DNA from: Actinophytocola sp.
GTDB taxonomy: Bacteria > Actinomycetota > Actinomycetes > Mycobacteriales > Pseudonocardiaceae
Direction of reading: 5' to 3'
Assembly (NCBI RefSeq): GCF_036378875.1
Contig: NZ_DASUVO010000140.1
Location: forward strand, 30,864-94,863
DNA length: 64,000 nt
The notes beneath the pieces were generated by a model. That model saw nothing but the letters and a program-made list of their open reading frames with translations, made no database searches and was not told the origin of the DNA. Both the position numbers and the translations under genes were made by a program. This document shows, piece after piece, positions 1 through 64,000 of the stretch (positions are counted from its first letter, which is position 1; the number at the start of each line of letters is the position of its first letter).

Positions 1-813
1 GAGCACCAGACCGGCCGCGCTGCCCCGGCCGTGCGACCCGACGACCATGAGCTGGGTTGAGGCGGCCCATTCGAGCAACGCGTGTGCGGGCCGGTCCCGC
101 GCGACCACCCGCCGCACCTCGACGTCGGGGTACTTCTCGCCCCAGCCCGCCAGCCGCTCGGCGAGCAGGAGTTGTTCGACGGTCTCGATGGCGTCCCAAC
201 CCAGCAGAGGCACCACGGCGGCGTCGAACACGCCGTCGGCCCAGGCGTGCACCGCGATCAACGGCACTTCGCGGGCATCCGCCGCCTGGAAGGCAAAAGC
301 CAGTGCCGCCTCGCTGACCGGGGAGCCGTCGACGCCGACCACGACCGGGCCGTCTTCGGACTGTCGTTCCCCGCGTACCACGACCATCGGGCATTCCGCA
401 TGAGCCGCCAGTCCGATCGCGACCGAACCGATCAGCAGTGAGGACAGTCCGCCGAGGCCACGGTCACCGATGACGACCAGCCCCGCGTCCCGTGACGCGG
501 CAACCAGCTGAGGCACCGGGAAGCCGTCGACGACACGCTCGGAGATCTCGACGCCCGGAGCGATCTGAGCGGCTGTCTCGGCGGCCGCCACGCTCGCCCG
601 CCGCGTGGCTTCCAACATCGTCTTGCGGTAGTGACCGCCGAGCCCGGGGTCGCCGACATGTGCTGAGTCGTGCCAGCTGAAGGCGCTGATCAACCGTAGC
701 GGGGTGTTGCGACGCGCGGCTTCCCGCGCTGCCCAGCGGACGCCGTCGAGCGCCGACGGTGACCCGTCGATGCCGACAACGACCGGCAGGTTTGTTTCTC
801 GCCAATGTCCCAT
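1..813 (-). CDS. Universal stress protein (tandem USP domains), 3' end runs off the window
   Basis: Manual translation from ATG at 813: MGHWRETNLPVVVGIDGSPSALDGVRWAAREA...LVVIGDRGLGG...VVVGVDGSP...LMVVGSHGRG. Two USP repeats, no stop before position 1, so it is absent from the ORF track. Confidence 0.9.
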   Translation of the reverse strand, partial: MGHWRETNLPVVVGIDGSPSALDGVRWAAREAARRNTPLRLISAFSWHDSAHVGDPGLGGHYRKTMLEATRRASVAAAETAAQIAPGVEISERVVDGFPVPQLVAASRDAGLVVIGDRGLGGLSSLLIGSVAIGLAAHAECPMVVVRGERQSEDGPVVVGVDGSPVSEAALAFAFQAADAREVPLIAVHAWADGVFDAAVVPLLGWDAIETVEQLLLAERLAGWGEKYPDVEVRRVVARDRPAHALLEWAASTQLMVVGSHGRGSAAGLVL

Positions 814-881
814 CTCACGCTCCTGTCCCAAGTCCGCAACTAGGACAGGACCGGGCACCGTCTTTGTGACAACGGTGCCCG

Positions 882-1292
882 TCACTGATCAGCCAGCGCT
901 GCGCGGAGGCTCACCCGGTACAGGTCAGCGAGGTCGACCATGCCGACGAGTCGACGGTCCTCGACGACCGGCAGATGGTGGACGCCCTGGGACAGCATCA
1001 GCCGTGCCGCGTCCTCGGCGGTGACATCGGCTCGCACGGTCGCCGGCGCCGCCGTGACGACCTGGCTGACACGAGTGTTGTCGAGGCTTCGACCGTGTGC
1101 GACCGCGCTGGTGATCTCGGCGCCGCTGATCACGGCGACGGGTTCGTGGGTGTCGTCGGCCACCACCACGAGCGCGGACTCATGGCTGTGTTCGATCAGG
1201 TAGGCGGCCGCGGCGAGATGGGCGTCCGGTTCGATCGTCGTCGGCTGCCTCATGACTTGCCCCACGGTCGGGAGCCGGGCATACATGCTCAT
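882..1292 (-). CDS. CBS-domain protein
   Basis: C-terminal part of ORF 882..1640 from MSMYARLPTVGQVM; CBS pair motifs VMRQPTTIEPD...HHLPVVEDRRLVGMV. The upstream extension overlaps the MFS gene and is not credible. Confidence 0.8.
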   Translation of the reverse strand: MSMYARLPTVGQVMRQPTTIEPDAHLAAAAYLIEHSHESALVVVADDTHEPVAVISGAEITSAVAHGRSLDNTRVSQVVTAAPATVRADVTAEDAARLMLSQGVHHLPVVEDRRLVGMVDLADLYRVSLRAALADQ

Positions 1293-1533
1293 GATGAGTC
1301 GTCCTGGTCCTTGGCGACGGAATGGGAACTGGTCCCCCAGACCGAGCCGGGCTGAGGCCACCGGGAAGACCGGCCGGCGACGAGATTTGTGACACCGCTC
1401 CCGGGACACATGTCCCTGGCCGTGCTTGACCAGGGACTTTCCCTGGCGCGAACCGAGCCCGAACCCGGCGATGCTCGACAGGCGATCCACGTCCCAGGCA
1501 AGGCACTCGGCTGACTCACGACGGGAGACTTCG

Positions 1534-2850
1534 ATGACCACCGACTCCGCCACGGTCGCGGTTCCGGTAGGACCGCCCATCTCGTTGCCACCCAGACGAT
1601 CGTTGCGCACGATCGTGGGAACCGGCATCGGCAATGCCATCGAATGGTACGACTGGAACGTCTACATCGTCTTCGCGCCGTTCTTCGCCCAGCAGTTCTT
1701 CAACCCTGCCGACCCCCTCTCGGCGATGCTCTCGACGCTGGCGATCTTCGCGGTCGGGTTCGTCCTGCGCCCGCTCGGTGGGTTGCTGTTCGGCTGGATC
1801 GCCGATCGTCACGGCAGGCGACCGTCGATGCTGCTGGCGATCTCCTTGGCATCGGCGGGAAGCCTGCTGATCGGTGTGTCGCCCACCTACGCGGGCGTCG
1901 GCGTAGTCGCCTCGTTGCTGCTCCTGCTGGCCCGGTTGCTGCAGGGCCTGGCACACGGCGGGGAGATCGCCTCCTCGTACACCTACATCGCCGAGATGGC
2001 ACCGCCTCGGCGACGGGGTCTGTGGTCGAGCACGATCTTCGTGTCGGGCATGTCCGCGATCCTGGTGGCCACCGTGCTGGGCGCAGGGCTCACCACGATG
2101 CTGACCGAGGCACAGATGACCGAGTGGGGGTGGCGGATCCCGTTCGTGATCGGCGGGGTGCTCGGGATCGTCGCGATCTTCCTCCGCCGCGGGCTGGACG
2201 AAACCCACGCCTTCGCCAAGACACGAAACAGCGAGCCCAGGCCCGCCCGTCCGTCGATCCTGCGCGGTATGTGGACCTACCGCGCCGCCCTCGCCCGAGT
2301 GTTCGGACTCAGCCTGGGCGGCACCGTCTTCTTCTACACCTGGGCTGTCGCCGCGCCCGCCTACGCCATCAGCGTCGGGGGCATGGACGCGACGGCCGCA
2401 CTGTGGGCCGGGGTCGCCGCGACCGCACTCGGCATCGCGCTGCTCCCGCTGGCGGGGCACCTGTCCGACCGGTTCGGGCGCAGACCCAGCTTCGTCGTCT
2501 TCGGGCTCGGCGCCGCCGCGGTCACCTTCCCCCTCGACCGCCTGATCCAGGACGAGTCGTGGCAACTGCTCGTCGCCATGTCGATCGCGATGGCGCTGAT
2601 CGCGGTCAGCGCCGCGATCGCGCCCGCGGCACTCGCCGAGCTGTTCCCCACCCACGTGCGCGCCTCCGGATTCGCCGTGCCCTACTCCCTCGCCGTGGCG
2701 CTCACCGGCGGAACCGCGCCCTATCTACAGGCGTGGTTGTCCAGCCGAGGGCTCGGCGATGTCTTCCTCGGCTACAGCGTCGCGCTGCTGGTGCTCGTGG
2801 CCGTCGTCGCGGGGTTCATGCCGGAGACCAAGGGCAAGAACCTCGACTGA
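1534..2850 (+). CDS. MFS transporter, metabolite:H+ symporter (MHS, KgtP/ProP-like)
   Basis: GNAIEWYDWNVY, RPLGGLLFGWIADRHGRR and ELFPTHVRASG motifs; about 12 hydrophobic segments; start at ATG 1534 after GGGAGA. Confidence 0.9.
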   Translation: MTTDSATVAVPVGPPISLPPRRSLRTIVGTGIGNAIEWYDWNVYIVFAPFFAQQFFNPADPLSAMLSTLAIFAVGFVLRPLGGLLFGWIADRHGRRPSMLLAISLASAGSLLIGVSPTYAGVGVVASLLLLLARLLQGLAHGGEIASSYTYIAEMAPPRRRGLWSSTIFVSGMSAILVATVLGAGLTTMLTEAQMTEWGWRIPFVIGGVLGIVAIFLRRGLDETHAFAKTRNSEPRPARPSILRGMWTYRAALARVFGLSLGGTVFFYTWAVAAPAYAISVGGMDATAALWAGVAATALGIALLPLAGHLSDRFGRRPSFVVFGLGAAAVTFPLDRLIQDESWQLLVAMSIAMALIAVSAAIAPAALAELFPTHVRASGFAVPYSLAVALTGGTAPYLQAWLSSRGLGDVFLGYSVALLVLVAVVAGFMPETKGKNLD

Positions 2851-2928
2851 CCCGCGAGGTTGTCACAGATCGGGTAGGCCGCCCTGTCCTTGCTCGCGAA
2901 GCCAATCCGGCGAGAAAGGCGGGTAACC

Positions 2929-3873
2929 ATGAGGACAACGCGTCCCCCTGGCCGGGCACCCGAGGACCCGCCGTCGACCGGCTGGCACGCCCTTCCCCGG
3001 CCCGTGGCCGTGGCCGTGGGTGGTGGTGGCGTGCTCGGAGCCGCGCATGTCGGTGTCGGGCACGCCCTGGAGGAGCGTGGCTTCGTCCCGGACCTGATCG
3101 TCGGAACCTCGGTGGGCGCCCTCAACGGGGCGATCGCGGCAGCACACCCGCACCGGGCCGCGCAGTGGCTGGACCACGTGTGGACCCATTTGCGTCGCCG
3201 TGAGGTGTATCCGCTCGGCTTCCTGCCCTCGCGGGCCAGCATCTTCGCCGACCGCGGCCTGCGTCGGCTGATCGCTCGGGCCGGGTTGCCGTCGCGGATC
3301 GAGGAGTTGGCGGTCCCGTTCACCGCGGTCGCCATGGACCTGGGCACCGGCGCCGAGGTCCTGCTCGACCACGGAGACCTCGAGTCCGCGCTGCTGGCCA
3401 GTGCGGCCATCCCCGGGATCCTGCCTCCGGTCGATCGGGACGACCGGACACTCGTCGACGGCGGGGTGATCGCCTATGTCCCGGTGCGGGCGGCGCTGCG
3501 GGCGGGGGCGGCCAGCGTGGTGGTGCTCGCAGCCGGGCCGGAGAGCTCACCGTTGCGGTCCACCATCCCGCGCCGACGCGCCAGTGCGATCGCCGCCAGG
3601 GCCGGGGTGCTGGCGTTGCGCCATCAGATCGAGCGTGACCTGCACGAGGTGGCCGGGCACATCCCGACCGTCGTGCTGCCGACCGGTGTCGAGACCTGGC
3701 CCGCCCCGTGGGACTTCCGCCATTCCGGGAGGCTGATCAGCACCGCCTCCCTCACGGCGGGCCGCTTTCTCGACGGGCTGCGCATCAGCGGGCCGGGCCT
3801 GTACCGGGTCGACGATCCTCCGGCCACATCGGACAGTCCAGAAGGGGCAGCGGCGTCGGGGGTCGGCCGGTGA
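2929..3873 (+). CDS. Patatin-like phospholipase
   Basis: GGGGVLG oxyanion loop, GTSVG nucleophile elbow and DGG catalytic Asp motif. Confidence 0.9.
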   Translation: MRTTRPPGRAPEDPPSTGWHALPRPVAVAVGGGGVLGAAHVGVGHALEERGFVPDLIVGTSVGALNGAIAAAHPHRAAQWLDHVWTHLRRREVYPLGFLPSRASIFADRGLRRLIARAGLPSRIEELAVPFTAVAMDLGTGAEVLLDHGDLESALLASAAIPGILPPVDRDDRTLVDGGVIAYVPVRAALRAGAASVVVLAAGPESSPLRSTIPRRRASAIAARAGVLALRHQIERDLHEVAGHIPTVVLPTGVETWPAPWDFRHSGRLISTASLTAGRFLDGLRISGPGLYRVDDPPATSDSPEGAAASGVGR

Positions 3874-5072
3874 GCACCATCGCGTTCCTCAACATCGGCA
3901 TGCACGGGCGTGTCAACCCGACGCTGCCGGTCGTGGCCGAGCTTGTTCGGCGCGGCCACGCCGTCACCTACCACACCTCGCCCGCGTTCCGCGCGGAGAT
4001 CGAGGCCACCGGCGCGACCGTGTGCCTCTACCCCGGGGGCGACCAGCCGCTTCCCGATCCGCCGACGCCGGCCACGCTGTTGGCAGGACTCGCACGCACC
4101 GCCGTCCATGTGCTGCCCGCCGTGCTCACCGACCTGCGCCGCGCCCGGCCCCATCTGATCGTCCACGACAGCGCCTGCCTGTGGGGCGCGGTCGCCGCCC
4201 GCGAACTCGAGGTGCCGGCGGCGTCGTCGTTCACCACGTTCGCGTTCAACCGGCAGGTGCCCAGCCCCACCCGCGGCTCGTGGGACCTGCTGGCGGCGGC
4301 TCGACCCCGCGGTCTCGGGGGCTACCTGCGGTCCCGCGGCGAGCTGCGCCGCCGTTACGACACACGCGGGTTGCCGCTGGTCGACCTGGGAAACATTCGC
4401 CAGCGGCTCAACCTGGTCTACACGTCGCGAGAGTTCCAGCCCGCCGTCGAGGACTTCGACCAGTCCTACCGGTTCGTCGGCGCGAGCATCGGTGCCCGCC
4501 CGGTCGACCCGGACTTCCCGCTCGACCAACTGCGGGATCCGGTGCTGTACGCCTCGCTGGGCACGGTGTTCAGCGCCGGCCCTCGGTTGCTCCGCGGCTT
4601 CGCGACCGCGCTAACCCCGCTGGGCGGCACCGTGGTCGTCGCCACCGGACAGACCGATCCGGCCGCGCTGGGTCCGTTGCCGGCCAACGTGATCGCAAGC
4701 CGTTTCGTGCCGCAACCGGAGGTGCTGGCCCGCGCGACGCTGTTCGTCACCCACGGGGGGATGAACAGCGTCAACGAGGCCATGTACGCCGGGGTGCCGA
4801 TGCTGGTGGTCCCGCAGGGCGCCGACCAGCCGATGGTGGCCAGTCGTGTCGTGGAGCTCGGCGCCGGCCTGTCGCTCCGCACCCAGGACGTCGCCCAGGA
4901 CTCCGTGCGTGCCCTCGCCAGGCGTCTGGTCGAGGATCCCCGGTTCCGGACAGCCGCGACCACCTTGCGGGCAGCCCAGCACGAGGCAGGTGGCTACCGG
5001 CGCGCCGCCGACGAGCTCGAACCGTACCTGCACGCGGCCGGCCCGGGCAGCCTTCACAGCAGGGCCGAATGA
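3870..5072 (+). CDS. GT1 glycosyltransferase, MGT/OleD/YjiC-like
   Basis: GTG overlapping the patatin stop (GTGA). HGRVNPTLPVVAELVRRGH N-terminus; YASLGTVF and FVPQPEVLARATLFVTHGGMNSVNEAMYAGVPMLVVPQGADQ UDP-binding signature. Confidence 0.9.
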   Translation: MSTIAFLNIGMHGRVNPTLPVVAELVRRGHAVTYHTSPAFRAEIEATGATVCLYPGGDQPLPDPPTPATLLAGLARTAVHVLPAVLTDLRRARPHLIVHDSACLWGAVAARELEVPAASSFTTFAFNRQVPSPTRGSWDLLAAARPRGLGGYLRSRGELRRRYDTRGLPLVDLGNIRQRLNLVYTSREFQPAVEDFDQSYRFVGASIGARPVDPDFPLDQLRDPVLYASLGTVFSAGPRLLRGFATALTPLGGTVVVATGQTDPAALGPLPANVIASRFVPQPEVLARATLFVTHGGMNSVNEAMYAGVPMLVVPQGADQPMVASRVVELGAGLSLRTQDVAQDSVRALARRLVEDPRFRTAATTLRAAQHEAGGYRRAADELEPYLHAAGPGSLHSRAE

Positions 5073-5560
5073 TCTCACCTGCGGTCGTCGCCCTGCTGCT
5101 GCTCGCCGGGTGGTCGGAGGCCGCCGGGCGCGTCCTGCCTCTCGTGGCGCGCCGGCCCGGCATGTCCCGGACCGTCGTCGTCGGGTTGCTGCTGGCCGGT
5201 GGCCTCGTCGAGGCCGCCGTGTTCGCGTTGTGGCCGCTGACCGCGTGGACCCTGGCCGAGTTGGTGCTGGCACCCGTGCCGTCACCGGCTGGGTTTCTGT
5301 GGACACCGGGCCTGGTCGCCCCGCTGGTGCTGGCTGCCGTCCTCGCCTTCCCGATGCTCGGACCGCTGCTCCACCTGCTGCTCTTCGTGGCAGTGGGCGT
5401 CGGACTGGTCACCCCGCTCGCTTCGGTGACCGGGCTGGGCTGGTGGCTCGCCGCCGGTTGCGTGGCCGTCGCCGGGACGGGGCTCGGTGTCGCGGTGGAG
5501 GCCGTCCGGCGGCTGGTCGTGCGGATCAGCGCGACCGGGGCGACGGAGCCTGTCGCATGA
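5069..5560 (+). CDS. Hypothetical integral membrane protein
   Basis: ATGA overlap with the GT stop; MISPAVVALLLLAG... with 4-5 hydrophobic segments (tail of ORF 4022..5560). Confidence 0.7.
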   Translation: MISPAVVALLLLAGWSEAAGRVLPLVARRPGMSRTVVVGLLLAGGLVEAAVFALWPLTAWTLAELVLAPVPSPAGFLWTPGLVAPLVLAAVLAFPMLGPLLHLLLFVAVGVGLVTPLASVTGLGWWLAAGCVAVAGTGLGVAVEAVRRLVVRISATGATEPVA

Positions 5561-6546
5561 ACGACTTCCTGCTCTGGGCCGGCGTGTTCGGGCCGGTCCT
5601 GCTCGCCGAAGGCCTGCTGGCCCGCTACGAGGTGTTGGCCTACGGCGCCGGCTGGCGAGCTCCCATGACCGAGCTCCCCGAGGACGTGCCCTATGCCCGG
5701 GGAGCGGCCCCCGACCGTCCCCCGGCCGCCTACCTGGTCTACCTGGACGGCATCGGGAAACGCCGTGCCCGCGACACCCGGGACGGCGGCCAACTGGTCG
5801 AGGCACTGATCGCCGGAGCGCCGGAGCTGCGGGTGCTGGGCCAGGTGCAGCCGTACTCGCCGCTGGCCGACCCGCTCGCCGACCGGCCGGTGTGGGCGCG
5901 GCTGCGCCGTCACGCCGGGTTACTGCTGTTCCTGCACAACGTCATGCAGACCTTCGTCGCCGCCGACCACCGCTACCGCCCCCTCTACAACCGGGCCATC
6001 GGCGCACAGATCGCCATCCAGCTCCAGCTCGCCGGCTACCAGCCCGACAGCGGTATCCCCGTGGTGCTGCTCAGCTACAGCGGCGGCGCCCAGGTCGCCA
6101 CCGGCGCGGTCGGCGAACTGCACACGCGGCTGCGCTCCCCGCTGCTGCTGATCACGCTCGGCGGCTTCCACAACGGAACCGGCGACCTCACCCACGCCCA
6201 GCACCTGTATCGGCTCACCAGCGCGAGCGACCGGATCGAGCGGGTCGGCACGTGGATCTTCCCCCAGCGCTGGCCGCTGTTGCGCCGTAGCGCATGGAAC
6301 CGGGCCCGCCGCGCCGGGAAGATCACCGTGCACCGGCTCGACCCCGCCACCCACGTCGGGCCACGCAGCTACATCAGCCCGAACGCCCTGCTGCCCGACG
6401 GCCGCAGCCACCTCGACCGCACCGCGGACACCGTGATCGCGCTCATCCGCGCCCACGGAGGCTGTCACACATCCCCGGCCAGCCATGAACCGCTGGTCAA
6501 TGACGCGCAGTCGGTAGGCGAAGGAGACCCCGATGACCAGTCCTGA
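5557..6546 (+). CDS. Hypothetical membrane-anchored alpha/beta-hydrolase-like protein
   Basis: ATGA overlap; N-terminal hydrophobic stretch, YLVYLDGIG and VVLLSYSGGAQ (nucleophile-elbow-like S-Y-S-G-G), with later D and H candidates. Confidence 0.6.
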   Translation: MNDFLLWAGVFGPVLLAEGLLARYEVLAYGAGWRAPMTELPEDVPYARGAAPDRPPAAYLVYLDGIGKRRARDTRDGGQLVEALIAGAPELRVLGQVQPYSPLADPLADRPVWARLRRHAGLLLFLHNVMQTFVAADHRYRPLYNRAIGAQIAIQLQLAGYQPDSGIPVVLLSYSGGAQVATGAVGELHTRLRSPLLLITLGGFHNGTGDLTHAQHLYRLTSASDRIERVGTWIFPQRWPLLRRSAWNRARRAGKITVHRLDPATHVGPRSYISPNALLPDGRSHLDRTADTVIALIRAHGGCHTSPASHEPLVNDAQSVGEGDPDDQS

Positions 6547-8263
6547 AAAGCAGATCGCGACCTCGGTGCTCGTCATCGGGACCGGCGGGTCCGGGCTGCG
6601 TGCCGCCATCGAGCTGGCCGAGCGCGGCGTCGACGTGCTCGTCGTCGGCAAGCGGCCGAAGGCAGACGCGCACACCACGATGGCCGCCGGCGGGATCAAC
6701 GCGGCGCTGGCGACGATGGACCCGCAGGACACGTGGCAGCAGCACGCCGCCGACACCATCAAGGAGAGCTACCTGCTGGCACACCCGGAGACGGTACGCA
6801 TCGTGGCCCAGAACGCGGCACGAGGCATCGAGGACCTGCAGCGGTGGGGCATGCCGTTCGCCCGCGAGGCCGACGGCCGCATCTCGCAACGCTTCTTCGG
6901 CGCGCACACCTACCGCCGCACCGCCTTCGCCGGCGACTACACCGGGCTGGAGATCCAGCGGACGCTGGTCAACCGGGCCGCGCAGCTCGACGTGCCGGTG
7001 CTCGACAATCTCTACATCACCCGGATTCTGGTGCGGGACAACGTCGTGTTCGGTGCGTACGGCTTCGACCTGGACACCGGCGCGCGCTACGTGATCCACG
7101 CCGACGCGGTGATCCTCGCCGCCGGTGGGCACACCCGCATCTGGCGCCGCACATCCTCGCGGCGCGACGAGAACACCGGCGATTCGTTCCGGCTCGCCAT
7201 CCTCGCCGGCGGCCGCATCCGCGATCCCGAGCTGGTGCAGTTCCACCCGTCCGGCCTGATCGAGCCCGAGAACGCGGCCGGAACACTGGTCTCCGAAGCG
7301 GCGCGCGGCGAAGGCGGCCTGCTGCGCAACGCACTGGGCGAGCGCTTCATGACCCGCTACGACCCGGACCGGATGGAACTGTCCACACGCGACCGAGTGG
7401 CGCTCGCCGCGTACACCGAGATCAAGGAGGGCCGGGGCACACCCCACGGCGGAGTGTGGCTCGACGTGTCACACCTGCCGCGGGAGACGATCATGCAACG
7501 GCTCCCCCGGGTCTACCAGACACTGCTGGAACTGCAGATGCTCGACATCACCCGCGATCCCATCGAGATCGCACCGACCGCGCACTACTCCATGGGCGGC
7601 GTGTGGGTCCGGCCGGAGGACCACGGGACGGGCGTCGACGGCCTGTACGCGATCGGCGAGGCCGCCAGCGGTCTGCACGGGGCGAACCGACTCGGCGGCA
7701 ACTCCCTGATCGAGCTGCTGGTCTACGGCCGGATCGTCGGCGAAGCGGCCGCGAGGTACTCCGCCGAACTGCCCGCACAGCAACGGTCACACGCGGCGCT
7801 GGCCGACGCGCGCGGCGAGGTCGACGAGTTGTTGGCCGCCGACGGGCCGGAGAACGTCCGAGCCCTGCAGCGTGCCCTGCGTGACACGATGACCGAGCAC
7901 GCCGGCGTGGTCCGCGAGGAGACGGGACTCCACGCGGGACTGTCCGAACTGGACGATCTCGAGGAGCGGATGAGACGCGTCGGTGTGCATCCCGACCTGG
8001 CCGGCTTCGCCGACCTCGCACACGCGTTCGATCTGAGGTCCTCCGTGCTCGCCGCCCGCGCCACGCTGGAAGCGGCCATCGAACGCCGTGAGACCCGCGG
8101 CTGCCACAACCGGTCCGACCACCCGGACCTCGACGAGTCGATGCGGGTGAACCTGGTCTGGTCCGGTCCCGGCCGCATCGACCGGGAACCGATCCCGGCC
8201 GTGCCGGACGAGATCTCCTCGCTCATGCGTGAGGTTTCCACCGCGGGCAAGCTCGTCGAGTAG
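6533..8263 (+). CDS. SdhA/FrdA/NadB-family flavoprotein with no neighbouring Fe-S or membrane subunits
   Basis: VIGTGGSGLRAA, AHTTMAAGG (His at the covalent-FAD position), QFHP, SEAARGEGG, ELSTRD, HYSMGG and LHGANRLGGNSL motifs. Confidence 0.9.
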   Translation: MTSPEKQIATSVLVIGTGGSGLRAAIELAERGVDVLVVGKRPKADAHTTMAAGGINAALATMDPQDTWQQHAADTIKESYLLAHPETVRIVAQNAARGIEDLQRWGMPFAREADGRISQRFFGAHTYRRTAFAGDYTGLEIQRTLVNRAAQLDVPVLDNLYITRILVRDNVVFGAYGFDLDTGARYVIHADAVILAAGGHTRIWRRTSSRRDENTGDSFRLAILAGGRIRDPELVQFHPSGLIEPENAAGTLVSEAARGEGGLLRNALGERFMTRYDPDRMELSTRDRVALAAYTEIKEGRGTPHGGVWLDVSHLPRETIMQRLPRVYQTLLELQMLDITRDPIEIAPTAHYSMGGVWVRPEDHGTGVDGLYAIGEAASGLHGANRLGGNSLIELLVYGRIVGEAAARYSAELPAQQRSHAALADARGEVDELLAADGPENVRALQRALRDTMTEHAGVVREETGLHAGLSELDDLEERMRRVGVHPDLAGFADLAHAFDLRSSVLAARATLEAAIERRETRGCHNRSDHPDLDESMRVNLVWSGPGRIDREPIPAVPDEISSLMREVSTAGKLVE

Positions 8264-8417
8264 TCGACAGAGCCAAAGCGCACGGGCAGGCACTGGTGTC
8301 CCTGGCCCGCCTCCCCGGGGGGTGTCCCCGGGTCTTCCACTGGCGCGACCGCACCCCGGGCGAGGCGAAGGTTGTCGTGTCACCTCCCCTCCGGTCACAG
8401 CGAACAGGAAGATCGTC

Positions 8418-9119
8418 ATGCGCATGTCCGATGTCAACGTCATGTCCGCGCCGACAGCGGTCGAGGAAGCGGAGGACTTCCAGAGCGTCCGTCCACGCCT
8501 GTTCGGGATCGCGTATCAGATGCTGGGGCGGGTGGCCGACGCCGAGGACGTCGTCCAGGACGTCTGGGTCCGCTGGCAGGGCACAGACCGAGCCCGGGTG
8601 AATGACCGGGTCGCGTTCCTCGTGAAGATCACGACGAACGTCGCGCTCAATGTCGCCGTCTCCGCTCGATTTCGCCGCGAGATCACCGTCGACCGCCAGC
8701 TGCCGGAACGAGTTCCCAACGCCGAGGACCCGACGCTGGCGGCCGAACGGTTGTCAGACCTAACCTACGCCGTCCGGCTCCTGGTCCAGCGGTTGTCGCC
8801 GACCGAACGTGCGGTCTTCGTGCTCCGCGAGGCGTTCGGCTACCGATTCCGCGAGATCGCCGAGACGCTCGCGATCAGCAACGCCAATGCCCGCCAGCTT
8901 GGCCGGCGGGCTCGCGCCCACCTCGCCCAACGCGGGCGCGAACCGGTTCGGGCGGCGGAGTGTGATCGCCTGCTCAGGGTCTTCCTCGACGCCGCTCAGG
9001 ACGGCGCCGTGGCCGACCTCGAGCGCGTGCTGGTCGATGACGTCATCTCCCACTCCGCACGCAACGTGCGTTCACCCCTCGTGGCAGCGGGATGCGGCGG
9101 CGGGGCTCGCCGTGCTTGA
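8418..9119 (+). CDS. ECF sigma factor, ECF41/SigJ-like, C-terminal extension truncated
   Basis: RPRLFGIAYQMLGRVADAEDVVQDVW (region 2) and LSPTERAVFVLREAFGYRFREIAETL (region 4); ends shortly after LERVLVDDV. Confidence 0.8.
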   Translation: MRMSDVNVMSAPTAVEEAEDFQSVRPRLFGIAYQMLGRVADAEDVVQDVWVRWQGTDRARVNDRVAFLVKITTNVALNVAVSARFRREITVDRQLPERVPNAEDPTLAAERLSDLTYAVRLLVQRLSPTERAVFVLREAFGYRFREIAETLAISNANARQLGRRARAHLAQRGREPVRAAECDRLLRVFLDAAQDGAVADLERVLVDDVISHSARNVRSPLVAAGCGGGARRA

Positions 9120-9279
9120 GATCGTCGAATGCCCCGAGTGCGCGGCTCCCGCGGAGGTCGTGGACCGCTTCATGTTGGACAGCACCGACGGCGCGATCGA
9201 ACACGCCACCGTGCTGTGCGTCCTGCGGCATCGCTTCACCATGCTGGTGGAGCGACTGGTGAGCACCCGAGGACGGTGA
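9112..9279 (+). CDS. Small Cys/His protein (55 aa)
   Basis: GTG overlapping the sigma stop; MLEIVECPECAAPAEVVDRFMLDSTDGAIEHATVLCVLRHRF, with CxxC and CxxxH. Confidence 0.6.
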   Translation: MLEIVECPECAAPAEVVDRFMLDSTDGAIEHATVLCVLRHRFTMLVERLVSTRGR

Positions 9280-9311
9280 CTCGACCCGCCGGTCGAGGCG
9301 GGGTTTGATCG

Positions 9312-9824
9312 TCAGCTGGCCAGTGCCCGCACCGGTTCGCCGACAGCGCGGACCGCGGCGATGCTCGCCCGGCAGGTGCGGACGACCTGGCGGTTGGCCG
9401 GCCCGCTCCCCGGCAGCCGGCAGCGCGCGCAGGTCAGGGCCACGGTGCCGGTCAGCTCGTCGACCGCCACGTTCAGCGCGACCTCACAGCGGCGGCACCA
9501 GCGATGCCCGGTCACCGCGATCGCATGCTGCGGCGACGCTACGCACTGGTGCATCCAGCGCCGGTGCAGCCGGCAGGTGACGCGCTCGTGCGGCGACAGC
9601 TCTTCGGCCTCCTCGGCGAGGTCCTCAGCGGCCAGGCGCGCGGCCAGCCGCCGGTCGGTGACGTCACGGTAGCGGTCGGTGAACACGGGCAGTGGAATGA
9701 GCGCAGCAGGGCGGGACGATGCGGGGGCCAATTCGGCGCCCCGCCGCGCTCGGCCGTACGACGCGGATCGCGGCGTCGCGCCGTACGGCTGGTTCGGGTG
9801 GCCGCTACGCGGCGTGGTGATCAT
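9312..9824 (-). CDS. Hypothetical Cys/His-rich putative Zn-binding protein
   Basis: CRLHRRWMHQC...H...HRWCRRC...CARC...C pattern; GC3-rich codon usage. Confidence 0.65.
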   Translation of the reverse strand: MITTPRSGHPNQPYGATPRSASYGRARRGAELAPASSRPAALIPLPVFTDRYRDVTDRRLAARLAAEDLAEEAEELSPHERVTCRLHRRWMHQCVASPQHAIAVTGHRWCRRCEVALNVAVDELTGTVALTCARCRLPGSGPANRQVVRTCRASIAAVRAVGEPVRALAS

Positions 9825-9962
9825 GACTTCTCTCGTTGGCCTGGCGTGAGGGGTGGTCGTGAGGACAAAGACTCCTCCGAAATCCCTACGGAAGTACCGG
9901 GGAAGTTACGTAACTCGGTACGGAGATCGGCGTCCGCGACGTCCCATCGAGCAAGCCTTCGC

Positions 9963-10937
9963 TCAGGGTAGGTCGAGGGTTTTCCGCACGGCGCGGTACT
10001 GCAGCGCCGGGCCGTAGTAGCTGAGAGGCTCCCACGGCAGGCGGTTCGGCACGCTCGTGCTGCTGACCTCGGCGAGGTGGCGGCGTGCCCGGTCGTGGTC
10101 CCCGGCGAGGTACAGGGCGGCGCCGTACAGATGATGGGCCTCGGGCGTGCGCACATGCGGTCGAAGATTGGCGATCCAATCGTCGGCGTGCTGGGTGATC
10201 TGGTTCCGAACGGACCGCGACCCGAAGTAGAGGTACGGGTCTACCTCCTTGTCGATCATCACCTCGAGATGGGCGGCGACCAGGATCGCGCCAAGTGGTT
10301 CGCCGGGCGGAGCGGCGCCTGCCGCGGAGGTGGCGAACTCGAGTACCTCGTCGTTGCTGCCCTGCCATTTGGCGCACAGCACCTGCACGCGGGAGAAGTG
10401 GCTGGCGTAGTGGACACTGTTTCGGGAATGCAGCTCGTGCCACACGTCGTCGAGCTCGGCACGGTCCACCTGGAGACCGAGACCGCGCCACTGCAGCTGA
10501 TCCCACGGTGTCGGGTCGTCCGGCCGAAGCTCGGCCGCCCGGACCAGTGGGTCGTACACACCGCCGAGCAGGAACCAGAAGCTCTCGAACTGCTCGCGGC
10601 TGACGTCGGCCGCCATCGCGCCCGTGCGGACCTGCCACGCTTGCTTGATGCGGGTTGCGCCGAGCAGGAGCGCGAGGTCGGCGTCGTCGGGTCGCTCGGT
10701 GGACAGCCGGGCCAGTGCGTCCACGTTGCCGATCGCCTGTTTGGACAGTCGGCCCACGCGCAGCGCCCTGAGCTCGTGGTCGCCCTGGGCACCCGCCAGC
10801 AGACGCCGACCGGCCTCGATGTCCCCGGCCCGAACCTTTTCCTCGACAGGCGGCAACTCGGGGTCGTGCCAGGCCGTGTCCTCACGGAGATTGTTGGATC
10901 GCAGGGCTCGGATGATCCGGCCGATCGTGCGTAACAT
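9963..10937 (-). CDS. DUF4034-like helical-repeat protein
   Basis: Starts MLRTIGRIIRAL (ATG 10937); AWQVRTGAMAADVSREQFESF and VQVLCAKWQGS motifs typical of this actinobacterial family. Confidence 0.65.
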   Translation of the reverse strand: MLRTIGRIIRALRSNNLREDTAWHDPELPPVEEKVRAGDIEAGRRLLAGAQGDHELRALRVGRLSKQAIGNVDALARLSTERPDDADLALLLGATRIKQAWQVRTGAMAADVSREQFESFWFLLGGVYDPLVRAAELRPDDPTPWDQLQWRGLGLQVDRAELDDVWHELHSRNSVHYASHFSRVQVLCAKWQGSNDEVLEFATSAAGAAPPGEPLGAILVAAHLEVMIDKEVDPYLYFGSRSVRNQITQHADDWIANLRPHVRTPEAHHLYGAALYLAGDHDRARRHLAEVSSTSVPNRLPWEPLSYYGPALQYRAVRKTLDLP

Positions 10938-10954
10938 GGAAACCTCGCCGAGTG

Positions 10955-12498
10955 TCAGGTGCGCTTGAGGCGGGCAAGAAGGCGGTCCCACGAGCCGACG
11001 TGTGCGGGGCGGGGTATCTCGCCGGCCGGCCGCGGAGGTCGAGAAAGGACGACGGCCTGCGGCACGCCACGGTCGAGAAGATCGGACACCAGGTGCCCTT
11101 CGCGCCACATCGTCGGTTCAACTCGCAGGTGCAGTCCGTCCCGGCCGATCAGATGCCGCGCGCCGTCCGGCCAGGACTGCATCGCCTCGCACTGATCGAA
11201 CCTGACGGTCATGAAGGCCAATCCCTCGACCAGGCTGATCCCGGTGGGACCGACGCACAGCCGCGCCCTGCTGTCATTGCCGGGTCCGATCGTCCGCTGC
11301 CCGCGAGGTGTGGACGACTTCGCGGCGAGAAAGACACGCCCATCCACCACCGCGTCCGATGTCGACGGTGCGGGAGAGTAGCGACCGCCCGGTGGCCGGT
11401 GGCCGGACGGCACCATCAACAGCATGTCGTCACGGGCCTCGACAGAAGCCGCGGTCAGCTGCTCCCGGGTCAGTTCGTCGATCTCGGCCAGGAGGTCCGC
11501 AAAGCTTGGCGACGCGGCGCCGACCAGCTCGTCATGTGCGGCGCCCACCACCCAGCCGGCGGCGGCGTCGGGTTCCCTCATCGGCGCTCTGAGCAGGTCG
11601 GCGACCTCCGCGACCTCCCGCGCGGCAGGCGGCTCCTCGGCCAGCCGATCGACGGTCTCGACGAAGCCGTCGACCAGCCTGGCGTGCACTGCCTCCAGCC
11701 CGTCCACGAAAGCCGTGATCTGAGCCATCTGCCCGTCTCGCCGCTCGTAGGAAGCGACCGGGCTGTAGCTGATGCCCTCGGCCACCCGCAGTCGCTCGTA
11801 CAGGCGGCGTCGCAACAGTTCGGTGTACGCCGAAGCCGCGATGGACCGGCGGACCACGCTGCTGGCGGCCACGCCGTCGATGAGCGACGGGAAGTACGCC
11901 GGGGTCCGCGGCAACGTGCTGGATGGCCGCGGTGGCGGCACACGCGGCCCGTCGGGCAGATCAAGCCGCAGGCTCGTGGGAGGCTCGCCGCCGATCAGCC
12001 ACAACACCGCGTTGCCTCGGGTGAACCACCGGCTCGCCCACCGCCGCAGCTCCTCGGGATCATGGTGGCCGACACCGAGCTCTTCGTAGCCGCCCAGGCC
12101 GTAGGTGGCCGCGCCGTACCGCCAGATCGCCAACGCCGAGGCGACGTCCCGCCCGCCCGCACGATTCGCCTCGGTCAGCAGTACCTGGTTCTCCAACTCC
12201 ATCCGGTCGGTCGGCAGACGACACAGGGCCCGGCAGACTCCGGCGAGGAAGCAGGCGACGTCCCGATCGGACCCGCGCGTGACGAACGTCGTGGTCGTAG
12301 CGTCAACCGCGCCGTTGACATGATCAGGACGATGCCCCATCTCGTGCAGGGCAAGATGCTCGACCAGGTGCGTGATACCCGTCGCGCCAGTCGCTCGTCG
12401 GCATGGCCGACCCGAAAGACGAGACCGGCCTTGAACTCACCGTCGTGCCGCGACCAGAACGTCGGCACCCCGTCGACCTCGGTCCGCCCCCATTCCAC
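10955..12498 (-). pseudogene. M16 (insulinase-like) metallopeptidase split by a 1-nt frameshift
   Basis: N-terminus VEWGRTEVDGVPTFW...GLVFRVGHADERLARR (ORF 12175..12531) switches frame at the CCC run 12378-12380 into GITHLVEHLAL, the inverted HxxEH Zn motif, which continues in ORF 10955..12340. Confidence 0.8.
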
Positions 12499-12681
12499 CC
12501 CAGTGCCCTTCCTTCGACCACCGAACGACACGATGGCACCCCAGTGTTCCCCCCGACAGCACGTATCCTAGCGAGCCCGGGCGGTCGAATCCCTGGCATG
12601 AGAAAGGTTCTGGGCCCCAAGCCACGAACCATCCCAACCAAACAGCGACTGGCCGCCGCCACGCTCTGAACACTTGGCAAA

Positions 12682-13515
12682 TCAGACGGTGAACCGGCCG
12701 CCGTTGCTCAGCAGGACCGCCCCGACGACGTTGGAGGCACCCGGCGACGCGAGATAGCAGATGTTGTCGGCGAGCTCCTCGGCCGAGGCGTAGCCCAGTA
12801 CCCCGGACTCGGCCATGGCCGTCCGCACCGCGGCGGGTGTCCGGCCGGCCATCGGGGTGTCGACCGGACCGGGTGCCACCGTGTTGACCCGGATCCCGAA
12901 GGCGATCGCCTCCTTGGCGACGGCCTGGGACAGGGCGTGCACACCGGCCTTGGACGCCGCGTAGTGCGGGTAACCGGTGAGGGTGTCGAAGCTCGCGGAC
13001 GAGCCGACAGTGACGATCGCCCCCGTGCCCCGGGGCCGCATCGCGCGCACCGCGGCTCGGAGCACGTGGAAGGTGCCGTCGAGGTTGATCGACAGAACCC
13101 GGCGCCAGGCCGCGTCGTCAAGGTGGCACAGGACGTCGACCGGCTCGCCAGACTCCTGCGCGTGCAGGATGCGGCTCTTCGCGTCCGGGTCGTCGACCCC
13201 GGCGGTGTGCACCAGGACGTCGATGCGGCCGTGCTCGGCGAGCACCGCCTCCACCACGGCATCGACCGCCACCGGATCGGTCACGTCGACCACGTGGGCG
13301 TGCCCGCCGACCCGGTCGGCGACCTGGCGCGCACCGAGTTCGTCGCGGTCGGCCACGTGCACGGCGACACAGCCCTCGGCCGCCAGCTGACGGGCCACGG
13401 CCGCCCCGATGCCGGAGCCGCCACCGGTCACCAGTGCGACGTGGCCGGCGAACCGCCCCGTCTTCGTCTCGGCACCCGCGGGCGATGGGTTGCCGCTCGC
13501 GTGGACCTGGGACAT
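12682..13515 (-). CDS. SDR oxidoreductase (FabG-like)
   Basis: TGGGSGIG, HTAG, YAASK and VNTVAPGPVDT motifs; GAAGGAG RBS before ATG 13515. Confidence 0.9.
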   Translation of the reverse strand: MSQVHASGNPSPAGAETKTGRFAGHVALVTGGGSGIGAAVARQLAAEGCVAVHVADRDELGARQVADRVGGHAHVVDVTDPVAVDAVVEAVLAEHGRIDVLVHTAGVDDPDAKSRILHAQESGEPVDVLCHLDDAAWRRVLSINLDGTFHVLRAAVRAMRPRGTGAIVTVGSSASFDTLTGYPHYAASKAGVHALSQAVAKEAIAFGIRVNTVAPGPVDTPMAGRTPAAVRTAMAESGVLGYASAEELADNICYLASPGASNVVGAVLLSNGGRFTV

Positions 13516-13556
13516 CAGCACTCCTTCGTACTCGGATCGGCCGAACCATGCCTACT

Positions 13557-13572
13557 CTCAACCTGAATTGAG
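13557..13572. promoter_or_regulatory. CTCAA-N6-TTGAG dyad (MerR/SoxR-like operator geometry) upstream of the SDR
   Basis: CTCAACCTGAATTGAG. On the minus strand it overlaps a TTGAAC -35-like hexamer; the -10 element is poor. Confidence 0.35.
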
Positions 13573-13737
13573 TTCAAGAGGCCCAGCCAGCGGTGGTCTG
13601 AAGTACTGATAACCGCGGTGTTATCGGTAGCGGCGGTATTTCGTTGTTGATCGCCACCGCGTGAGCCAGCAGTCTTGGGGCGTCACAGGATCGGCCGCGG
13701 ACGTCGCGGCGATCAAGTCTGCTTTTGAGAGGCACCC

Positions 13738-14157
13738 ATGCGGTTCACGGTGGTCGGGATGGCAGTCGCGGCGGAGGAACCCGCCGTGAGCGCGGCTTGG
13801 TTCACGAAGCACTTCGGGTTCAAGGTCGGTATCGATCTTGGCTGGTACGTGAACACCCAGCACCCCGATCACTCGAACCTGAGCCTGGACTTCGTCCACA
13901 GTGGTCACGAGTCGTGGCCGGCGGCGACCCGAGGGAAGACTGTGGTCGGCACCCTGCTGGCGTTTCTCGTCGCCGATGTGGACGCCGAGTTCGAACGGTT
14001 GCGAGCCATGGGGCTGGACGTCGTCATGCCACTGGTGACCGAGCCGTGGGGACAGCGCCGGTTCCAGGTCGCCGGGCCGGACGGGCTGCTGGTCGAGGTG
14101 CTGCAGATGGTGGCACCGGACCCGCGGTGGCTGGCCGACAACGGCATGGCCGGATGA
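13738..14157 (+). CDS. VOC/glyoxalase family protein
   Basis: AWFTKHFGF...LAFLVADVDAEFERL...EPWGQRRFQVAGPDGLLVEV. Confidence 0.85.
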   Translation: MRFTVVGMAVAAEEPAVSAAWFTKHFGFKVGIDLGWYVNTQHPDHSNLSLDFVHSGHESWPAATRGKTVVGTLLAFLVADVDAEFERLRAMGLDVVMPLVTEPWGQRRFQVAGPDGLLVEVLQMVAPDPRWLADNGMAG

Positions 14158-14202
14158 CCGCGCCCCACGAGTTCCTGACAATGACCCGAACTGGAGGAAG
14201 CC

Positions 14203-15165
14203 ATGACCCTGGCGCGTGACTCAACTGTGGAACAGGGCAACCTGACCATGCGCCCGATCACCGGACGCGACGAGCTCGACCTCTTCAACCGACTGCCCTA
14301 CGTCTTCAACGAGGAGTTGGCGGACGACCTCGCAGGCGGCCGTCGCCGGCCGGAGTGGATGTGGGTCGCCCTGCGTGGTGACCATCTGCTGGCCAGGGTC
14401 GCCTGGTGGGGGCGGCCCGACAACGACCAACCGTTGATCCTGGACGTGTTCGACCTCGACGACAGCAGCGCGGACCGGGTGGACATCGGCTTGGCGCTGT
14501 TGCGGAGGGCCATGGCCGCGGTGGTCCCGGCGGGCACCCGTCCGCCCGAGTACAGCCGTTGCGTACCACCGGATTGGCGCGAGGGCGGGGCGACCGGGCA
14601 GGTCGTCGAGGACCGCATGGTCGTCCTGGAACAGACCGGCGCCCGGCTGTCGATCGAACGGCTGCGTCTGCAGTGGCATCCCGGGACGCCGATCCCGGAG
14701 CCGACCGGACGGCTGCGGTTCCGGGCGGTGGGCGACACCGAGGAACTCCTCGCCATGATGACTCGGGCGCTGGAGGGGACGCTGGACGAGCACAGCCGCG
14801 ACGACCTGACCCGGATGTCCGCCCGCGAGGCGGCGGTCAAACACTACGAGGAGGAGTTCGCGCGCTACCGCAGCCCGCGGGACTGGTGGCAGGTGGCGAC
14901 GCTGCCGGACGGCGAGCCGGTGGGGTTCGTCATCCCGGCCCGCAACGACTACAACCCTCTCATCGCCTACCTCGCCGTACTGCCCGAACACCGCGGCAAC
15001 GGCTACATCGACGAGATCCTCGCCGAAGGCACCCGGCTTCTCAGCACGCAGGACGTCCCACGCATCCGCGCCGCCACCGATCTCGGCAACATCCCCATGG
15101 CGAAAGCCTTCCAGCGCGCCGGATACGTCAACTTCGAACGCACGATCAACATGACCTGGCACTGA
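14203..15165 (+). CDS. GNAT acetyltransferase (two-domain)
   Basis: YLAVLPEHRGNGY acetyl-CoA motif A; ATDLGNIPMAKAFQRAGY. Confidence 0.85.
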   Translation: MTLARDSTVEQGNLTMRPITGRDELDLFNRLPYVFNEELADDLAGGRRRPEWMWVALRGDHLLARVAWWGRPDNDQPLILDVFDLDDSSADRVDIGLALLRRAMAAVVPAGTRPPEYSRCVPPDWREGGATGQVVEDRMVVLEQTGARLSIERLRLQWHPGTPIPEPTGRLRFRAVGDTEELLAMMTRALEGTLDEHSRDDLTRMSAREAAVKHYEEEFARYRSPRDWWQVATLPDGEPVGFVIPARNDYNPLIAYLAVLPEHRGNGYIDEILAEGTRLLSTQDVPRIRAATDLGNIPMAKAFQRAGYVNFERTINMTWH

Positions 15166-15225
15166 TCCAGCCATCGGGTGGGAGGCCGCGAAGAACCTCC
15201 CACCCACTCGGCGTCACCCGGGACG

Positions 15226-15549
15226 TCGTGCCACCCGACGACTCGCCACACGGGCCGCCTGCTGGCTCTGCGCCTGGATGTCACGGACCGTGCGGCGGTC
15301 TTCGACGTCGTCGCACAGGCGGTCGACCGCTTCGGCAGGCTCGACATCGTCGTGAACAACGCCGGCGCGCTCTTCGCCGGAATGGTGGAGTTCACCGAAG
15401 CGCAGGCCCGCGCGCAGCCGGACCTCAACTTCTTCGGCGCGCTGTGGGTCAGCCAGGCCGTCCTGCCCACCTGCGGACACACGGGCGCATCGTGCAGATC
15501 TCCAGCATCGGTGCGCTGGGCGGAGAAGGCCGTGCCCGCCCCGAACTGA
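15226..15549 (+). pseudogene. SDR oxidoreductase internal fragment
   Basis: LLALRLDVTDRAAV...FGRLDIVVNNAG...NFFGALWVSQAVLP, then HIVQISSIG in another frame. The Rossmann TGxxxGIG and YxxxK motifs are absent. Ends are approximate. Confidence 0.75.
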
Positions 15550-15574
15550 CCGGCTGTGCCGTCATTCAGGTGTC

Positions 15575-16465
15575 TTAGAGGTCGAGTGGCCCGATGTCGC
15601 GGATGGTCCTGGCGAGGGCACGGATGAGATCGTTCTCGGACTCGGCGAGCCACACCAGTCCGTACGACAACGCGTCGATGTCCCGGACGGGTAGGTAGGC
15701 GATGTCGGGTCGTGCTCCGTACCGGGTCATGTGGCCGGGGAAGAGGGTGACGACTTCTCCGGTGCTGGTCAGGATGAGGGCCTGGTCTCCGTTGTGTACG
15801 ACTGGACCGCGTTCGATCTGGCGTCCCTCGCGGGTGTGGGACGGGACGTAACTGTCGACCCAGTAGGCCGGGGCCACCGCGATGTCGGGGTGCTGGAAGT
15901 CGCTGACGACCTCCAGCGAGATCGAGGTGTACCGGGTGAGCTCGTGATCGGTGGGAACGGCCAGCACCCGTGGTTCGCTGAACAGGACCGGCCCGACGGT
16001 GACGTCGGGTTCCTCGACGGGCAGCCACGTGATCAGGACATCGATGTTGCCTCGGCGTAGTTCGCCGAACGGGTCGTTGGCGAGCGCCTGCTGGAACCGT
16101 AGCCGCCACTGAGGATGGTTGGCGCGGAACGTGTCCCAGTAGGAGCGCACGTCGTGGAGGTTGATGGGCAGGGTGCCGACGCGGAGTACCGCGTCGATGC
16201 CCTGGCCGGCGAGGCGGGCTCGTTCGAGGCTGTCGCGTAGTCCCGCGTAGACGGGTCGGAGGTCGTCGCGGAGTTGTCGGCCGACGGAGGTCAGCTGGAT
16301 CTGGCGGCGGTTGGCGCGGTCGAACAGTGGGACGCCGATGCGCCGTTCCTGCTGGCTGATCGCCTGGCTGACACGGGCCTGGGAGACGTGCAGCCGCTCG
16401 GCGGTGCGTCCGAAGTGGAGTTCCTCGGCGAGGGTCAGGAAGATCTCGATGTCCCGCAGCTCCAC
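15575..16465 (-). CDS. LysR-family transcriptional regulator
   Basis: MELRDIEIFLTLAEELHFGRTAERLHVSQARVSQAI HTH; GGAGGAGA RBS. Confidence 0.92.
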   Translation of the reverse strand: MELRDIEIFLTLAEELHFGRTAERLHVSQARVSQAISQQERRIGVPLFDRANRRQIQLTSVGRQLRDDLRPVYAGLRDSLERARLAGQGIDAVLRVGTLPINLHDVRSYWDTFRANHPQWRLRFQQALANDPFGELRRGNIDVLITWLPVEEPDVTVGPVLFSEPRVLAVPTDHELTRYTSISLEVVSDFQHPDIAVAPAYWVDSYVPSHTREGRQIERGPVVHNGDQALILTSTGEVVTLFPGHMTRYGARPDIAYLPVRDIDALSYGLVWLAESENDLIRALARTIRDIGPLDL

Positions 16466-16480
16466 CGGTCTCCTCCTTCG

Positions 16481-17382
16481 TCAGCTCGTCGTGTCACGTG
16501 TCGCTCCGATGTCCGCGTCTCGGGCCGCCTCGGCGAAGGCGTGCACCAGCGGGTTTCCGGCGCTGGTGCGCCAGACCAGGGCCCACTGACACGGTGGGGC
16601 GTCGCGGATGGGAATGTAGACGATGTTGGGCCATGGGTAGAACTGGGCGGCCTCGACGGCGACCGCGGTGACGGCCTGGCCCGCGGCCACCGCCGTCATC
16701 TCCTCGTGCCAGGTGGACACCTTCTGACCACGGGGGACCGGGCGTCCCGCGGGGGTGTGGAAGGGGTTGAAGGTCTCCTCCATGTAGTCGGGAACCGCGG
16801 TGCCGGCCAGGACGGTGCAGTCGCCGAAGTCCTCCAGACACACTGATTCGCGTTCGGCGAGTGGGTGTTTGGCGTCGACCATGAGCAGTACCGCGGAGGA
16901 GTGGGTCACCGGGCCGACGGTGAGGTCGGGGTCGCGGACTGGTAGCCAGACCAGTCCGATGTCCACCTCCCCCGAGTGGATTGGTTCGAGGGGCGCGGTC
17001 GGCTGGATCTCCCGGTAGTGCAGCCGCACGGCTGGGTTCTGGTTTGGAACAGGTCGATGACCTGGTTGATCGCCCAGGGTTGCGGTCCCATGCTGCCGAG
17101 GGTCAGGTGGCCGTGATGTCCGCTCGCGGCGGCGGTCGCCGCGGCGACGCCCGTCATGATCTGCTGGTATCCGGCGCTCAGGTCCCGGTGGAGTTGCTCA
17201 CCGATCGGGGTGAGGCGTACTCGGCGGCTGGTGCGGTGGAACAGCGGCGCGCCGATGCGCCGTTCCTGCGCCTTGATCGCCTGGCTGACCCTGGCCTGGG
17301 AGATGTGCAGTCGTTCGGCGGTGCGTCCGAAGTGGAGTTCCTCGGCGAGGATCAGGAAGATCTCGATGTCCCGCAGTTCCAC
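16481..17382 (-). pseudogene. Second LysR regulator, frameshifted near 17035
   Basis: HTH in ORF 16906..17394 (VELRDIEIFLILAEELHFG); substrate-binding domain continues in ORF 16481..17029 (RLHYREIQ...GEVDIGLVWLPV). Confidence 0.85.
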
Positions 17383-17506
17383 CCGTGCCCCCATCGCCTC
17401 ATAACCACCATGTTATCGATGGGCCGGTGAAGTTGGCGTTGATCCGTTCGGTGCGTCGCGGGAGGGTTGGCGTAGCACCAACCCGGCCCTGGGGAAGGAA
17501 CCAATC

Positions 17507-17968
17507 ATGCGAGCACGGATGAAGAACCCTGCTCTCGTGCTGCCCGACGGGATGACGGGCATCGGCTCGATCCTGCGGGCCGTCCACTTTGGTGGGATTG
17601 CCGAAGGGCTGCGGGAGATCGTCGGCCTGCGGGTCAGCCAGATCAACGGGTGTTCCGCGTGCGTGCACACACACAGCCAGAACCTGGTCAAGGCCGGGGA
17701 GAGTGCGGAGCGAATAGCGGGCGTTGGCGCGTGGCGGGAGGCGCCGTTCTTCACCGGCGCGGAGCGGGCGGCGCTGGCGCTGACCGAGATGGTCACCCGG
17801 CTGGCCGACCGGTCCGGCGAGGCGGTGCCCGACGAGCTGTGGGACGAGGTGGCCGACCACTTCGACGAACGGCAGATCTCGGCACTGATCCTGTTGATCG
17901 GTGTGACCAATCTGGTCAATCGACTCAATGCCGCCGTCCGCGAGCCCGCGAGCAGCGCATGGGGCTGA
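17507..17968 (+). CDS. Carboxymuconolactone decarboxylase/AhpD-like protein
   Basis: LRVSQINGCSACVHTH (CxxC+H) and WREAPFFTGAERAALALTE. Confidence 0.9.
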   Translation: MRARMKNPALVLPDGMTGIGSILRAVHFGGIAEGLREIVGLRVSQINGCSACVHTHSQNLVKAGESAERIAGVGAWREAPFFTGAERAALALTEMVTRLADRSGEAVPDELWDEVADHFDERQISALILLIGVTNLVNRLNAAVREPASSAWG

Positions 17969-17970
17969 GC

Positions 17971-18609
17971 ATGAACGGCAGACTCGACATGACCTCGATG
18001 TACGCGATGCACGACGCTCTGCGGCGAGAGCTGGTGCAGCTTGCCCGGGTCACCACACGCGTCGACGGAGATCCCTACCGCGTTCTGCATACCGCCGCCG
18101 GTTGGGCCCTGTTCACCACGTGCCTGCGGGTCCACCACAGCGCCGAGGACGACACGCTGTGGCCGGCGCTGCGCCGCACCCTGGCCGACCGGCCGGACGA
18201 GTTGGCGCTGCTGGAGGCGATCGAGGCCGAACACGCCGCCATCGCCGATGTCGTCGCGATGATCGAGGACCTCCTGACCACTCCGGAGACCGGCCTGGAC
18301 CGGTTGGGAGATCTCACCGACTCGCTGGCCACCGGTTTGGCCGGGCACCTGAAGCATGAGGAGGACCAGGCGCTGCCGCTGGTCCAGGCCTTCACCACCC
18401 CTGCGCAGTGGGCCCATTTCGGAGAGGTCCACGCCCAGCGGATCGCCCCGGACATCGCCCGCGTCCTGCCGTGGCTGCTGGACGGCGCGACCGAGCAGAC
18501 AGCGGCGACCGTGCTCGCGGTACTGCCCGCGTCCGGCCGCACCGAGTACACCACCCGGTGGCGACCGGCCTTCGCGGCCCTGGACCGCTGGAGCCCGAAC
18601 ACCGCCTGA
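17971..18609 (+). CDS. Hemerythrin-domain protein
   Basis: MHDALRRE, HHSAED, EAEH and HLKHEE iron-ligand pattern. Confidence 0.85.
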   Translation: MNGRLDMTSMYAMHDALRRELVQLARVTTRVDGDPYRVLHTAAGWALFTTCLRVHHSAEDDTLWPALRRTLADRPDELALLEAIEAEHAAIADVVAMIEDLLTTPETGLDRLGDLTDSLATGLAGHLKHEEDQALPLVQAFTTPAQWAHFGEVHAQRIAPDIARVLPWLLDGATEQTAATVLAVLPASGRTEYTTRWRPAFAALDRWSPNTA

Positions 18610-18875
18610 CCGCGAGCGGTCACCCACTACCGCGCCGACGAGCGGCGCGGTCACCTCGTCGCGCCGTGATCCGCGGCGAAACACCAGAAAGTGATGGAGG
18701 AGACATGGGTTCACGAACACCCGACCCGGTGGTGCCGGTTCCCGAACCGCGGGAGACGACCGGCGTGTTGGTCAAGGCCGAGGGCAACGGGTTGGCGCGA
18801 CCACGGCCGCCCTGATGGAGCCAGGTCCATGCGTTTACCAGCGTCAGCAAACAACCAGCACAGGAGCAAAGCACG

Positions 18876-19537
18876 ATGCGGAAGTTCGACACCCCCAACC
18901 CGATCGCCGTCTTCCTTGACATCCCCGCGGGGCGCGTCCGGTTCGTCGCCGCCGACCAGGCCGACACCACGGTCGAGGTCCTACCCGAGGACGCCGACAA
19001 GGGCCGCGATGTGAAGGTGGCGGAGCAGACGACGGTCGAATACGGCGACGGCGTGCTGCGGATCGAGGCCCATGCGAAGAACCAGATCCTCGGCCCCTCC
19101 GGTTCCGTCCAGGTGACGGTCCAGCTGCCCACCGGTTCCCGCGTCGAGGCGAAGGCGGCCAGCGTCGAACTCCGGGGCGTCGGCCGGTTCGGCGAGGTCA
19201 CCTTCGAGGCTTCGCACGGCTCGATCAATCTCGACGAGGCCGCGAGCGTCCGCCTCACCACCGACGCCGGTGACGTGTCGGTGGGGCGTCTGGGCGGCCC
19301 CGCGGAGATCAGCACCGGAAAGGGCGACATCCGGATCGCCGAGGCCGTGCGCGGCACGGTCGTGCTGCGCACCCAGGCCGGCGACGTGTCGGCGCCGCCG
19401 CCGGAGTTTCCGCCGCCCTGGACGCCGGCACCACGTACGGCCGGATCGACAACACGCTCAAGAACACCGACGGCACCGCCGAACTGAACATCCACGCGAC
19501 CACCGCCTCCGGCGACATCACCGCCCGCAGCCTCTGA
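18876..19537 (+). pseudogene. DUF4097 beta-strand-repeat protein, frameshifted near 19390
   Basis: MRKFDTPNPIAVFLDIPAG...; the natural C-terminus (AAAGVSAALDAGTTYGRIDNTLKN...HATTASGDITARSL*) lies in another frame ending at TGA 19537. Confidence 0.75.
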
Positions 19538-19551
19538 GGAAGACGAAACGA

Positions 19552-19611
19552 GTGAGCACCATTCAGGACTACCAGGCCGCGGAACAACTCCTGCGCCGAC
19601 CCGCTCGCCCC
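19552..19611 (+). pseudogene. 5' remnant of a probable S9/DPP-IV peptidase gene
   Basis: [22 protein letters not shown] resembles, from recall, the N-terminus of actinobacterial S9 peptidases; similarity is lost after about 20 codons. Confidence 0.35.
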
Positions 19612-19741
19612 GACTGCGCGAGCAACCACGGCCACGGTCGTCCCGTCGTTGTCGTGGCGAGTGGTCCTCCTTGTGCGGAGTGACAACCGAACGGGCCCCA
19701 GCGCGGTCACGCACTGGGGTCCGTCCGCCGTGGCTGTTAGT

Positions 19742-20482
19742 TCCACGACCTACGTCCGCCGACCGCCCTATCTCGACAGTATGAGCCGCGACCCCGCACC
19801 GGTCAGCGACATCCGCGACGCCCGCGTCCTGGTCAAACTCGGCGACTCCGTCACCACCGACCACATCTCCCCCGCCGGCGCCATCCCGCCCGGCGTACCG
19901 GCCGGCCGGTACCTGTGCTCCCTCGGGGTCCGGGAGCTGAACACCTACGCCTCCCGCCGAGGCAACCACGAGGTCATGATGCGTGGCACCTTCGCCAACG
20001 TCCGGCTCCGCAACCAGCTCGCACCCGGCACCGAAGGCGGCTACACGCGGGCCCCCGACGGCACCATCACCACGATCTATGACGCCGCCACCGCCTACCG
20101 CGACGCAGGCGTGCCACTGATCGTCCTCGCCGGCAAGGAATACGGCACCGGCTCCTCCCGCGACTGGGCCGCCAAAGGACCCGCACTGCTGGGCGTCCGT
20201 GCCGTCATCGCCGAGTCGTTCGAACGCATCCACCGCTCCAACCTCATCGGCATGGGCATCCTCCCCCTCGAGTTCCTCCCCGGTCAGAACGCCGACACCC
20301 TCGGCCTCACCGGCGACGAACCAGTCACCGTCACCGGCCTGACCGCCCTCCCCGACCGGGTCACCGCGCGGGCGGCCGACACCGAGTTCGAGCTCATCGT
20401 CCGACTCGACACCACCCGGGAAGCCGCCTACTACCAGCACGGCGGAATCATGAACTACGTCCTCCGCGATCTGCTGACCTGA
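19742..20482 (+). pseudogene. acnA: Aconitase A C-terminal (swivel) fragment; domains 1-3 missing
   Basis: [67 protein letters not shown] and [11 protein letters not shown]. None of the [4Fe-4S] Cys region is present. Confidence 0.9.
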
Positions 20483-20520
20483 GACCAAGATCCGGTCCCT
20501 GCTGGCGGGTGGTTCGGCGG

Positions 20521-20870
20521 CTACGCGGTGACTGCCTGCGCTACCAGCGACTCGGGACAGATCTGTTCGACGCGGTCGCGCCGGGTGTACATGTCCCAGT
20601 AGTGCTCGGCGAGGTCGTCCGGGTCGACGGTGGGAATCTCGACACCGCCGGGCAGCTCCGCAGGGATATCGGGCTGGGCGGCGGCCTCGGCCAGTTCGCT
20701 GCCGCCGACGGAGGCGATGGCCAGGGTGCCCGCGTAGACGCCGGTTCCGGCCAGTTCGCCGTTGAGGGAGGACAGGTAGTTGCGAGCAGCCGACATCACG
20801 GCCCGACGCCGCTGAGATACGGGATCGGCCGCACCGCGGAGTAGCCGTGGGTGAGCAGGATGGCGACCAT
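20521..20870 (-). pseudogene. SDR-family C-terminal fragment with frameshift
   Basis: LLTHGYSAVRPIPYLSGVGP / VMSAARNYLSSLNGELAGTGVYAGTLAI...VDPDDLAEHYWDM; frame break near 20800. The 5' limit is approximate. Confidence 0.6.
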
Positions 20871-20961
20871 CGCTCCCCGCAAGGTGCGCCTGGTCCAGTG
20901 CAAACGGCAGGACATGCCCGCCGACATGGGGATTCCATGTCGGCGGGCTGGAGCATCGGGG

Positions 20962-21768
20962 TCAGGGTTTGTCGGTCACCGCGACCAGGTACTCCCATTC
21001 GCTGCGAAGGGTGTCTCTCGCGGAGACGTTCGACGCCGTGGCGAGGGTGATCATGTCCTCGCGGAGGGCGCGTTGGGCCACCTCGTCCAGGCGGGCCGCC
21101 GCGGCGTGGGTCGGGCCGTAGTGGGTGAGGAAGAAGTCGGCGAAGTGCTCCTCGGACGGGAAGCGCTGGGTGACCGTCGTCGTGGTCGTCGAGACCGCGT
21201 GGCCGGCCAGGAGTGAACGCACGGCCTCCTCGTCGCCCCAGCGGGTGGGGGGTAGGGCCCCCGCTGGGGGCGGCGCGTGCCGGGAGACGGTCTTCAGCAA
21301 CTGGCCGACGAAGCCGGCCGGTGTCCAGCTCGCGATCGCGATGCGGCCGCCCGGCCGGCACACCCGCACGAGTTCGTCGGCGGCGCGCTGGTGGTCCGCG
21401 GTGAACATGACGCCGATGGCCGAGAACACGTAGTCGAAGCTGTCGTCCTCGAACGGCAGGTTCTCCGCGTCGGCCACCAGGAAGTCGATGTCCAGGTCCT
21501 CGGCGGCCGCGCGCCGGCGCGCGGCGTCGACCAGGTCGGGGACGTAGTCGATGCCGGTGACGTCGCAGAACCGGCGGGCGGCGGCGATCGCGACGTGCCC
21601 GGTGCCGGTCGCCACGTCCAGCACCCGCGCGCCGGGGCGGAGGTCGGCGGCCTCGACGAGGGTCTCGGCCAGCGGGACGGTGACCCAGGCGATCCTGCCG
21701 TAGTCGCCGCTGCTCCACACCTTGTGCTGCTTGGTCTTGATCTCGTCGAACGAAAGGGCGGTACTCAT
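20962..21768 (-). CDS. Class I SAM-dependent methyltransferase
   Basis: RVLDVATGTGH (motif I), DAENLPFEDDSFD and ELVRVCRPGGRI; GAAGGAAG RBS. Confidence 0.9.
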   Translation of the reverse strand: MSTALSFDEIKTKQHKVWSSGDYGRIAWVTVPLAETLVEAADLRPGARVLDVATGTGHVAIAAARRFCDVTGIDYVPDLVDAARRRAAAEDLDIDFLVADAENLPFEDDSFDYVFSAIGVMFTADHQRAADELVRVCRPGGRIAIASWTPAGFVGQLLKTVSRHAPPPAGALPPTRWGDEEAVRSLLAGHAVSTTTTTVTQRFPSEEHFADFFLTHYGPTHAAAARLDEVAQRALREDMITLATASNVSARDTLRSEWEYLVAVTDKP

Positions 21769-23657
21769 TGTGTTACTTCCTTCTTGTCGTGCCTTTCTGG
21801 CATCGGATAGGGAGAGATGATCCGCAGGTAGGAGTCGGGGACGCCGTGGTCGCGGACGCGGTCGGCGTCGCGGCGCCCCGTGATCGTGCGGAAGAGCTCG
21901 TGGCGGTCGGCGGTGACCGTGGCGCCCGGCGAACCGTGGCCCAGCACCCACTCCCGCCCCTCGCCGCGCAACCGCAGCGCGGGCAGCCCACGGGCGACGA
22001 TCCGGGCGTGCAGCCACTGCCGGTACATCGCGAACCCGAACCGCGCCACGGGCGACGACGGATCCGGCGGCAGGTCGAGCGCCTCGCGCAGGTCGTCGAG
22101 GTGCACTGACAGGTCCGCGGCGGCCGCGGCGACGAGCCAGGCCGGCGTGTCGGCCGCGGCCCCGGTGCCGCGCCGCAGCATGCCGACCAGCGCACTGCTG
22201 TGCTCGTCGAACTCGCGCAGCAGGGCCGGGACGTCGAGTCCGGCACGTGCGGCGACCTGGCCTGCGGTCCAGCGGTCTCGTGCCGCGGCGAGACGGGGAT
22301 CGCGCCAGGCGTCCATCGCGTCCGCGAAGTACGTGCCGCGCACGGAGTCCTCGGCGATGCCGGTCAGGTGGGCCACGAGGTCCTTGACCGTCCACTCCGG
22401 ACACGCGGGTACCACGGTCCCGAGCATGACCGGATCGAGGTCCTCGACCAGGGACCGCACCTGGCGCCGCCCGTCCTCGTACGCGCCGGCGGCGCCCCAG
22501 CGGGCGACCCGGTCCGGCGTGAACACCTCCGACGGGCGGCGCCGCTTGGTGAACGTGTCCAGGAAGCCCTGCCCCGCGACGGGATCGGCCGCGAGCCCGG
22601 CGTAGTGGGTGGTCGCCGCGGTGGTACCGAAGCGGGCCAGCCGGTAGGAGAAGTCGTAGTGCTCGGCGGCCCGGGAGTCGCGCCACCGCTGGTAGCCGCC
22701 GAGATCGTCGCCGTCGCTCAACGCCGCGGCGAGGTACCACGCCTGCTGCACGGCGTCCCCGATGCCCTGCGCGGTGACGGGGTGCTTGAAGTGGCCCGCG
22801 TCGCCGAGCAGCGCCCAGCCGGGACCCGCCGCCTGGCGGTAATAGCCGCGCATCATCGTCTCGGGCACCACGATCAGCGGCGAGATCCGCGACGCGTCGT
22901 CGAGCAGCCTCGGGTTGAACACCGCGGGGAACTGCCGCAGCCCGTCGCGGTAGCGCTGCTCGCGGACCTCGGCGGAGCCACGCGTGATCTCCGGTGGTCC
23001 GGCGACCGAAAGCAGGTGGATGCCGTCCTCGCACGGCACCGACATCAGCGCCGCCCGCTCGTGCATGTCGATGTGGCACCACTCGGACGCGGGCAACCCG
23101 CGCCAGTACGCCATGAGGAAGGCCATCTCGCCCCGGCTTTCCCGCGACGCGGGCAGGTGCAGGCGCCGTGCGACCGTCGACATGCGACCGTCCGCGCCGA
23201 ACACCCACCGCGCCTCGACGCGTTCCCCGGTGTCCAGGACGACCCCGCGCACCGGGTCGCTGCCGATCAGGTCGCGCACCTGGTGGCCGAACAGGGTCTG
23301 CGCGCCGGCCTCGCGTGCCGTGTCGACCAGCGCGGCGTCCAGCACGATCCGCCGCACGCAGGCGCCGCGGTCGAACCGGCCCACCGGGGTGAAGTCGCCG
23401 CCGACCTGGTGCCCGTGCACCCGCCAGCCGAAGTGGACGAACGGGATACGGTGCTCGGCCTGTAGTCGGCGCAGAACGCCGAGCTCGTCCAGACGGTGCA
23501 GGGTGTCCGGGAACATCATGTGCGTGGAGACGGTGTCGCTGGGGAACCGGTCACGGTCCACGAGGAGCACGCGCCGCCCGGCCCTGGCCAGCAGGGTCGC
23601 GAGGGTCGCTCCCGCGACGCGGGCCCCAACGATGATCGCGTCGTATCGCTCGCTCAT
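21765..23657 (-). CDS. Fusion of a FAD-dependent oxidoreductase (geranylgeranyl-reductase/monooxygenase superfamily) and an MDMPI/DinB-like domain
   Basis: IIVGARVAG, FPSDTVSTH, FGADG and LLGDAGHFKHPVTAQGIGDA, then in-frame VPACPEWTVKDLVAHLTG...DLSVHLDDL...ELFRTITGRR. Single frame of 630 aa. Confidence 0.85.
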   Translation of the reverse strand: MSERYDAIIVGARVAGATLATLLARAGRRVLLVDRDRFPSDTVSTHMMFPDTLHRLDELGVLRRLQAEHRIPFVHFGWRVHGHQVGGDFTPVGRFDRGACVRRIVLDAALVDTAREAGAQTLFGHQVRDLIGSDPVRGVVLDTGERVEARWVFGADGRMSTVARRLHLPASRESRGEMAFLMAYWRGLPASEWCHIDMHERAALMSVPCEDGIHLLSVAGPPEITRGSAEVREQRYRDGLRQFPAVFNPRLLDDASRISPLIVVPETMMRGYYRQAAGPGWALLGDAGHFKHPVTAQGIGDAVQQAWYLAAALSDGDDLGGYQRWRDSRAAEHYDFSYRLARFGTTAATTHYAGLAADPVAGQGFLDTFTKRRRPSEVFTPDRVARWGAAGAYEDGRRQVRSLVEDLDPVMLGTVVPACPEWTVKDLVAHLTGIAEDSVRGTYFADAMDAWRDPRLAAARDRWTAGQVAARAGLDVPALLREFDEHSSALVGMLRRGTGAAADTPAWLVAAAAADLSVHLDDLREALDLPPDPSSPVARFGFAMYRQWLHARIVARGLPALRLRGEGREWVLGHGSPGATVTADRHELFRTITGRRDADRVRDHGVPDSYLRIISPYPMPERHDKKEVTQ

Positions 23658-24817
23658 CGCACACCAACCTTCGCGCGGACCTGGGGGGCCACGGTGATCC
23701 CGACCGACAGCAGCAGCAGGATGGCCAGGACGGCGCCGAGCCCGGACCACCCGGCCAGGGTGAGGCCGAGGCCGCCCAGCGCGCTGCCGCCGAAGTACCC
23801 GAACTGCACGGCGGCCGCACGCACGCTCATCGCCTGCAAGGGAGCGGCGCCGAGGTCGAGCCCGAGGGAGCTGCCGGCCATCATCCGCATCCCGGCGATC
23901 AACGCGGTCAGGGTGAACAGCGCGACCGACACCCCGAAGGAGGGCCGGACCGAGCCGAGCAGCAATGCCGCGGCGGACAGGGCCGGACTCGTGGTCAGCA
24001 CCAGGCGGTGCGCGGCCACCGCAACCCAGCGCCGGGCGACGAGAGTGCCCACGATGTACGCGGCCGCGCCAGCGCCCAGTGCCGCCCCGGCCGTGGTGAC
24101 CGACACCCCGTGGGCGTCGGTGACCAGGCTCCCGGTGTAGACGAGGACGCCCGCCCAGCCGGCGAAGGCCAGCAGCTCCGCGGCGGCCCAGCGTGCCACG
24201 CCGGGCCGCCGCAGTGGCGAGCCGACGGCGGCCGGTTCTGGTTCGTCGCGCCCGCGGGCACGGACCCCGGTGAGCGCGACCGCGCTGGCCACGAGAGGGA
24301 GCAACCAGATCAGCCGCCAGCTGTGTGCGCCGAGTACGCCGACGATCGGCATACCCACGACCCATGCGGCGGGCTGACCGTTCAGTGCCCAGGCCAGCAC
24401 AGTGGCGCGCTCGCCGTCCTCGGCCCACCGCGCGGGCGCGGCCAGGCCGGCGGCGAGGACCAACGCCATGCCGGCGCCGAGGATGACCTGCGCGGTGGCG
24501 AGAACCTCGAAGGTCGGCGCGACCGCGCTGGCCACGGACGCGATCGCGATCGACGTGAGCCCGGCGGCCAGTAGGTCGCGCAGGTTCCAGCGACGCCGGC
24601 CGGCGAGCAGGCCGAGCGCCACGAGCGCGGCGACAGCGCCGGAGACCGACCGGAGCTGGCCGGCGGCCGCGGTCGAGACCCCGAAGTCCCGGGCGACGTC
24701 GGACAGCACCGGGGTCAGGACGAGGAGGCCGGACTGTCCGGCGAACAGGCACCCGAACAGGGTGGCGGTGGGAGACTTCATCGTGAGTCCGTTGTTGCTA
24801 CTGGTCATGGCGTTCAC
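23654..24817 (-). CDS. MFS transporter (drug/H+ antiporter-like)
   Basis: About 12 hydrophobic helices; LTPVLSDVARDFGVS...; start uncertain (24817, 24808 or 24782). Confidence 0.8.
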   Translation of the reverse strand: MNAMTSSNNGLTMKSPTATLFGCLFAGQSGLLVLTPVLSDVARDFGVSTAAAGQLRSVSGAVAALVALGLLAGRRRWNLRDLLAAGLTSIAIASVASAVAPTFEVLATAQVILGAGMALVLAAGLAAPARWAEDGERATVLAWALNGQPAAWVVGMPIVGVLGAHSWRLIWLLPLVASAVALTGVRARGRDEPEPAAVGSPLRRPGVARWAAAELLAFAGWAGVLVYTGSLVTDAHGVSVTTAGAALGAGAAAYIVGTLVARRWVAVAAHRLVLTTSPALSAAALLLGSVRPSFGVSVALFTLTALIAGMRMMAGSSLGLDLGAAPLQAMSVRAAAVQFGYFGGSALGGLGLTLAGWSGLGAVLAILLLLSVGITVAPQVRAKVGVR

Positions 24818-24854
24818 GATCGGCGGCCGGTGTTGAAGATCCGTGCAAGTGCCG

Positions 24855-27800
24855 TTAAAGCAGGTCGCGCCACCGGCCAGCGGCGCCGATCTCGTCGAGG
24901 ACCTCGGCGGCGGCGCGCAGCCTCGGGGCCGGGTCGTCGCTCACCCGTGCCCAGTCGCGCAGGGCCAGCGCCCGCCGCCACGGCAGCCGGAGCTCGGTGA
25001 AGACGCGCACCGCGTTCTCGTGGGCGGCATCGGACTCGCCAGGCCGCCCACGGGCGGCGGCCAGGGCACCACGAGCGAGTTCGACCGCACCCAGCCGGCC
25101 GCGCCAGTCCTCGCCGCCGGCGAGGATCTCGTCGCAGCGGGACAGGTGTTCGGCGGCCGTATCGGCCTCCCCGCCCGTGGCGTGGACGCGAGCCAGCTCG
25201 GCCCGGACGAGCAGCTCGGCCGGCACCTGGGGGCCGTCGACAGCGAGGGCCAGGGCCTGCCCGAGTGCGGTGAGCGCGCCGTCCCGATCGTCGAGCAGCA
25301 GGCGGGCACCGGCCAGCCAGCACGCGTTGAGCACGGCGTCGTGCCGGTCCCCGGCGGACTCGTCGGCCGCGAGCGCCGCGGCCCACGCCTGTTCCGCGCG
25401 TTCCCACTCGCCGTCGAGGAGCAGCAGGAACCGCCTGCTCACGGCATCGGCGGGCAGGGGCTCCGCAGCGCGTAGGGCAACCCGCAGCTCACCCATGGCC
25501 GCCGCGGCGAGCACGAGCTGGTCGACGACGGTGTCGTGCGGGAACCTGAACGTGTCGAAGCGGGCCTGGGTCAGGCCGCGGCGGCACCACATCCTGCCCG
25601 CGCCGGGATCGAGCAGGTACTCGGTCGCGCACAGTGCGGCCGCGTTCACCGCCCCCCAGCTCAGGTACGCGTCGCCGAGCGCGTGTGCGGCCGCCCACCC
25701 CCGCTCGAACGCGGCTGCCGCCTCGGCCAGCTCGCCGCGGTTGAACGCGAACCAGCCGCGACCCCACGCCGCGAGCACGCCGAGGTCTCGCCTGTCCAGC
25801 TCCTCGGCCAGCGCCATGGCGTCCGCCGAGGCCGTCCCGAGCAGGTCTGTTCGCAGCCCGTACATGGCCGCCTGGGCGAGGCCCCGGAGCATCTGGAAGT
25901 CGGGGCCGCCGTCCTCGCGCAGCCGGCGCGCGGCGGTGAAGTGCTCGATCGCGCGCGGGATGTCCATCACCGAGTGGTGGGTGGACAGCGCACCCCCGAT
26001 GCGGCCGTGCACCGACGCGGCCGCGCTGTCGTCCTGGGTGTGCTCGAGCGCCGACTCGAGGAGCCGGACGGCGTCGCGGTAGCCGATGCTCGACCTGATC
26101 CGGAGCATGGCCGCCCGCACCTCCGCGTCCGCCAGCCGGCCCGGGGGCGCGTTCGCGTTGGTGAGCAGGCCGACCGCGGCCTCGGCGTGGGCGATGGCCG
26201 CGTCCCACGCGTAGAGCCGCCGTGCCTCGTCGGCGGCCCGGAGGCTGATTTCCGCCGCCTGCACGGGATCCGCCGCTGGGCCGGCGGCGCGCAGGTGCAC
26301 CGCCGCGGTGACCACGTCGCTCGACCGCTCCGACTCCAGCAGCGCCGTCGCGGCCCGCACGTGGAGGCGTCGGCGTCGCGGGACGGGCAGGTCGGCGTAC
26401 ACCGCGTCGCGCATCAGGTCGTGGGGGAACGCGTAGCTGACCGTCCACGAGCTGCCCGACACCACGAGGAAGCCAGCGCCGACCGCGTCCTCGACCGCGT
26501 CGATCAGGTCGTCCTCCGACTCGTCGGCGAGCCGCAGCAGCAAGGAGAACTCCACCTCACGGCCGAGCACCGCGGCGCGGCCGACGACGTCCTGGGTCCG
26601 CTCCGGCAGGCCGCGCAGCCGGTGCCGCAGGATGTCCCGCACACCGGCGGGCACCGGCCAGCCGTGGCCGCCCAGCTCCCCACGGGAGTCGAGGTCGCGG
26701 ACGACTTCCGTGGCGTAGAGCGGGTTTCCGCCGGTGTTGTGCCACAGCTGCCGGACGAACCCCTCGGGCGGATCGGTGGCGATCAGCTCGGCCACCAGCG
26801 CCCCGAGGTCCTCTTCGGACAGTGGGCGCAGGTCGAGCCGCTCCGCGACGCCGCGTCCCCCGATCTCGGCGAGCAGCTCCAGCAGCGGGCCGTGCCTGCC
26901 GCCGGGCGGGTCGCGGAAGCACACAGCGACGAGCACGTGCCCGGGCAGGTGTCTGATCAGGTGCCCGAGCAGCAGCGCGCTCGCCCGGTCGACGCGTTCG
27001 GCCTCCTCCACCACCACGGCCACCGGGGCGAGGGCCGCGAGCCGCGCGAGCACCCACCCGACCGCGCCGAACACGGCCTCCCGGTCCTCGGCCCGTGCGT
27101 CGGCCCGTGACTCGGCCGGCAGGTCGAGCAGGGCGGCTAGCCGGTCCCGGACGGCCTCGGGCGCGCCGGCGAGCACGGCCGCGGCGTCCACACTGGACCG
27201 CAGCGCGTCGGCGACCGGCTGGTAGGGCACCGCCGTCGCGTGATCGCAGCGCCCGACCAGGACCACCGCCGGGTCCGCGGCGACGAGGTGGGCGAACTCG
27301 GCGACGAGCCGGGTCTTGCCGACCCCGGCCTCGCCGGAGACCACCACGACCCGCCGGTCGCCGTCGCGAACCGCCCGCCACAGGTCCAGCAGCCGGCCGA
27401 GCTCCGCGGACCGTCCCACGAGCCGCACCCGACGGGCCACGGACAGCAACGCGTCCGGCGGGGCGACCGCCGGAGTGCCCGCGGGACGCGCGGCATGGTC
27501 CGCGCGCGGTGCGAGCGTGGGGTCGTGGCGCAGGATCGCGGTCTCCAGCTCCGCGAGCGCCGGTCCCGGGTCCAGTCCGAGCTCGTCGGCGAGCCGCTGC
27601 CGCGCCGCGGCGTACACCGTGAGCGCGTCCACCTGCCTGCCCGACCGGTACAGCGCGAGCATCAGCTGGCCACAGAAGCGTTCCCGGTAAGGGTGGTCCG
27701 CGACCAGCGCCTCGAGCTCGGAGATCACCTCCTGGTGCCGGCCCAGCGCGAGATCGGCCTCGATCCGGCCCTCCAGGGCCACCAGGCGTAGCTCGTCGAG

Positions 27801-28265
27801 CCGGGCGGTCTCGGCCGCGGCGAACTCGGGGTACCCGAGGTCCTCCAGCACCGGCCCGCGCCACTGGGCGAGCGCTTCCCGCAGCAGGCCCGCCGCCCGC
27901 TGCGGGTCACCGAGGCCGAGGGACTCCTGCCCCAGCCCGGCGGTCCGCTCGAACCGGTACGCGTCGACCTGCTCGGGGGCCAGTCGCAGCCGGTAGCCCG
28001 GGCGCTCGGTGACGAGCGCCTCCGCGTACGCCAGTAGCCGCTTGCGCAGGTGGGACACGTGGGTGCGCAACGTGACCTCGGCGGCGGCCGGTGGCGTCGG
28101 ACCCCAGAGCGCGTCGATCAGCCGCCCGGCCGGGACGACCCTGCCGAGGTTCAGTGCCAGCACGGCGATGAGCTCACGCTGCTTCGGGCCGCCGAGGTCG
28201 AGCTGGACTCCGTCGGCCACCGCCTCGAGCGGGCCGAGGATGCCGAGCCGCAGTCCGGGCGTCAC
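24855..28265 (-). CDS. AfsR/SARP-type regulator: OmpR-like wHTH + BTAD + AAA/NB-ARC + TPR
   Basis: LGILGPLE, LRTHVSHLRK, VDAYRFE, HPYRERFCGQLMLALYRSGRQ (BTAD), Walker A GEAGVGKT and GGNPLY. Likely start is GTG 28265. Confidence 0.9.
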   Translation of the reverse strand: MTPGLRLGILGPLEAVADGVQLDLGGPKQRELIAVLALNLGRVVPAGRLIDALWGPTPPAAAEVTLRTHVSHLRKRLLAYAEALVTERPGYRLRLAPEQVDAYRFERTAGLGQESLGLGDPQRAAGLLREALAQWRGPVLEDLGYPEFAAAETARLDELRLVALEGRIEADLALGRHQEVISELEALVADHPYRERFCGQLMLALYRSGRQVDALTVYAAARQRLADELGLDPGPALAELETAILRHDPTLAPRADHAARPAGTPAVAPPDALLSVARRVRLVGRSAELGRLLDLWRAVRDGDRRVVVVSGEAGVGKTRLVAEFAHLVAADPAVVLVGRCDHATAVPYQPVADALRSSVDAAAVLAGAPEAVRDRLAALLDLPAESRADARAEDREAVFGAVGWVLARLAALAPVAVVVEEAERVDRASALLLGHLIRHLPGHVLVAVCFRDPPGGRHGPLLELLAEIGGRGVAERLDLRPLSEEDLGALVAELIATDPPEGFVRQLWHNTGGNPLYATEVVRDLDSRGELGGHGWPVPAGVRDILRHRLRGLPERTQDVVGRAAVLGREVEFSLLLRLADESEDDLIDAVEDAVGAGFLVVSGSSWTVSYAFPHDLMRDAVYADLPVPRRRRLHVRAATALLESERSSDVVTAAVHLRAAGPAADPVQAAEISLRAADEARRLYAWDAAIAHAEAAVGLLTNANAPPGRLADAEVRAAMLRIRSSIGYRDAVRLLESALEHTQDDSAAASVHGRIGGALSTHHSVMDIPRAIEHFTAARRLREDGGPDFQMLRGLAQAAMYGLRTDLLGTASADAMALAEELDRRDLGVLAAWGRGWFAFNRGELAEAAAAFERGWAAAHALGDAYLSWGAVNAAALCATEYLLDPGAGRMWCRRGLTQARFDTFRFPHDTVVDQLVLAAAAMGELRVALRAAEPLPADAVSRRFLLLLDGEWERAEQAWAAALAADESAGDRHDAVLNACWLAGARLLLDDRDGALTALGQALALAVDGPQVPAELLVRAELARVHATGGEADTAAEHLSRCDEILAGGEDWRGRLGAVELARGALAAARGRPGESDAAHENAVRVFTELRLPWRRALALRDWARVSDDPAPRLRAAAEVLDEIGAAGRWRDLL

Positions 28266-28679
28266 CAGTGAAAAGTACGCGTTCGGAACCGGAAACGGCG
28301 TGCTCGGTCGCGGAGTGCGTGTCGCAGGTGGACGCAGTGGAATGCCCGAACCACAAGGATTCTCGTCGCCGGTGGCGGTGGCCTGGCGCTCGCGCAGGCG
28401 CTGCACCACGCCGGGCTCGAGGTCGTCTACGAGCAGGACCCGACACCCCGCACCCGGAACCAGGGCTACCGGATCCATCTCGACCCGACCGGCAACGCGG
28501 CCCAGATGTTCGCGGCGACCTGATCAGCCTCCTGCCGGCCGTGAGCTGAACTCAAGTCGATTCGTGGATCTAGCTCAACCATCCACATGACATGGCGTGC
28601 TTCGGACACATGACTGTCCAACTGAGATGAATTCAGTTAACCTACGGCACTGGCGACGTTGCCGCGAAGGAGAACCGCC

Positions 28680-29369
28680 ATGCCGTTCGTGCTCATCCAT
28701 GGCGCCACGTTGGGCGCAAACTGCTGGGACACACTCACCCCGCTGCTCGACGACGAGGTCCTCGCCGTCGACCTGCCTGGCCGCGGCGGCCGAGCGGAGA
28801 CCGACCTCCGTACCGTCACCCTCGCGGACTGCGCCAAGGCCGTGGTCGCCGACATCGAGCGACACGACCTCACCGACGTCGTCCTGGTCGGCCACTCCTT
28901 CGGCGGCGTCACGGTGCCGCTGGTGATGACCCTGATACCCGAACGGATCCGGCACGTTGTGCTGTTGTCCGCCGTCGTCCCCGAGGACCGCACCCGCGTG
29001 CTCGACCAGATCGACCCGGACGTCCGGACCGCGGTCGAAGCCGCCATCGCTGGCGGCATCTACTCGGTCGGCGAAGAGGCAGCGCGAGCGATGCTGTGCA
29101 ACGACGCCGACAACGACCAGTCCGCGTTCATCCTCGACCGTGTCGTCGACGACGCCGCCGCACTACTGACCGAAACCGTGGACCTGAGCGGCTACCGGCT
29201 ACCCATCCCCCGCACCTACATCCACCTGTCCAACGACCACTGCTATCCCCCGGAACTGCAGACCAAGTCCGCCGAACGCATCGGCGCGGGCGTCGTCACG
29301 ATCGACGCGGGGCACATGGCGATGGTGACCGTGCCGGACAAGATCGCCACGATCATGAACGGTCTCTGA
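28680..29369 (+). CDS. Alpha/beta hydrolase (esterase, SABP2/methylesterase-like)
   Basis: FVLIHGA, VGHSFGG nucleophile elbow, D in LSNDHC and H in DAGHMAM. Confidence 0.88.
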   Translation: MPFVLIHGATLGANCWDTLTPLLDDEVLAVDLPGRGGRAETDLRTVTLADCAKAVVADIERHDLTDVVLVGHSFGGVTVPLVMTLIPERIRHVVLLSAVVPEDRTRVLDQIDPDVRTAVEAAIAGGIYSVGEEAARAMLCNDADNDQSAFILDRVVDDAAALLTETVDLSGYRLPIPRTYIHLSNDHCYPPELQTKSAERIGAGVVTIDAGHMAMVTVPDKIATIMNGL

Positions 29370-29484
29370 GACACGACACGCGGGCGTGAACACAGGGACG
29401 GAAGTCCCGGTTGTCGAGGACCGTCGGACCGCAGCGACGGCCGGCGGGCACGACGCATGCTGTTGGTGGCCAAGGAGGAAAGCG

Positions 29485-30207
29485 ATGAGCCACCAGAAGG
29501 TCAAGAACGTCATGAGCACCGATGTCGCCACTGTGCGCGAGGGCACTCCGTTCAAGGACGTGGTCCGCGCACTGTCCCAGCGGGACGTGAGTGCCGTGCC
29601 GGTCGTCGACGACGACCGGCGTGTGCTGGGCGTGGTGTCGGAGGCGGACCTGCTGATCAAGCAGGGGACACAGGAAATCGAGTTCACCCGCTCACTGGCG
29701 AGTTGGTGGCGAGGCAGGCGCAACATCCGCCGCGCCGTCGCGGTCACCGCCGGCCAGCTGATGAGTAAGCCCGCGATCACGGTGCCGGACAACGCAACCG
29801 TGGCAGGCGCGGCCCGGCTGATGACCCAGCACAACGTGAAACGCCTGCCAGTCATCGACCCCGACGGCAAGCTGGTCGGCATCGTCAGCCGCAGGGACGT
29901 GCTGACCGTGTTCCTCCGCAAGGACGAGGACATCCGAGACGACATCGTCGAACGGGTCTTCGAACACGGCATCGGCATCGCGGTCAACCCGGCCACGATC
30001 AGTGTCGAGGTCCGGGACGGCGAGGTCACCCTCACCGGACAGCTCGCTCTGAGAAGCCAGCTGTCCCTGGTCGAGGACATGACCCGCCACATCGACGGCG
30101 TGGTCGACGTCATCGCCTCGCTGACCTACCGCCACGACGACACCCACGAACACATCCCCGAAGGCATGACGGTCGACATCACCCGACCGCCCCGCGTCCA
30201 GTCATGA
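29485..30207 (+). CDS. CBS-pair + BON domain protein
   Basis: VMSTDVATV...SAVPVVDDDRRVLGVVSEADLL; KRLPVIDPDGKLVGIVSRRDVL; BON motif VEVRDGEVTLTG...IDGVVDV. Confidence 0.9.
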   Translation: MSHQKVKNVMSTDVATVREGTPFKDVVRALSQRDVSAVPVVDDDRRVLGVVSEADLLIKQGTQEIEFTRSLASWWRGRRNIRRAVAVTAGQLMSKPAITVPDNATVAGAARLMTQHNVKRLPVIDPDGKLVGIVSRRDVLTVFLRKDEDIRDDIVERVFEHGIGIAVNPATISVEVRDGEVTLTGQLALRSQLSLVEDMTRHIDGVVDVIASLTYRHDDTHEHIPEGMTVDITRPPRVQS

Positions 30208-31043
30208 CCACCACCAAGCCGGACCACAACACGATGCTCGCCGCGATCGAACTCGCCAACCGCGCACCGTCGGTGTGATCGGTGACAACTCGGCGCACCT
30301 GATCGCCGACGCACCCATCAGCTGGCGGCGACCGACCCCGAGGGCAGGGACCTGCTGTCGCGCTCGCCGGCACGATCCCCCGACGCCGCACGGACCGCCG
30401 CCGCTTCACCTCCTGGGGAGGTGCCGGCCGACCACCTCGACGTCATGGTCCGCGAAGCAGCCCAAGCCGGTGCACTGCTGGTGCCGGTCACCGACAGCGC
30501 CACCCGGTGGCAGCTCACCCGCGCCATCGATCTCGCGGCAACGCAAGCAGGCAGCCAACCCCGACTACCAGGTGGAGCTGGCCGCGTGGAGCGGGCGCGG
30601 CTACGCCGCCCAGGACGGCCTACTCAACGCCAGCACTCCCGTCGCACCGGTGCGGCACGACGACACCGCGATGCGCGCCTTCCCCCGAGGGTCGCTCGCC
30701 AACGCACCGACCGGCCGGGGCGAGCAGGACGGCGGTGAGCTGCTCGTGCTCGCCACCCAGCAGGACGACCCGGTATCGCTGCTGCGTGCAGGTGAAGCGG
30801 CTAGTGCCGCGCTGCTGACGGCCACCGACCTCGGGCTCGCGACCTGCCCGCTGTCGCAACCGCTCGAGATCACCGACACCCGCGCCACCATCCGCGACCA
30901 GGTCCTCGACGGCACCACCCACCCCCACCTGATCCTGCGCGTCGGCTGGGGCGCCCATCTCGGCGCCCCCGCTGCCGCACAGCCCTGTTCGCCGGACCGA
31001 GGACACCGTCGACTACCTGCCGGGCACCCTCAGAAGGGCGTGA
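30204..31043 (+). pseudogene. Acg-family FMN-binding nitroreductase-like gene, degraded
   Basis: MTTTKPDH...ANRAPSV then TGA (30276-30278) where HNTQPW is expected. Downstream Acg segments (DYQVELAAW, DDPVSLLRAGEAASAALLTAT, LILRVGW) are spread over several frames. Confidence 0.8.
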
Positions 31044-31140
31044 CCATCCACATCACCGCCCCCGGTGATCGCCGGCCGCGACGACTTCGTGTTCCCGTCT
31101 GTGGACGACGCGGCTCGTCGCCCATCCCTGGACAGTCGGG

Positions 31141-32919
31141 TCAGCTCAGGGGTCCGGCAGGCGTGGCCATTCCGGCCCCTTCGAGCGCGGTGGCGGCGAC
31201 GGCACGCATGCGGCGAAGCAGCCTGGTCGTCACCGGGCGCACGCGCGGATGCTCGCCACCGTTTGCCGCGGCCTCGTCCTGCCAGCGCTTCTGCCGCGCC
31301 GCGAACGTCGCCGGATCGGCCAGCTCAGCGCAGTCGAGGGTGTCGTGGTCGATGTCCACGGTGATCGTGTCGCCGTCCTCGATCAGGGCGATCGGGCCGC
31401 CCAGTGCCGCCTCCGGCCCGACGTGACCGATGACCAGGCCGACCGAACCACCGGAGAAGCGTGCGTCGGTCATCAGCGCGACGGCGATGCCCTTCTGGCG
31501 GCACAGGGCGGTGATGCGGGAGGTCGGGTCCAGCATCTCGGGCATACCGGGCGCGCCACGCGGGCCCTCGTAGCGGATGACGACCATGTCCTGGTCGGTG
31601 AACACGTCCGGGGTGTCGATGAGCGCCGCCAGCAGGTCCTGCTCGCTGTCGAACACCCGTGCCCGCCCGACGAAGCGGTTGTCCACGAGGCCGGCCTCGA
31701 CACCGGCCAGCTTGATCACCGCGCCACCGTTCGGGGCGATGTTGCCCGCGAGCAGGCGAAGTCCACCCGTCGGTTTGAAGGGGCCCGCCACGCCGAAGAC
31801 GACCTCACCGTCCGGCGCTGGCGGGTCGAGCCGGGCGATCTGCTCGGACAGCGTCTCGCCCGTGCAGGTCAGGGTCGAGCCGTCGAGGACGCCGTGGCCG
31901 AGGAGTTCCTTGACGATCACCGGCAGGCCACCGACCGCGTCGATGTCGACCATGCTGTACTTCCCGAACGGACGGGCGTTGACCAGCACCGGCACGTCCC
32001 GGGAGAGCTTGTTGAACTCCTGCTGGGACATGACCTCGGTCCAGAAGTCGATCCCGGCACCGCGAGCGATCTCCGGTGCGTGCAGGACGACGTTGGTCGA
32101 GCCGCCCATCGCGATGGCCACGATCGTGGCGTTGCGGAACGCGGCCGGGGTGGCCAGGTCACGGGGAGTGATCCCCCGCTGGGTCATGATCTCCAGGCAG
32201 TCCACGAGCTGCTCGGGGAACACCTCGACCCGCCGCGGGTCCTCCGACGCCGGCGACACCATGTGCAGCGGCTCCAGCCCCAGCATCGCGATGAACGACT
32301 GCATGGTGTTGTACGTGAACATGCCCCCGCAGCTGCCGTACCCGGGACAGGCGTTACGCGCCCAGCGCTCACGCTTCTCGGTGTCCGGGTCGCCCGCGAC
32401 CTGGAAGCAGCTGACCAGGTCGATCGTCTCGCCGGTCAGCGGGTCCGTGCCAGGGCGGATGGAGCCGTCGGAGAGCACGACCGCCGGGACGTTGCGCTCC
32501 AGGACCGCCGCGGTGGTGCCGACCGGCGGCTTGTCACACGCCACCACCGCGATCACACCCCGAATGTCGCTGCCCTCGAAGTGCAGCGACAGGCCGTCGT
32601 TGGTGGTCTCCCGGCCGATCAACGAGTAGCGCATCTGCGGCGTGCCGTTGCGCTGGCCGTCGGAGATCCCGCCCGAGTAGTTGGGCGCCAGCAGCCGCAC
32701 CGGCAGGTCACGCTCGGCGATCCGGCGGCCCATGGCCGCCTGGATGGCCTCGACCTTCTCGTTCACGCCGATGTAGCAGACGCTGTCACCCAGCGTCCCG
32801 ACCACACCCCACGGCATCCCGTGGATTTTGTCGACGTCCTGCCCCAACACCCGCGCCGTGGCCACCGCCTGACAGTCCTGACCAGGCCGCCACACCTCCT
32901 GGCCGCTCGACTCGCTCAT
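31141..32919 (-). CDS. IlvD/Edd-family [Fe-S] dehydratase
   Basis: VACDKP, CPGYGSCGGMFTYNTM, AMGGSTNVVLH, GNIAPNGGAVIK, RYEGPRGAPGMPEM and TDARFSGGS...GHVGPEA. The N-terminus is shortened and divergent. Confidence 0.9.
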   Translation of the reverse strand: MSESSGQEVWRPGQDCQAVATARVLGQDVDKIHGMPWGVVGTLGDSVCYIGVNEKVEAIQAAMGRRIAERDLPVRLLAPNYSGGISDGQRNGTPQMRYSLIGRETTNDGLSLHFEGSDIRGVIAVVACDKPPVGTTAAVLERNVPAVVLSDGSIRPGTDPLTGETIDLVSCFQVAGDPDTEKRERWARNACPGYGSCGGMFTYNTMQSFIAMLGLEPLHMVSPASEDPRRVEVFPEQLVDCLEIMTQRGITPRDLATPAAFRNATIVAIAMGGSTNVVLHAPEIARGAGIDFWTEVMSQQEFNKLSRDVPVLVNARPFGKYSMVDIDAVGGLPVIVKELLGHGVLDGSTLTCTGETLSEQIARLDPPAPDGEVVFGVAGPFKPTGGLRLLAGNIAPNGGAVIKLAGVEAGLVDNRFVGRARVFDSEQDLLAALIDTPDVFTDQDMVVIRYEGPRGAPGMPEMLDPTSRITALCRQKGIAVALMTDARFSGGSVGLVIGHVGPEAALGGPIALIEDGDTITVDIDHDTLDCAELADPATFAARQKRWQDEAAANGGEHPRVRPVTTRLLRRMRAVAATALEGAGMATPAGPLS

Positions 32920-33005
32920 CCACCCATCCCCTCGTCCGGTACCGTCGCCAGCCTCCCGATTATCAGGCCGGGCGTCAGTGCGGGCTCGGGCGCACCCACC
33001 TCGTG

Positions 33006-34118
33006 TCACGCCGACCACGTCGGCACGGCGGGTGAGTGGGTGTAGAAGTCGCGGTGAGCGATGGCGGCGCGGCGCCAGGTGTAGGTCGCCGCGAGCAGGC
33101 GGCCCGCGGTCGGCTCGGGTCGACGGGTGAGCATGCGATCCATAGCCGTCGCGATGTCGTGGACATCCGCGGCGAACGCGACGGAACCGCCGGCCCCCGC
33201 GAAGACCTCTCGTAGTACCGGGAGGTCACGTGCGACCACGGGCACTCCGGCGGCCAGTGCCTCCATCGCCGCGAGTCCGAATCCCTCCTTCGTGGACACC
33301 ATCGCCAGCGCGGACGCCTCCGCGACCAGCGCGGGCAGCGCGTCTTCCTCGAGAACGCCGGTGATCACCGGCTCGACTCCCAGCTCGGCCGCACGGGCCT
33401 CGAAAGCCGCGCGGTACTCGCGGTAGTCGAAGAGCGTTTCCCCGCCGCCGATCACCAGTCGCAGGTCGGGGTGGTGGCCCCGCAGGAGGGCGAATGCCTC
33501 CAGCAGGTCGATGGATCCCTTGCGTGGCTCGATTCCGCCCAGCGCGAGGACATAGCGGCCGAGTTCGGCCCGCCACCGTTCTCGGCCGGCGGCGTCGTCG
33601 GCCGCCGCGGCGAAGCGGGCAGCGTCCACGCCGTTGGGGATGACGGTCGGTGTGAGGCCCCAACGCCTGTTGACCTCGTCGGCTACCGACGCCGACACGC
33701 AGATGCGGGCGGTCGGCTCGACGACGGCTCGTTCGTGGCACCTCGCGAGTTCCGGGGTGGTGAAGTCGTCGAGGTGGTGGATGGTCCGCAGGCACGGGAG
33801 CGCGGCGTTGGCGCTGATGCAGTCCTGTGCGTGGACGATGTCGTAGTCCGTCCTCGCCAGCGAGAAGGCTTCACGCAACACCGCTATGGACCGGACGATG
33901 CGTTCGCCGACGGGCTCGTCCTCGGCGGCGTGGAAGGGCACCGTGTGCACCGTGACGGCAGGGTCGACCGGTCGGAAGAAGGTCGTGTCGCCGCCGCGGC
34001 CCAGGGTCCAGACGTGGACGTCCTCGCCGAGTTTCGCGAGTGCCTCGGCCAGCGCGAGGGTGTGCACGACGCCACCGCGTGGGCGGGTGGAATAGGTGAG
34101 GAGAGCGATGCGCGTCAC
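33006..34118 (-). CDS. MSMEG_0565-family glycosyltransferase (GT4)
   Basis: VTRIALLTYSTRPRGGVVHTLALAEAL, HAQDCISANA, GGIEPRKG and EGFGLAAMEALAAG; GTGA overlap with the upstream gene. Confidence 0.9.
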   Translation of the reverse strand: MTRIALLTYSTRPRGGVVHTLALAEALAKLGEDVHVWTLGRGGDTTFFRPVDPAVTVHTVPFHAAEDEPVGERIVRSIAVLREAFSLARTDYDIVHAQDCISANAALPCLRTIHHLDDFTTPELARCHERAVVEPTARICVSASVADEVNRRWGLTPTVIPNGVDAARFAAAADDAAGRERWRAELGRYVLALGGIEPRKGSIDLLEAFALLRGHHPDLRLVIGGGETLFDYREYRAAFEARAAELGVEPVITGVLEEDALPALVAEASALAMVSTKEGFGLAAMEALAAGVPVVARDLPVLREVFAGAGGSVAFAADVHDIATAMDRMLTRRPEPTAGRLLAATYTWRRAAIAHRDFYTHSPAVPTWSA

Positions 34119-34948
34119 GAGGTGCTCCGGTAGGTCTCCGGCTTGAGCTCGGTGAGGTGGTGCAGCACGCGGCGTGCGGTCGCGATCTCGGCGGCGACAT
34201 CCAGTTCCGCCACCGCGATGCCCGCCTTCGACCACGTGCGGGCGAGGATGTCGCCGCCTGGGCCGACGACCTTGGCCTGGCCGAGGAACCGCATCCCGCC
34301 CATCGTGCCGGTCTGGTTCGACGACGCGAGCACCACCTGGTTCTCGGCTGCGCGGGCGCAGTCGTAGAGGTCGAACAACCGCGACTGCCGGTCCTGTGCC
34401 ATGCGGGGCGAACGGTTGGTGATGCTCGTCGGCCAGGCGGACAGGCACGCGATGATGTCCGCACCGTCGACGGCGAGGCTCCGCGCGGACTCCGGGAAGG
34501 TCTTGTCGTAGTCGATGAGCATGCCGATCCGCCCTACCGGGGTGTCGAACGCCGCGAAGGAGTCACCCGGCGCGTAGACCGCGGCCTCGCCCAGCGGTTG
34601 GTGCACCTTGCGGTGCCTGCCCAGCACACCGTCACCGTGTACGCACACCGCCGCGTTGAACCGCTTGTCGCCGTCCAGCTCGCAGTAGCCGACACACACG
34701 ACCATCTCCCCCGCCAGCGCCGCCACCTTCGCGAGCAGCGGGTGGTCACGCTCGAGCGCGGGCGGCAGCGCGTCCGGGTCGGGCTGCCGCAGGTCGGCGA
34801 GGTACCCGCCGAGCGCGGCGTCCGGCAACACCAGCAGCTGTGCGCCGTCCTGACGAGCGTGCTCGATCAACGTGCCGATGCGCTGCAGGTCGAAGTCGAG
34901 GTCACGCCCGAAGTGCGCAGCCACAACCGCGATCCGTGTTGGAGACAT
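34115..34948 (-). CDS. Carbon-nitrogen hydrolase fold protein lacking catalytic Glu and Cys (probable pseudoenzyme)
   Basis: LVLPDAALGGY (E to D), HRKVHQP (K kept) and GMLIDYDKTFPESAR (C to D), read directly from the codons at 34501-34530 and 34801-34840. Confidence 0.88.
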   Translation of the reverse strand: MSPTRIAVVAAHFGRDLDFDLQRIGTLIEHARQDGAQLLVLPDAALGGYLADLRQPDPDALPPALERDHPLLAKVAALAGEMVVCVGYCELDGDKRFNAAVCVHGDGVLGRHRKVHQPLGEAAVYAPGDSFAAFDTPVGRIGMLIDYDKTFPESARSLAVDGADIIACLSAWPTSITNRSPRMAQDRQSRLFDLYDCARAAENQVVLASSNQTGTMGGMRFLGQAKVVGPGGDILARTWSKAGIAVAELDVAAEIATARRVLHHLTELKPETYRSTS

Positions 34949-34955
34949 GGGCGCA

Positions 34956-35789
34956 TCATCCCGTCCAATGTGGTGGGTACGCCTCGGGCCTGCGGTCACG
35001 GAGGTGGCCCATCGACCGCCGTGCGGTCTCCAGTGCCGCCGTGACGTCCAGCTCCGCGATCGCGACGCCTTCTGCCACACCGGTGTCGGCGATGATCTCC
35101 CCGCCCGGCTCGACGATCTTGGCGCTGGCCACGAAGCGTAGGTCGCCGAACGTGCCGGACTGGTTCGCCGACACCCACACCACCTGGTTCTCCAGTGCCC
35201 TTGCCCGGTCGAACAGGTCGAACCGGCGCTTCCAGCGGTCCTCGGCGAGGTCGGCGGCGGCGTTGGTGCGGCTGCCCGGCCACGCGGACACGCAGACGAT
35301 GATCTCCGCGCCGTCCAGCGCGAGTGCCCGCGCGGACTCGGGGAACGCCTTGTCGTAACAGATCATCATGCCGAGCCTGCCGACCGGCGTGTCGAACGCC
35401 GTGAACTCGGCACCCGCGCCGTAGTTCGCGTCCTCCGACAGCGGCTGGTGCACCTTGCGGTGGTTGCCGAGCACACCGTCCCCGGTGACGCAGACCGCGC
35501 TGTTGTAGAGCCGCTCCCCCGCGTCCTCGCAGTAGCCCGCGACCACGACCATGTCACCAGCCAGCGCGGCCACTCGCGCGATCTCCGGGCCGTCCAGGCG
35601 AAGCGGCGGCGGGCCATCGGCGCCACCGTCCAGATTGGCCAGATAGCCGCCGAGTGCCGCCTCGGGTAACGCGAGCAGGCCAACGCCCTCGGCACGTGCC
35701 TGCGCGACCAGCTTCTCGATCCGCGCCAGGTCCGCGTCGAGGTCGCGGTCGAACGGTGCTGCCACCGCGGCCATCCGCACGACGCTCAT
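34956..35789 (-). CDS. Carbon-nitrogen hydrolase (nitrilase/amidase superfamily), intact triad
   Basis: LALPEAALGGY, HRKVHQP and GMMICYDKAFPESAR give the Glu-Lys-Cys triad. Confidence 0.9.
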   Translation of the reverse strand: MSVVRMAAVAAPFDRDLDADLARIEKLVAQARAEGVGLLALPEAALGGYLANLDGGADGPPPLRLDGPEIARVAALAGDMVVVAGYCEDAGERLYNSAVCVTGDGVLGNHRKVHQPLSEDANYGAGAEFTAFDTPVGRLGMMICYDKAFPESARALALDGAEIIVCVSAWPGSRTNAAADLAEDRWKRRFDLFDRARALENQVVWVSANQSGTFGDLRFVASAKIVEPGGEIIADTGVAEGVAIAELDVTAALETARRSMGHLRDRRPEAYPPHWTG

Positions 35790-37180
35790 GCCCGTCCCAA
35801 TCCGGTCACCCCGGCGGGGACGACCTCTGTCAGTGCGCCGTCCGGCCAGCGCAACCACACCCCGCCGCCGGCGACGAGTTCGCCGCAGTCCGCCGTCACC
35901 GCGGGCCCGGCGGGCGGCACCGGCGCTGCCGGCGCGTCCGCCGTGAGCATCGCGAAGCCGGGGAAGCAGGTCAGCCAGTCGCCCACGGTCGCGTGTGCCG
36001 GGCGCGGCACGGCGGCGACGTCGAGGATCGCGCCGCACCCGCTGGCCTCGGCGAGCATGCCGAGCGTGCCCGCGACACCGGCCATCGAGACGTCCTTCGC
36101 GGCGGCGGGCCGCACAGCACCGACCGAGGCCAGCATGGTGCGCAGCTCACCCGGCGTGCGGCTTGTCGTCGAGTCCCACTGGCGGCCCGTGTAACCACGC
36201 CGCCAGCGACCGCCGAGGTCGGCGGTCAACCGTACGGTGTGGCCGGGTCGGCCTCCGCCCCCTGGCACGGGGTGACGGGTACGGCCGAGCGCGGTGACCG
36301 CCAGCGCGGCGGGCACGCCGAGCTGCGTGTGACCGCCCAGCACCGGCACGGCGTAGGCCTCGCTCGCCTTCCGCAGACCGGCGAGCACGCGGCTGGCGAA
36401 GGAGGCGTCGCGGGCACCGAGCGCGTCCAGCAGTCCGACCGGCGTGGCACCCATTGCCGCCAGGTCGTTGACGTTGACCAGTACCGAGCACCAGCCCGCC
36501 CACTCCGGGTCACGCTCCACCATGGACGGCACGATCGCGTCGCAGGCCGCGACCAGATCACTGCCCGGTACGGGAACGCCGTCGTCGCCGACGAACCCCG
36601 GCACGCCGGGGAGCCCGGTGAGCAGCGGGCCGAGCGCGCTCTTCGTGGCGGCCGCCAGCGCCGCGATCCGCCGGATCGGCTTGCGCATGAGGACGTGCGG
36701 CGTGCCCGCGACCGTCACCGGCCCCACGGCTTCCCAGCCCAGGCGCGCGAAGAACCGCTCGTTGCTCGCCTGCACGGTCGCCTCGAACCGGAGCACGCCA
36801 GCGCTTTCCGCGTGCACGCAGGCGGCGTCGACCAGCGCGGAGCCCACGCGGTGCGTCGACCGGTAAGCAGGGTCGACGACCAGCCGCCCACCCTGCCACC
36901 AGCCGAGGTCCACGCCGCCAGTGACCGGGCCGAGCCGGACACCGCCGAGGACCGTGCCACCGGCGTCGCGGGCCACGAGGACGACCGTGCGTGGGTCGTC
37001 GTCTCGCTCGTCGAGGTCGTGGCGCGGGAAGAGCCCTTGCTGCTCGACGAAGACAGCATGGCGGAGCCGGTGGTAGGCGGCGAGCGTCGCCGCGTCCTCG
37101 GCGACCTCGATGGTGAACGCCGGCCCGCGGGCGACACTCGCGGTGTCGCCCAGCAGTACCAGCACGTCGGCCATCGTCAT
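35786..37180 (-). CDS. MSMEG_0567/sll0787-family GNAT + AIR-synthase(PurM)-like fusion (NitE-NitF-like)
   Basis: GNAT part YHRLRHAVFVEQQGLF...WWQGGRLVV...FEATVQ; PurM-like part GDDG, VNVNDLAAMGA, GGHT and KDVSMAG. Confidence 0.9.
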   Translation of the reverse strand: MTMADVLVLLGDTASVARGPAFTIEVAEDAATLAAYHRLRHAVFVEQQGLFPRHDLDERDDDPRTVVLVARDAGGTVLGGVRLGPVTGGVDLGWWQGGRLVVDPAYRSTHRVGSALVDAACVHAESAGVLRFEATVQASNERFFARLGWEAVGPVTVAGTPHVLMRKPIRRIAALAAATKSALGPLLTGLPGVPGFVGDDGVPVPGSDLVAACDAIVPSMVERDPEWAGWCSVLVNVNDLAAMGATPVGLLDALGARDASFASRVLAGLRKASEAYAVPVLGGHTQLGVPAALAVTALGRTRHPVPGGGGRPGHTVRLTADLGGRWRRGYTGRQWDSTTSRTPGELRTMLASVGAVRPAAAKDVSMAGVAGTLGMLAEASGCGAILDVAAVPRPAHATVGDWLTCFPGFAMLTADAPAAPVPPAGPAVTADCGELVAGGGVWLRWPDGALTEVVPAGVTGLGRA

Positions 37181-37181
37181 C

Positions 37182-38237
37182 TCAGCCTCCTGCCGTCGAG
37201 AGCACGCTGCACGCACCGCATGCCGCGCAGCCCGCCTGCTGGTCGGCGCCACGCATGCCCGCCGCGTGCAGCAGTTGACCGACGCGCCGCGTGACGTCCG
37301 CCACGAGCGACGCGGGTGGCGCCACCGCCCCGTCGCGGCGGGCGAGCGTGCCGAGCATCGGGCGCATCGGCACGACGAACGGGTACACGCCCCGCTCGAT
37401 CAGCCGGGCCGCTCCGGCGACGAGGTCGTCGGGATCCTCGCCGAGACCGATGAGCAGGTACGTGGACACCTGGTTCCAGCCGAAGACACGGACCGCCTCG
37501 TCCCACGCGGCCTCGTACTCGGCCAGCGGCACGGTGGACTTGCCGGGCAGCCAGTGCTTTCGCACGTCGTCGTCGAGCGACTCGACGTGAATGCCGATCG
37601 AAGTCGCGCCGGCCTCCTTCAGCTCGGCCAGCACACCCAGGTCACCCGGCGGCTCGATCTGCACCTGGACCGGCAGCCCGGGAACCGCCGCCAGCACGGC
37701 TCGAACGCAGCGCGCCAGGGTTTTCGCGCCACGGTCTGGACCCTTGGTCGTGCCGGTCGTGAGCACCATCTGCCGCACCCCGTCCAGCCGCACCGCGGCC
37801 TCGGCCACCTCGGCGAGTTGGGCCGGGGTCTTCGCGGCGACGGTGGCGCCGGCCCGCAATGACTCCTCGATCGCGCAGAACCGGCACCGCTGGTCCTCGG
37901 CGTAGCGGACACACGTCTGCACCACCGTGGAGGCCAGGACGTCCTTGCCGTGCAGCAGCGCGATCTGCCGATAGGGGATGCCGTCCGCGGTCTCGAGGTC
38001 GTAGAACCGCGGCCGCCGCACCGCTTCCACGGACAGGCCAAGGTCGAGCGTTCCTTTGTGGACACGTCCGTCCCTGACCGTGTACGGGCTCTCGGGGTCG
38101 AGCGGGATCGCCGCGTTGGCGCCGTCCACGACGAGATGCCCGTCGTCGCTCGGGCCGGCACCCTTGTGACGGGTGACCGGCGCGGCCAGGTTGACGCCGC
38201 GCACGGCCAGGTCAGCTCGAATGTCTACTACGGACAT
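37182..38237 (-). CDS. MSMEG_0568-family radical SAM protein (NitD-like)
   Basis: GAGPSDDGH, QTCVRYAEDQRCRFC (Cx8Cx2C), LTTGT, GIHVES and a C-terminal AGCAACGAC. Confidence 0.9.
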   Translation of the reverse strand: MSVVDIRADLAVRGVNLAAPVTRHKGAGPSDDGHLVVDGANAAIPLDPESPYTVRDGRVHKGTLDLGLSVEAVRRPRFYDLETADGIPYRQIALLHGKDVLASTVVQTCVRYAEDQRCRFCAIEESLRAGATVAAKTPAQLAEVAEAAVRLDGVRQMVLTTGTTKGPDRGAKTLARCVRAVLAAVPGLPVQVQIEPPGDLGVLAELKEAGATSIGIHVESLDDDVRKHWLPGKSTVPLAEYEAAWDEAVRVFGWNQVSTYLLIGLGEDPDDLVAGAARLIERGVYPFVVPMRPMLGTLARRDGAVAPPASLVADVTRRVGQLLHAAGMRGADQQAGCAACGACSVLSTAGG

Positions 38238-38241
38238 TCGG

Positions 38242-38754
38242 TCACCACATGTAGGTGGAGTTGATGATCGCGCCCTTGCGGGCGTAGTGAATGAGCGCGT
38301 CCTGGACGTCGAGCGGGTGCGTCGGGATGACACCCTCGATCAGGTCCTCCTCGCGCAGGCCGTGCAACGAGAGCCCGAAGCGGCAGCAGTAGACCTTGCC
38401 ACCTTCCTTGATGAACGTCTTGAGCTGGTCGTTGATGTTGTGCTCGCCGGGGAACGCCGAGTTGCCGGTGGTGGGGAAACCTCGGGTGGCCATGCAGTTC
38501 ATCGCGCCGGGCCCGTAGAAGTAGATCGCGGACTCGAAGCCCTTCCTCAGTGCGCGGGTGGCCTGCAGGATCGCCACGAAGCTCACCGACGACTCGTGGG
38601 CGATGCCGTGGACGAGCGTGAAGTAGGACTGGCCCTCCTCGGCCTGGTAGTCGGGGAAGACCTTGGTGCCGCCGTAGAGGTTCGAGCCCTCGGGCAGCGA
38701 CGGGTGCGGGATCTCGTTCAGGCTCTGTGATTCGAGCTCGGTCAGGTCGGTCAT
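38242..38754 (-). CDS. MSMEG_0572/sll0783-family DsrE-like protein (NitB-like)
   Basis: KVFPDYQAEEG, VHGIAHESSVSFVAILQA, YFYGPG and YCCRFGLSLHGLREEDLIEGV. Confidence 0.9.
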   Translation of the reverse strand: MTDLTELESQSLNEIPHPSLPEGSNLYGGTKVFPDYQAEEGQSYFTLVHGIAHESSVSFVAILQATRALRKGFESAIYFYGPGAMNCMATRGFPTTGNSAFPGEHNINDQLKTFIKEGGKVYCCRFGLSLHGLREEDLIEGVIPTHPLDVQDALIHYARKGAIINSTYMW

Positions 38755-38772
38755 GGTCTGTCTCCTTCGATT

Positions 38773-39600
38773 TCAGTCGTAGAGCTCCGCGAAGGTGTCG
38801 CGGAAGACGAGGTCGGCGAGTTCGCCGTCGCCGGCGACGGCGGCCAGCCGCGCGTACTCGCCGGCGTGGTCGCCCCAGGGTTGGTCGGAGGCGAAGAGGA
38901 TCCGGTCGTGCCCGATGCCGCGGCGCGAGACCTCCTCGGCGAGCCATCGCGGCGTGAACCCGATGGCCCAGGAGAGGTCGGTGTACACGCGTTTGCCCGC
39001 CGCGATCCAGTCGAAGAACCGGCTGCCCGCGAGCTTGATGTGTCCGCTCATGCCGCCGCCGAAGTGCACCAGGTGCACCGCGACGTGGTCGCCGTACCAG
39101 TCGACCAGGTGCCCGACCTCGTCGATGTCCGACGCAGCGCCCGGCGAGGTGTGCACGTGGACGACGAGGTTCCGCTGCCGTGCCACGGCGAAGATCCGGT
39201 CGAGACCGGGACGGCAGTCCTGCTCGGTGGGCCGCCCGCCGAGCAGGAAGCTGAGCTTGAGCGCCCGCACGCCTTCCTCGCCGGCGAGCGTGAGTGCCTT
39301 GTCGGTGCGCTCCCGGTCACGCGGCAGTGGTGACACCCACAGTGCGGCGCGGATCCGGTCGTCGCGCGACGCGGCCTCGACGCAGAGTTCGTTGAACGAG
39401 AACGCGATGTCGGGGTCGGGCACGCCGTAGTTCGGGATCACCAGCGCGCGCTCGGTGCCTTCCGCGTCGAGGTCGGCGATCAGGTCCTCGATCGTGGCGC
39501 GCGCCGTGACATCCGGGCGCACCGGCGGCCCGCCGTAGAAAGGAAACGCGGGCAGTACACCGAGGTGCCGATGCGCGTCGGACAGTCCTTTTCTGGCCAT
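38773..39600 (-). CDS. Amidohydrolase-superfamily metalloenzyme (amidohydro_2-like)
   Basis: DAHRH (HxH), VHVHT, HLVHFGG and FASDQPW metal ligands. Confidence 0.85.
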   Translation of the reverse strand: MARKGLSDAHRHLGVLPAFPFYGGPPVRPDVTARATIEDLIADLDAEGTERALVIPNYGVPDPDIAFSFNELCVEAASRDDRIRAALWVSPLPRDRERTDKALTLAGEEGVRALKLSFLLGGRPTEQDCRPGLDRIFAVARQRNLVVHVHTSPGAASDIDEVGHLVDWYGDHVAVHLVHFGGGMSGHIKLAGSRFFDWIAAGKRVYTDLSWAIGFTPRWLAEEVSRRGIGHDRILFASDQPWGDHAGEYARLAAVAGDGELADLVFRDTFAELYD

Positions 39601-39630
39601 GGGGGAATTCCGTTCTCACGGCAGGAGATG

Positions 39631-40962
39631 TCACGCGACGGTGCGTGGGGCGACCCAGTCGTCGTCGCGGGGGTAGGTCGAGGTCGCCGTGCCGGCGATC
39701 CAGCGCACCTCCGCGCTGGAGGATCGGCGGCCGAACTCGGCGATGCGCGCCGCCAGGTACTGGGCGTCGGCGGCGACACCGCAGAACCGGCCCGAGCCCC
39801 ACGTGTGCTGCCACGGCAGACCGAGGAAGTAGACACCGGGAAAGCTCGTCACGCCGCGATGATGGGTCGGGTAACCGCGACCGTCGAACACCGGGAGGTC
39901 GATCCACCGGTAGTCGGCGCCGAACCCGGTACACCAGACGACCGACCCGATCTCCGCGGCGGCAAGGATCCTCGGCTCGACCTCCGGACGCCACACCGGG
40001 TCATATCGCTTCTCGGCAGGCGCGTCGATGCCCCTGGCGGTCAGACAGGTGTCGATCGAGTCCTTGATGGACTCGGACACGGCGTCCGCCGCGTCGAGGT
40101 TGGCGCGCAGGTCGGCGGCGAAGTACAGCGTGCCGGCGCGGACGTCGACGAGCCTGCCGTAGAGCCGCATGCCGTCGCGGGCGAAGGCACGCAGGTCGAT
40201 GTCCCGGCCCCCGTCGCGGCCGGTGACATAGTGGTTGGCGCGGAACCGCACCGCGTCGACGTCGGCGAACTCGTCGATGCCGCGGCGGTAGTAGCCCATG
40301 TCCTCGAGCCACGCCACCACGTCGCGCCCCCGGTAGCGCCGGGCCACGCGTGGCGCGCTGCCCACCGCGAGGTGCACCCGCCTGCCCGCGAGGTGAAGGT
40401 CCTCCGCGATCTGGCAGCCGGACTGCCCGGTGCCCACGACCAGGATGTCGCCTTCGGGCAGCCGCGCGGGGTTGCGGTAGTCGGCGGAGTGGAGCTGGAC
40501 GATGTCGTCGGGCAGCCGTTCGGCGATACGCGGCACGCGCGGCGTCTGGTACGGGCCCGTTGCCACCACGATCTGGTCCGCCGTCAGCGTGCCCGCCGAG
40601 GTGGTCACCGTGAACCGGCCGTCAGCCTGTTGACGCAACCGGGTCACCGCGACACCTTCGGCAATGGGCACGTCGAAGGACTTCGCGTAGTCCTCGAGGT
40701 AGGCGACGATCTCGTCCCGCGGCATGAACCCGTCAGGATCTCCGCCCGGATAACCGAAACCAGGCAACTGGCACTGCCAGTTCGGCGTGACGAGACAGAA
40801 CGAGTCCCACCGCCGCTCCCGCCACTCGTACCCGACGCGCTCCCGTTCGAACACGACGTGGTCGACACCTGTCCGGGTGAGACAGTGACTCATCGACAGG
40901 CCCGCCTGGCCACCACCCACGACGACCACCGACCGGTGAACGCCCTCCCACTCCCCGGTCAT
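39631..40962 (-). CDS. MSMEG_0569-family flavin-dependent oxidoreductase (NitH-like)
   Basis: [43 protein letters not shown] and WCTGF...[13 protein letters not shown]. Confidence 0.9.
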
Positions 40963-41030
40963 CGCTCGAACCCCGCGACCGGTTGACCGGAACCGCCGGG
41001 CCGGCGTACGAGAAACCGGATTTCGGGCAC
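40959..41030 (-). pseudogene. Collapsed remnant of an MSMEG_0570-family (NitG-like) gene
   Basis: AGGAG RBS + [28 protein letters not shown] (23 aa). It matches the family N-terminus as I recall it (MPExxFxVRWPDG), the CYSPS core is missing, and the ATGA overlap with the next gene is kept. Confidence 0.7.
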
Positions 41031-41116
41031 CGCGTCTCCTCTGTCGGAGTTTCTCGGTGAAGACGGCCGAAGAAACTCCGGCAGCGTTGGCGGACCTGAC
41101 CGCGAAACCCATTCCA

Positions 41117-41141
41117 CAACCGATTCATTGCCAATCGGTTG
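41117..41141. promoter_or_regulatory. Perfect inverted repeat CAACCGATT-N7-AATCGGTTG upstream of the Nit1C-like operon
   Basis: caaccgatt cattgcc aatcggttg, about 90 bp upstream of the first gene in an AT-richer intergenic stretch. Confidence 0.6.
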
Positions 41142-41184
41142 CATCCGAACTACGCAGGTGTTTCCGGTGCCGGGGAATTGTTAC
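41138..41184 (-). promoter_or_regulatory. Degenerate GlnR-box-like pentamers
   Basis: The minus strand reads GTAAC-N15-GAAAC-N6-GTAGT-N6-GCAAC. The 11-bp phasing of the canonical GTNAC-N6-GAAAC box is only partly met. Confidence 0.35.
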
Positions 41185-41238
41185 GTACCCGACCGTTCGT
41201 GCTTAACACAACGGTCCCCACGGGTCGCGAGGGTGTTC

Positions 41239-44200
41239 TCAGTGGGAAAATACTGCGAGGTCGTAGAGGGAATAGCCGTATCCGGTCCCCCGCCGCACGC
41301 CGACCATGCGGACGTAGCGCGCCTCGGTGGCCTGGAACGTGATGTTGTCGATTCCCCCGTTGCCGGTGCTGGTGGTGTGAACCTGTCGCCACGTACTGCC
41401 ATTGGTCGATGTCTCGATCCGATAGGCCGCGCCGAAGGCGGCCTCCCAGTCCAGTCGGACCCGTGCGACCCGTCGTGTGGCGCCGAGGTCGACGGTGATC
41501 GAGTCGTTGTCGCGCCACTCGCTGGCCCACCGGGTCGTCGGGTCGGTATCGACCGCGTGTGCGGCGGGGTGGCCCGACTGTGCGCCGGTCGCGGTGGCCG
41601 TCCTGCCCAGGGCGAGGTTGGTGATGTCGTCGCCGCGGCGTGCGGGGAACTCCACCACCTGCTGGTAGGTCGGACGGTTCTGCCAGGAGATCTTGTCGTG
41701 GCCGATGCCGCCGATCTTCTGCTGCACGATCGAGTCGGCGCACCACTGGTCGCCGGCCTCGCAGTTGCCCTCGTCGCCGGGGTAGGTCACGGTCAGCGGT
41801 TCGGCCGCGGCGCCGAGCAGCGTGTCGGACAGCGCCTTTCGGCACGCGCTCAGGCCGCCACACAGCGGGGTCGTCGTCTTACCGGCCGGGTTCTCGCCGA
41901 GCACCGCGCGGATGTCCTGTGACACCTGGCCGAACCAGCCGTACTGGAACGCCGAGCCGCTGTGCGGGTGGCCGGTGTTCAGCCCGGGTTCGCCCAGCTG
42001 CCAACCGGACGGCGACTCGTTGATCCGCATGACGCCGGTCAGCGCGCGGTACGCGTCGGCGCCGACCTTCGGCTCGTAGATCGCCTTGACCAGTCGTGGC
42101 CACCACGCGTCGAACAGGGCGATCGCGCCGGCGTGCGCATAGGTGTGGCTGCCCAGGCTGGTCTCGGTGCGCTTGCCGCCGGCGGCCAGCCAGGCGCGCA
42201 GTGTCGCCGCCTGCGCGGCGGTGGCGGGGTCGCCGTCCAGCACGCGCAACAGGTTCGGCAGGATGCGCTCGGCACGCATGTCGGTGACCGCGGCGTCGGC
42301 CATGGCCTGGGTCAGGGTGACCCGGTTGACCTTCCCGCCGTTCGCGATCAGGTCGCGCACCCGCCGGTCGAGCACGTCGCCGCGCTGCACCGAGGACTTC
42401 TCCGGGCTGCCGCTCATGCCCGGCGCCTGCTTGTTGTTCCAGCTGATGTAGTAGTCCTGGTTCACCGAGTTCGGATGCTGCGCGAACGGGGTGTAGGTGG
42501 CCGTGTTGCCGTTCGGGTTCCAGTCCTGCCACTCGTTGGCCACGCCGGACCACGCCGGCAGCGCGGGATCCATTGTGGACTTGCGGACCGGGTTGTCACC
42601 GGAGTTGACGTACGCGACGTCCCGCGAGTCGGCGTAGAACCAGTTGAACGTGTAGTTGACGTCCATCGCCGCCTGCTGGAACTCCTGCGCGGAACGGATC
42701 GCGGCCGGGTCGTTGAACTTCTGGAACCCGATGATGGAGTCGGCCTCGTGGAGGAACGTCGATCGCACGGTGGTGTAGGCGACCGGCTTGCCGCCGACCG
42801 TGGCCCGGTGCGTGACCGGTCCGTACCTCGTCCGGTAGGAACGAAGCGTGTAGGAGCCCGCGGCCGTGCCGTCGGCCAGCGTCGGCGTCCAGGCATTCTT
42901 CCGCTCCACCACGTCGAACGGCAGGCACTCACCGCGGAAGCGGTAGTAGCCGGACGCCTTCGTCGGTGTGCCGCCGTTCGGTTCGCACAGCTCGACGGCG
43001 TAGGTGTCGATGATGTCCTGTCCCGCCGTGGTGGCGCTCCACGCGTAGTCCTGACCGCGGCCGAGCAGGGTGTAGAAGCTCAGTCCGGCGAACGACGCGC
43101 CCCTCGACGAGATCCCCGGCCCCTGCAGTTCCTGCAACGTCAGCAGCTGCGGCGCGAAGTACCCGGTCTGCGGGCCGAACACGGCGACCGGGTGGCCGGA
43201 CTCGGTGTGGGCGCCGGAGACCACCAGCGCGTTGGACATCCCCCGCGCCTGGAACATCCCGGCCGCCGCGGCCTGCTGCTGGGTGGAGACCGCTGACCCG
43301 GTCTGGTCGAACACCATCTGCTGCGGGGTCACCGATCCCTTGTCCGGCAGGGCGAGCCCCTGTGGGTTCGCCGGCGACGCGGCATAGGGGAACGACCGTC
43401 CATCGTGGATGGTGCTGATCGCCTCGGGGTCGTTCTGCGACTGGAACTCCTGCCAGCGCCGCTCGCCCTCCGCGAGGCCGTAGCGCTCCTGCAGCGCGAG
43501 CTTCGCGACAGCCTGCTGCACCTCGTTGCCGCCGCCACCGCCGAACTGCGCGCCGACGAGCGACGCCAGCACGACGATGTCGGTCAGCGTGAACGGCTCG
43601 ATGGTGCCGGCGTTGGTGATCGCGTCGATCTTGCCGATGGCCACGTACTCCCCGGGGAAGTACCGGCCGTCCTTGGCCTGCCTCGCGTAGGCGTTGATGC
43701 CATCCACATAGGCCTGTGCGTCGGAGTACGCCAGCTCGCCGGCGGGCCCCTGCCTGCGCACGCTCTCGATCTGCGCGGTCAGTTCCTGCTCCGTGTAGGG
43801 CGACGCGGCGAAGAAGCCCTGTTCCAGCACGCGGTTACCCTCGGCACCTCCGGCGAACGAGGTCACCTGGCCGCGCCCGGCACGCCGCATCACGTCCATG
43901 AGGAACAGCTTGTTCTCCGCCGTGGCGTACCCGGCGCCGAACATGGTGCCCGACCGGGTGGTCCCGTAGATGTGCGGGACGCCGGCCTTCTTGTCGCGCA
44001 CCACGGTGACGTCCGCGCGCGGCTGGTAGCTCCGCTCGATGTCGTCGGCGGCCACGCCGAACGAGTTGTCGTTGAAGAACTGGGTGATCGTGTCCGTGGT
44101 CAGGGTCTGGTACCCGCTGGCCAGGCTCCCGTACATCCCGAGCTGGTCGGCGGAGTGGGCCGGCCTGGCCCCGCTGACGGTGTGCGCCAGGAGCTCGGCG

Positions 44201-44385
44201 AAGGTCGCGTTGCCGTTCTGTCCCGGTGGCAGGATGTCCGCGCACTGCCCGAGGCAGTAGTCCAGCTGGGATGCCGTCCGCACCGTCACCGGTGCCGCCA
44301 TCGCGGGCACCGTGACCACCGCCGCGACCGCCGCGCCCACGGTCAGCACGCCGAAGGCCCTTTTCGTCCACGAACGACCAGACAT
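41239..44385 (-). CDS. Secreted penicillin-acylase-family Ntn hydrolase with a C-terminal F5/8 type C (CBM32/discoidin) domain
   Basis: Signal peptide ...VPAMA; RDKKAGVPHIYG; beta-chain start RGM/SNALVVSG; WNNKQA; C-terminal NLALGRTATAT...TRWASEW...DLGA...VRMVG...YSLYDL. Confidence 0.9.
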   Translation of the reverse strand: MSGRSWTKRAFGVLTVGAAVAAVVTVPAMAAPVTVRTASQLDYCLGQCADILPPGQNGNATFAELLAHTVSGARPAHSADQLGMYGSLASGYQTLTTDTITQFFNDNSFGVAADDIERSYQPRADVTVVRDKKAGVPHIYGTTRSGTMFGAGYATAENKLFLMDVMRRAGRGQVTSFAGGAEGNRVLEQGFFAASPYTEQELTAQIESVRRQGPAGELAYSDAQAYVDGINAYARQAKDGRYFPGEYVAIGKIDAITNAGTIEPFTLTDIVVLASLVGAQFGGGGGNEVQQAVAKLALQERYGLAEGERRWQEFQSQNDPEAISTIHDGRSFPYAASPANPQGLALPDKGSVTPQQMVFDQTGSAVSTQQQAAAAGMFQARGMSNALVVSGAHTESGHPVAVFGPQTGYFAPQLLTLQELQGPGISSRGASFAGLSFYTLLGRGQDYAWSATTAGQDIIDTYAVELCEPNGGTPTKASGYYRFRGECLPFDVVERKNAWTPTLADGTAAGSYTLRSYRTRYGPVTHRATVGGKPVAYTTVRSTFLHEADSIIGFQKFNDPAAIRSAQEFQQAAMDVNYTFNWFYADSRDVAYVNSGDNPVRKSTMDPALPAWSGVANEWQDWNPNGNTATYTPFAQHPNSVNQDYYISWNNKQAPGMSGSPEKSSVQRGDVLDRRVRDLIANGGKVNRVTLTQAMADAAVTDMRAERILPNLLRVLDGDPATAAQAATLRAWLAAGGKRTETSLGSHTYAHAGAIALFDAWWPRLVKAIYEPKVGADAYRALTGVMRINESPSGWQLGEPGLNTGHPHSGSAFQYGWFGQVSQDIRAVLGENPAGKTTTPLCGGLSACRKALSDTLLGAAAEPLTVTYPGDEGNCEAGDQWCADSIVQQKIGGIGHDKISWQNRPTYQQVVEFPARRGDDITNLALGRTATATGAQSGHPAAHAVDTDPTTRWASEWRDNDSITVDLGATRRVARVRLDWEAAFGAAYRIETSTNGSTWRQVHTTSTGNGGIDNITFQATEARYVRMVGVRRGTGYGYSLYDLAVFSH

Positions 44386-44417
44386 CGTTGTCCTCTCGTA
44401 GCACGACGATTGGATCG

Positions 44418-44441
44418 TGACTTGAACACTCGTCCAAGTCA
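44418..44441. promoter_or_regulatory. TetR-type operator, copy 1: TGACTTGAAC-N4-GTCCAAGTCA
   Basis: Near-perfect palindrome in the 72-bp gap between the divergent acylase and TetR starts. Confidence 0.75.
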
Positions 44442-44457
44442 AGGGCAGGATGGCGCA

Positions 44458-45060
44458 ATGGCACGGGTACCGGTCGCTCAGCGCAGGTGGCAGCTGATCG
44501 AGGCGACCATCGCGCTGCTCTCCCGCGAGGGCGTCGGTGCCGCGTCGATCCGGCGGATCAGCGAGGAGGCGGACGTCCCGCTCGGCCTCGTGCACTACTG
44601 CTTCGCCTCGAAACAGGAGCTGATCGCCGAGACGATCCGGCAGCTGAACACGGAGAACACGACGGCGGCGCGGGCGGCGCTGTCCGTCCCGGCCGACGCG
44701 GGAACGGACCTGAGGAGCGCGCTCACCGCAGCGTTCCGGGCGTACTGGTCACTGGTCGAACGGTCGCCGAGGCGCCAGCTGCTCACCTACGAGCTGAACG
44801 CCTATGCGTTGCGCGACAAGGAGCTTGCCCCGATCGCCGAGCAGGCCCATCGCGAGCTGCTGACCAATGTGCGCGTCCTGCTCGACGAGATCGCGACGGC
44901 GACCGGCCGGCAGTGGACGGTGCCGCTGGACGACGTCGCCCGGCTGGTCGTCACGGTCACCGGCGGCGCCACCCTGAACTGGCTCAACGACAGGGACTCC
45001 ACGGCCGCGCTGACCACGGCAAACCTCGTCGTCGGCGCGCTCGACGCGCTCGCCACCTGA
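44458..45060 (+). CDS. TetR-family transcriptional regulator
   Basis: LIEATIALLSREGVGAASIRRISEEADVPLGLVHYCFASKQELI (tail of ORF 43405..45060). Confidence 0.92.
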   Translation: MARVPVAQRRWQLIEATIALLSREGVGAASIRRISEEADVPLGLVHYCFASKQELIAETIRQLNTENTTAARAALSVPADAGTDLRSALTAAFRAYWSLVERSPRRQLLTYELNAYALRDKELAPIAEQAHRELLTNVRVLLDEIATATGRQWTVPLDDVARLVVTVTGGATLNWLNDRDSTAALTTANLVVGALDALAT

Positions 45061-45081
45061 CTTGAACGGATGTCCAAGTCA
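45058..45081. promoter_or_regulatory. TetR-type operator, copy 2: TGACTTGAAC-N4-GTCCAAGTCA
   Basis: Both 10-bp arms are identical to copy 1 and only the 4-bp spacer differs. It spans exactly from the TetR stop (TGA) to the convergent GT87 stop. Confidence 0.7.
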
Positions 45082-46404
45082 GTCTGACCGAATGATCGGC
45101 CTTTCCACGTCGGCCTCCCGGCGGCGATGGGCCAGGCGGGCGACGACGACCAGGAAGCCGATGGCCGTGATCGGATACGTGTTGATCACCAGGTGTTCCC
45201 ACGGGAGCCAGGAGGGGCCGTTGGGCGAAGCGAGAAGGTGCGGCGATACCACGAATGCCGCGGTGACCACCAGCAGCACCACGACCGCCCCGCGCCGACG
45301 GCGCGAACTCGCCGTGTCGTCGCCGATCGTGGCGAACGCACGATGGGCGATCATCAACCAGGCCATCGCCAACCACACCCAATGCGCGATCCAGGACAGC
45401 GGTGACACCAGCAACGCCACCGCCGCGTTGGCCAGCAGAGCCAGTGCCCGGTCGGCGTGCCGTATCGCTATCGCGCCGACGACCAGCACGATGACGATGA
45501 GCGCGATCCGCGTGGCCAGGTGCGCGCTCTCGGACAGGTGAAGCCGACTCAGCGCCGCCGCGATGGTCTGGTTCTCCCGGGTCGCGGGTCCCGATACGCG
45601 GTGCGGTTGGAACAGGACGCCACCGAACCAGAAACGCACCGACTCGCTGGGAGCCAGCGCGAAACCCACACCCGTGGCGACGACGCCGGTGACGACGGCG
45701 GTCACCGACGCCCGAAAGTCCTTACGTAGGAGGAAGAAGAGCAGGAAGGCGGCTGGGGTGACCTTGATGGCCGCGGCGAGACCGACCAGGATGCCGCGGG
45801 GCAGGCGGGTCGCCGGGCCGAGGCAGTCCACGACCACCGCGGTCATCAGCAGGATGTTGATCTGCCCAAGGCCGACGGTGGTTCGGACCGGCTCGAGCAC
45901 GGCCAGCACGGGCATTGCCACAGCGACCAGGCGAACCGTGGTGTACGTCGGCGCGGTTGGGCGAAGTCTCCGCAGAACCACATAGCCGCTGATGGCAAGA
46001 CAGGCCACAGAGGCCGCGACGATCGTCACCTTCGCGACCGAGAACGAGGTCATCGTGAACGGCGCGAGTGCGATGAGCGCGAACGGCGGATAGATGAAAT
46101 CCGGCACCTCGCTCACCCATCGCGAGGACAGGGAACCGTAGAGATCTCCTCCGTTCGTCCAGGCGGCGGTGCCCTCCCAGTACGCGCTCAGATCGATGAA
46201 GTGGTTGTAGAACAGCGGAACCAGGATGAGTTCGATGACCACGCACACAGCGACGCTGACGCCGATGACCTGCCAGTGGCGTCGCGAGGACGGTTCCAGG
46301 ACGAATCTCGAGACTCGATGAGGCGGGCGCGCCCCGGTGGCACGTCGAGGCGAGCCGGCCACGCTCGTCGCCACGTCTTCCCCTGTGTGCTGATCTTCGG
46401 CCAC
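45079..46404 (-). CDS. GT87/DUF2029 polyprenyl-phospho-mannose-dependent alpha-mannosyltransferase
   Basis: IDLSAY, FIYPPFALIAL, TVGLGQINILL, GLAAAIKVTP and SPLSWIAH motifs; multiple transmembrane segments. Confidence 0.88.
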   Translation of the reverse strand: MAEDQHTGEDVATSVAGSPRRATGARPPHRVSRFVLEPSSRRHWQVIGVSVAVCVVIELILVPLFYNHFIDLSAYWEGTAAWTNGGDLYGSLSSRWVSEVPDFIYPPFALIALAPFTMTSFSVAKVTIVAASVACLAISGYVVLRRLRPTAPTYTTVRLVAVAMPVLAVLEPVRTTVGLGQINILLMTAVVVDCLGPATRLPRGILVGLAAAIKVTPAAFLLFFLLRKDFRASVTAVVTGVVATGVGFALAPSESVRFWFGGVLFQPHRVSGPATRENQTIAAALSRLHLSESAHLATRIALIVIVLVVGAIAIRHADRALALLANAAVALLVSPLSWIAHWVWLAMAWLMIAHRAFATIGDDTASSRRRRGAVVVLLVVTAAFVVSPHLLASPNGPSWLPWEHLVINTYPITAIGFLVVVARLAHRRREADVERPIIRSD

Positions 46405-46527
46405 GTCGCGCAGTACGGGCGCCCGCCGGTGGGCGGTTCACCAGCCGGAAATGAAAAGGATCACACAAGCAGTCCGGTTGGCGAGGCAACCAACCTTCGC
46501 CTGGAGCCGCGAGCTGGGTGTCATCGC

Positions 46528-47379
46528 TCAGAACAGGGTCGCGGGCTCGACCGGTTCCGGTTCGGGTAGCGCCTCGAGGCCGGGTACCAGCGCTCGCACG
46601 TGGTCGTGGAATCGGCGGGCGAGTGCCGGTGCGTCGTCGTTGTCGGGGGTGTGTACGAAGACCGTCGGCGAGCGGCCCTCGCGCAGCCAGTCGGCGACCA
46701 CCTCGGTCCACGGCCGCCACCCCTGGACCGTCTCCTCGATCGAGTCCCGGCCCAGGTAGCGGACGATCGGCCGGTCGGTCAGCGCCCGGGTCCGCCGGGG
46801 CAGCCGCGGTTTCTTGGCCCAGGCGTCCTGCTCGGCCTCGCTGGTCGGCGGGCTCTGGAAGAAGACCGTGGTGTCGAACGGCACCCACTCGGCGTCCGCG
46901 TCAGCGAGCGTGCCCTCCAGCAGCGCCGTCGAGCGGGCGTCGGTGAAGAACCCGGGGTGGCGCACCTCCACGGCGCGTCGACGGTCGGTGGGCAGCCGGC
47001 GCAGGAAGCGGCCGAGGGCCTCGACGTCGGAAGGGCCGAACGAGCCGGGCAGCTGGGTCCACAGGACCGCCCGTTCGCCGAGGGGTTCGATCGCGTCCAG
47101 GAACGCCCGCATCTCGGCCTCGACACCGACGAACCGGCGCTCGTGCGTGACGATTTTCGGCAGCTTGACCACGAACCGGAAGCCGGGATCGGTCTGCTGC
47201 GCCCACGTCGCGACGGTTTTTCTGGCGGGCGTCGCGTAGAAGGTGGTGTTGCCCTCGACCGCGTTGCACCAGCCGGCGTAGGCCCGCAGGCGCTCCCAGG
47301 CCGGCAGCGACTGCGGCAGGAACCGCCCGGGCCAAGCCTTGTGGGTCCACATCGCACAGCCGACATGCAGACGTGTCAC
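46528..47379 (-). CDS. DUF72 domain-containing protein
   Basis: VGCAMW, NAVEGNTTFYATP, FVVKLPKIVTH, QLPGSF, AVEVRH and FVHTPDN. Confidence 0.88.
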   Translation of the reverse strand: MTRLHVGCAMWTHKAWPGRFLPQSLPAWERLRAYAGWCNAVEGNTTFYATPARKTVATWAQQTDPGFRFVVKLPKIVTHERRFVGVEAEMRAFLDAIEPLGERAVLWTQLPGSFGPSDVEALGRFLRRLPTDRRRAVEVRHPGFFTDARSTALLEGTLADADAEWVPFDTTVFFQSPPTSEAEQDAWAKKPRLPRRTRALTDRPIVRYLGRDSIEETVQGWRPWTEVVADWLREGRSPTVFVHTPDNDDAPALARRFHDHVRALVPGLEALPEPEPVEPATLF

Positions 47380-47446
47380 TCCGCCCAGCTCCCCTCACTC
47401 GTGAGAGAAGCTACTACCCGGGCGGGAGTCGTCACTCGCGACCTGA

Positions 47447-48577
47447 TCACACGTACGGAAGGTGCAGGTTGTCGACGGAGAACATCGCGTCCGTGCGGCC
47501 TTCGAAGAGGGGGACCAGGCGGCGGAAGTGGTCGCGCATCGCGGTTTCGAAGTCCGCTTCTCCGCTCAACAGCCAGGTCGCGCCGTCGAGTAGCTCGGGG
47601 AGGTCCTCGGTGATGCGTTCTGCCGACATGCTCGGTGAGCGGGGGCCGTCGTCCTCGACGGGGTCCGGTTTGTTGCCGAGCATGACGTAGCTCGGGAAGC
47701 GCTTCAGGTCGGGTAGGACCGAGTAGAACGGGACGCCGGGGTTGAAGTAGTACTCGGCCCAGTCGTTACCGGCCAGTGCCAGCCACGGGGTGCCGACCGC
47801 CATCGCGGCGAACGCGAAGCCCGTGTGCGGGGACAGGAACAGGTCGCAGCGTTCTACCGCGGCCAGCTGTCGAGCCAGCGGCACGTCCACCGCCCACGCC
47901 GCGTCCGGCACCACGTCCGCGATGGCGGTGAACTCCTCGCGGGTGAACGTGGTGTTGGTGCGGCCGTCCTCGGCCAGTTTGCCCACCAGGCAGAAGCGCG
48001 CCGTCGGCCAGCGCTCCGTGAAAGCGCTCAACACGCGGCGCCAGCTGGCCACTGACGGGTATCGCCACCTCGGGCTGCTGCCGCCGGGCAGCACCGCGAT
48101 CGTGGGGCCGCCGTCCGGGAGGAGTTCAGCGGCCCAGGTCCGCGCCTCGTCGGGCAGCGTCAGCTCGAGCCGGTTCTTCGGGTGGTACGACGGTCGTGGC
48201 GCGCCGATGGGAAGGTGACCCCGGCTGGCGCGGAAGTGCCTGGCAGCCAGGTCGTAGTAGCCAGCCAGTCCGGGGAACAGGTCGTGCTGCCACTGTTGGT
48301 GACCGCGAGGATCGTCGACGACCCAGTCCCACTCCGCCGGCACGTGCGAGAGCACGTCCGGGCTCGGCGGCTCGAACACGTCGACGTCCACCGTGTACAC
48401 CTCGTCGATGTGCTCGCACCACGACGCGAGCTCCACGGCCGTCTTCTCGAGCAACACCACACCGATACGCCGGTCCGGGTCGGCGCGACGGAAGCCGAGG
48501 GAGTACTGCAGGGCTTCCACGGCGTGACCGACCGGATGGCAGTAGACGAAGTTCACCAGTACTGACTCAGCGGGCAC
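47447..48577 (-). CDS. GT9 (heptosyltransferase-like, GT-B) glycosyltransferase
   Basis: IAVLPGGSSPRWRYP and LAAVERCDLFLSPHTGFAFAAMAVGTP resemble the GT9 C-terminal signature. Likely start GTG 48577. Confidence 0.65.
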   Translation of the reverse strand: MPAESVLVNFVYCHPVGHAVEALQYSLGFRRADPDRRIGVVLLEKTAVELASWCEHIDEVYTVDVDVFEPPSPDVLSHVPAEWDWVVDDPRGHQQWQHDLFPGLAGYYDLAARHFRASRGHLPIGAPRPSYHPKNRLELTLPDEARTWAAELLPDGGPTIAVLPGGSSPRWRYPSVASWRRVLSAFTERWPTARFCLVGKLAEDGRTNTTFTREEFTAIADVVPDAAWAVDVPLARQLAAVERCDLFLSPHTGFAFAAMAVGTPWLALAGNDWAEYYFNPGVPFYSVLPDLKRFPSYVMLGNKPDPVEDDGPRSPSMSAERITEDLPELLDGATWLLSGEADFETAMRDHFRRLVPLFEGRTDAMFSVDNLHLPYV

Positions 48578-48608
48578 ACCGCCAACCCTAGAACCGCGTG
48601 CGAACGGT

Positions 48609-49490
48609 TTACGGTGCCGGTGGTCGCCGTGCCGCGCGGTCCTCCGGTAGCGGGATGCCCGCCTGCCACTCCAGTTCGCGGAGCTGCTCGTCCACCGCGA
48701 ACCGCTGCGCTTCGTTCGTCGCGGACTCGAAGGCCTGCAGCAGGAGTACGTAGCCCTTCGCGGTCGCGGCGCGTCGTGTCGACGTGCTGCCGGGTTCGGT
48801 GAGGCGCAGCACCCGGTCGGCCAGCCGGTTGAGCCGGGCGTTCGTCCTGGCCCGCCAGTCGCGCCTGCGCCGCAGGACATACTCCGCCAGCGACCACACC
48901 TCGCGGACCAGGAAGGCGACGACCACCAGGAGGACCACACCCATCGCCGCCGACATGACCAGCACGATCTTCTCGACCGCGCCGTCGTTCGCGGGGCGTG
49001 GCGGGCCGCGGGCCGGTGGCGGTGTGCCGGGGAACGTCTCCGCCACGTGGGCGTCGAACGCACGCACGTACTCCTCGACGTGGACGGTCCAGTCATGGTC
49101 CGTGTCGAGGAGCGTCACGGCCTCCCGCGCCGTGGCGGTCAGGTTCCTTTCGTAGTAAGGGGATCCACCGTCGCAGGTCTTGATCGGCATTCTTGGGACG
49201 TCGTTCACCCAGAGCACGATCACGCCTGGCAGGATGTCCGCGAAATCGGCACACATGCCGGTGCGCTCACCCACGATCACCGCGATCGGGCGGTCACCGA
49301 TGATCCGCCGTGCCCGCTCGGCGTCGAAGATCCGCTCCGCGCCCGGTGCGACGTGGACCGACGTGTAGCGGAGTTCGTCGGGCAGCGCGGTCAGCTCGGC
49401 GGACTTGCGTGTCTCCGTCAGCACCACCCAGGTCGCTGACACCAGGATGATCAGCACGATCACCCAACCGTGCGGACGGCGCCAGGTCAC
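48609..49490 (-). CDS. Hypothetical membrane protein (two TM segments, basic cytoplasmic tail)
   Basis: N-terminal TM, extracellular region, second TM followed by RRRRDWRAR; GTGA overlap with the upstream gene. Confidence 0.65.
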   Translation of the reverse strand: MTWRRPHGWVIVLIILVSATWVVLTETRKSAELTALPDELRYTSVHVAPGAERIFDAERARRIIGDRPIAVIVGERTGMCADFADILPGVIVLWVNDVPRMPIKTCDGGSPYYERNLTATAREAVTLLDTDHDWTVHVEEYVRAFDAHVAETFPGTPPPARGPPRPANDGAVEKIVLVMSAAMGVVLLVVVAFLVREVWSLAEYVLRRRRDWRARTNARLNRLADRVLRLTEPGSTSTRRAATAKGYVLLLQAFESATNEAQRFAVDEQLRELEWQAGIPLPEDRAARRPPAP

Positions 49491-50560
49491 CGGTCCTCCT
49501 CACGGTCGCCCGCCACCACGAGCCCTTCCTCGGCGACCTCCCGCACCGCGGCCATCGCCTCGGGCGTGAGGGCCTGGTCGAAGAGCGCGCGTGCGGTGGC
49601 GTACCGCTCGGCGGCGGCCGGGACGTCGGCCTGGTCCTCGGCCAGCCTGGTGCCCAGCTCCTCGATCGACAGGTATGCCCTGGCCCGCGCCTCCCGCAGC
49701 CCTTCCCTGGTCTCGCGCCTGCGCAGCGCCCACCGCAGGTACAGGACGAGCAACATCGCCACGACCGTGGCAGCCGCCGCGACCAGCGTGACGACGATCG
49801 CGGAGCCGGCCAGGTCGACCTTCTCCGGCCGCGGCAGGTCGTACACCGGCCGAGCGGGCGGTTCGGTCATCCGGTCCAGGACGGCGGTCACCACGTCCGT
49901 CGAGCGACCGCGGTTGAGGAGGACCGGGCCGTAGGCGGCGTTCCGCGCGTGTTCGGCCCGATCGGCGCCGGGGCCGGCGAACTCGAGCCAGGCCCCGTGC
50001 GCGACGACGACCAGCTCGCCGGGGAAGCGAGCCGCCAGCCTGCCCGCGTAGTCGACGTACACCGGCCCCATCGGGACCCGCGCCAGGCGAACGCCGTCGC
50101 GGGGTTGGCTCACGGTCAACTGGTCGAGCTGCGCGTCCGTGGCGGGCACGGTCGCCGGTGACGCCTGTTCGCCGAGCACGACGCCGGTGACGTCACCGTA
50201 GGCGAGGACCTGCCGCAGAACCCGCTCGTCGGCCGTCGCGAGTGGCCGCTCGCTTTCGGTGCCCTCGTACCGCTCGATCCACAGCCCTTCGACAACCGTG
50301 AGCGCGACTCCGGTGTCGCCGGCCCACTTCAGGAGGGCGACCAACCCCGGCGGCAGACCGGACTGGGGAGCGAGCAGCACCCTCTCGTCGTCGGGCACCC
50401 TGGCCACATCGACGGTGGTGACCGCACCGGGCAGCCGCACGACCCGGTTCTGGGAGAGCTGGTCGATCAGCTGCTGTGGATCCGGCGGTTGGGCGGTGGC
50501 CGGTGAGCCGGACAGCAGCAGGCACACGGCCGCCGCGAGCACCGCTCCCACCGTTCGCAT
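49487..50560 (-). CDS. Hypothetical secreted, C-terminally anchored protein
   Basis: Signal peptide MRTVGAVLAAAVCLLLSGSPATA; TM IVVTLVAAAATVVAMLLVLYL followed by RWALRRRE. Confidence 0.7.
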   Translation of the reverse strand: MRTVGAVLAAAVCLLLSGSPATAQPPDPQQLIDQLSQNRVVRLPGAVTTVDVARVPDDERVLLAPQSGLPPGLVALLKWAGDTGVALTVVEGLWIERYEGTESERPLATADERVLRQVLAYGDVTGVVLGEQASPATVPATDAQLDQLTVSQPRDGVRLARVPMGPVYVDYAGRLAARFPGELVVVAHGAWLEFAGPGADRAEHARNAAYGPVLLNRGRSTDVVTAVLDRMTEPPARPVYDLPRPEKVDLAGSAIVVTLVAAAATVVAMLLVLYLRWALRRRETREGLREARARAYLSIEELGTRLAEDQADVPAAAERYATARALFDQALTPEAMAAVREVAEEGLVVAGDREEDR

Positions 50561-50788
50561 GGCGGGCAGCTTCGCACGCAAGTGCCTGCCCTGTCTGGCA
50601 AACGGCCGCTCCCGTACGACCGGAAAGTTCCGTTCCGGAGGACTCCGCCCCAACCTGAACATTCTAGGGACACAACGAGATCTCGAAGACGGGACGGGTG
50701 ATCAGCGTCACGGTCGGGCCCCCTATCATGGCGCCGTCTACTCCCCCTCCTCCCCCGAGTTCGTCGCTCTCGAAAGGGCTCAACGACC

Positions 50789-51709
50789 ATGCCCGAGATC
50801 ATCAACACCCTCTTCGGCCGCTCCAAGAACGCCACGACCAGCCCCGGCGAGGAGGTCGAGCCGACCGTGATCGTGACCGTGGATCCGACGGACGACGCCA
50901 CCGCGACCGAGGAGGTCGCCGAGGGCGTCGAGACCGCGCCGAGTGCGGACAACGTCGTTGAGTCCACTGAAGACGAGTCCACCGACAACACACCGGCTGA
51001 CAGCGACTCCGAGAACAGCAGCGACGACGCCGCAGAGTCGGCCGATGTCGACGATCAGGCTGACGACGAGCCCGTCGCGGACGACGCCGCGATCGAGACC
51101 GATGCCGAGGAGTCCGAGCAGCCCGCCACGGACGAAGAAGCCGCCACGGACGACGACATCGCAGAAGACATCGCAGTAGACACTGCCGCCGAGGTCTCCG
51201 ATGAGGACGGCGGTAGCGCGGAGAACGTCGAGCCCGTCGCTGCCGAAGCCGATGACGCGCTGGTCGCTGCCGAGACCGCCGCCGACACCACCGACGTGGA
51301 CGCTGACGACGACACCGACGCTGACGCGGACGACGCCGAAGACGCCGACCAGATTGAGCCCGTCGTCGTGCCCGTCGTCGTGCCCGTCGTCGTGCCGGTC
51401 GCGTCCGAGGCTCGGCCCGCTGCGGGCGCTCGCGGGAGCGTCACCGTGGGCGAGGGGGTCGTCGCGAAGGTCGTGAACATCGTCGTCGGCAAGATCGATG
51501 GCGTGCACAGCATTGACGACGAGGGCATCTCGGTCGCGTTGGACAACGACATCGCCACGGTCAAGGTCTCGTTGGTGGTCGAGTTCGGACACGCGATCAA
51601 GGCGCTGGCCGAGCAGATCCGGGTCGACGTGATCGAGGCCGTCGAGCAGTTCCTCGGCCTCGACGTCGCGGCTGTGGACGTCCACGTCAGCGACATCCAC
51701 GCCGCCTGA
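50789..51709 (+). CDS. Asp23/Gls24 envelope-stress protein with a long acidic low-complexity N-terminus
   Basis: C-terminal RGSVTVGEGVVAKVV...VSLVVEFGHAIKALAEQIR...VDVHVSDIH; about 190 aa D/E/A/T-rich region before it. Confidence 0.85.
   Translation: MPEIINTLFGRSKNATTSPGEEVEPTVIVTVDPTDDATATEEVAEGVETAPSADNVVESTEDESTDNTPADSDSENSSDDAAESADVDDQADDEPVADDAAIETDAEESEQPATDEEAATDDDIAEDIAVDTAAEVSDEDGGSAENVEPVAAEADDALVAAETAADTTDVDADDDTDADADDAEDADQIEPVVVPVVVPVVVPVASEARPAAGARGSVTVGEGVVAKVVNIVVGKIDGVHSIDDEGISVALDNDIATVKVSLVVEFGHAIKALAEQIRVDVIEAVEQFLGLDVAAVDVHVSDIHAA
51359..51394 (+). repeat. 12-bp tandem repeat x3 (CCCGTCGTCGTG, PVVV)
   Basis: Three exact copies in frame at the junction between the acidic region and the Asp23 domain. 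Confidence 0.9.
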
Positions 51710-51773
51710 GGCGAGCAGCCACGACACTCGGTCCTGGATGCGAGAACGCGGCCAGGACCGAGTGTCAGCCGTT

Positions 51774-52982
51774 CTACCCCTCCGCCAAGAGCGGCCAGAT
51801 CGCGGCCGCCACCGCCAGCAGGCGATCGTCGTCACCGGAGGGAGTGGACAGCAGCACGCTGCCACGCAGACCACCCGGCAGCGCGCCATGCGGCACGGCG
51901 ACCCCCGGCAGACCGAAGTAGCTCAACAACATCGTCGTGCGCAGAGCCCGGCGGTTGGCCGTCGCCATCACGTCCAGGTCCGCCAGCAGCGGAGCAACCG
52001 CCGGCGCCGGGTCACGGACCGTCGGGCACAGCAGGACCGCGCCAGCCAACTCCTCGACCAACCGGTCCCGCAACCCCGCCTGCGCGGCACGCACCACCGG
52101 CTCACCGGCCGCGTTGAAGTCGGCCAACCGACGCAGCACCAAGGGATCCACATCGCTCGGCCCGGCCAAGAAGTGGCCATGCCGCGCATACGCCTCGGCG
52201 ACGGCCAGCGTGCCGTGCCGGTCCATCAGCTCCTGCGCTTCGCCCAACGACGGCAGCGGGCGGTGGTCGATCCGCACACCGGACCGCGCCAACGCGGCCA
52301 GCGTGTCCTCGAACGCGGTCCGGACGGCCGGGTCGCAGTCGTCCAGCAGCTCGCCGGTCGGGACCACACACCGGAACTCCGTCTCATGCGACTCGACCGG
52401 CGCGCCACGCAGCCACGCGTCGGCACGCACCGCGGCCGCGACGTCATGCGTGAACACACCGATCGTGTCGAGACTCGGCGCGAGCGGCTGCATGCCGGTG
52501 CGGTCGTAGCGATCGATGCTCGCCTTGTACCCCACCAACCCGCAGAACGCCGCCGGCACACGCACCGAACCGGAGGTGTCCGTGCCGACCGCCAGGTCCA
52601 CGATCCCGTCCGCCACCGCCACGGCCGACCCGGACGACGAGCCGCCCGGCACCCGGTCCGGCGCCAGCGGGTTGACCGGATTGCCGAAGTGCGGGTTCAA
52701 CCCCAGCCCCGAGAAAGCGAACTCGCTCTGGTTCGTCTTCCCGACACACACCGCGCCGCGGGCTGCCAGGTTCCGCACGATCGGCGCGTCCTCCGTTGCC
52801 ACCGGCACGTCGCGACGAGTCGCGGAACCGTTGGTGGTGCGTGTGCCGGCGACGTCGAACAGGTCCTTCCACGCGACCAGCGGGCCCGGTCCTTCCCGGC
52901 GCGCTCGCTCCGCCGTGACCGTGATGAACGCGGCCGACTCCCGCGCCCTGCGCAATGCCTCCTCGATCCGGTCAGACATCAT
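51774..52982 (-). CDS. Amidase-signature family amidase (short N-terminus)
   Basis: AWKDLFD (Lys), PGGSSSGS (cis-Ser) and GTDTSGSVRVPA (Ser nucleophile). Confidence 0.9.
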   Translation of the reverse strand: MMSDRIEEALRRARESAAFITVTAERARREGPGPLVAWKDLFDVAGTRTTNGSATRRDVPVATEDAPIVRNLAARGAVCVGKTNQSEFAFSGLGLNPHFGNPVNPLAPDRVPGGSSSGSAVAVADGIVDLAVGTDTSGSVRVPAAFCGLVGYKASIDRYDRTGMQPLAPSLDTIGVFTHDVAAAVRADAWLRGAPVESHETEFRCVVPTGELLDDCDPAVRTAFEDTLAALARSGVRIDHRPLPSLGEAQELMDRHGTLAVAEAYARHGHFLAGPSDVDPLVLRRLADFNAAGEPVVRAAQAGLRDRLVEELAGAVLLCPTVRDPAPAVAPLLADLDVMATANRRALRTTMLLSYFGLPGVAVPHGALPGGLRGSVLLSTPSGDDDRLLAVAAAIWPLLAEG

Positions 52983-53090
52983 CCACCCCCACGTCCACGT
53001 CCACGTCAGCGTGCCGGCAGTGTGACCGACAGGCGGCGGCGGTACGCGTCCAGGACCACCGCGACGCAGGGTGTTCGCCGACCCAGATGA

Positions 53091-54257
53091 CTATCGGAGA
53101 ATGAGCGGGAGCGACTGCAGACCGGTGAAGTCCGGCGAGGGCTGGGAGACCGGCGGTCGTTCCGGGTCGGTGCGCAGGTCAGGGTAGCGGTCGTACAGGA
53201 TGTTCAGCGCGACCCGGCCCTCCAGCCGGCTCACCGACGTGCCAAGGCAGAAGTGCACACCGAGCCCCCAGGACAGGTGCAGGTTGATGTCGCGGTTCGG
53301 GTCGAACTCGTGTGGGTTCGGGAAGATGCGTTCCTCACGGTTGGCCGCGCCGATCCACACCGAGACGAGCCGGTCGCGCGGGATCGCGTGCCCGCTGACT
53401 TCCGTGTCGACCATGGTCGCCCGGATGATGCGCTGGAACGGCGGGTACATCCGCAGCGACTCCTCGAGCGCTCCCGGCAGCAGTGTCCGGTCGTCGAGGA
53501 TCCGCTTGGCCTGCACGGGGTTGATGTCCAGCGCCAGCACGGTGTTGGCGAGCATCGACGCGGTGGTGACGTGCCCGGCGATCAGCATCAGGTTGGCGAA
53601 GTTGACGACCTGGGCGTCGGTGAGCCGCTCGCCGTCCACCTCCGCCTGGACCAGGGCAGTGAGCATGTCGTCGCGCGGGGAGCGCCGACGGTCGGTGGTG
53701 TGTTCGAGTAGGTAGGCACGCAACTGCTTGATGTCGGCGACGCGCTGCTCCATCGCGGCCGCCACGTCCTCCAGCGCGTCCTTGTCGCTGTTGAGGTGCT
53801 TGGTCATCAGCTGCTTGAACCAGACCCGGTCGGACCCGGGAACGCCGAGCATCTCGGCGATCACGATCACCGGCAGCGGGTAGGCGAGCGACTCCACCAG
53901 ATCCATCCGGTCCCCGTCGCCGGCCTCGTCCAGCAGCTCGTGGGTCAGCGCGGCGACGCGCGGCTCCAGGTCGGCGACCATCCTCGGCGTGAACCCGCGG
54001 TTGACGATCTTGCGCAGCTGGGTGTGCTCGGGTGGATCGAGCCGCACCATGTTCCCGTCGGTCAGTTCCGTCGCGAACTTGAACTTGCTCGGCATCAGCC
54101 GCTGGGAGTTGCTGGAGAAGGTCGCGGGATCCAGCATGATCTTCTGCGCGTCGTCGTATCCGTACACGTGGTGGATTCGCGTGTCCTCGTCGAACCGGAC
54201 CTTCGCGGGCGGCAGCTCCCCGCGCATCCAGACGTGCTGCTCATGCGTGTCGAACAC
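53091..54257 (-). CDS. Cytochrome P450, EryK/CYP113-like macrocycle-tailoring type
   Basis: LDPPEHTQLRK, AYPLPVIVIAEMLG, IAGHVTT, EESLR and WGLGVHFCLG heme motif. Confidence 0.9.
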   Translation of the reverse strand: MFDTHEQHVWMRGELPPAKVRFDEDTRIHHVYGYDDAQKIMLDPATFSSNSQRLMPSKFKFATELTDGNMVRLDPPEHTQLRKIVNRGFTPRMVADLEPRVAALTHELLDEAGDGDRMDLVESLAYPLPVIVIAEMLGVPGSDRVWFKQLMTKHLNSDKDALEDVAAAMEQRVADIKQLRAYLLEHTTDRRRSPRDDMLTALVQAEVDGERLTDAQVVNFANLMLIAGHVTTASMLANTVLALDINPVQAKRILDDRTLLPGALEESLRMYPPFQRIIRATMVDTEVSGHAIPRDRLVSVWIGAANREERIFPNPHEFDPNRDINLHLSWGLGVHFCLGTSVSRLEGRVALNILYDRYPDLRTDPERPPVSQPSPDFTGLQSLPLILR

Positions 54258-54370
54258 GGGACTCCCTCGGTTTCCGCGACGTCCTTGCCCGGACAGACAG
54301 GAAGTTACCGGCGCCGGACATGACAGGGCATCACCAAAGCTTGTCGTTCTGTCTCCGGTGCCGGCCGGGA

Positions 54371-54388
54371 CTACCCGCGTTGGGGATG
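54371..54388 (+). promoter_or_regulatory. RifZ-type (LAL/LuxR) binding site, exact CTACC-N8-GGATG
   Basis: CTACC CGCGTTGG GGATG in the divergent P450/acyltransferase intergenic region. Confidence 0.75.
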
Positions 54389-54459
54389 GCCTCGGCGAAC
54401 GGCGTGGGCAAGCCTGCTAACGACGGTGCGAGAACCAGAACCCTGACTGGAGGCAATTC

Positions 54460-55677
54460 GTGACGACAGTTGGAGTTTGGCGTGCGCTGTCACCAACCGA
54501 GAAGATCCAGGCCGGGCGAGAGTCCTACATCGGGTTCTCGGTGCGCGCCGCAGGCCGACTGGATCTTGGTGCCCTGACGACTGCCTACGAGGCCGTGTGT
54601 CGCGCCTATCCGCAGTTCGCGGCCCGGCTGGAAGCCGGCGACGACGGACCTGTTTTCACGGCGTCCGACGCCTTGCCGGACGTCCGTGTCCACGACGGAG
54701 ACCCCGAACGCCCGTTGTCCGGTGTGGACGTGGCTCAGCACCGGGCGTTGAGCGCGCTCAACGTCGTACGCGACGGCGACGACGTGAGTGTGTGTCTGGT
54801 AACCCATCACGGCATCGCCGACGCCGACCACGCCATCGCTGTGTTCGCCGCACTGTGGTCCTGCTACACCGATGTCGTGGCCGGCCTGCCCGTGGACCTG
54901 CCCAGTCATCCGTTTCCCAGGTCGTTGGAGGACCTGCTGGCCGAGCGCGGCATCCATGGTTCTGCCCCCACCGAAGCGGGTGTGGCGGTCCAACCGGTAT
55001 CCGAACAGCCCGCGGTCGTCCGGCACGTGGTCCAACATCGCCTGACGGTGGCGGAGACGACGGCACTGGCGGAACTCGGCCACCGTGAGCACGTGACGAT
55101 CAACGGCTTGTTGTCGGGCGCCATACTTCTCGCCGAGGCCGAGATTCGCGGGCTGCCGGTGACCGACCTGGTGTACCGGTTCACGGTGAACCTCCGCGGT
55201 CATCTCACTCCGCGGGTCGGTCCGACCGAGGGTACGAACGTGCTCGGCGGCGCGGGTTTCCAGGCCACCAACGGAATGGAACCCACCGCGGTGTCGATCG
55301 GTCGCGCGGTCGGTGAGCAGCTACGCGCGGGGCTGGCCGACGGTTCCATCCAGCGCAGCCTCCTCGACCTCGTCGCGCAGTCGAGGCCCGGCGCGAAACC
55401 GTGGGATCCGAGCAAGGCCCCCGCCATTGTCAGCATGATGAACTGGGGACCGATACCACCCATGCGCACACCGGAAGGTCTACTGTTGACCAACTTCCGC
55501 TCCGCCTCCCGCATCAGGGAGACCTCGGCCATGGGTGGCTACGTGGTGAGCACCTTCGACGGACGCACAGGTATCGATCTCACGTGGCCCGTCGACGATC
55601 CGGAACTGCCGAGGCGCCTCGACTGCCTGCGTGAACAGTTGGGCCGTTTGCGGTTGACCGACAAGCTTAACGGCTGA
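54460..55677 (+). CDS. PapA5-type acyltransferase resembling rifamycin C-25 O-acetyltransferase Rif-Orf20
   Basis: RALSPTE...LTTAYEAVCRAYPQFAARL N-terminus, HHGIADA (HHxxxDG-like) catalytic motif and FTVNLRGHL. Confidence 0.8.
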   Translation: MTTVGVWRALSPTEKIQAGRESYIGFSVRAAGRLDLGALTTAYEAVCRAYPQFAARLEAGDDGPVFTASDALPDVRVHDGDPERPLSGVDVAQHRALSALNVVRDGDDVSVCLVTHHGIADADHAIAVFAALWSCYTDVVAGLPVDLPSHPFPRSLEDLLAERGIHGSAPTEAGVAVQPVSEQPAVVRHVVQHRLTVAETTALAELGHREHVTINGLLSGAILLAEAEIRGLPVTDLVYRFTVNLRGHLTPRVGPTEGTNVLGGAGFQATNGMEPTAVSIGRAVGEQLRAGLADGSIQRSLLDLVAQSRPGAKPWDPSKAPAIVSMMNWGPIPPMRTPEGLLLTNFRSASRIRETSAMGGYVVSTFDGRTGIDLTWPVDDPELPRRLDCLREQLGRLRLTDKLNG

Positions 55678-55680
55678 GGC

Positions 55681-57111
55681 GTGCCGATGTCCGCCGCCGG
55701 ACTGCTGACCACGACCGACGACGACCTGCTGCACCGGTTCACGGAGTCGGCCAACACACAGGACCGGGTGCTGGTCCCGACGCCCTCGTTCCGCAGCTGG
55801 TTCGCCGAACGCGTGCAGGCCAACAGCTATCGGGTCACGCGAGTTCCGTTCGGCGGGCTGTCCGGCTGGCGGTTCCAACCGGACACCGGGAACCTCGTGC
55901 ACGACAGCGGCCGGTTCTTCACGATCGAAGGACTGTCGGTGAACACCGACCACAGCGAGCGCGCGCACTGGACGCAGCCGATCATCCGGCAGCCGGAGAT
56001 CGGCATCCTCGGCATTCTGGTCAAGGAGTTCAACGGTGTCCTGCACTGCCTGATGCAGGCCAAGATGGAGCCGGGCAACGTCAACCTGACCCAGCTCTCC
56101 CCCACCCTGCAGGCCACCCGCAGCAACTACACCCGGGTACACAAGGGAAAGCCCATTCCGTACCTGGAGTACTTCATGGCACCGTGGCGTGGCCGGGTGC
56201 TGGTCGACGTGCTGCAGTCCGAGCAGGGCGCGTGGTTCCTGCACAAGCGCAACCGCAACATGGTCATCGAGGTCACCGACGACATCCCGGTGCTCGAGGA
56301 CTTCTGCTGGCTGACGCTGGCGCAGCTGCACGAGCTGCTGCACGTCGACAACCTGGTCAACATGGACTCGCGGACGGTGCTGTCCGGCATCCCGTTCGCC
56401 GCGCCGGTCGACCGGCCGTCCATGCTCGACGAGGACTCGTTCCGCGGCGCGCTCCTGCGGTCCCTGGCCGAGCGCAAGGGCGCGCTGCACGAGCTGCCAT
56501 CGTTGCTGAGCTGGTTCACCGAGGCCAAGACCAAGCACAGCCTTGACCAGCAACGGATCCCGCTCAACCAGGTGTCCAGGTGGCACGCCACCGACGAGCA
56601 CATCAGCCGTGACGACGGCAAGTACTTCACGGTGATCGGCGTCGACGTCCGTGCGAGCAACCGCGAGGTGGCGCACTGGACGCAGCCGATGCTGGCGCCG
56701 GTCGGCCAGGGGCTGCTCGCCTTCCTTGCCAAGCGGATCGGTGGCGTGCTGCACGTGCTCGTCCAGGCCCGCACGCAGGCGGGCACGTTCGACGTGATCG
56801 AGATGGCCCCGACCGTGCACTGCACGCCGGAGAACTACGCTGGCGCCGAGCCGCCGCCGTACCTACGAGAGGTGCTGGAGGCCCCACCCGAGGCGATCAA
56901 GCACGACGTCGTGCACTCGGAGGAGGGCGGCCGCTTCCACCACGCGGAGAACCGCTACCTGGTCGTCGAGGTCGGTGACGACTTCCCCGTCGAGGTGCCA
57001 CCGGACTTCATCTGGATGACCGCGCGGCAGGCCACCGATCTGGTGCGGTACAGCAACTACTTCAACGTCGAGGCACGCAGCCTGCTGACGTGCCTGCACA
57101 CCCTGTGGTGA
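55681..57111 (+). CDS. NDP-4-keto-6-deoxyhexose 2,3-dehydratase (EryBVI/OleV/Rif-Orf18 family)
   Basis: LVHDSGRFF, WTQPIIRQPEIGILG, LMQAKMEPGN, QLSPTLQATRSNY, LQSEQGAWFLHKRNRN and HSEEGGRF. Confidence 0.95.
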   Translation: MPMSAAGLLTTTDDDLLHRFTESANTQDRVLVPTPSFRSWFAERVQANSYRVTRVPFGGLSGWRFQPDTGNLVHDSGRFFTIEGLSVNTDHSERAHWTQPIIRQPEIGILGILVKEFNGVLHCLMQAKMEPGNVNLTQLSPTLQATRSNYTRVHKGKPIPYLEYFMAPWRGRVLVDVLQSEQGAWFLHKRNRNMVIEVTDDIPVLEDFCWLTLAQLHELLHVDNLVNMDSRTVLSGIPFAAPVDRPSMLDEDSFRGALLRSLAERKGALHELPSLLSWFTEAKTKHSLDQQRIPLNQVSRWHATDEHISRDDGKYFTVIGVDVRASNREVAHWTQPMLAPVGQGLLAFLAKRIGGVLHVLVQARTQAGTFDVIEMAPTVHCTPENYAGAEPPPYLREVLEAPPEAIKHDVVHSEEGGRFHHAENRYLVVEVGDDFPVEVPPDFIWMTARQATDLVRYSNYFNVEARSLLTCLHTLW

Positions 57112-57161
57112 GCCGGACGCGCGAAGAAGATCGCCGCCGATAGTCTGATGAGGAATCGGTG

Positions 57162-57182
57162 AACCGTTGCCGCACAACGGTT
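57162..57182. promoter_or_regulatory. Perfect inverted repeat AACCGTTG-N5-CAACGGTT upstream of the multicopper oxidase
   Basis: aaccgttg ccgca caacggtt, about 35 bp before the oxidase ATG. Confidence 0.45.
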
Positions 57183-57217
57183 GTACTCCCATGAGAAAAC
57201 GCAGGAGAAAATACCTG

Positions 57218-59197
57218 ATGGATGATTCCGTCGACCGTCGAACCTTCCTCGCCTCGGCCGTGCTCGGGTCCGCGGGCGTCGTGGCGGGCGTGAGCCTGCT
57301 CGGTGCGAGTGCCCCGGGTGCGACGGCCTCGGCGGCGACAGGCCGCGGACGATTAGCACCGTCCGCGGCGCCGAACTTCGGTCTCACCAAGTTCCTCGAC
57401 GCGCTGAGGATTCCGCCGGCGATCCGGTCATCCTCGCGACAGAACCTGGACGATCTCACGATCACGATGACCAATGCGCGGATACGGCTGCACTCGCAGC
57501 TGCCCGAGACCACGGTGTGGGCCTACGAGGGACAGTTCCCCGGCCCGACCATCGAGGTGCGTAGCGGCAGGCGGCTGCGGGTCGCGTGGACCAACGAGCT
57601 CGAGGGCACGGTCCCGCTCGTGGCGGTGCGGGCGCCGTTCGCGCAGCCGACACCGGCGAACGTGCCCGGCTACCGCAACCCGGACGGCAGCCTGCCCGCC
57701 GGGGTCGAGCTGATCGACGGTGTCGCCGAACTGCCGCCGTGGAACGTCGTGCACCTGCACGGCGCGCTGACGAACGGCGGCAACGACGGCTGGGCGCACA
57801 ACGGCATGCTGCCGGGGAGCACGCAGCTCACCGAGTACCCGAACCGCCAGGCGGCGACGGCACTCTGGTACCACGACCACGCGATGGCCGTGACGCGCTT
57901 CAACGTGTTCGCCGGTCTGGCCGGCATGTACCTGATCCGGGACGACGAGGAGGACGCGCTCGGACTCCCGGGCGGTGACCACGAGATCCCGCTGATCATC
58001 GCCGACCGCAACCTGGACACCGACCCCGCGACCGGCGCGCTCACCGGTCAACTGCTGTTCAAGTTCCAGTACCTGCCAGCGAACGGCATAGCTGCCCCCG
58101 TCACCGGCCCGTTCACCCTCGTCAACGGCGTCATCTGGCCGCACCTCGACGTCGAGAAGCGCTGGTACCGCTTCCGCGTGCTCAACGCGGCGAACGCCCG
58201 GTTCTTCCGTCTCAACCTGGTCGACGAGGCGGGCACCGTCCAGAACGACGCGGTCCGGATCGCGGGCACGGACTCCGGCCTGCTGCCCGCCCCGGCGCCG
58301 ATGCCCGCGGGCGGGCTGACACTCGCCCCGGCCGAGCGGGCCGACCTGCTGATCGACTTCAGCCGGTTCCCGGGGCAGCGGCTGCGTCTCGTCAACACCG
58401 GTGCCACGGTCGAGCCGGACATCATGGAGTTCCGCGTCGGGAACCAGGGCCAGCCCGACCCGTTCCAGTTGCCGGCCCGACTGTCCACATCGTACGTCCG
58501 ACTGGCACATGGCACGACCGTGCCGGAGGACCACGACGAGGTGTTCGTGGCGACGACCTCTGCCGGTGTGGCCGGCCGAGCGCACCCGGAGATGTGGGAG
58601 CTGACGGAGATCACCGACCCGGACGAGCTGCCGGAGCAGTTCCCTGCGGAGGGGGTCATCCAGCTCACCGACCCCGCGACGGGAAACGTGCGAACGTTCC
58701 GGAAGGTCGCGCGCCTGTTCGACGACACGACGACGATCTTCATCGACCGAGGCCGGTGGGTGGTGTGGAACCTGCTCCAGCTCGGCGGGGCCCCGCACCC
58801 GACGCACATCCACATGGCGCGGTTCCAGCTGCTGACCCGGCGGACCTTCACCGACCTGACGGCTTTCGACATCGCGGCCGGCGGCACCACCCGGCCGCTG
58901 CCCGCACCGAACGACGGCCCGCCGATCGAGAAGTACGAGGAGGGCTGGAAGGAAACCTTCAACCTGCGGCAGGGTGAGTGGATCACGGTCGCCGGCCAGT
59001 TCGAGGGCGCGACCGGCGAGTTCATGTACCACTGCCACATCCTCGACCACGAGGACGAGGGCATGATGCGCCCCTTCGTCGTACACCCCGCCGAGGTGGC
59101 CCGGTTCCACATGCACTCGGGTGGCTCCAACCACGGCGGGCATTCAGCCGCCTCCAGCAACACCGCGCCCTCGAGCGGCCACGGTGGGCACTCGTAA
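57218..59197 (+). CDS. Tat-exported multicopper oxidase (PhsA/CotA-like) with a His-rich tail
   Basis: DRRTFL twin-arginine signal; all four Cu motifs (VHLHG, WYHDH, HPTHIH, YHCHILDHEDEGMM); AGGAGA RBS. Confidence 0.92.
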   Translation: MDDSVDRRTFLASAVLGSAGVVAGVSLLGASAPGATASAATGRGRLAPSAAPNFGLTKFLDALRIPPAIRSSSRQNLDDLTITMTNARIRLHSQLPETTVWAYEGQFPGPTIEVRSGRRLRVAWTNELEGTVPLVAVRAPFAQPTPANVPGYRNPDGSLPAGVELIDGVAELPPWNVVHLHGALTNGGNDGWAHNGMLPGSTQLTEYPNRQAATALWYHDHAMAVTRFNVFAGLAGMYLIRDDEEDALGLPGGDHEIPLIIADRNLDTDPATGALTGQLLFKFQYLPANGIAAPVTGPFTLVNGVIWPHLDVEKRWYRFRVLNAANARFFRLNLVDEAGTVQNDAVRIAGTDSGLLPAPAPMPAGGLTLAPAERADLLIDFSRFPGQRLRLVNTGATVEPDIMEFRVGNQGQPDPFQLPARLSTSYVRLAHGTTVPEDHDEVFVATTSAGVAGRAHPEMWELTEITDPDELPEQFPAEGVIQLTDPATGNVRTFRKVARLFDDTTTIFIDRGRWVVWNLLQLGGAPHPTHIHMARFQLLTRRTFTDLTAFDIAAGGTTRPLPAPNDGPPIEKYEEGWKETFNLRQGEWITVAGQFEGATGEFMYHCHILDHEDEGMMRPFVVHPAEVARFHMHSGGSNHGGHSAASSNTAPSSGHGGHS

Positions 59198-59211
59198 CCA
59201 CTAACACAACG

Positions 59212-59248
59212 ACCGACCCGCAGTGCCCATGGGGCGCTGCGGGTCGGT
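59212..59248. terminator. Bidirectional hairpin terminator
   Basis: 17-bp stem ACCGACCCGCAGTGCCC / GGGCGCTGCGGGTCGGT (one G-T pair) with a 3-nt loop, between the convergent oxidase and P450 genes. Confidence 0.8.
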
Positions 59249-59271
59249 TCGGTCCTGGTCGGCGTACGCCT

Positions 59272-60534
59272 TTATGGTGCGTCCCAGGTGATCGGCAGTT
59301 CCTGCACGCCATAGGCGAGCATGTCGGGGCGCAGGGGGACCTCCTCTGGCGGCACCGTGAGGCGAAGATTGGGCAGGCGTCGCAACAGTTCGACGTAGCC
59401 GACCGCCAGCTCCATCCGGGCCAGTTGCTGGCCGAGGCACTGGTGCACGCCGTGGCCGAACGCCATGTGTGAGGTCCGCACCCGGTTCAGGTCCAGCTTG
59501 TCCGGCTCCTTCCAGTGCTCACTGTCCCAGTTGACGGCCAGCAGCGAGATCACCACGGTCGAGCCGGCCGGGATGTGCTCGCCGCCGAGTTCCAGGTCCT
59601 CCTTGGGGAACCGGAAGACTCCGGTGTTGCTGACCGACAGGAAGCGCAGCAGCTCCTCGACCGCGTCGCCGACGCGGGACGGGTCGTCGCGCAGCATGGC
59701 GAGTTGCTCGGGGCGCTGCAGCAACACGAAAATGCCCAGCCCCAACATTCTCGCCGTGGTTTCGAAGCCGGCGATGAGCACCAGGTTGATCATATTGATC
59801 AACTCGTCGTCGGTGAGCGCCGGATCGGCCCCTGCGTGGTGGATCAGGCCGGAGATGATGTCGTCGACCGGGTTCTCGCGCTTGTCCGTCACCAGCCGCT
59901 GTATGAACGCGCGCAGGGCTTCGTAGTTCTCCTGCGCCACCGTGATCGGCACGTCCATCTGCATCAGTGCCGCCGCGCGTTCCTGGAACTCCGCCCGGTC
60001 CTCGTAGCGCACCCCGAGCATCTCGCAGATCACCAGCGAGGGCACCGGGAACGCGAAGTCCGCCATCAGATCGGCGGTGTTTCCCTTGGCCAGCATGGCA
60101 TCCAGCTGCGCGGTGACGATCTCCTCGATCCGTTCGCCGAGTATGCGGATCCGGCGGACCGTGAACTGCCCGGTGAGCAACTTGCGGTAGCGGGAGTGCT
60201 CCGGCGGATCCATGTTGATGAACGACCCGGCGCGCGCCTTGTCGTCCCGCATCTTCGCCTTGGTTTCCTCGGACAGCTGTTTGAACCTGGGGTGGTAGGT
60301 GAACCGGTCGGCGGAGAACCGCGGGTCCGACAGCACCGCACGAGCCTCTTCGAACCCGGACACCAACCAGAACGGGTCACCGGTGGGCAGCGCCGCCTTG
60401 GTGATCGGGGTTCGCTCGTTCTGGTTCGCCAGGGCCGACGGCAGCGTGAACGGGTCTTCGCGGTAGAAGAACTCGAGGGGAAGCGGTGCGCGGAGTGATT
60501 CGCCGGCTGGCGGATTCTCGGTCTTCTGGGTCAC
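59272..60534 (-). CDS. rif16: Cytochrome P450 (CYP105 clan), Rif16-like
   Basis: IAGFETT, EELLR and FGHGVHQCLG. Distinctive segments (REDPF, YHPRFK, RDDKARAGSFINMDPPEH, LIHHAGADPALTDDELIN, C-terminal WDAP) match my recall of A. mediterranei Rif16. Coupled directly downstream of a split transketolase. Confidence 0.8.
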   Translation of the reverse strand: MTQKTENPPAGESLRAPLPLEFFYREDPFTLPSALANQNERTPITKAALPTGDPFWLVSGFEEARAVLSDPRFSADRFTYHPRFKQLSEETKAKMRDDKARAGSFINMDPPEHSRYRKLLTGQFTVRRIRILGERIEEIVTAQLDAMLAKGNTADLMADFAFPVPSLVICEMLGVRYEDRAEFQERAAALMQMDVPITVAQENYEALRAFIQRLVTDKRENPVDDIISGLIHHAGADPALTDDELINMINLVLIAGFETTARMLGLGIFVLLQRPEQLAMLRDDPSRVGDAVEELLRFLSVSNTGVFRFPKEDLELGGEHIPAGSTVVISLLAVNWDSEHWKEPDKLDLNRVRTSHMAFGHGVHQCLGQQLARMELAVGYVELLRRLPNLRLTVPPEEVPLRPDMLAYGVQELPITWDAP

Positions 60535-61460
60535 CGCGAAGCCTCCCCGTCCTCAAGGAAGCCGGTGATCGACTCGGCCAGGCTCGCGGCGTCCAGCCCG
60601 TGCAGCCGGTCGTGGTCCGCGGCACTTCCATAGGCGCGCACCTCCTGGTCCCGCCGGACACCGAGTGATCGCAGCCGGTGCGGCACGTCGCCGAGCGCCT
60701 CGGCCACCTCGTGCGCGGAGGTCCCACGCAGATAGGGCTCGACCATCACCACGTTCGGCGCCGATGCCACCACCGCCGAGCGCAGACCCGCGTGGTCGAA
60801 CGGCCGGACCGTGGACGCGTACAGCACTGTCACGTCCATAGTGGACGTCGCGGCGAGGACGGCCGCCAGCACCGGACCGACCGCGACCACCACACCGGCG
60901 CCACCCTGGCGCAGCACGGTGAACCCGTCCGAGAGCGGAATCGCCTCGCTGTGGACCTTGTCGGACAGTCGCAGGTAGACCCGGCCGTCACCGGCGATCG
61001 CCTTCCGCAGCAGCGGCTCGACCTCGTCCTCGTGGCCCGGCACGTGCACGGTCCAGCCGGGCACCGTGTCGAGCAGCGCCACGTCGCCGGGCGCCTGGTG
61101 GGTCCGGCCCCTCGGTATGTCGTCGTAGGAACTGCCGATGCCGACCAGCACGGCGCCGACGTCCTGGTGTCCGAGGCTGATCTTGATCTGCTCGAACGGC
61201 CGCTCGACCAGGAACGGCGCGTAGGTGTGCACCACCGGCCGGTACCCGGCCAGCGACAGGCCGCCCGCGATCCCGATCATCGCCTGTTCACGGATCCCGA
61301 CGTTGACCACCCGCTCCGGATACCGGGCCCGCGCCTCGTTGAAGAACGGTGACGAGATGTCCGCGGTCACCAGGGCCAGCTTGGAGTTGGTGGACAAGGA
61401 CTCGACCACGGTCTCGACGAAGACGAGACGCATCAGCTTTCGGGTCACCTGAGTGGTCAC
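60531..61460 (-). CDS. rif15b: Split transketolase, pyrimidine-binding/C-terminal subunit (Rif15b-like)
   Basis: VNVGIREQAMIG, HTYAPFLVERPFEQIK, THQAPGD and DRLHGLD; its stop overlaps the P450 start. Confidence 0.8.
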   Translation of the reverse strand: MTTQVTRKLMRLVFVETVVESLSTNSKLALVTADISSPFFNEARARYPERVVNVGIREQAMIGIAGGLSLAGYRPVVHTYAPFLVERPFEQIKISLGHQDVGAVLVGIGSSYDDIPRGRTHQAPGDVALLDTVPGWTVHVPGHEDEVEPLLRKAIAGDGRVYLRLSDKVHSEAIPLSDGFTVLRQGGAGVVVAVGPVLAAVLAATSTMDVTVLYASTVRPFDHAGLRSAVVASAPNVVMVEPYLRGTSAHEVAEALGDVPHRLRSLGVRRDQEVRAYGSAADHDRLHGLDAASLAESITGFLEDGEASR

Positions 61461-61533
61461 GACTGGTCCGCCTCCCCGGATTCAGATGTGTTGGTCACGT
61501 TGGGGAAGGCACGTCCTGTTGACACAGGAAGTG

Positions 61534-62223
61534 TCATGCCATTCCCCCCGCGCTGTCGTGGATCTCCGCGACCACGGCCTGTGGCCGCCCGTCGCGTGCC
61601 TGGGTCAGCGCCCGGTACAGCTCGTCGTGGTCGCGACCGTCCACAGTGGTCGTGAGCCAGTTCTCCGACTCGAAGCGCCTGGCGATGCCACCCGGCCAGC
61701 CGAGGCTCGCCGAGGAGTTGTCGATCACGATCGCGGTGAGCTGGTCGAGCCCGAGCCGCCCGGCGATCGCGATCGCCTCGTGGTTGCTGCCCTCGTCGAA
61801 CTCACCGTCGCCCAACATCACGACGACCCGGGCGCTGCGGCCGTCGGCACGCAGCCCGAGCACGGTCCCCACGCCGAGCGGGAGCCCTTGCCCGAGGGAG
61901 CCACTGCTGATCTCGACCCCGGGCACCAGCACCCGGTCCGGGTGCAGACCGAGCGGCGAGCCGAGCTTGGCCCAGGTGTTCAACTCGTCCGGGTCGATGA
62001 AGCCCTTCGCGGCGAGCACCGCGTAGTAGGGCATCGGCGCGTGGCCCTTGGAGAGATAGAACCGGTCCCGGTCGGGATCGTCGATGTTCGCCGGCGACAC
62101 GTTGAGCACGCGGTCGTAGAGCACCCAGATCGCGTCCTGCGTCGACGTCAGCGACAACATGTGCGCGTTGCCCCCGACCATCCTGTCGATGAAGCCTTGT
62201 AACGTCTGTTCTGTCGTCTGCAC
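61534..62223 (-). CDS. rif15a: Split transketolase, ThDP-binding N-terminal subunit (Rif15a-like)
   Basis: DRDRFYLSKGHA, GLHPD, SSGSLGQGL and GDGEFDEGSNHEA...VIDN ThDP motif. Start is GTG 62223 or TTG 62238. Confidence 0.8.
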   Translation of the reverse strand: MQTTEQTLQGFIDRMVGGNAHMLSLTSTQDAIWVLYDRVLNVSPANIDDPDRDRFYLSKGHAPMPYYAVLAAKGFIDPDELNTWAKLGSPLGLHPDRVLVPGVEISSGSLGQGLPLGVGTVLGLRADGRSARVVVMLGDGEFDEGSNHEAIAIAGRLGLDQLTAIVIDNSSASLGWPGGIARRFESENWLTTTVDGRDHDELYRALTQARDGRPQAVVAEIHDSAGGMA

Positions 62224-62365
62224 TGGTTCCACCTGCAACGCTTCCCGGGTTGTGGTGATCAGGCCGGCTTGCGGACCGTCAGGAGAAGTCCAGTCTTGCC
62301 CAGACCGCTCGTCCAGGACATCACCAACGTGGGTAGCGGTGGCAGGCCCCGGCACCGGCCAAGCC

Positions 62366-62383
62366 CTATCAGGTTGAGGGATG
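62366..62383 (+). promoter_or_regulatory. RifZ-type binding site, CTATC-N8-GGATG (one mismatch)
   Basis: CTATC AGGTTGAG GGATG in the divergent transketolase/glycosyltransferase intergenic region. Confidence 0.65.
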
Positions 62384-62528
62384 CTCGGCCGGTCGCCCCT
62401 TCCCTATCGTTCGAAAGCGGTGCCGTAACGCGCCCGCGCACGCCAGGGCGCGCGAGGCGGCGACACCGACGAGGTGGACGACGAGGTCGTAGCGAGCCAC
62501 CATCCGCACGGACTGCCGCCAGGAGGAC

Positions 62529-63683
62529 TTGTTGAAGGTCATCATTCTTTCCGGGATCACCCCCTCGACGTTCTTCGCTCATGTCTCGCTCGCAACGGCC
62601 CTGCGCGACGCCGGGCACCAGGTGATGGTGACCGCCGCCGCCGACGACGTGATCCCGAGCATCGCGGCGGCCGGGCTCCCCGCCCTACCGGTCATGGAGC
62701 CGGGACTGACCCGAGAGCAGATCTTCGCCGAGGCCGGGCTGGCACGGGTGCCGGAGGACGCCGTCGAACGTGAGTACATGGCGGGTCGGTGGTTCGCGCT
62801 CATCGAGACCAAGCCGCTCGACGCCCTCCTGGCGTTCGCCAAGGACTGGCGCCCGGATGTCGTCGTCGGGGGCATGCTGGCCTATGGCGCGCCGCTGCTG
62901 GCGGCCCGTCTCGGGGTCCCGTACGTGCGGCAGGCCTGGGACATCCACAACCCGAAACTGTTCGACGCGGGGGCGGCGTTCCAGTTGCGGGAGGCGTTGG
63001 CGGAGCTGGGGCTGGACGGCCTTCCCGAACCCGACATGATGATCGAGGTCATGCCGCCGAGCCTGCGCACACCGGAGACCAAGCCCGCGCAGGCGATGCG
63101 GTGGATCGCGGGCAACTCGCAGTGTCGCCTGGAACCGTGGATGTACACCAAGGGTGCGGACACCCGGATCGGCGTCACCATCGGGACGGGAGTGGCGGAC
63201 TACAACCAGTACGACTTCGTCGAGGGCATCGTCAAGAACATCGCCACCCTCGACGTCGAGGTGGCGGTGGCGGTCCCCCAGGCCGCCGTCCCCGTCCTGC
63301 GGGAACGCCTGGACGAGAACGTCCCGGTGGGCTGGGCCCCGCTCGACGTCCTCGCACCCACCTGCGATGTCCTGGTGCACCAGAGTGGTGGCAGCACCAT
63401 GATGACGGCGTTGAGCTTCGGGGTGCCTCAGATCCTGCTCCCCGACGCCGGGCAGTTCCGCCAGGGCGACATGGCACGCCGCCTCGTCGAGGCCGGCGCC
63501 GCACTGACACTCTCCCACGAGCAGGCCACGACCGAGATCATCGCTGAGACCTGCCAAGAGATGATCTCCAACCCGAGCTACGCCGCGGCCGCGGCCGGGC
63601 TCGCCAAGGAGATCGCCGCGCTGCCCCTGCCATCCGAGGTGGCCAGGCGCATCGAGTGGCTCGTCCACGAAACGTCCGCATGA
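62529..63683 (+). CDS. GT1 natural-product deoxysugar glycosyltransferase (UrdGT2/EryCIII-like)
   Basis: AGGAGG RBS + TTG; LATALRDAGHQV, WRPDVVVG, GWAPLDVLAPTCDVLVHQSGGSTMMTALSFGVPQILLP. Confidence 0.9.
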   Translation: MLKVIILSGITPSTFFAHVSLATALRDAGHQVMVTAAADDVIPSIAAAGLPALPVMEPGLTREQIFAEAGLARVPEDAVEREYMAGRWFALIETKPLDALLAFAKDWRPDVVVGGMLAYGAPLLAARLGVPYVRQAWDIHNPKLFDAGAAFQLREALAELGLDGLPEPDMMIEVMPPSLRTPETKPAQAMRWIAGNSQCRLEPWMYTKGADTRIGVTIGTGVADYNQYDFVEGIVKNIATLDVEVAVAVPQAAVPVLRERLDENVPVGWAPLDVLAPTCDVLVHQSGGSTMMTALSFGVPQILLPDAGQFRQGDMARRLVEAGAALTLSHEQATTEIIAETCQEMISNPSYAAAAAGLAKEIAALPLPSEVARRIEWLVHETSA

Positions 63684-63709
63684 CACCGGAACGGACACAG
63701 GAGGTGGCG

Positions 63710-64000
63710 ATGCGGTTCAACGCTTTGCGGGTCGCGGTCGCGGCGATGGTGGCCCTGTCCTTGGCTGTGCCGGCTCAGGCCAGCCAGCGGCAGGAGGAGC
63801 CGGTTTCGCTGGTGGGCAAGAAGATCCTGTTGGCCAACGACGACGGCGTCCAGGCGGCGAACCCCAACGGATCGGACGGCCGGGGCCTTTACGTGCTTCG
63901 GCGGGCGTTGTGTCGTGCTGGCGCCGACGTGGCGATCGTCGGACCATGGACACAACAGAGCGGACGAAGCCGGGCCACGTCGGGGGCCGGCGTCGTGTCC
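63710..64000 (+). CDS. surE: Secreted SurE-like acid phosphatase/nucleotidase, truncated by the window end
   Basis: Manual translation: MRFNALRVAVAAMVALSLAVPAQA (signal peptide)...KILLANDDG...QQSGRS, the SurE NDDG and QSG motifs. Confidence 0.75.
   Translation, partial: MRFNALRVAVAAMVALSLAVPAQASQRQEEPVSLVGKKILLANDDGVQAANPNGSDGRGLYVLRRALCRAGADVAIVGPWTQQSGRSRATSGAGVVS

Follow-up and report, generated by a model that had tools for sequence, protein, structure and literature searches.

Identity, relatives and possible role of a gpr-type nitrogen-starvation operon in an actinomycete

Ten features lie co-oriented on the minus strand between positions 31141 and 41030 of the 64-kb stretch of DNA analysed here (the window), and they raise two questions: which known system they represent, and whether that system degrades a nitrogen compound or makes one. 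A first-pass annotation had described ten co-oriented, mostly overlapping genes, read as an expanded operon of the MSMEG_0565-0572/Nit1C type with unsettled reactions and product. All ten features were recovered on one strand, nine belonging to a conserved cluster and one, of the IlvD/Edd family, adjoining it (Table 1). The junctions, in order from the 0570 remnant, are -4, +30, +18, +4, +1, -4, +7 and -4 bp, so that "tightly packed" is more accurate than "mostly overlapping". Concerning the chemistry, the description was right: in the literature searched we found no demonstrated reaction, substrate or product for any cluster protein, and no paper that resolves the matter.

Table 1. Features at 31141-41030 and the upstream box (scores in bits, model cut-off in brackets)
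Feature	Position	Strand	Length	Model scores and remarks
Four-site GlnR-like box, GAAAC-n6-GTAGT-n6-GCAAC-n6-GCAAT	41127..41164	(-)		motif match; 134 nt upstream of first ORF
nitG/MSMEG_0570, in-frame deletion remnant	40959..41030	(-)	23 codons + stop	both ends match intact 0570
MSMEG_0569-family flavin-dependent oxidoreductase (NitH-like), class-B-type flavoprotein monooxygenase	39631..40962	(-)	443 aa	TIGR04046, 650 (498)
Amidohydro_2 TIM-barrel metalloenzyme	38773..39600	(-)	275 aa	PF04909, 53
MSMEG_0572/Sll0783 (NitB-like) nitrogen-starvation protein	38242..38754	(-)	170 aa	TIGR04044, 259 (110); motif GGKVYCCRFG
MSMEG_0568-family radical SAM protein (NitD-like)	37182..38237	(-)	351 aa	TIGR04043, 501 (304); NF045502 variant_rSAM
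MSMEG_0567 GNAT::PurM/AIR-synthase-like fusion (NitE + NitF in one protein)	35786..37180	(-)	464 aa	TIGR04045, 108 (68); TIGR04050, 483 (312)
CN hydrolase 'a' (MSMEG_0571-like)	34956..35789	(-)	277 aa	PF00795, 142
CN hydrolase 'b' (MSMEG_0566-like)	34115..34948	(-)	277 aa	PF00795, 118
MSMEG_0565-family GT4 glycosyltransferase	33006..34118	(-)	370 aa	TIGR04047, 450 (260); last gene of conserved block
IlvD/Edd-family dehydratase	31141..32919	(-)	592 aa	adjoins cluster; not a conserved member

Identity and limits of the cluster

We assign the cluster with high confidence to the MSMEG_0565-0572 ("gpr") family of nitrogen-starvation operons, in the gene order standard for non-mycobacterial actinomycetes, because five proteins (families MSMEG_0565, 0567, 0568, 0569 and 0572) exceed the curated NCBIfam cut-offs by a wide margin and because the order [0570]-flavin monooxygenase-Amidohydro_2-0572-radical SAM-GNAT::PurM-CN hydrolase-CN hydrolase-GT4 recurs exactly in 54 of the 65 actinomycete loci with sufficient flank, as the earlier assignment to this type had implied. 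These loci come from a set of 80 that are nearest in 0572 (at least 86% identity), which is biased towards the present cluster form. The identical order was seen in many actinomycete families, in Carbonactinospora and in a close metagenomic relative. The cluster is already catalogued and widespread among actinomycetes and the present copy is ordinary; "expanded" is thus a misnomer for what is the commonest order among its relatives. No transporter or uptake system, nor any other constant flanking gene, was found conserved beside the cluster in the related loci compared. In one relative, L090, an amide/amino-acid-type ABC transporter lies immediately upstream.

Compared with gpr of M. smegmatis (GlnR-dependent peroxide resistance; PMC6039565, PMC3662644), the cluster has in common the five families named above, a pair of CN-hydrolase paralogues and an upstream box of GlnR type, while it differs in gene order (the flavoprotein comes first), in the additional Amidohydro_2 gene and in the reduction of 0570 to a remnant. 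As annotated 8-gene reference, the Rhodococcus plasmid locus L001 was used in place of the M. smegmatis locus. For M. smegmatis a selenocysteine read-through fusion 0571-0570-0569 has been proposed (PMC6039565); here such a fusion is ruled out, the 0571-like gene lying four genes from 0569 and 0570 being usually missing.

The reading of the first gene as a nitG remnant was confirmed by comparison with the intact 0570 genes of loci L003-L016. Its start, VPEIVFRVRWPD..., matches the intact 0570 of L008 at 8 of 12 amino acids and 25 of 36 nucleotides, and its end (VVEGFER and stop) matches intact 0570 at 21 of 24 nucleotides. It has a GGAGA ribosome-binding site, and its ATGA overlap with the flavoprotein start is that of the intact genes. 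Since both ends match and the overlap is preserved, the alignments indicate that about 70 codons were deleted in frame and that the remnant is genuine. No second 0570 homologue was detected in the window by tblastn or HMM, and an intact 0570 is missing in 33 of the 54 loci with the same order.

The IlvD/Edd gene had been counted as a tenth member, which would make the locus a true ten-gene, expanded operon in which this enzyme provides the pathway with a sugar-acid or keto-acid intermediate or acts on one. The gene follows GT4 on its strand after 86 bp, and no terminator-like site was found between the two, so that read-through into it is possible in the source organism. However, the spacing within the cluster is only -4 to +30 bp, no IlvD homologue occurs within 10 kb of the cluster in any of the 80 related loci or at two further loci checked (one a relative with 95% Amidohydro_2 identity), and the gene belongs to its own, very widespread orthologous group, with orthologues (92-95% identity) in unrelated contexts, each about 230-420 bp after the preceding gene. 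Given this absence and these orthologues, genome comparison identifies the gene as an unrelated neighbour, and we regard a ten-gene operon as very improbable. With all NCBIfam models for IlvD, Edd and sugar-acid dehydratases the protein stays below cut-off; among solved structures M. tuberculosis IlvD is the closest, the match starting at residue 84.

The box upstream of the first gene is laid out as 5-6-5-6-5-6-5, as described for the a/b sites of GlnR (PMC3662644). A search of the window with GnAAC-n17-GnAAC-n6-GnnA[TC] gave a single match; among 75 related loci the pattern precedes the first cluster gene in 43, and elsewhere there are 2 matches in 2.8 Mb, both strands counted. By motif match it is a putative and highly position-specific GlnR site. 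In M. smegmatis a GlnR ChIP peak was reported at MSMEG_0572, with 263-fold induction (PMC3662644), and the GlnR-dependent induction of the gpr cluster exceeds 500-fold (PMC6039565), which bears out the claim that homologous clusters are induced by nitrogen starvation.

Predicted properties of the encoded proteins

The flavoprotein matches the Pfam families Pyr_redox_3, FMO-like and Lys_Orn_oxgnase, and its closest solved structures are small bacterial flavin monooxygenases (4usq, 4usr, 4a9w, 4c5o). The radical SAM protein carries the variant cluster motif C-x8-C-x2-C, with C109, C118 and C121 invariant in 75 orthologues; a sequence search found no relative of it with a solved structure. In the 0567 fusion (Pfam AIRS, AIRS_C, Acetyltransf_1 and FeeM) an N-terminal GNAT domain, related in the PDB to an acetyltransferase and, weakly, to an AHL synthase, precedes a C-terminal PurM-like ATP-binding domain, in which the NDLAAMGA-P motif is conserved and whose PDB relatives are ThiL, HypE and PurM, enzymes that phosphorylate their substrate at an oxygen.

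Both proteins annotated as C-N hydrolases belong to PF00795 and are 60% identical, but only one has a complete active site. The Glu-Lys-Cys triad of 'a' is intact and kept in 75 of 75 orthologues; 'b' has Asp in place of the catalytic Glu and of the nucleophile Cys (LPE to LPD and ICFD to IDYD when aligned with the P. abyssi nitrilase 3ivz), and its D, K, D triad is found in 73 of 73 orthologues. As judged from the invariant positions (127 in 'b', 111 in 'a'), the paralogue without catalytic Cys and Glu is the more strongly constrained of the two. Assignment to the Nit6803-family nitrilases was rejected for both ('a' 41.8 and 'b' 29.6 bits, cut-off 502.6).

The 0572 protein keeps at least 86% identity over 80 species from many families and from different orders, a degree of conservation expected of a protein with many partners. 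It had been called DsrE-like, and a remote likeness stands: a structure model of low confidence (pLDDT 51) has only DsrE, TusBCD or YchN proteins among its 12 best Foldseek matches, while the Pfam DsrE score falls just under the gathering score (22.2 against 22.7 bits; one relative is above the threshold). On this borderline score and poor model, the fold is probably that of the DsrE/TusBCD/YchN sulfur-relay proteins, with sequence likeness at the detection limit. One Cys is conserved family-wide (C124, retained in relatives at 30-44% identity); it belongs to a C-R-F motif and, from Pfam alignment coordinates, would lie roughly where DsrE/TusD have their active-site Cys. Unlike in those systems, the protein is extended at its N terminus by about 45 residues and the cluster encodes no DsrF/H- or TusB/C-type partner.

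The Amidohydro_2 gene is conserved in this form of the cluster in actinomycetes (60 of 65 loci); its product matches no NCBIfam model, having no family of its own there. Its invariant motifs DxHxH, HVH, HLVH and FASD lie on strands 1, 5, 6 and 8. The top Foldseek matches of its AF2 model (pLDDT 75.7, pTM 0.81) are IDCase, LigI, LigW, gamma-resorcylate decarboxylase and ACMSD; from this model the protein resembles ACMSD/LigI-type decarboxylases and lactonases (PF04909) rather than a deacetylase. With these it shares the TIM-barrel fold and the full HxH/His/His/Asp ligand set, although identity is at most 18%, the TM-score is about 0.6 and its length of 275 aa is below theirs (about 290-380).

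These last results bear on the model of the first-pass annotation, in which GT4, metallo-amidohydrolase, PurM-like enzyme and GNAT correspond to MshA, MshB, MshC and MshD of mycothiol synthesis and, together with a DsrE sulfur carrier and the radical SAM enzyme, yield a glycosylated cofactor or nitrogen carrier. Some features point that way: a retaining-type GT4 and a GNAT acyltransferase are encoded together, as known from mycothiol and bacillithiol (MshA-D; BshA-C), 0572 is DsrE-like with its conserved Cys, and the link to oxidative-stress tolerance is common to both, the homologues influencing peroxide resistance and NADPH as a thiol cofactor might. Outside its own family, MshA is the best curated model for the GT4 (66.5 bits) and also the best PDB match (7qsg, 4e-12). 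However, 66.5 bits is 14% of the MshA cut-off (462.5) and equals what exopolysaccharide GT4s and PimA give (EpsE 64.9; PimA 6e-11 in the PDB), with BshA next at 55.7 and all these models far under their cut-offs, so that by sequence the protein is only generically GT4, no closer to MshA/BshA than to polysaccharide GT4s. A deacetylase of the MshB/BshB type (LmbE fold) is absent, the Amidohydro_2 fold being different and its neighbours decarboxylases and lactonases. An MshC-type ligase is absent as well; MshC is aaRS-like and ligates an amino acid, whereas the relatives of the PurM-like domain act on an oxygen. Only one GNAT domain is encoded, and the MshD model does not match it. The cluster genes are grouped and probably nitrogen-regulated, unlike the msh genes. 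Nor are the four steps a conserved unit or co-inherited, because GT4 and Amidohydro_2 lie outside the Nit1C core and the 8-gene form of Rhodococcus and that of M. smegmatis have no Amidohydro_2. The NADPH phenotype is nevertheless shared with Synechocystis, which has neither GT4 nor Amidohydro_2. The parallel is left with generic GT4 and GNAT folds, and we consider the model improbable.

Metabolite synthesis or nitrogen scavenging

The second reference system is Nit1C (nitBCDEFGH; Podar 2005, PMC1199592; Pseudomonas cyanotrophs, PMC11049912, PMC7815647; Synechocystis sll0783-0787), which is likewise linked to nitrogen limitation. Homologues of NitB, NitD, NitE, NitF, NitG (as remnant) and NitH are present, and to this extent the earlier Nit1C label was apt; a strict Nit1C cluster it is not, since the Nit6803-family branch-1 nitrilase is replaced by two other nitrilase-superfamily paralogues, one without catalytic Cys. 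Moreover NitE and NitF form one protein, the core is extended by GT4 and Amidohydro_2, and control would be of GlnR type instead of through a sigma-54 NitA regulator.

The best explanation, towards which we lean by a little, is that the cluster is the operon identified above and that its proteins act jointly on a small intracellular nitrogen metabolite. That they build or remodel this metabolite, rather than degrade an imported nitrile, has in our estimate about an even chance. A unit other than simple catabolism is suggested by the lack of a conserved transporter, by a GT4 that is conserved (59 of 65 loci, the conserved block stopping at this gene) and coupled (it overlaps the preceding gene by 4 bp), and by the constraint on 0572 and on the inactive paralogue. 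It is also suggested because the M. smegmatis gpr phenotype could not be assigned to single genes (PMC6039565) and because the Nit1C nitrilase, a poor enzyme on all tested nitriles, was proposed to be the core of a complex (PMC7815647). The earlier view that this is not simple catabolism is consistent with the translationally coupled GT4 and the missing transporter, even if its Msh-like cofactor logic is not kept.

The alternative is nitrogen scavenging, a catabolic route that would take an organic nitrogen compound, be it a nitrile, cyanohydrin, amide or amine, through preparatory steps by the flavin monooxygenase, the radical SAM protein and the PurM-like enzyme to the release of NH3 by the CN hydrolase. 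The cluster is under GlnR control in M. smegmatis, and GlnR regulons consist mostly of assimilation and scavenging genes (PMC3662644), among which an ammonia-releasing CN hydrolase would fit; a hydrolase with intact Glu-Lys-Cys is always present, and the close relative L090 has its transporter directly upstream. Furthermore, P. pseudoalcaligenes nitB and nitC mutants do not grow on cyanide or aliphatic nitriles, so that NitB and the Nit1C nitrilase are needed there, which fits a catabolic role and, like the GlnR argument, counts against the explanation we prefer. On the other hand, the cluster has no uptake system conserved beside it, the conserved GT4 has no obvious catabolic place, the hydrolases are not Nit6803-type nitrilases, and the Nit1C nitrilase itself has low catalytic efficiency, cyanide being a poor substrate (PMC7815647). 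Loss of gpr in M. smegmatis blocks the NADPH/NADP rise under nitrogen starvation (PMC6039565), and loss of sll0783 in Synechocystis does likewise; these NADPH/NADP phenotypes, and that of peroxide, arise without added nitrile. Scavenging therefore seems to us possible but rather unlikely.

If the cluster does act jointly on an intracellular metabolite, GlnR would turn the operon on under nitrogen limitation and the proteins would form one unit making or remodelling a small nitrogen-containing compound. The PurM-like domain may use ATP to activate a substrate oxygen and the GNAT domain may transfer an acyl group, while the radical SAM protein and the flavin monooxygenase would carry out difficult C-H and heteroatom chemistry. 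The conserved Cys of 0572 might make this protein a carrier or docking partner, and the active CN hydrolase would cleave a C-N bond, possibly in a hetero-oligomer with its inactive paralogue. The actinomycete-specific additions would be a decarboxylase- or lactonase-like Amidohydro_2 step and a final glycosylation. What is known of the physiological outcome comes from homologues, which under nitrogen starvation bring about a raised NADPH/NADP ratio and tolerance of peroxide.

Gene content and conserved arrangement of the cluster

Third-position G+C reveals one unbroken run of genes on the minus strand from 41030 to 31141, in a window whose G+C content of about 70% fills its ORF lists with false frames. 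Every gene of this run is identified by profile searches together with start and stop positions, and the gene list of the first-pass annotation proved correct. Successive junctions measure -4, +30, +18, +4, +1, -4, +7 and -4 bp, followed by +86 bp to the dehydratase gene. The locus is almost certainly a member of the MSMEG_0565-0572 (gpr) family, departing from it only in the lack of an intact MSMEG_0570 gene (nitG), as most natural copies do. Curated models exist for this family, which is already catalogued and annotated in many genomes, so the locus is a further member of a known family and the window does not introduce a new type of system.

Features of the cluster and its surroundings, with positions in the window and, where a curated model applies, bit scores against the model cut-off
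Feature	Position	Strand	Model and score
Penicillin-amidase-family (Ntn hydrolase) protein	41239-44385	minus	
GlnR-like box (putative)	41164..41127	minus	
9-bp inverted repeat	41117-41141	minus	
23-codon ORF, nitG/MSMEG_0570 remnant	41030..40959	minus	
MSMEG_0569-family flavin oxidoreductase		minus	TIGR04046, 649.6 vs 498.35
Amidohydro_2 protein		minus	PF04909; no NCBIfam family (no NCBIfam match at 1e-5)
MSMEG_0572/Sll0783-family protein		minus	TIGR04044, 259 vs 109.85
MSMEG_0568-family radical SAM protein		minus	TIGR04043, 500.6 vs 303.7
MSMEG_0567 GNAT and sll0787-like C-terminal (AIR-synthase-like) domain, one protein		minus	TIGR04045, 108.1 vs 68.45; TIGR04050, 483 vs 312.2
CN_hydrolase CNHa (MSMEG_0571-like)	34956..35789	minus	
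CN_hydrolase CNHb (MSMEG_0566-like)	34115..34948	minus	
MSMEG_0565-family GT4		minus	TIGR04047, 450.5 vs 259.85
IlvD/Edd-family dehydratase	31141-32919	minus	
Longest ORF downstream of IlvD	30275-31426	plus	
Stretch between CBS/BON-domain gene and IlvD stop	30208-31140		
SARP/BTAD-AAA regulator	24855-28478	minus	

The proteins of the window were mapped onto 80 genome loci around MSMEG_0572 relatives, one genome per species, 65 of which have enough flank for comparing gene order. These loci cover Pseudonocardiaceae, Micromonosporaceae, Streptosporangiaceae, Streptomyces, Kribbella, Kineosporia and one Acidimicrobiia MAG; each is at least 86% identical on MSMEG_0572 and together they are the closest of more than 528 loci with this gene, so that the sample is biased towards the form found in the window. 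Within it the arrangement of the window is the commonest one: the exact gene order recurs in 54 of the 65 loci (33 without an intact MSMEG_0570 and 21 with one), so the operon is not an "expanded" one, as it had been called. Carbonactinospora and a metagenomic relative (95% Amidohydro_2 identity) also have the gene order of the window. Any other flanking gene of the window is shared with at most 3 of the 80 loci, and the conserved block therefore runs exactly from the flavoprotein to GT4; the conserved unit consists of these eight genes and the GlnR-like box, without IlvD.

Compared with the eight-gene form of Rhodococcus and M. smegmatis, represented here by a Rhodococcus plasmid locus, the form in the window has gained Amidohydro_2 and carries the flavoprotein at the front, and MSMEG_0570 has often been lost from it. 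Searching a plasmid collection returned distant Rhodococcus copies only. The Sec read-through fusion proposed for M. smegmatis is incompatible with the gene order of the window. Insertions of 1.4-1.5 kb interrupt the otherwise compact operon in some relatives: L010 (10510-12087) and, between the two CN hydrolases, L023 and L068.

The penicillin-amidase-family protein encoded upstream carries a C-terminal F5/8 type C (discoidin) domain and is probably secreted; its position next to the cluster is not conserved in any relative. In a close relative, L090 (93% Amidohydro_2 identity), the flavoprotein gene is immediately preceded by a co-oriented five-gene ABC transporter (Peripla_BP_5/6, two permeases and two ATPases; 3780-8494), which could be a lineage-specific uptake system. 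On the other side of the cluster, the roughly 930 bp beyond the IlvD stop hold no convincing gene, the longest ORF there having no Pfam match and overlapping the 3' end of IlvD. A large SARP/BTAD-AAA regulator of 1207 aa is encoded farther downstream, about 2.7 kb from the IlvD stop; other BTAD regulators like it are found close to the cluster (L089) and close to the IlvD orthologue (L082), and a homologue is present in only 3 of the 80 loci.

Decay of MSMEG_0570 and the upstream element

Directly upstream of the flavoprotein start lies a 23-codon ORF with a GTG start and a GGAGA ribosome-binding site, joined to the flavoprotein gene by an ATGA stop/start overlap that is also seen in relatives with an intact MSMEG_0570. 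In close relatives the intact protein begins with VPE[IV]VFRVRWPD and ends with VVEGFER. Both ends of the short ORF match the intact gene (21-27 of 36 nt at the 5' end and 16-21 of 24 nt at the 3' end), and its start codon coincides with 41030, the end coordinate proposed for the operon in the first-pass annotation. These matches identify the ORF as nitG after an in-frame deletion of about 70 codons, which upholds the earlier claim of a nitG remnant. It is too short for an HMM or tblastn score and was recognised by its position and by matching its ends; tblastn and an HMM built from 24 orthologues found neither an intact MSMEG_0570 nor a second copy of it in the window.

An intact MSMEG_0570 is present in 23 of the 65 relatives' loci. 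Since most relatives are also without an intact copy, it is not a strict requirement of the family in nature. Different partial remnants are kept elsewhere: both ends, out of frame, in L002 (7480-7690), the first 47 residues in L024 (6975-7145) and the first 15 residues in L067 (7597-7686). The gene has thus decayed independently in several relatives. This decay, together with the low number of loci with an intact copy, suggests that nitG is dispensable once the cluster has the arrangement of the window.

The strict published GlnR pattern, GnnAC-n6-GnAAC, has no match in the window, though it is enriched upstream of the clusters of relatives. The aligned upstream regions of relatives contain four 5-nt sites, 6 nt apart, with the consensus GTAAC-n6-nTGTT-CCGGAT-GAAAC-n6-GAAAT, a spacing equal to the a-n6-b-n6-a-n6-b layout of actinomycete GlnR sites (PMC3662644). 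Of 75 loci, 43 carry the pattern GnAAC-n17-GnAAC-n6-GnnA[TC] ahead of their first gene; only two further matches lie elsewhere in 2.8 Mb, and the 64-kb window has a single one. ChIP-seq in M. smegmatis places a GlnR peak at the cluster, whose induction is 263-fold (PMC3662644), and GlnR-dependent induction of more than 500-fold has been reported (PMC6039565). The putative motif suggests that GlnR binds upstream of the cluster in the organism of the window as well. Overlapping the last two GlnR-like sites is a 9-bp inverted repeat without mismatches, CAACCGATT-n7-AATCGGTTG; inspection by eye of the upstream regions of 14 relatives did not find it, and it may be due to chance or be a second operator.

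The IlvD-like neighbour and the mycothiol analogy

The dehydratase gene had been counted as part of the operon. However, an IlvD homologue lies within 10 kb of the cluster in none of the 80 related loci, and the orthologues that are 92-95% identical to the dehydratase, from a Logan contig, Streptomyces caniscabiei and Amycolatopsis taiwanensis, stand in unrelated contexts, each with an intergenic gap of about 230-420 bp after the preceding gene. We find no evidence of a functional link between this gene and the cluster. Even Terriglobales proteins are about 73% identical to the dehydratase, whose orthologous group is large, highly conserved and widespread across phyla. The protein reaches none of the curated cut-offs for IlvD, Edd and sugar-acid dehydratases (for IlvD, 390.6 against 618.15 bits on TIGR00110 and 431.4 against 644 on NF002068); its N-terminal 83 residues are divergent, alignment to M. 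tuberculosis IlvD starting at residue 84, and the CDK, CPGxGSCGGM and TDxRFSGG motifs are present. Transcription may read through from GT4 into IlvD, since scanning found no terminator-like site between them. Promoter and terminator scans are uninformative at 70% G+C. In L089, a 95% relative, a convergent gene follows GT4. The sequence of the window was absent from public sequencing runs, at most 15% of its words being found.

The proposed parallel with the MshA-B-C-D steps of mycothiol synthesis fares poorly, with related folds in only two of the four steps, both generic. GT4 reaches 66.5 bits on the MshA model (TIGR03449, D-inositol-3-phosphate glycosyltransferase; cut-off 462.5) and scores similarly on EpsE, an exopolysaccharide GT4 (64.9 bits), and BshA (55.7 bits); MshA and PimA are about equal in a PDB search. 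The candidate for MshB, which is an LmbE/PIG-L-fold zinc deacetylase, is the PF04909 TIM barrel, which has an unrelated fold and structural neighbours of a different reaction type. For MshC, a class-I aaRS-like cysteine ligase, the candidate has the PurM/AIRS fold, and PurM-superfamily enzymes phosphorylate an oxygen or selenide, whereas MshC is an aminoacyl-tRNA-synthetase-like ligase. In place of the tandem-GNAT mycothiol synthase MshD there is a single GNAT domain, which scores above the cut-off of TIGR04045, a family of its own; the MshD model is not among the profile matches at E<=1e-5. Moreover, the four functions are not inherited as a unit, since Nit1C has no GT4 and the Rhodococcus form has no Amidohydro_2. 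Synechocystis shows the NADPH phenotype too, and it has neither of these two genes.

Enzymes of the cluster and its possible role

The two CN hydrolases are paralogues of 60% identity. The upstream one, CNHa, keeps the Glu-Lys-Cys triad in all 75 orthologues, while the downstream one, CNHb, which adjoins GT4 like the gene at the MSMEG_0566 position of Rhodococcus, has Asp at the positions of both the catalytic Glu and the nucleophilic Cys, without exception among 73 orthologues; both substitutions were confirmed by aligning it with the nitrilase of Pyrococcus abyssi. To our knowledge, no described member of the nitrilase superfamily has Asp in place of both Glu and Cys. A decaying pseudogene was considered for CNHb and rejected, since selection on it is strongly purifying and its frame has stayed intact in 73 species. 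Because the Asp pair is fixed and CNHb nevertheless has more invariant positions than CNHa (127 against 111 of 277), it is functional but unable to use the usual thiol mechanism, and the simplest reading is that it would act as a non-catalytic partner in a hetero-oligomer. Neither paralogue is a Nit6803-family nitrilase (nitrile_sll0784, TIGR04048): the cut-off is 502.6 bits, and CNHa and CNHb reach 41.8 and 29.6.

Amidohydro_2 carries the full metal-ligand set of the amidohydrolase superfamily on strands 1, 5, 6 and 8. Its model (pLDDT 75.7, pTM 0.81) is nearest to isoorotate decarboxylase, LigI lactonase, LigW, gamma-resorcylate decarboxylase and ACMSD, with TM of about 0.6 and identity of at most 18%, and places the protein in the decarboxylase/lactonase branch of the superfamily. 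None of these structural neighbours is an amide-cleaving enzyme: the bonds they break are C-C or C-O. Searching solved structures by sequence gave no match for Amidohydro_2 or for the radical SAM protein, whose C-x8-C-x2-C motif is invariant. The PurM-like domain resembles ThiL, HypE, SelD and PurM, and the flavoprotein resembles small bacterial flavin monooxygenases.

A DsrE fold is assigned to MSMEG_0572 only tentatively. The protein scores 22.2 bits on Pfam DsrE (PF02635), just under the gathering score of 22.7, and among ten distant relatives one is above the threshold and three match weakly. The 12 best Foldseek matches of its AF2 model, a poor one (pLDDT 51, from 31 sequences all at least 82% identical), are all DsrE, TusBCD or YchN, a hint of the fold. 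A PDB profile search found no relative, and a profile search of the whole library returned 228 clusters, mostly fragments, with no link to a characterised family beyond the weak DsrE matches. We take the only sequence match to a solved structure, CNOT1 (E=0.004), to be spurious. One cysteine, C124 of a CRF motif, does not vary among 31 close relatives, and most relatives at 30-44% identity still have it; alignment coordinates suggest that it corresponds to Cys78 of DsrE.

Knowledge of the Nit1C/gpr module goes back to 2005. The gpr cluster is among the most strongly nitrogen-induced loci of mycobacteria, and the module alters the NADPH pool in two phyla. Like Nit1C, the window has homologues of NitB, NitD, NitE, NitF and NitH in one operon, with NitE and NitF fused; since the defining nitrilase, NitC, is absent, the locus is related to Nit1C and not a member of it. 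A sigma-54-dependent activator, NitA, was not found among the nine flanking ORFs scanned, and our literature search found no work assigning a reaction or product to the cluster.

Although the literal mycothiol scheme is not supported, the accompanying idea that the cluster does more than simple catabolism is reasonable, since no transporter is conserved with it, GT4 is conserved and translationally coupled, MSMEG_0572 is unusually constrained, one hydrolase is without the usual catalytic residues, and the nitrilase of Nit1C performs poorly on all nitriles tested (PMC7815647). At roughly even odds, we favour a biosynthetic or remodelling unit over a scavenging route. A far more specific proposal, which we consider improbable, is that the shared core and the actinomycete additions make an unknown low-molecular-weight redox cofactor only under nitrogen starvation. 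The core (MSMEG_0572, radical SAM, GNAT, PurM-like domain, flavin monooxygenase and one CN hydrolase) would assemble a small redox metabolite containing sulfur or nitrogen, the intermediate being held on, or given sulfur by, the conserved Cys of a DsrE-fold MSMEG_0572, with a CNHa-CNHb hetero-oligomer as scaffold; actinomycetes would then decarboxylate or ring-open the intermediate and glycosylate it. If true, the redox-cofactor proposal would account for the NADPH/NADP and peroxide phenotypes of mycobacteria and cyanobacteria alike.

Our findings speak against further work on IlvD or on a mycothiol-like scheme taken literally. The comparison narrows the problem, with the conserved block, the probable dispensability of MSMEG_0570 in most actinomycete copies, the branch of Amidohydro_2 and the thiol-less hydrolase as concrete targets for genetics and biochemistry.

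What the first reader, a model, noticed from the sequence alone, without database searches (positions are those of the whole stretch)
34115..35789. Tandem nitrilase-fold paralogs of equal length: one active, one with Glu to Asp and Cys to Asp
Seen: both genes are 834 bp and align well. The upstream gene has LPE/RK/ICYD; the downstream gene has LPD/RK/IDYD, intact and coupled to the GT gene. Established: the Cys is the essential nucleophile in this superfamily. Inference: two coordinated changes to Asp in an undecayed ORF suggest selection, either for a non-catalytic partner in a hetero-oligomer or for new Asp-Lys-Asp (possibly metal-dependent) chemistry.
Basis: seen in the sequence. Interest (0 to 1): 0.75.

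Follow-up and report, generated by a model that had tools for sequence, protein, structure and literature searches.

The report
Conserved cysteine-less nitrilase-fold paralog
One of two neighbouring amidase-like genes in a nitrogen-starvation operon of soil actinomycetes has lost the cysteine these enzymes need, yet it is kept almost unchanged in hundreds of species, so databases that call it an amidase are probably wrong about how it works.

Summary
There are two 834-bp minus-strand genes, 60% identical as proteins. The upstream one (CNH-A, 34956-35789) carries Glu43-Lys112-Glu119-Cys144. The downstream one (CNH-B, 34115-34948) carries Asp43-Lys114-Glu121-Asp146 and overlaps the glycosyltransferase start (GTGA).

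It is neither a private mutation nor a recent tandem duplication. Both genes belong to the known but biochemically unsolved MSMEG_0565-0572 'gpr' nitrogen-starvation cluster. By gene order, CNH-B sits at the MSMEG_0566 position and CNH-A at the MSMEG_0571 position.

- All 81 genomic orthologues of CNH-B, and all 329 database homologues checked, have Asp at the Cys site.
- All 79 CNH-A orthologues are Glu-Lys-Glu-Cys.
- dN/dS is about 0.12-0.23 for CNH-B, slightly tighter than for CNH-A.
- The Glu-to-Asp change is not clade-wide. That position is Gly or His in two distant cluster lineages, which weakens the Asp-Lys-Asp triad idea.
- The paralogs are adjacent only in this lineage. CNH-B always directly precedes the glycosyltransferase.
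- Proteobacterial versions of the cluster have one Nit6803 nitrilase and neither paralog.

Best reading (inferred): a thiol-less, selected, non-canonical subunit working with CNH-A. New Asp-based chemistry is not excluded. I rate it a new variant of a known kind, of moderate interest.

The parts
34115..34948 (-). CNH-B (CNH2; sits at the MSMEG_0566 position). A 277-aa nitrilase-superfamily protein with Asp43-Lys114-Glu121-Asp146 and no nucleophilic Cys.
   Evidence: Translation. Pfam CN_hydrolase 119 bits. Alignment to 3IVZ. 81/81 orthologues are D-K-E-D. AF2 model pLDDT 89.5, pTM 0.90.
34511..34513 (-). Codon GAC = Asp146 of CNH-B, at the position of the catalytic Cys.
   Evidence: GAC in 81/81 orthologues.
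34820..34822 (-). Codon GAC = Asp43 of CNH-B, at the position of the general-base Glu. It is Gly or His in distant orthologues.
34956..35789 (-). CNH-A (CNH1; sits at the MSMEG_0571 position). A 277-aa nitrilase-superfamily amidase-like protein with an intact Glu43-Lys112-Glu119-Cys144.
   Evidence: Translation. Pfam 143 bits. 79/79 orthologues are E-K-E-C.
35358..35360 (-). Codon TGT = Cys144 of CNH-A, the nucleophile.
33006..34118 (-). MSMEG_0565-family GT4 glycosyltransferase. Its GTG start overlaps the CNH-B stop (GTGA).
   Evidence: NCBIfam TIGR04047, 451.8 bits against a cutoff of 259.85. Junction. Directly follows CNH2 in all 80 genome loci; estimated spacing is a 4-nt overlap in 60 of them.
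35789..37252 (-). MSMEG_0567/sll0787-family protein (GNAT domain plus AIR-synthase-like domain). Its stop overlaps the CNH-A start (ATGA).
   Evidence: TIGR04050, 483 bits against 312; TIGR04045, 108 bits against 68. Junction.
37185..38333 (-). MSMEG_0568-family radical SAM protein. The coordinates give the longest ORF; the family match starts at residue 41, so the true start may lie downstream.
   Evidence: TIGR04043, 500.6 bits against 303.7.
38245..38754 (-). MSMEG_0572/Sll0783-family nitrogen-starvation response protein (DsrE-like).
   Evidence: TIGR04044, 259 bits against 109.85. Weak Pfam DsrE match.
38776..39600 (-). Amidohydro_2-family protein, 275 aa. An extra gene found in this arrangement of the cluster.
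   Evidence: Pfam PF04909, 53 bits. No NCBIfam match. Present in most of the 80 related loci. Absent from the Rhodococcus and Mycolicibacterium versions.
39634..41112 (-). MSMEG_0569-family flavin-dependent oxidoreductase. The coordinates give the longest ORF; the family match starts at residue 61.
   Evidence: TIGR04046, 649.6 bits against 498.35.

Best explanation
SHOWN.
- CNH-B is this genome's copy of an old, strongly constrained nitrilase-superfamily paralog. It belongs to the actinobacterial MSMEG_0565-0572 ('gpr') nitrogen-starvation operon and, by gene order, sits at the MSMEG_0566 position.
- In every member seen, the nucleophilic Cys is Asp. Lys, the second Glu and the fold are kept. 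The first Glu is not conserved across the clade (Asp, Gly or His).
- It always co-occurs with an intact Glu-Lys-Glu-Cys sister paralog (CNH-A, at the MSMEG_0571 position).
- It always lies directly upstream of the MSMEG_0565 glycosyltransferase, usually with overlapping stop and start codons.

INFERRED from the established mechanism of the superfamily, in which Cys forms the covalent thioimidate or thioester and the first Glu activates it. CNH-B cannot carry out the canonical amidase or nitrilase reaction. Labels such as 'aliphatic amidase' or 'nitrilase' therefore mis-state its mechanism.

INFERRED, most likely mechanism.
- Nitrilase-fold proteins work as two-fold dimers or larger oligomers.
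- CNH-B would be the non-hydrolytic partner of CNH-A in a mixed oligomer. Its preserved, more acidic pocket (Lys-Glu-Asp plus the paralog-specific Thr150) would bind rather than cleave a pathway intermediate, or shape or regulate the active subunit.
- The CNH-A/CNH-B pair would fill the slot that a single homo-oligomeric Nit6803 nitrilase fills in the proteobacterial version of the cluster.
- The amide-cleavage product or bound intermediate would then be passed to the co-translated glycosyltransferase.
For: Conservation.
- 81/81 genomic orthologues are D-K-E-D and 79/79 sisters are E-K-E-C.
- 120, 120 and 89 database homologues from Pseudonocardiales, Streptomycetales, Streptosporangiales and Mycobacteriales all have Asp at the Cys site.

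Selection.
- dN/dS is 0.12-0.23 for CNH-B and 0.15-0.25 for CNH-A.
- 143 of 273 columns are at least 97% conserved in CNH-B, against 119 in CNH-A.
- CNH-B is the second most conserved protein of the operon.

Loss of the canonical site rather than a designed triad.
- The Glu1 position is Asp, Gly or His in cluster-borne orthologues.
- CNH2-like orphans outside the cluster also lose Lys (AQHD, AQDD, ARRG).

Fold. The AF2 model has pLDDT 89.5 and pTM 0.90. The best PDB neighbours are the Pyrococcus amidases 6YPA, 1J31 and 3IVZ.

Co-occurrence and replacement.
- Both paralogs are present in all 80 genome loci and in L081, L083, L088 and L091, across three gene orders.
- Burkholderia and Paraburkholderia clusters have one Nit6803 nitrilase, the glycosyltransferase, and neither paralog.

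Coupling. The junctions are ATGA, 7 nt and GTGA in the window. The median is a 4-nt overlap at both junctions in 80 loci.

Where the paralogs differ. Only 10 positions are fixed differently between them. Three lie in the catalytic elbow (43, 146, 150). Six lie in or next to the family-specific insertion, the helix after it and the C-terminal helix (188, 191, 195, 201, 262, 267), and one is at 222. Of these regions, the insertion (171-190) and the tail (261-277) are the only low-confidence parts of the monomer model. From general knowledge of the fold, not tested here, these regions form subunit contacts.

Precedents.
- Heteromeric NIT4A/NIT4B2 nitrilase complexes in sorghum (Jenrich et al. 2007, as cited in PMC5154151).
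- Many two-domain CN_hydrolase proteins pair a Cys domain with a Cys-to-Gly domain.
Against: - No physical evidence for a CNH-A/CNH-B complex exists.
- A mirror-tree test that controls for the other operon genes gave no specific co-evolution of CNH-B with CNH-A (partial r = 0.05) or with the glycosyltransferase (0.15).
- Within-genome A-B identity is no higher than cross-genome identity, 58.3% against 57.9%.
- The two paralogs are adjacent in only one of three gene orders. The conserved neighbour of CNH-B is the glycosyltransferase, not CNH-A.
- Asp, Lys, the second Glu and Thr150 are strictly invariant over hundreds of sequences. That is more than a purely structural partner would be expected to need, and it fits a working site.
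- Apparent natural fusions (P0132, P0133) that would have supported physical interaction turned out to be frameshifted metagenome contigs.
Confidence: 0.45

Rival explanations
1. CNH-B is a stand-alone enzyme with non-thiol chemistry in the nitrilase fold. Asp146 would act as a carboxylate nucleophile, as a general base for water, or as a metal ligand together with Glu121 and Asp43, with Lys114 stabilising the oxyanion. It would catalyse a second, different C-N or ester/glycoside-related step of the pathway just before or after the glycosyltransferase.
For: - Asp146, Lys114, Glu121 and Thr150 are invariant in more than 400 sequences, and Asp43 is invariant throughout the actinomycete orders sampled.
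- The site is more conserved than a scaffold needs, and overall constraint exceeds that on the active sister.
- The pocket-forming motifs DK-x-FPE, AWP and ENQ are retained.
- There is no co-evolution signal with CNH-A.
- Conserved translational coupling to the glycosyltransferase suggests a step of its own in the pathway.
Against: - The general-base position is Gly or His in other cluster-borne orthologues, so no fixed triad exists across the clade.
- I know of no nitrilase-superfamily member with a carboxylate nucleophile, and full-text searches found none.
- In the solved relatives, replacing the nucleophile (Cys to Ala or Ser) is the standard way to trap substrate. Examples are 6YPA C146A, 5H8K C158S and 1UF4 C171A.
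- The glycosyltransferase works without any CNH2 in Burkholderia-type clusters.
Confidence: 0.25
2. CNH-B is a non-catalytic ligand-binding or adaptor protein that works with the MSMEG_0565 glycosyltransferase rather than with CNH-A. For example, it could present the acceptor or hold the product.
For: - CNH2-glycosyltransferase is the adjacency kept in all three gene orders seen. The estimated spacing is a 4-nt overlap in 60 of 80 loci.
- CNH-B is adjacent to CNH-A only in the window's lineage.
- The loss of the canonical site applies as in the main explanation.
Against: - MSMEG_0565-family glycosyltransferases occur without any CNH2 in Burkholderia and Paraburkholderia clusters.
- CNH2 occurs exactly where CNH1 occurs.
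- The partial co-evolution signal with the glycosyltransferase is weak, r = 0.15.
- The one apparent CNH2-glycosyltransferase fusion (P0133) is a frameshift artefact.
Confidence: 0.2
3. The Cys-to-Asp change is a private mutation, a sequencing error, or the first step of pseudogene decay.
For: None found. The only exception is a 165-aa truncated metagenome fragment (P0135, on a 668-nt scaffold). It is CNH2-like but has Cys.
Against: - The same Asp is present in every orthologue examined.
- The codons differ at all three bases, TGT against GAC.
- The ORF is intact, GC3 is 0.91 and dN/dS is about 0.12-0.23.
Confidence: 0.01

Closest known systems
Mycobacterium smegmatis gpr cluster MSMEG_0565-0572, specifically MSMEG_0566 ('aliphatic amidase') and MSMEG_0571 ('hydrolase, carbon-nitrogen family')
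   Same: - The protein families match: NCBIfam models 0565, 0567, 0568, 0569 and 0572 all score above their cutoffs.
- The Mycolicibacterium litorale locus, in the MSMEG_0572-to-0565 gene order, has an E-K-E-C hydrolase next to the 0572-family gene and a D-K-E-D hydrolase next to the glycosyltransferase.
- The M. smegmatis cluster is GlnR-induced under nitrogen starvation, and deleting the operon causes peroxide sensitivity (PMC6039565, PMC4222082).
   Different: - The gene order differs. In the window's lineage the two hydrolases are adjacent, an Amidohydro_2 gene is added, and this particular window lacks the MSMEG_0570 gene.
- The M. smegmatis sequences themselves were not available here. 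The assignment of MSMEG_0566 to the Cys-to-Asp type rests on synteny with M. litorale.
- The papers treat MSMEG_0566 as a putative amidase and do not mention the missing Cys.
Nit1C / sll0783-0787 cluster with its Nit6803-family nitrilase (NitC of cyanide-assimilating Pseudomonas)
   Same: It shares the core of 0572-like protein, radical SAM, GNAT, AIR-synthase-like protein, 0570 and 0569. Burkholderia versions also carry the MSMEG_0565 glycosyltransferase (PMC7815647 and PMC1199592, listed).
   Different: - That version has one true branch-1 nitrilase and no second hydrolase.
- CNH-A and CNH-B score only 43.5 and 30.5 bits against TIGR04048 (cutoff 502.6), so they are not members of that family.
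- The pair looks like a non-orthologous replacement of the nitrilase.
Pyrococcus amidases/'nitrilases' PH0642 (1J31, 6YPA) and PaNit (3IVZ); N-carbamoylputrescine amidase; Nit2 omega-amidase
   Same: These are the closest solved sequences and folds. phmmer gives E = 1e-24 to 1e-25. Foldseek gives E about 1e-22 with TM-scores of 0.75-0.83. All share the alpha-beta-beta-alpha CN_hydrolase fold and the Lys and second Glu.
   Different: - All of them have the Glu-Lys-Cys triad, whereas CNH-B has Asp at the Cys site.
- Sequence identity is 22-29%.
- CNH-A and CNH-B share an insertion of about 14 residues (CNH-B 174-190) that is absent from the Pyrococcus proteins.
Heteromeric NIT4A/NIT4B nitrilase complexes of Poaceae (Jenrich et al. 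2007)
   Same: Paralogous nitrilase-superfamily subunits act together as a mixed oligomer, as cited in PMC5154151.
   Different: Those are plant branch-1 nitrilases and, as far as I recall, both isoforms keep the catalytic Cys. Here one partner has lost it, and no complex has been shown.
Dead-paralog activators ('prozymes'), e.g. trypanosome AdoMetDC prozyme
   Same: The concept is the same: a catalytically dead paralog, kept under selection, heterodimerises with the active enzyme (PMC6221367, abstract listed).
   Different: The fold and organisms are unrelated. This is an analogy only.

Membership tests
Nitrilase superfamily (Pfam CN_hydrolase, PF00795) | Sequence match to the family profile above the gathering score. 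| tested here: met
   CNH-B scores 118.9 bits and CNH-A 143.1 bits against a cutoff of 23.2.
Nitrilase superfamily (Pfam CN_hydrolase, PF00795) | Alpha-beta-beta-alpha sandwich fold. | tested here: met
   The AF2 model of CNH-B has pLDDT 89.5 and pTM 0.90. Top Foldseek hits are all nitrilase-superfamily structures with probability 1.00 and TM-scores of 0.75-0.83. This is a prediction, not a solved structure.
Nitrilase superfamily (Pfam CN_hydrolase, PF00795) | Catalytic Glu-Lys-Cys triad, plus the second Glu. | tested here: not met
   CNH-B has Asp43, Lys114, Glu121 and Asp146. The Cys and the first Glu are replaced. CNH-A meets the feature with Glu43, Lys112, Glu119 and Cys144.
Nit6803-family nitrilase (NCBIfam TIGR04048, the Nit1C nitrilase) | Score above the curated cutoff of 502.6 bits. 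| tested here: not met
   CNH-B scores 30.5 bits and CNH-A 43.5 bits.
MSMEG_0565-0572 / gpr nitrogen-starvation gene cluster | Presence of the signature families 0565, 0567, 0568, 0569 and 0572 in one operon. | tested here: met
   TIGR04047, TIGR04050 and TIGR04045, TIGR04043, TIGR04046 and TIGR04044 all score above their cutoffs. The genes are contiguous on the minus strand from 33006 to 41112.
MSMEG_0565-0572 / gpr nitrogen-starvation gene cluster | Presence of the MSMEG_0570-family small protein. | tested here: not met
   tblastn of three 0570 proteins against the whole window found nothing better than E = 0.67. At least 36 of the 80 related loci have the gene just upstream of 0569.
MSMEG_0565-0572 / gpr nitrogen-starvation gene cluster | Induction by nitrogen starvation through GlnR. 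| not testable with these tools
   No RNA data exist for this organism. Only soil metagenome DNA runs share up to 20% of the sampled words. Induction is known for M. smegmatis (PMC4222082, PMC6039565).
Pseudoenzyme (dead paralog retained as partner) | Loss of a residue essential for the family's chemistry. | tested here: met
   Cys to Asp in all orthologues. The first Glu is variable.
Pseudoenzyme (dead paralog retained as partner) | Retention under purifying selection. | tested here: met
   dN/dS is 0.12-0.23. 52% of columns are at least 97% conserved.
Pseudoenzyme (dead paralog retained as partner) | Actual lack of catalytic activity, and physical association with the active paralog. | not testable with these tools
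   This needs enzyme assays and co-purification. The sequence-based co-evolution proxy was uninformative, with partial r = 0.05.

The most novel reading that the evidence does not exclude
The MSMEG_0566-type proteins are working enzymes that use a carboxylate (Asp146, with Lys114 and Glu121, possibly plus a metal) in place of the thiol of the nitrilase fold. This would be the first non-cysteine catalytic mechanism in the superfamily. It would carry out a dedicated step in making the unknown glycosylated product of the nitrogen-starvation (gpr) cluster.
Probability: 0.22. Interest if true: 0.8.

Novelty: new variant of a known kind. Interest (0 to 1): 0.55.

Why it matters
The MSMEG_0565-0572 / Nit1C-type clusters are widespread. 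They occur in soil actinomycetes, mycobacteria, cyanobacteria, Burkholderia and on Klebsiella plasmids. Published work links them to nitrogen starvation, peroxide resistance, PHB accumulation and cyanide assimilation. In the literature I could search, none of the enzyme steps apart from the Nit6803-family nitrilase has been characterised, and the product is unknown.

One of the two 'amidases' of the actinobacterial version universally lacks the nucleophile. This has three consequences:
- It corrects the annotation. Public records call these proteins nitrilase, aliphatic amidase or (R)-stereoselective amidase.
- It changes pathway reconstructions. MSMEG_0566 was proposed to release ammonia directly.
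- It gives a sharp experiment in M. smegmatis, where published operon-deletion and complementation strains show genetics is workable: a dead partner or a new carboxylate chemistry in the nitrilase fold.

Either outcome would be new for this superfamily.

Tried and rejected
1. Natural fusion proteins as evidence of interaction. P0132 looked like a CNH1-CNH2 fusion and P0133 like a CNH2-glycosyltransferase fusion. P0124, P0137 and P0157 were also odd. All contain Arg/Pro-rich out-of-frame stretches typical of frameshifted high-GC metagenome contigs, so I rejected them.

2. Mirror-tree partial correlations among the eight operon proteins in 68 genomes. There was no specific CNH-A/CNH-B signal (0.05) or CNH-B/glycosyltransferase signal (0.15). 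The highest values for CNH-B were with the 0572 and radical SAM proteins (0.33 each). The test is weak and I treat it as uninformative.

3. Gene conversion or concerted evolution between the tandem copies. None was found: 68% DNA identity, a longest identical run of 17 nt, and within-genome identity equal to cross-genome identity.

4. Synonymous variation at the Asp codons as a sign of long-term maintenance. This was uninformative. All 81 are GAC, as expected with GC3 near 0.9.

5. CNH2-like proteins that also lack Lys (P0126, P0127, P0144). P0126 and P0127 lie outside the cluster context. P0144 follows a diverged radical SAM gene, with no glycosyltransferase after it. They show further decay of the site, but they are not orthologues in function.

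6. Expression data for this organism. No matching RNA or isolate runs exist.

7. Literature. I searched for a nitrilase-superfamily pseudoenzyme, for a Cys-less member, and for biochemistry of the cluster. Nothing relevant turned up.

8. Heterodimer structure prediction. I did not attempt it.


Full report
OBSERVATION

The window is about 70% G+C. The stretch 33006-41112 is one minus-strand operon. The two genes of the finding are exactly as described.
- CNH-A runs 34956-35789 and CNH-B 34115-34948. Each is 834 bp with its stop and encodes 277 aa.
- The proteins are 60% identical (E = 2e-112). Both are clear Pfam CN_hydrolase members.
- CNH-A has Glu43, Lys112, Glu119 and Cys144. CNH-B has Asp43, Lys114, Glu121 and Asp146.
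- In the HMMER alignment to the Pyrococcus abyssi nitrilase 3IVZ, the two Asp residues fall on the LPE Glu and on the Cys of 'vmicfd'.
- The Cys codon is TGT and the Asp codon GAC, a difference at all three bases.
- The genes are tightly packed. There is an ATGA overlap with the upstream gene, 7 nt between the two hydrolases, and a GTGA overlap between CNH-B and the glycosyltransferase.

WHAT THE LOCUS IS

NCBIfam places the neighbours, all above curated cutoffs, in five families: MSMEG_0565 (glycosyltransferase), MSMEG_0567/sll0787 (GNAT plus AIR-synthase-like), MSMEG_0568 (radical SAM), MSMEG_0569 (flavin oxidoreductase) and MSMEG_0572/Sll0783.

This is the actinobacterial form of the conserved nitrogen-starvation cluster.
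- In M. smegmatis it is called gpr. It is GlnR-induced, and deleting the operon causes peroxide sensitivity (PMC6039565; PMC4222082).
- It is related to the Nit1C / sll0783-0787 cluster of cyanobacteria and proteobacteria.
- The M. smegmatis cluster is reported to hold two carbon-nitrogen hydrolases, MSMEG_0566 ('aliphatic amidase') and MSMEG_0571.
- Neither hydrolase of the window belongs to the Nit6803 nitrilase family: 30.5 and 43.5 bits against a cutoff of 502.6.
- Their nearest solved relatives are the Pyrococcus amidases PH0642 and PaNit, N-carbamoylputrescine amidase and Nit2. So the pair is amidase-like rather than nitrilase-like.

IS THE Cys-TO-Asp CHANGE PRIVATE?

No.
- A genome scan returned 80 loci from Amycolatopsis, Lentzea, Saccharothrix, Actinokineospora, Saccharopolyspora, Streptomyces, Catenulispora, Microbispora, Sphaerisporangium, Actinoplanes relatives and others.
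- Wherever the contig reaches far enough, each locus shows the same gene order as the window: 0569, Amidohydro_2, 0572, 0568, 0567, CNH1, CNH2, glycosyltransferase (one locus, L072, has no Amidohydro_2 match).
- All 81 CNH2 sequences are D-K-E-D, and all 79 recoverable CNH1 sequences are E-K-E-C.
- The best 120 database homologues of CNH-B have LPD and (I/V)DYD.
- So do 120 homologues of the Rhodococcus orthologue. These come from Rhodococcus, Williamsia, Nocardia, Gordonia, Nakamurella and Mycobacterium. The motif search missed the first position in one (a 237-aa sequence) and the Lys in another, but both show the Asp.
- So do 89 further homologues of a Mycobacterium orthologue.

SELECTION

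- Nei-Gojobori dN/dS over genome pairs is 0.12 for closely related pairs and 0.18-0.23 for more distant ones. For CNH-A the values are 0.15 and 0.19-0.25.
- CNH-B has 143 of 273 columns at least 97% conserved, against 119 for CNH-A.
- It is the second most conserved protein of the operon. Its mean Kimura distance is 0.189, against 0.231 for CNH-A and 0.102 for the 0572 protein.
- GC3 is 0.91.
- An AlphaFold2 model is confident: pLDDT 89.5 and pTM 0.90. Only the family-specific insertion (about 171-190) and the C-terminal tail (261-277) are weak.
- The gene is therefore intact, folded and constrained.

AGE AND ARRANGEMENT OF THE PAIR

The pair is old, not a fresh tandem duplicate.
- DNA identity is 68% and the longest identical run is 17 nt.
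- Within-genome paralog identity (58.3%) equals cross-genome identity (57.9%), so there is no concerted evolution.

More distant versions of the cluster show other gene orders.
- A Rhodococcus qingshengii plasmid (L088) and two metagenome contigs (L081, L083): 0572, 0568, 0567, CNH1, 0570, 0569, CNH2, glycosyltransferase. The 0570 gene was not called separately in L083.
- Mycolicibacterium litorale (L091): 0572, CNH1, 0570, 0569, 0568, 0567, CNH2, glycosyltransferase. This is the MSMEG_0572-to-0565 order.

By synteny, the Cys-less protein therefore sits at the MSMEG_0566 position and the intact one at the MSMEG_0571 position. The M. smegmatis sequences themselves were not in reach.

Across the three orders, the blocks CNH1-0570-0569 (in two of them), 0568-0567 and CNH2-glycosyltransferase persist. 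CNH1 and CNH2 are adjacent only in the window's lineage.

WHAT IS CONSTANT IN THE ALTERED SITE

- In cluster-borne orthologues the Cys position is always Asp, and Lys and the second Glu are kept.
- The first Glu position is Asp in the actinomycete orders sampled, Gly in L081 and its relatives, and His in L083 and its relatives.
- CNH2-like proteins outside the cluster context have also lost Lys. P0126 (AQHD) and P0127 (AQDD) keep the Asp, while P0144 (ARRG) has Gly at the Cys position.
- The 'coordinated' Asp-Lys-Asp pattern is therefore lineage-specific. The general picture is loss of the canonical thiol mechanism with retention of a Lys-Glu-Asp pocket.
- Only ten positions are fixed differently in the two paralogs:
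  - the two catalytic ones;
  - Ala148/Thr150, four residues after the nucleophile;
  - W186/Q188, R189/L191, F193/Y195 and L199/A201, in the insertion and the following helix;
  - V220/L222;
  - M260/L262 and D265/E267, in the C-terminal helix.

CONTEXT THAT BEARS ON FUNCTION

- Burkholderia anthina and Paraburkholderia plasmids carry the cluster with an MSMEG_0565-family glycosyltransferase. They have a single Nit6803 nitrilase and neither CNH1 nor CNH2.
- So the glycosyltransferase does not need CNH2 in general. CNH1 and CNH2 appear and disappear together, and together they occupy the slot of the homo-oligomeric nitrilase.
- Both the CNH1-CNH2 and the CNH2-glycosyltransferase junctions have a median 4-nt overlap in the 80 loci.

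MECHANISM

Established knowledge of the superfamily is that Cys attacks the substrate to form a covalent thioimidate or thioester, that the first Glu activates it, and that the fold works as a two-fold dimer or larger oligomer. From this I infer three things.
- CNH-B cannot perform the canonical reaction.
- Its most likely role is as the non-hydrolytic partner of CNH-A in a mixed oligomer. Its preserved acidic pocket would bind an intermediate or tune the active subunit, and the product would be handed to the co-translated glycosyltransferase.
- Precedents exist: heteromeric NIT4A/NIT4B2 complexes in sorghum (cited in PMC5154151), and many two-domain CN_hydrolase proteins that pair a Cys domain with a Cys-to-Gly domain.

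I put this at about 0.45. What counts against it:
- no physical data exist;
- a crude mirror-tree test found no specific co-evolution;
- the strict invariance of Asp, Lys, Glu and Thr150 looks like a working site.

The rivals are a stand-alone enzyme with carboxylate or metal chemistry (about 0.25), a binding or adaptor protein for the glycosyltransferase (about 0.2), and error or decay (about 0.01, refuted).

NOVELTY

The cluster and its two hydrolase genes are known and annotated. I found no report that one of them universally lacks the nucleophile. NCBI has no specific family model for either hydrolase. Public names include nitrilase, acyltransferase and (R)-stereoselective amidase. The finding is a new variant of a known kind: a conserved thiol-less nitrilase-fold paralog. 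It is testable in M. smegmatis, where published operon-deletion and complementation strains show that genetics is workable.

Noticed in passing
window 41113-41241 and the whole window: This copy of the cluster lacks the MSMEG_0570-family small gene. In at least 36 of the 80 related loci that gene sits directly upstream of the 0569 oxidoreductase. Here, a penicillin-amidase/F5-8-type-C gene (41242-44595, minus strand) abuts the 0569 ORF instead.
   Followed up: partly
window 31144-33018 (-): A divergent IlvD/Edd-family dehydratase lies directly downstream of the glycosyltransferase; its longest ORF overlaps the glycosyltransferase stop. It scores 431 bits against NCBIfam dihydroxy-acid dehydratase (cutoff 644), so it falls below the cutoffs. 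It was not detected next to the cluster in any of the 80 related loci.
   Followed up: partly
window 38776-39600 (-): An Amidohydro_2 (PF04909) gene is inserted between the 0569 and 0572 genes in this lineage's version of the cluster. It is absent from the Rhodococcus, Mycolicibacterium and Burkholderia versions, and no NCBIfam model matches it.
   Followed up: partly
representative proteins P0151, P0153, P0154, P0160, P0213 and about 40 others: A large set of 530-650-aa proteins consists of two CN_hydrolase domains. One has Glu-Lys-(Glu/Asp)-Cys. In the other the Cys is Gly or another non-Cys residue in nearly all. This looks like an independent, fused active-plus-dead pair in the same superfamily. 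No NCBIfam model names them.
   Followed up: partly
L085 (P0127), L086 (P0126), L087 (P0144): CNH2-like proteins that have also lost the catalytic Lys (AQDD, AQHD, ARRG). L085 and L086 lie outside the cluster. L085 is next to a type II dehydroquinase and a ferritin-like gene, and L086 is near a beta-lactamase-family gene. L087 follows a diverged radical SAM gene and is next to a CobN-like gene. Their role is unknown.
   Followed up: partly
L092 (P0135, 668-nt metagenome scaffold): A 165-aa truncated CNH2-like fragment (66% identical to CNH-B, with LPD) still has Cys in ICYDKTFPE. It may be an intermediate form, or it may be an assembly artefact. The scaffold is too short to tell.
   Followed up: partly
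plasmid collection: MSMEG_0572/Sll0783-family genes occur on 514 plasmid records. 372 of them are Klebsiella and 30 Escherichia. This suggests that a cluster of the Nit1C kind is common on enterobacterial plasmids; I did not look at the neighbouring genes.
   Followed up: no
L088 (Rhodococcus qingshengii N9T-4 plasmid pN9T4-1, 244524-252010 in the record): The full cluster, flanked by IS256 transposases, sits on the linear plasmid of a published 'super-oligotroph' that grows without added carbon or nitrogen sources. Carbonactinospora thermoautotrophica also carries a CNH2 orthologue (P0083).
   Followed up: no
window 34949-34958; L081 7503-10004: PMC6039565 proposes that the UGA stop of MSMEG_0571 is read as selenocysteine to fuse it with MSMEG_0570 and MSMEG_0569. 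In the window's lineage the orthologous gene (CNH-A) is followed instead by CNH-B in another reading frame. Such a fusion therefore cannot be a general feature of the cluster.
   Followed up: no

Follow-up and report, generated by a model that had tools for sequence, protein, structure and literature searches.

The last 11 kb of a 64-kb Actinophytocola window: probable distal end, without PKS genes, of a cluster for a kanglemycin-family rifamycin congener

The window (i.e., the whole 64,000-nucleotide stretch of DNA analyzed) ends with an 11-kb block forming the outer end of a cluster, in which nine genes were identified based on their Pfam and NCBIfam domain content. All nine ORFs are full length, apart from the SurE-like gene, which is cut by the end of the window; their GC3 values range from 0.79 to 0.93, and inspection of the catalytic motifs showed that these are intact. 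The genes and the two divergent intergenic regions are as follows.

53,091–54,257, minus strand: cytochrome P450, Kng28 ortholog, last gene of the cluster (Pfam p450)
54,258–54,459, no strand: divergent intergenic region of 202 nt separating the Kng28-like P450 from the acyltransferase operon (gene coordinates)
54,460–55,677, plus strand: PapA5-like acyltransferase, Rif20 ortholog (Rif-Orf20, Kng37; Pfam PapA_C, 6e-51)
55,681–57,111, plus strand: NDP-hexose 2,3-dehydratase, Kng27 ortholog (Pfam Hexose_dehydrat, 2e-163, two stretches)
57,167–59,197, plus strand: phenoxazinone-synthase-type multicopper oxidase, Kng31 ortholog (Pfam Cu-oxidase_2 and Cu-oxidase_3)
59,272–60,534, minus strand: cytochrome P450, Rif16 ortholog (CYP105G1, Kng41; Pfam P450 and identity)
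60,531–61,460, minus strand: transketolase C-terminal subunit, Rif15B ortholog (Pfam Transket_pyr and Transketolase_C)
61,534–62,223, minus strand: transketolase N-terminal (ThDP-binding) subunit, Rif15A ortholog (Pfam Transketolase_N)
62,224–62,531, no strand: divergent intergenic region of 308 nt between the transketolase/P450 operon and the glycosyltransferase (GT) operon (gene coordinates)
62,532–63,683, plus strand: deoxysugar GT, Kng26 ortholog (Pfam EryCIII-like N and C domains)
63,710–64,000, plus strand: SurE-family 5'/3'-nucleotidase-like protein, Kng25 ortholog, first 97 codons (NCBIfam SurE, 2e-6 on the fragment)

The genes named in an earlier sequence-only reading were all confirmed in place and intact by their Pfam domains and catalytic motifs, and three genes had been missed: the second P450 (53,091–54,257), the multicopper oxidase (57,167/57,218–59,197), and the SurE-like gene (63,710–64,000).

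The N- and C-terminal transketolase subunits show 73.3 and 74.2% identity to Rif15A and Rif15B, respectively. The ORF of the N-terminal subunit reaches 62,355; the GTG at 62,223 gives a 229-aa protein of the same length as its homologs, with the GDG...N motif (residue 138) in the same register as in Rif15A. The translational coupling proposed between the transketolase and P450 genes is present: the GTGA at 60,531–60,534, read from the sequence, includes both the stop codon of the C-terminal subunit and the overlapping start codon of the P450. The latter shows 74.2% identity to Rif16 of Amycolatopsis mediterranei S699 and 71% to its A. vancoresmycina homolog. Its best matches are all P450s from rifamycin-type clusters, the best named one being AXL06639.1 (uncultured bacterium, Peek deposit, 85%), and 5ysm/5ysw ranked first in the PDB search with 696.6 bits, the next match scoring 409.6 bits. 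Together with the 73–74% identity of the transketolases to Rif15A/B, these matches leave the rif-type assignment standing. The heme cysteine is intact in both P450s. In the Rif16-like P450, R84, N108, T260, F308, F310, and C366 are kept, whereas S76A, A196V, V303S, P305T, I307V, and T407A are changed; since six of the 13 substrate-contact residues of Rif16 are replaced, two of them among its four hydrogen-bonding residues, this step may involve another substrate or lead to another outcome. The acyltransferase shows 65.6% identity to A. mediterranei Rif20, exceeds the cut-off of NCBIfam NF006787 (462 vs. 396 bits), carries the HHxxxDA catalytic motif as HHGIADA at residue 116 and, by analogy with Rif20 (Qi, 2018, PMC6002545), is predicted to O-acetylate C-25. 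The idea that a rif-type tailoring block lies here at the edge of a cluster is thus borne out by identities of 73–74% for Rif15A/B and Rif16 and 66% for Rif20.

The sugar genes resemble those of the kanglemycin (kng) cluster. The dehydratase shows 89.9% identity to Kng27 and only 54.7% to Rif18, and is predicted to catalyze the step that first commits the pathway to the 2,6-dideoxy K-sugar, digitoxose, in line with the roles assigned to the K-sugar genes by Peek et al. (2018, PMC6175910, Supplementary Figure 23 and Table 3). The GT, the ORF of which starts at 62,529 and the database copy at the TTG at 62,532 (383 aa), shows 81.3% identity to Kng26 (WP_004562640.1) and 65.5% to a Rif-Orf7-type paralog of A. 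ultiminotia; a neighbor-joining tree places it in the Kng26 clade, apart from the Rif-Orf7 clade. Its best PDB matches are the olivosyl-transferases 4rie, 4rig, and 2p6p, and it is predicted to move the K-sugar onto the C-27 hydroxyl. The Kng28-like P450 aligns over 388 aa, at 86.9% identity, with the P450 encoded beside kng27 in A. vancoresmycina; its identity to Rif16 or Rif13 does not exceed 35%. The heme motif WGLGVHFCLG and the I-helix motif AGHVTT are intact, and since the best PDB match is 4e2p, a CYP107B1, this enzyme is not a CYP105. Kng28 (listed as kng10 in Supplementary Tables 6–8 of Peek et al., 2018, PMC6175910) was predicted by these authors to form the methylenedioxy bridge of the K-sugar along with a sugar O-methyltransferase. 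The SurE-like gene starts at the ATG at 63,710 and runs off the end of the window; the fragment shows 74% identity to both Kng25 and the SurE of A. ultiminotia, each of which adjoins a GT in its own cluster, and the Sec-type signal (...AVPAQA|S) preceding the KKILLANDDG motif is kept in both homologs.

The multicopper oxidase probably starts at the ATG at 57,218 (659 aa, vs. 676 aa from 57,167). It scores 709 bits with NCBIfam PhsA, i.e., below the equivalog cut-off of 950, and matches the phenoxazinone synthase 3gyr in the PDB with 520 bits. Identity amounts to 70.2% with Kng31, for which no rif homolog is listed in Table 3 of Peek et al. (2018, PMC6175910), and to 79.5% with an Actinophytocola homolog. 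Both homologs share the twin-arginine signal DRRTFLAS, and the oxidase has the copper motifs HLH, HDH, HPTHIH, and HCH.

The complete gene order is SurE-GT-TK-TK-P450-oxidase-dehydratase-acyltransferase-P450 (TK, transketolase). The same order occurs in two clusters from soil eDNA, RifCon6 (orf45–53) and RifCon12 (orf39–46, but without SurE), where the GT has 383 aa, the P450 approximately 421–426, the oxidase approximately 656–658, the dehydratase 474–476, and the last P450 386–388 aa (Peek et al., 2018, Nat Commun 9:4147, PMC6175910, Supplementary Tables 6 and 7; GenBank MH480516–MH480581). The JGI soil contig carrying AXL06639.1 (the 85% P450 homolog) is identical to the block in both order and strands. 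The block is therefore not new in kind, since this terminal gene order was published from soil DNA in 2018; the protein identity to RifCon-type proteins amounts to only about 81–90%, which points to a different organism and a different cluster. Positions 53,091–64,000 very likely represent the distal end, on the side away from the PKS, of a cluster for a kanglemycin-family rifamycin congener with the RifCon6/RifCon12 architecture from an uncultured soil Pseudonocardiaceae; all the functions in the block were assigned by orthology.

As noted previously, the 64-kb window harbors no PKS or AHBA genes: the largest ORF does not exceed 1222 aa, most of the other called ORFs were scanned against Pfam and NCBIfam and gave unrelated functions only, and tblastn searches with rifJ, kngM, kngN, rifR, rif36 (LuxR), Kng21–24, and Kng30 yielded no match at E ≤ 1e-5. 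This absence over 64 kb, the export signals on two of the products, and a left flank which differs in each of three relatives (an amidase in the window, glyoxalase and bPH_2 in the JGI contig, NUDIX in Actinophytocola) would also suit an orphan tailoring island that lacks its own PKS, modifying or detoxifying the rifamycins of neighbors by glycosylation, acylation, or C-4 conversion. We regard this as very unlikely. Whenever the sequence or published gene table of a relative extends past the GT-side genes, it places AHBA genes, PKS genes, or both next to the block on its GT/SurE side (the two shortest relative contigs end no more than one or two genes from the GT); an NDP-deoxysugar dehydratase would be of little use if the other steps of its pathway were missing; and no known rifamycin-resistance family is represented (Rgt 33 and Rox 44 bits, vs. 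cut-offs of 800). In the relatives, OMT-AKR-4KR come next past GT/SurE, followed in L086 by LuxR, the rif5 P450, a thioesterase, and ACC-beta (with rifJ inside the block), and in A. ultiminotia and A. vancoresmycina by the AHBA genes ROK, HAD, and GFO, which begin less than 10 kb from the GT on the SurE side. In the RifCon6 and RifCon12 tables the last P450 (388 aa) ends the cluster, with the AHBA and PKS genes situated toward SurE (Peek et al., 2018, PMC6175910). The earlier expectation that PKS and AHBA genes lie beyond 64,000 is thus indirectly supported by the layouts in A. vancoresmycina, A. ultiminotia, RifCon6, and RifCon12; we predict that this region also holds the regulators and the K-sugar genes not seen in the window, in addition to the AHBA operon and the PKS.

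A canonical rifamycin B/SV-type cluster, merely shuffled, with the dehydratase and GT as silent Rif18 and Rif7 and a non-glycosylated product, is highly improbable. In its favor, the block has orthologs of Rif15A/B, Rif16, and Rif20 (66–74% identity) from the rif cluster of A. mediterranei S699/U32 (rifamycin B/SV), this rif cluster also contains a 2,3-dehydratase gene, rif18, and Table 3 of Peek et al. (2018) pairs kng26 with a rif7 GT. However, the dehydratase is far closer to Kng27 than to Rif18 (90 vs. 55%), as the GT is to Kng26, in the clade of which it falls, than to the Rif-Orf7-type paralog (81 vs. 65%); assignment of this pair as silent Rif18 and Rif7 was rejected on these grounds. 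The direct comparison confirmed that the order is unlike that of A. mediterranei (rifJ-rif16-rif15B-rif15A-rif14-rif13-rifR-rif20-rif19-rif18-rif17) and corresponds instead to RifCon6/RifCon12: rif14, 13, R, 19, and 17 are missing from the block, which adds the Kng28-type P450, the multicopper oxidase (Kng31 type), and SurE (Kng25 type), none of which has a rif counterpart, and its sugar genes are of the Kng and not the Rif type. Features shared with A. mediterranei are the ThDP motif and most of the Rif16 active-site residues, including R84. The lack of a Rif14-type methyltransferase gene after the transketolase, unlike in A. mediterranei, fits a free C-27 hydroxyl. With the kng cluster of A. 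vancoresmycina NRRL B-24208/DSM 44592 the block shares orthologs of Kng25, 26, 27, 28, and 31 at 70–90% identity as well as of the Rif15/16/20-type genes, and the same GT-SurE adjacency, which is followed by OMT-AKR-4KR in kng. The K-sugar genes of kng are contiguous (4KR-3KR-OMT-SurE-GT-dehydratase-P450) and its Rif15/Rif16 genes lie far off, adjoining rifJ, whereas in the window the GT is separated from the dehydratase by the TK-TK-P450-oxidase module, and the dehydratase from the Kng28-like P450 by the acyltransferase. The rearrangement and extra enzymes reported in the sequence-only reading are therefore present, but they are those of a published kanglemycin-related terminal architecture (Peek et al., 2018, PMC6175910); since the sugar genes are moreover K-sugar genes, the new congener proposed there is unproven, and a sugar-bearing, kanglemycin-family rifamycin relative is to be expected.

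The least probable reading, an assembly chimera with an artefactual junction at approximately 53.09 kb or a decaying remnant with no longer functional genes, might be suggested by the probable metagenomic origin of the source contig and that of its nearest relatives, by the presence of at most 12% of the contig's 31-mers in any public run, and by the start of the adjoining amidase approximately 45 residues short of its family profile, but it conflicts with the nine full-length ORFs with intact motifs and a GC3 of 0.79–0.93, with the continuous composition across the junction, and with the independent JGI contig, where the cluster likewise stops at the 388-aa P450.

The kanglemycin-family block falls into four transcription units: the Kng28-like P450 (leftward); the acyltransferase, Kng27 dehydratase, and Kng31 oxidase (rightward); and a divergent pair consisting of Rif15A, Rif15B, and the Rif16-like P450 (leftward) and the Kng26 GT, Kng25 SurE, and genes beyond (rightward). 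The 54,258–54,459 region presumably carries promoters; a consensus sigma-70 scan of this region gave no match, as expected in the case of a high-GC actinomycete. Judging from characterized or published orthologs, the dehydratase would initiate the 2-deoxygenation of an NDP-4-keto-6-deoxyhexose, leading to NDP-digitoxose, the GT would transfer this digitoxose-type sugar to the C-27 hydroxyl, and the Kng28-like P450, along with an O-methyltransferase expected just past the window, would close the methylenedioxy bridge. The acyltransferase would acetylate C-25, and the two-subunit transketolase would add a C2 unit to the naphthoquinone C-4 carbonyl, the resulting ester then being rearranged by the Rif16-like P450 (for the enzymology of Rif15, Rif16, and Rif20, see Qi, 2018, PMC6002545); the kng tailoring roles are themselves mostly bioinformatic predictions (Peek et al., 2018, PMC6175910). 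The Tat-exported oxidase would probably convert the naphthohydroquinone into the quinone outside the cytoplasm, which is the weakest step in the scheme. It counts against the scheme that an oxidase acting outside the cell could not directly supply a transketolase located in the cytoplasm. The known kanglemycins bear no C-4 glycolate, and the function proposed above for Rif15 and Rif16 is therefore tentative for this family.

The features that set RifCon6, a full kanglemycin cluster, apart from RifCon12, which has only the K-sugar, are located outside the window. We lean slightly toward a full kanglemycin set, including an ethylmalonyl-specific AT8 and the K-acid genes, rather than a RifCon12-like cluster, since the block contains SurE, which RifCon6, RifCon10, and kng have and RifCon12 lacks, and since an ACC-beta gene follows in L086, the relative with the 92%-identical P450.

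Gene calling based on GC3, combined with Pfam and NCBIfam scans, gave nine genes in the right-hand end of the window (53091-64000), the base composition of the window (66-76% GC) being that of a high-GC actinomycete:

53091-54257, minus strand: P450
54460-55677, plus strand: PapA5-like acyltransferase
55681-57111, plus strand: NDP-hexose 2,3-dehydratase
57167-59197, plus strand: multicopper oxidase (probable start ATG 57218)
59272-60534, minus strand: P450 (Rif16-like)
60531-61460, minus strand: transketolase C-terminal subunit
61534-62223, minus strand: transketolase N-terminal subunit
62532-63683, plus strand: EryCIII-like glycosyltransferase (GT)
63710-64000, plus strand: SurE-like protein, first 97 codons

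Catalytic motifs are kept throughout this region and the products are full-length. The genes listed in the sequence-only reading were all recovered here, together with the oxidase, the 53091-54257 P450 and SurE, which had been overlooked. The translational coupling claimed between transketolase and P450 is literally true, since the C-terminal subunit's stop codon and the P450's GTG start codon overlap in a shared GTGA. Scans of 52.5-64 kb for repeats, promoters and terminators returned no more than chance would give, the cluster border bears no mobile-element signature, and neither Rfam families nor tRNAs were found anywhere in the window.

To judge from its proteins, 53091-64000 is a set of rifamycin-type tailoring genes. 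In a direct comparison with the proteins of the canonical Amycolatopsis mediterranei locus, the 59272-60534 P450 showed 74.2% identity to Rif16, the transketolase subunits 74.2% to Rif15B and 73.3% to Rif15A, and the acyltransferase 65.6% to Rif20. The Rif15A/B plus Rif16 signature of rifamycin-type clusters is thus present, with the ThDP motif and the key Rif16 residues conserved, as is the PapA5-like C-25 O-acetyltransferase of Rif20 type characteristic of these clusters, which scores above the NF006787 cut-off and carries the catalytic His motif. The matches of the 59272-60534 P450 are exclusively P450s of rifamycin-type producers or clusters (64-85% identity), from sources including Amycolatopsis tolypomycina, A. 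mediterranei, A. vancoresmycina, Micromonospora rifamycinica, M. halophytica, Salinispora arenicola, Actinomadura, and Kutzneria, and in the PDB it matched Rif16 (5YSM/5YSW) with 697 bits, as against 410 for the next P450. Since this P450 matches only rifamycin-type P450s and the transketolase subunits are so close to Rif15A/B, the assignment proposed from the sequence is not refuted by better matches to non-rifamycin P450s or generic transketolases. The chemistry invoked in its favor also agrees with the literature: rifamycin L is formed when Rif15 moves a C2 unit from a 2-ketose onto rifamycin S, Rif16 (CYP105G1) converts rifamycin L to O and B, and Rif20 acetylates C-25 (Qi et al., 2018, PMC6002545). 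The CYP105 label given to the transketolase-coupled P450 is likewise correct under the nomenclature rule (more than 40% identity to a named CYP105 member), in view of its 74% identity to Rif16, named CYP105G1 by Qi et al. (2018, PMC6002545); in the PDB ranking, two P450s of unnamed family are followed by CYP105AS1, the first family-named match, and then by other CYP105 enzymes. The 53091-54257 P450 is not a CYP105, its best PDB match being CYP107B1.

The other genes of the region are, on the basis of their sequences, Kng-like rather than Rif-like, as the comparison with the A. vancoresmycina kanglemycin (kng) locus indicates.

Table. Identity of the proteins to kanglemycin and rifamycin homologs
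Dehydratase: Kng27, 89.9%; Rif18, 54.7%
GT: Kng26 (WP_004562640.1), 81.3%; Rif-Orf7-type paralog, 65.5%
P450 at 53091: Kng28, 86.9%; rif P450s, none above 35%
Oxidase: Kng31, 70.2%; no rif homolog
SurE fragment: Kng25, 74%; no rif homolog

In a neighbor-joining tree, the GT is nested in the Kng26 clade and not in that of Rif-Orf7, and genomes with both GT paralogs have one in each; Kng26 orthologs are now numerous in public genomes. The region thus carries three markers of the kanglemycin family, namely a Kng26-clade GT distinct from Rif-Orf7, a Kng27-type dehydratase and a Kng28-type P450. Kng22, 23, 24, 27, and 28 have been assigned to the synthesis of the K-sugar, a methylene-digitoxose, and Kng26 to its transfer onto C-27, and Kng25, 28, and 31 are listed with no A. 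mediterranei homolog (Peek et al., 2018, PMC6175910). The idea that Rif-Orf17 might be a copper oxidase was discarded: the A. mediterranei gene following rif18 encodes a luciferase-like monooxygenase, and Table 3 of Peek et al. gives no rif homolog of the oxidase. A paper on the streptovaricin methylenedioxy bridge (PMC7481197) makes no mention of kng genes.

The order of the genes was compared with that of orf45-53 of RifCon6 (a kanglemycin-type cluster from soil eDNA), orf39-46 of RifCon12 (a soil-eDNA cluster with the K-sugar genes but not those for the K-acid) and a JGI soil contig. The RifCon6 cluster ends with a 4-ketoreductase (4KR), an aldo/keto reductase (AKR), a 3-O-methyltransferase (OMT), SurE (326 aa), GT (383), two transketolase subunits, P450 (426), copper oxidase (658), 2,3-dehydratase (474), acyltransferase (419) and P450 (388), and the end of RifCon12 differs only in lacking SurE (Peek et al., 2018, PMC6175910, Supplementary Tables 6, 7). 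Read from right to left, the window has exactly the RifCon6 order, SurE-GT-transketolase-transketolase-P450-oxidase-dehydratase-acyltransferase-P450, which is that expected of the kanglemycin family, with matching lengths. The best named match of the window's Rif16-like P450 (AXL06639.1, 85%) is an uncultured-bacterium protein from the RifCon deposit series; it was also found on the 21.6-kb JGI soil contig, which carries all nine genes in unchanged orientation, with unrelated genes beyond the 388-aa P450. The rearrangement claimed in the sequence-only reading is therefore real with respect to the A. mediterranei order, but it is not new, since this is the known kng-related architecture of RifCon6 and RifCon12. 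In A. mediterranei and the ERZ25039594 locus, the Rif16 end adjoins rpoB and rpoC, with only rifJ and a LuxR gene in between, whereas the neighbors of the corresponding end in the window are unrelated genes.

As had been noted previously, no PKS or AHBA genes lie in the window: its ORFs reach 1222 aa at most, the two largest encode an AfsR/SARP regulator and a penicillin amidase, and most of the other called ORFs scan as unrelated functions. The AHBA operon genes (rifG-N, RifK, rifJ) are absent from the window, as are the OMT, AKR, and 4KR genes for the K-sugar, and tblastn searches of the window with rifJ, kngM, kngN, rifR, rif36, Kng21-24, and Kng30 gave no match. In every relative examined, as well as in the RifCon tables, OMT/AKR/4KR-type genes directly follow GT/SurE, and the rest of the cluster is on the GT/SurE side in every relative whose sequence or gene table reaches beyond the GT-side genes. 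In A. vancoresmycina and A. ultiminotia, GT-SurE-OMT-AKR-4KR are followed within 10 kb by ROK, HAD, and GFO genes (rifN/M/L-type). A JGI contig (L086), the P450 of which is 92% identical to that in the window, reads GT-PNPOx-OMT-AKR-4KR-YceI-LuxR-P450-thioesterase-carboxyltransferase, with rifJ inside the block; a 6.4-kb contig whose GT is 90% identical reads GT-SurE-OMT, and in an Actinophytocola MAG, unrelated genes give way to P450-oxidase-P450-transketolase-transketolase-GT-OMT. In the tables for RifCon6 and RifCon12, this same terminal block has the PKS upstream of it (Peek et al., 2018, PMC6175910). This synteny with the relatives provides good support for taking the Kng28-like P450 as the probable left border and for the predicted continuation of the cluster beyond 64000. 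The presence of SurE, as in RifCon6, and that of an ACC-beta gene downstream in L086 weakly suggest that the cluster might be of the full Kang A type, with an ethylmalonyl AT8 and the K-acid genes (acyl-CoA carboxylase, methylmalonyl-CoA mutase, and CoA-transferase).

In the Rif16-like P450, six of the 13 substrate-contact residues of the crystallized Rif16 are replaced (S76A, A196V, V303S, P305T, I307V, T407A), and R84, I107, N108, P197, I255, T260, F308, F310, C366, and L406 are retained. All six changes are shared by AXL06639.1 and five by the Actinophytocola protein, in which residue 407 is Ser; they are not those of the A. vancoresmycina homolog, which, like that of Salinispora, retains S76 and T407. 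Because of these changes in the pocket, the substrate, and even the product, of this step may differ from those of the conversion of rifamycin L to B. To our knowledge, no C-4 glycolate occurs in the known kanglemycins.

The oxidase resembles phenoxazinone synthase (709 bits on the NCBIfam PhsA model, which is below the equivalog cut-off, and 520 bits with PDB 3GYR). The N-terminus of this Kng31-type enzyme (57167-57290) includes the Tat motif DRRTFLAS, which is kept in the oxidases of A. vancoresmycina (L088, its kng locus, 1927-3906) and Actinophytocola (L085 4720-6669). In SurE (63710-63820), the export signal, ...AVPAQA|S, forms a 35-aa extension that precedes the KKILLANDDG motif, and this signal is kept in A. 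vancoresmycina (L088 11178-12158) and A. ultiminotia (L084 11195-12172). Both the oxidase (via Tat) and the SurE-family phosphatase (via Sec) are therefore predicted to be exported, here and in the kng-family homologs; the kng literature consulted proposes no role for either the Kng31-type oxidase or the Kng25-type SurE. The oxidation of SV to S is spontaneous and faster with Cu2+, and the involvement of an oxidase "cannot be excluded" (Qi et al., 2018, PMC6002545). In the light of these remarks and of its likeness to phenoxazinone synthase, the oxidase might catalyze the oxidation of hydroquinone to quinone; being placed outside the cytoplasm by its conserved twin-arginine motif, it would act on the exported product rather than feeding the transketolase.

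The gene content, orthology, and order are direct observations, and the roles proposed here are those we infer from the orthologs. The dehydratase, along with ketoreductases expected to the right of the window, would produce an NDP-2,6-dideoxyhexose, and the GT would attach the sugar derived from it to the C-27 hydroxyl. In the window, no Rif14-type C-27 O-methyltransferase gene follows the transketolase, contrary to what occurs in A. mediterranei, which fits the idea that C-27 stays available to the sugar. The Kng28-like P450 and a sugar O-methyltransferase would close the methylenedioxy bridge, the acyltransferase would acetylate C-25, an acetyl group that Kang A retains, and the transketolase and the Rif16-like P450 would act at the C-4 carbonyl of the quinone. 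The pocket changes in the Rif16-like P450 and the predicted export of the oxidase and SurE would allow the product to be an undescribed congener of the kanglemycin family maturing partly outside the cytoplasm, with oxidation, and possibly dephosphorylation, of an exported precursor serving as a self-protection or activation step, an outcome we regard as rather unlikely.

Kanglemycins remain active against rifampicin-resistant RNA polymerases because of their K-sugar and K-acid (Peek et al., 2018, PMC6175910), which makes natural variants of the cluster a practical source for new scaffolds of the rifamycin type. The window adds one kng-like variant from an uncultured or undescribed soil member of the Pseudonocardiaceae, with proteins 70-90% identical to known ones. 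Since three complete kng-like clusters and RifCon12 have already been described and this class is stated to be frequent in soil (Peek et al., 2018, PMC6175910), the state of knowledge is unchanged: the class was known from soils and the terminal order had been published. What is new here would be a possibly undescribed congener, along with the export signals conserved in the oxidase and in SurE. The variant is of value as a lead toward recovering the full cluster, and it draws attention to three family-conserved genes, those for the oxidase and SurE, both predicted to be exported, and that for the divergent Rif16.

The remainder of the window carries several other genes. An island of rifamycin resistance was considered and rejected, the MGT-family GT at 3708-5072 scoring 33 bits on Rgt and the monooxygenase at 21765-23672 scoring 44 bits on Rox, with cut-offs of 800. 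The former (plus strand) is a macrolide-family (MGT) glycosyltransferase (410 bits versus a cut-off of 260), not of the rifamycin-inactivating Rgt type; its true start is probably later than called, since a patatin-like gene (2890-3873) ends within the ORF. A 1207-aa AfsR/SARP-family regulator (24855-28478, minus strand; Trans_reg_C, BTAD, AAA_16) occupies the part of the window that is richest in GC (75-76%). Its neighbors are an MFS transporter (23654-24817) and a fusion of an FAD monooxygenase with a DinB/MDMPI_N domain (about 21765-23672), which does not belong to the Rox rifampin monooxygenases. A complete MSMEG_0567-0572-type ("Nit1C"-like, nitrogen-starvation) operon (34115-41112, minus strand), unrelated to ansamycin genes, encodes a flavin oxidoreductase (TIGR04046, 650 bits), an amidohydrolase, an MSMEG_0572 protein (TIGR04044), a radical SAM protein (TIGR04043), a GNAT-AIR-synthase-like fusion (TIGR04045 plus TIGR04050) and two carbon-nitrogen hydrolases.

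An amidase gene (51774-52982, minus strand) follows the last gene of the cluster on the same strand, 108 nt downstream. Its product is about 45 residues short at the start, aligning from position 52 of 455 of the family profile, and the frame is closed just upstream by the stop region of the P450; this may be a scar of cluster insertion, or simply a variant with a short N-terminus. The large penicillin-amidase-family protein (41239-44595, minus strand) has a fused C-terminal F5/8 type C (discoidin) domain, and its hydrophobic N-terminal segment suggests that it is secreted. Two adjacent LysR-type genes (15575-16465 and 16906-17394, minus strand) are nearly identical over their first 60 or so residues (VELRDIEIFL.LAEELHFGRTAERLH...), and the second, in which the family-like sequence is lost past about 120 residues, looks like a frameshifted or truncated duplicate. 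Three ORFs at 47447-50662 (minus strand) have no Pfam match, and one of these calls is probably wrong, since two of them overlap by about 490 nt. A gap in the frame plot at 20483-21738 (minus strand) hides a gene whose similarity to class I methyltransferases is weak (33%). The conserved flavoprotein at 6533-8263 has matches at 91-94% with metagenomic proteins only, the best named ones (89%) being those of Actinophytocola algeriensis and several Amycolatopsis.
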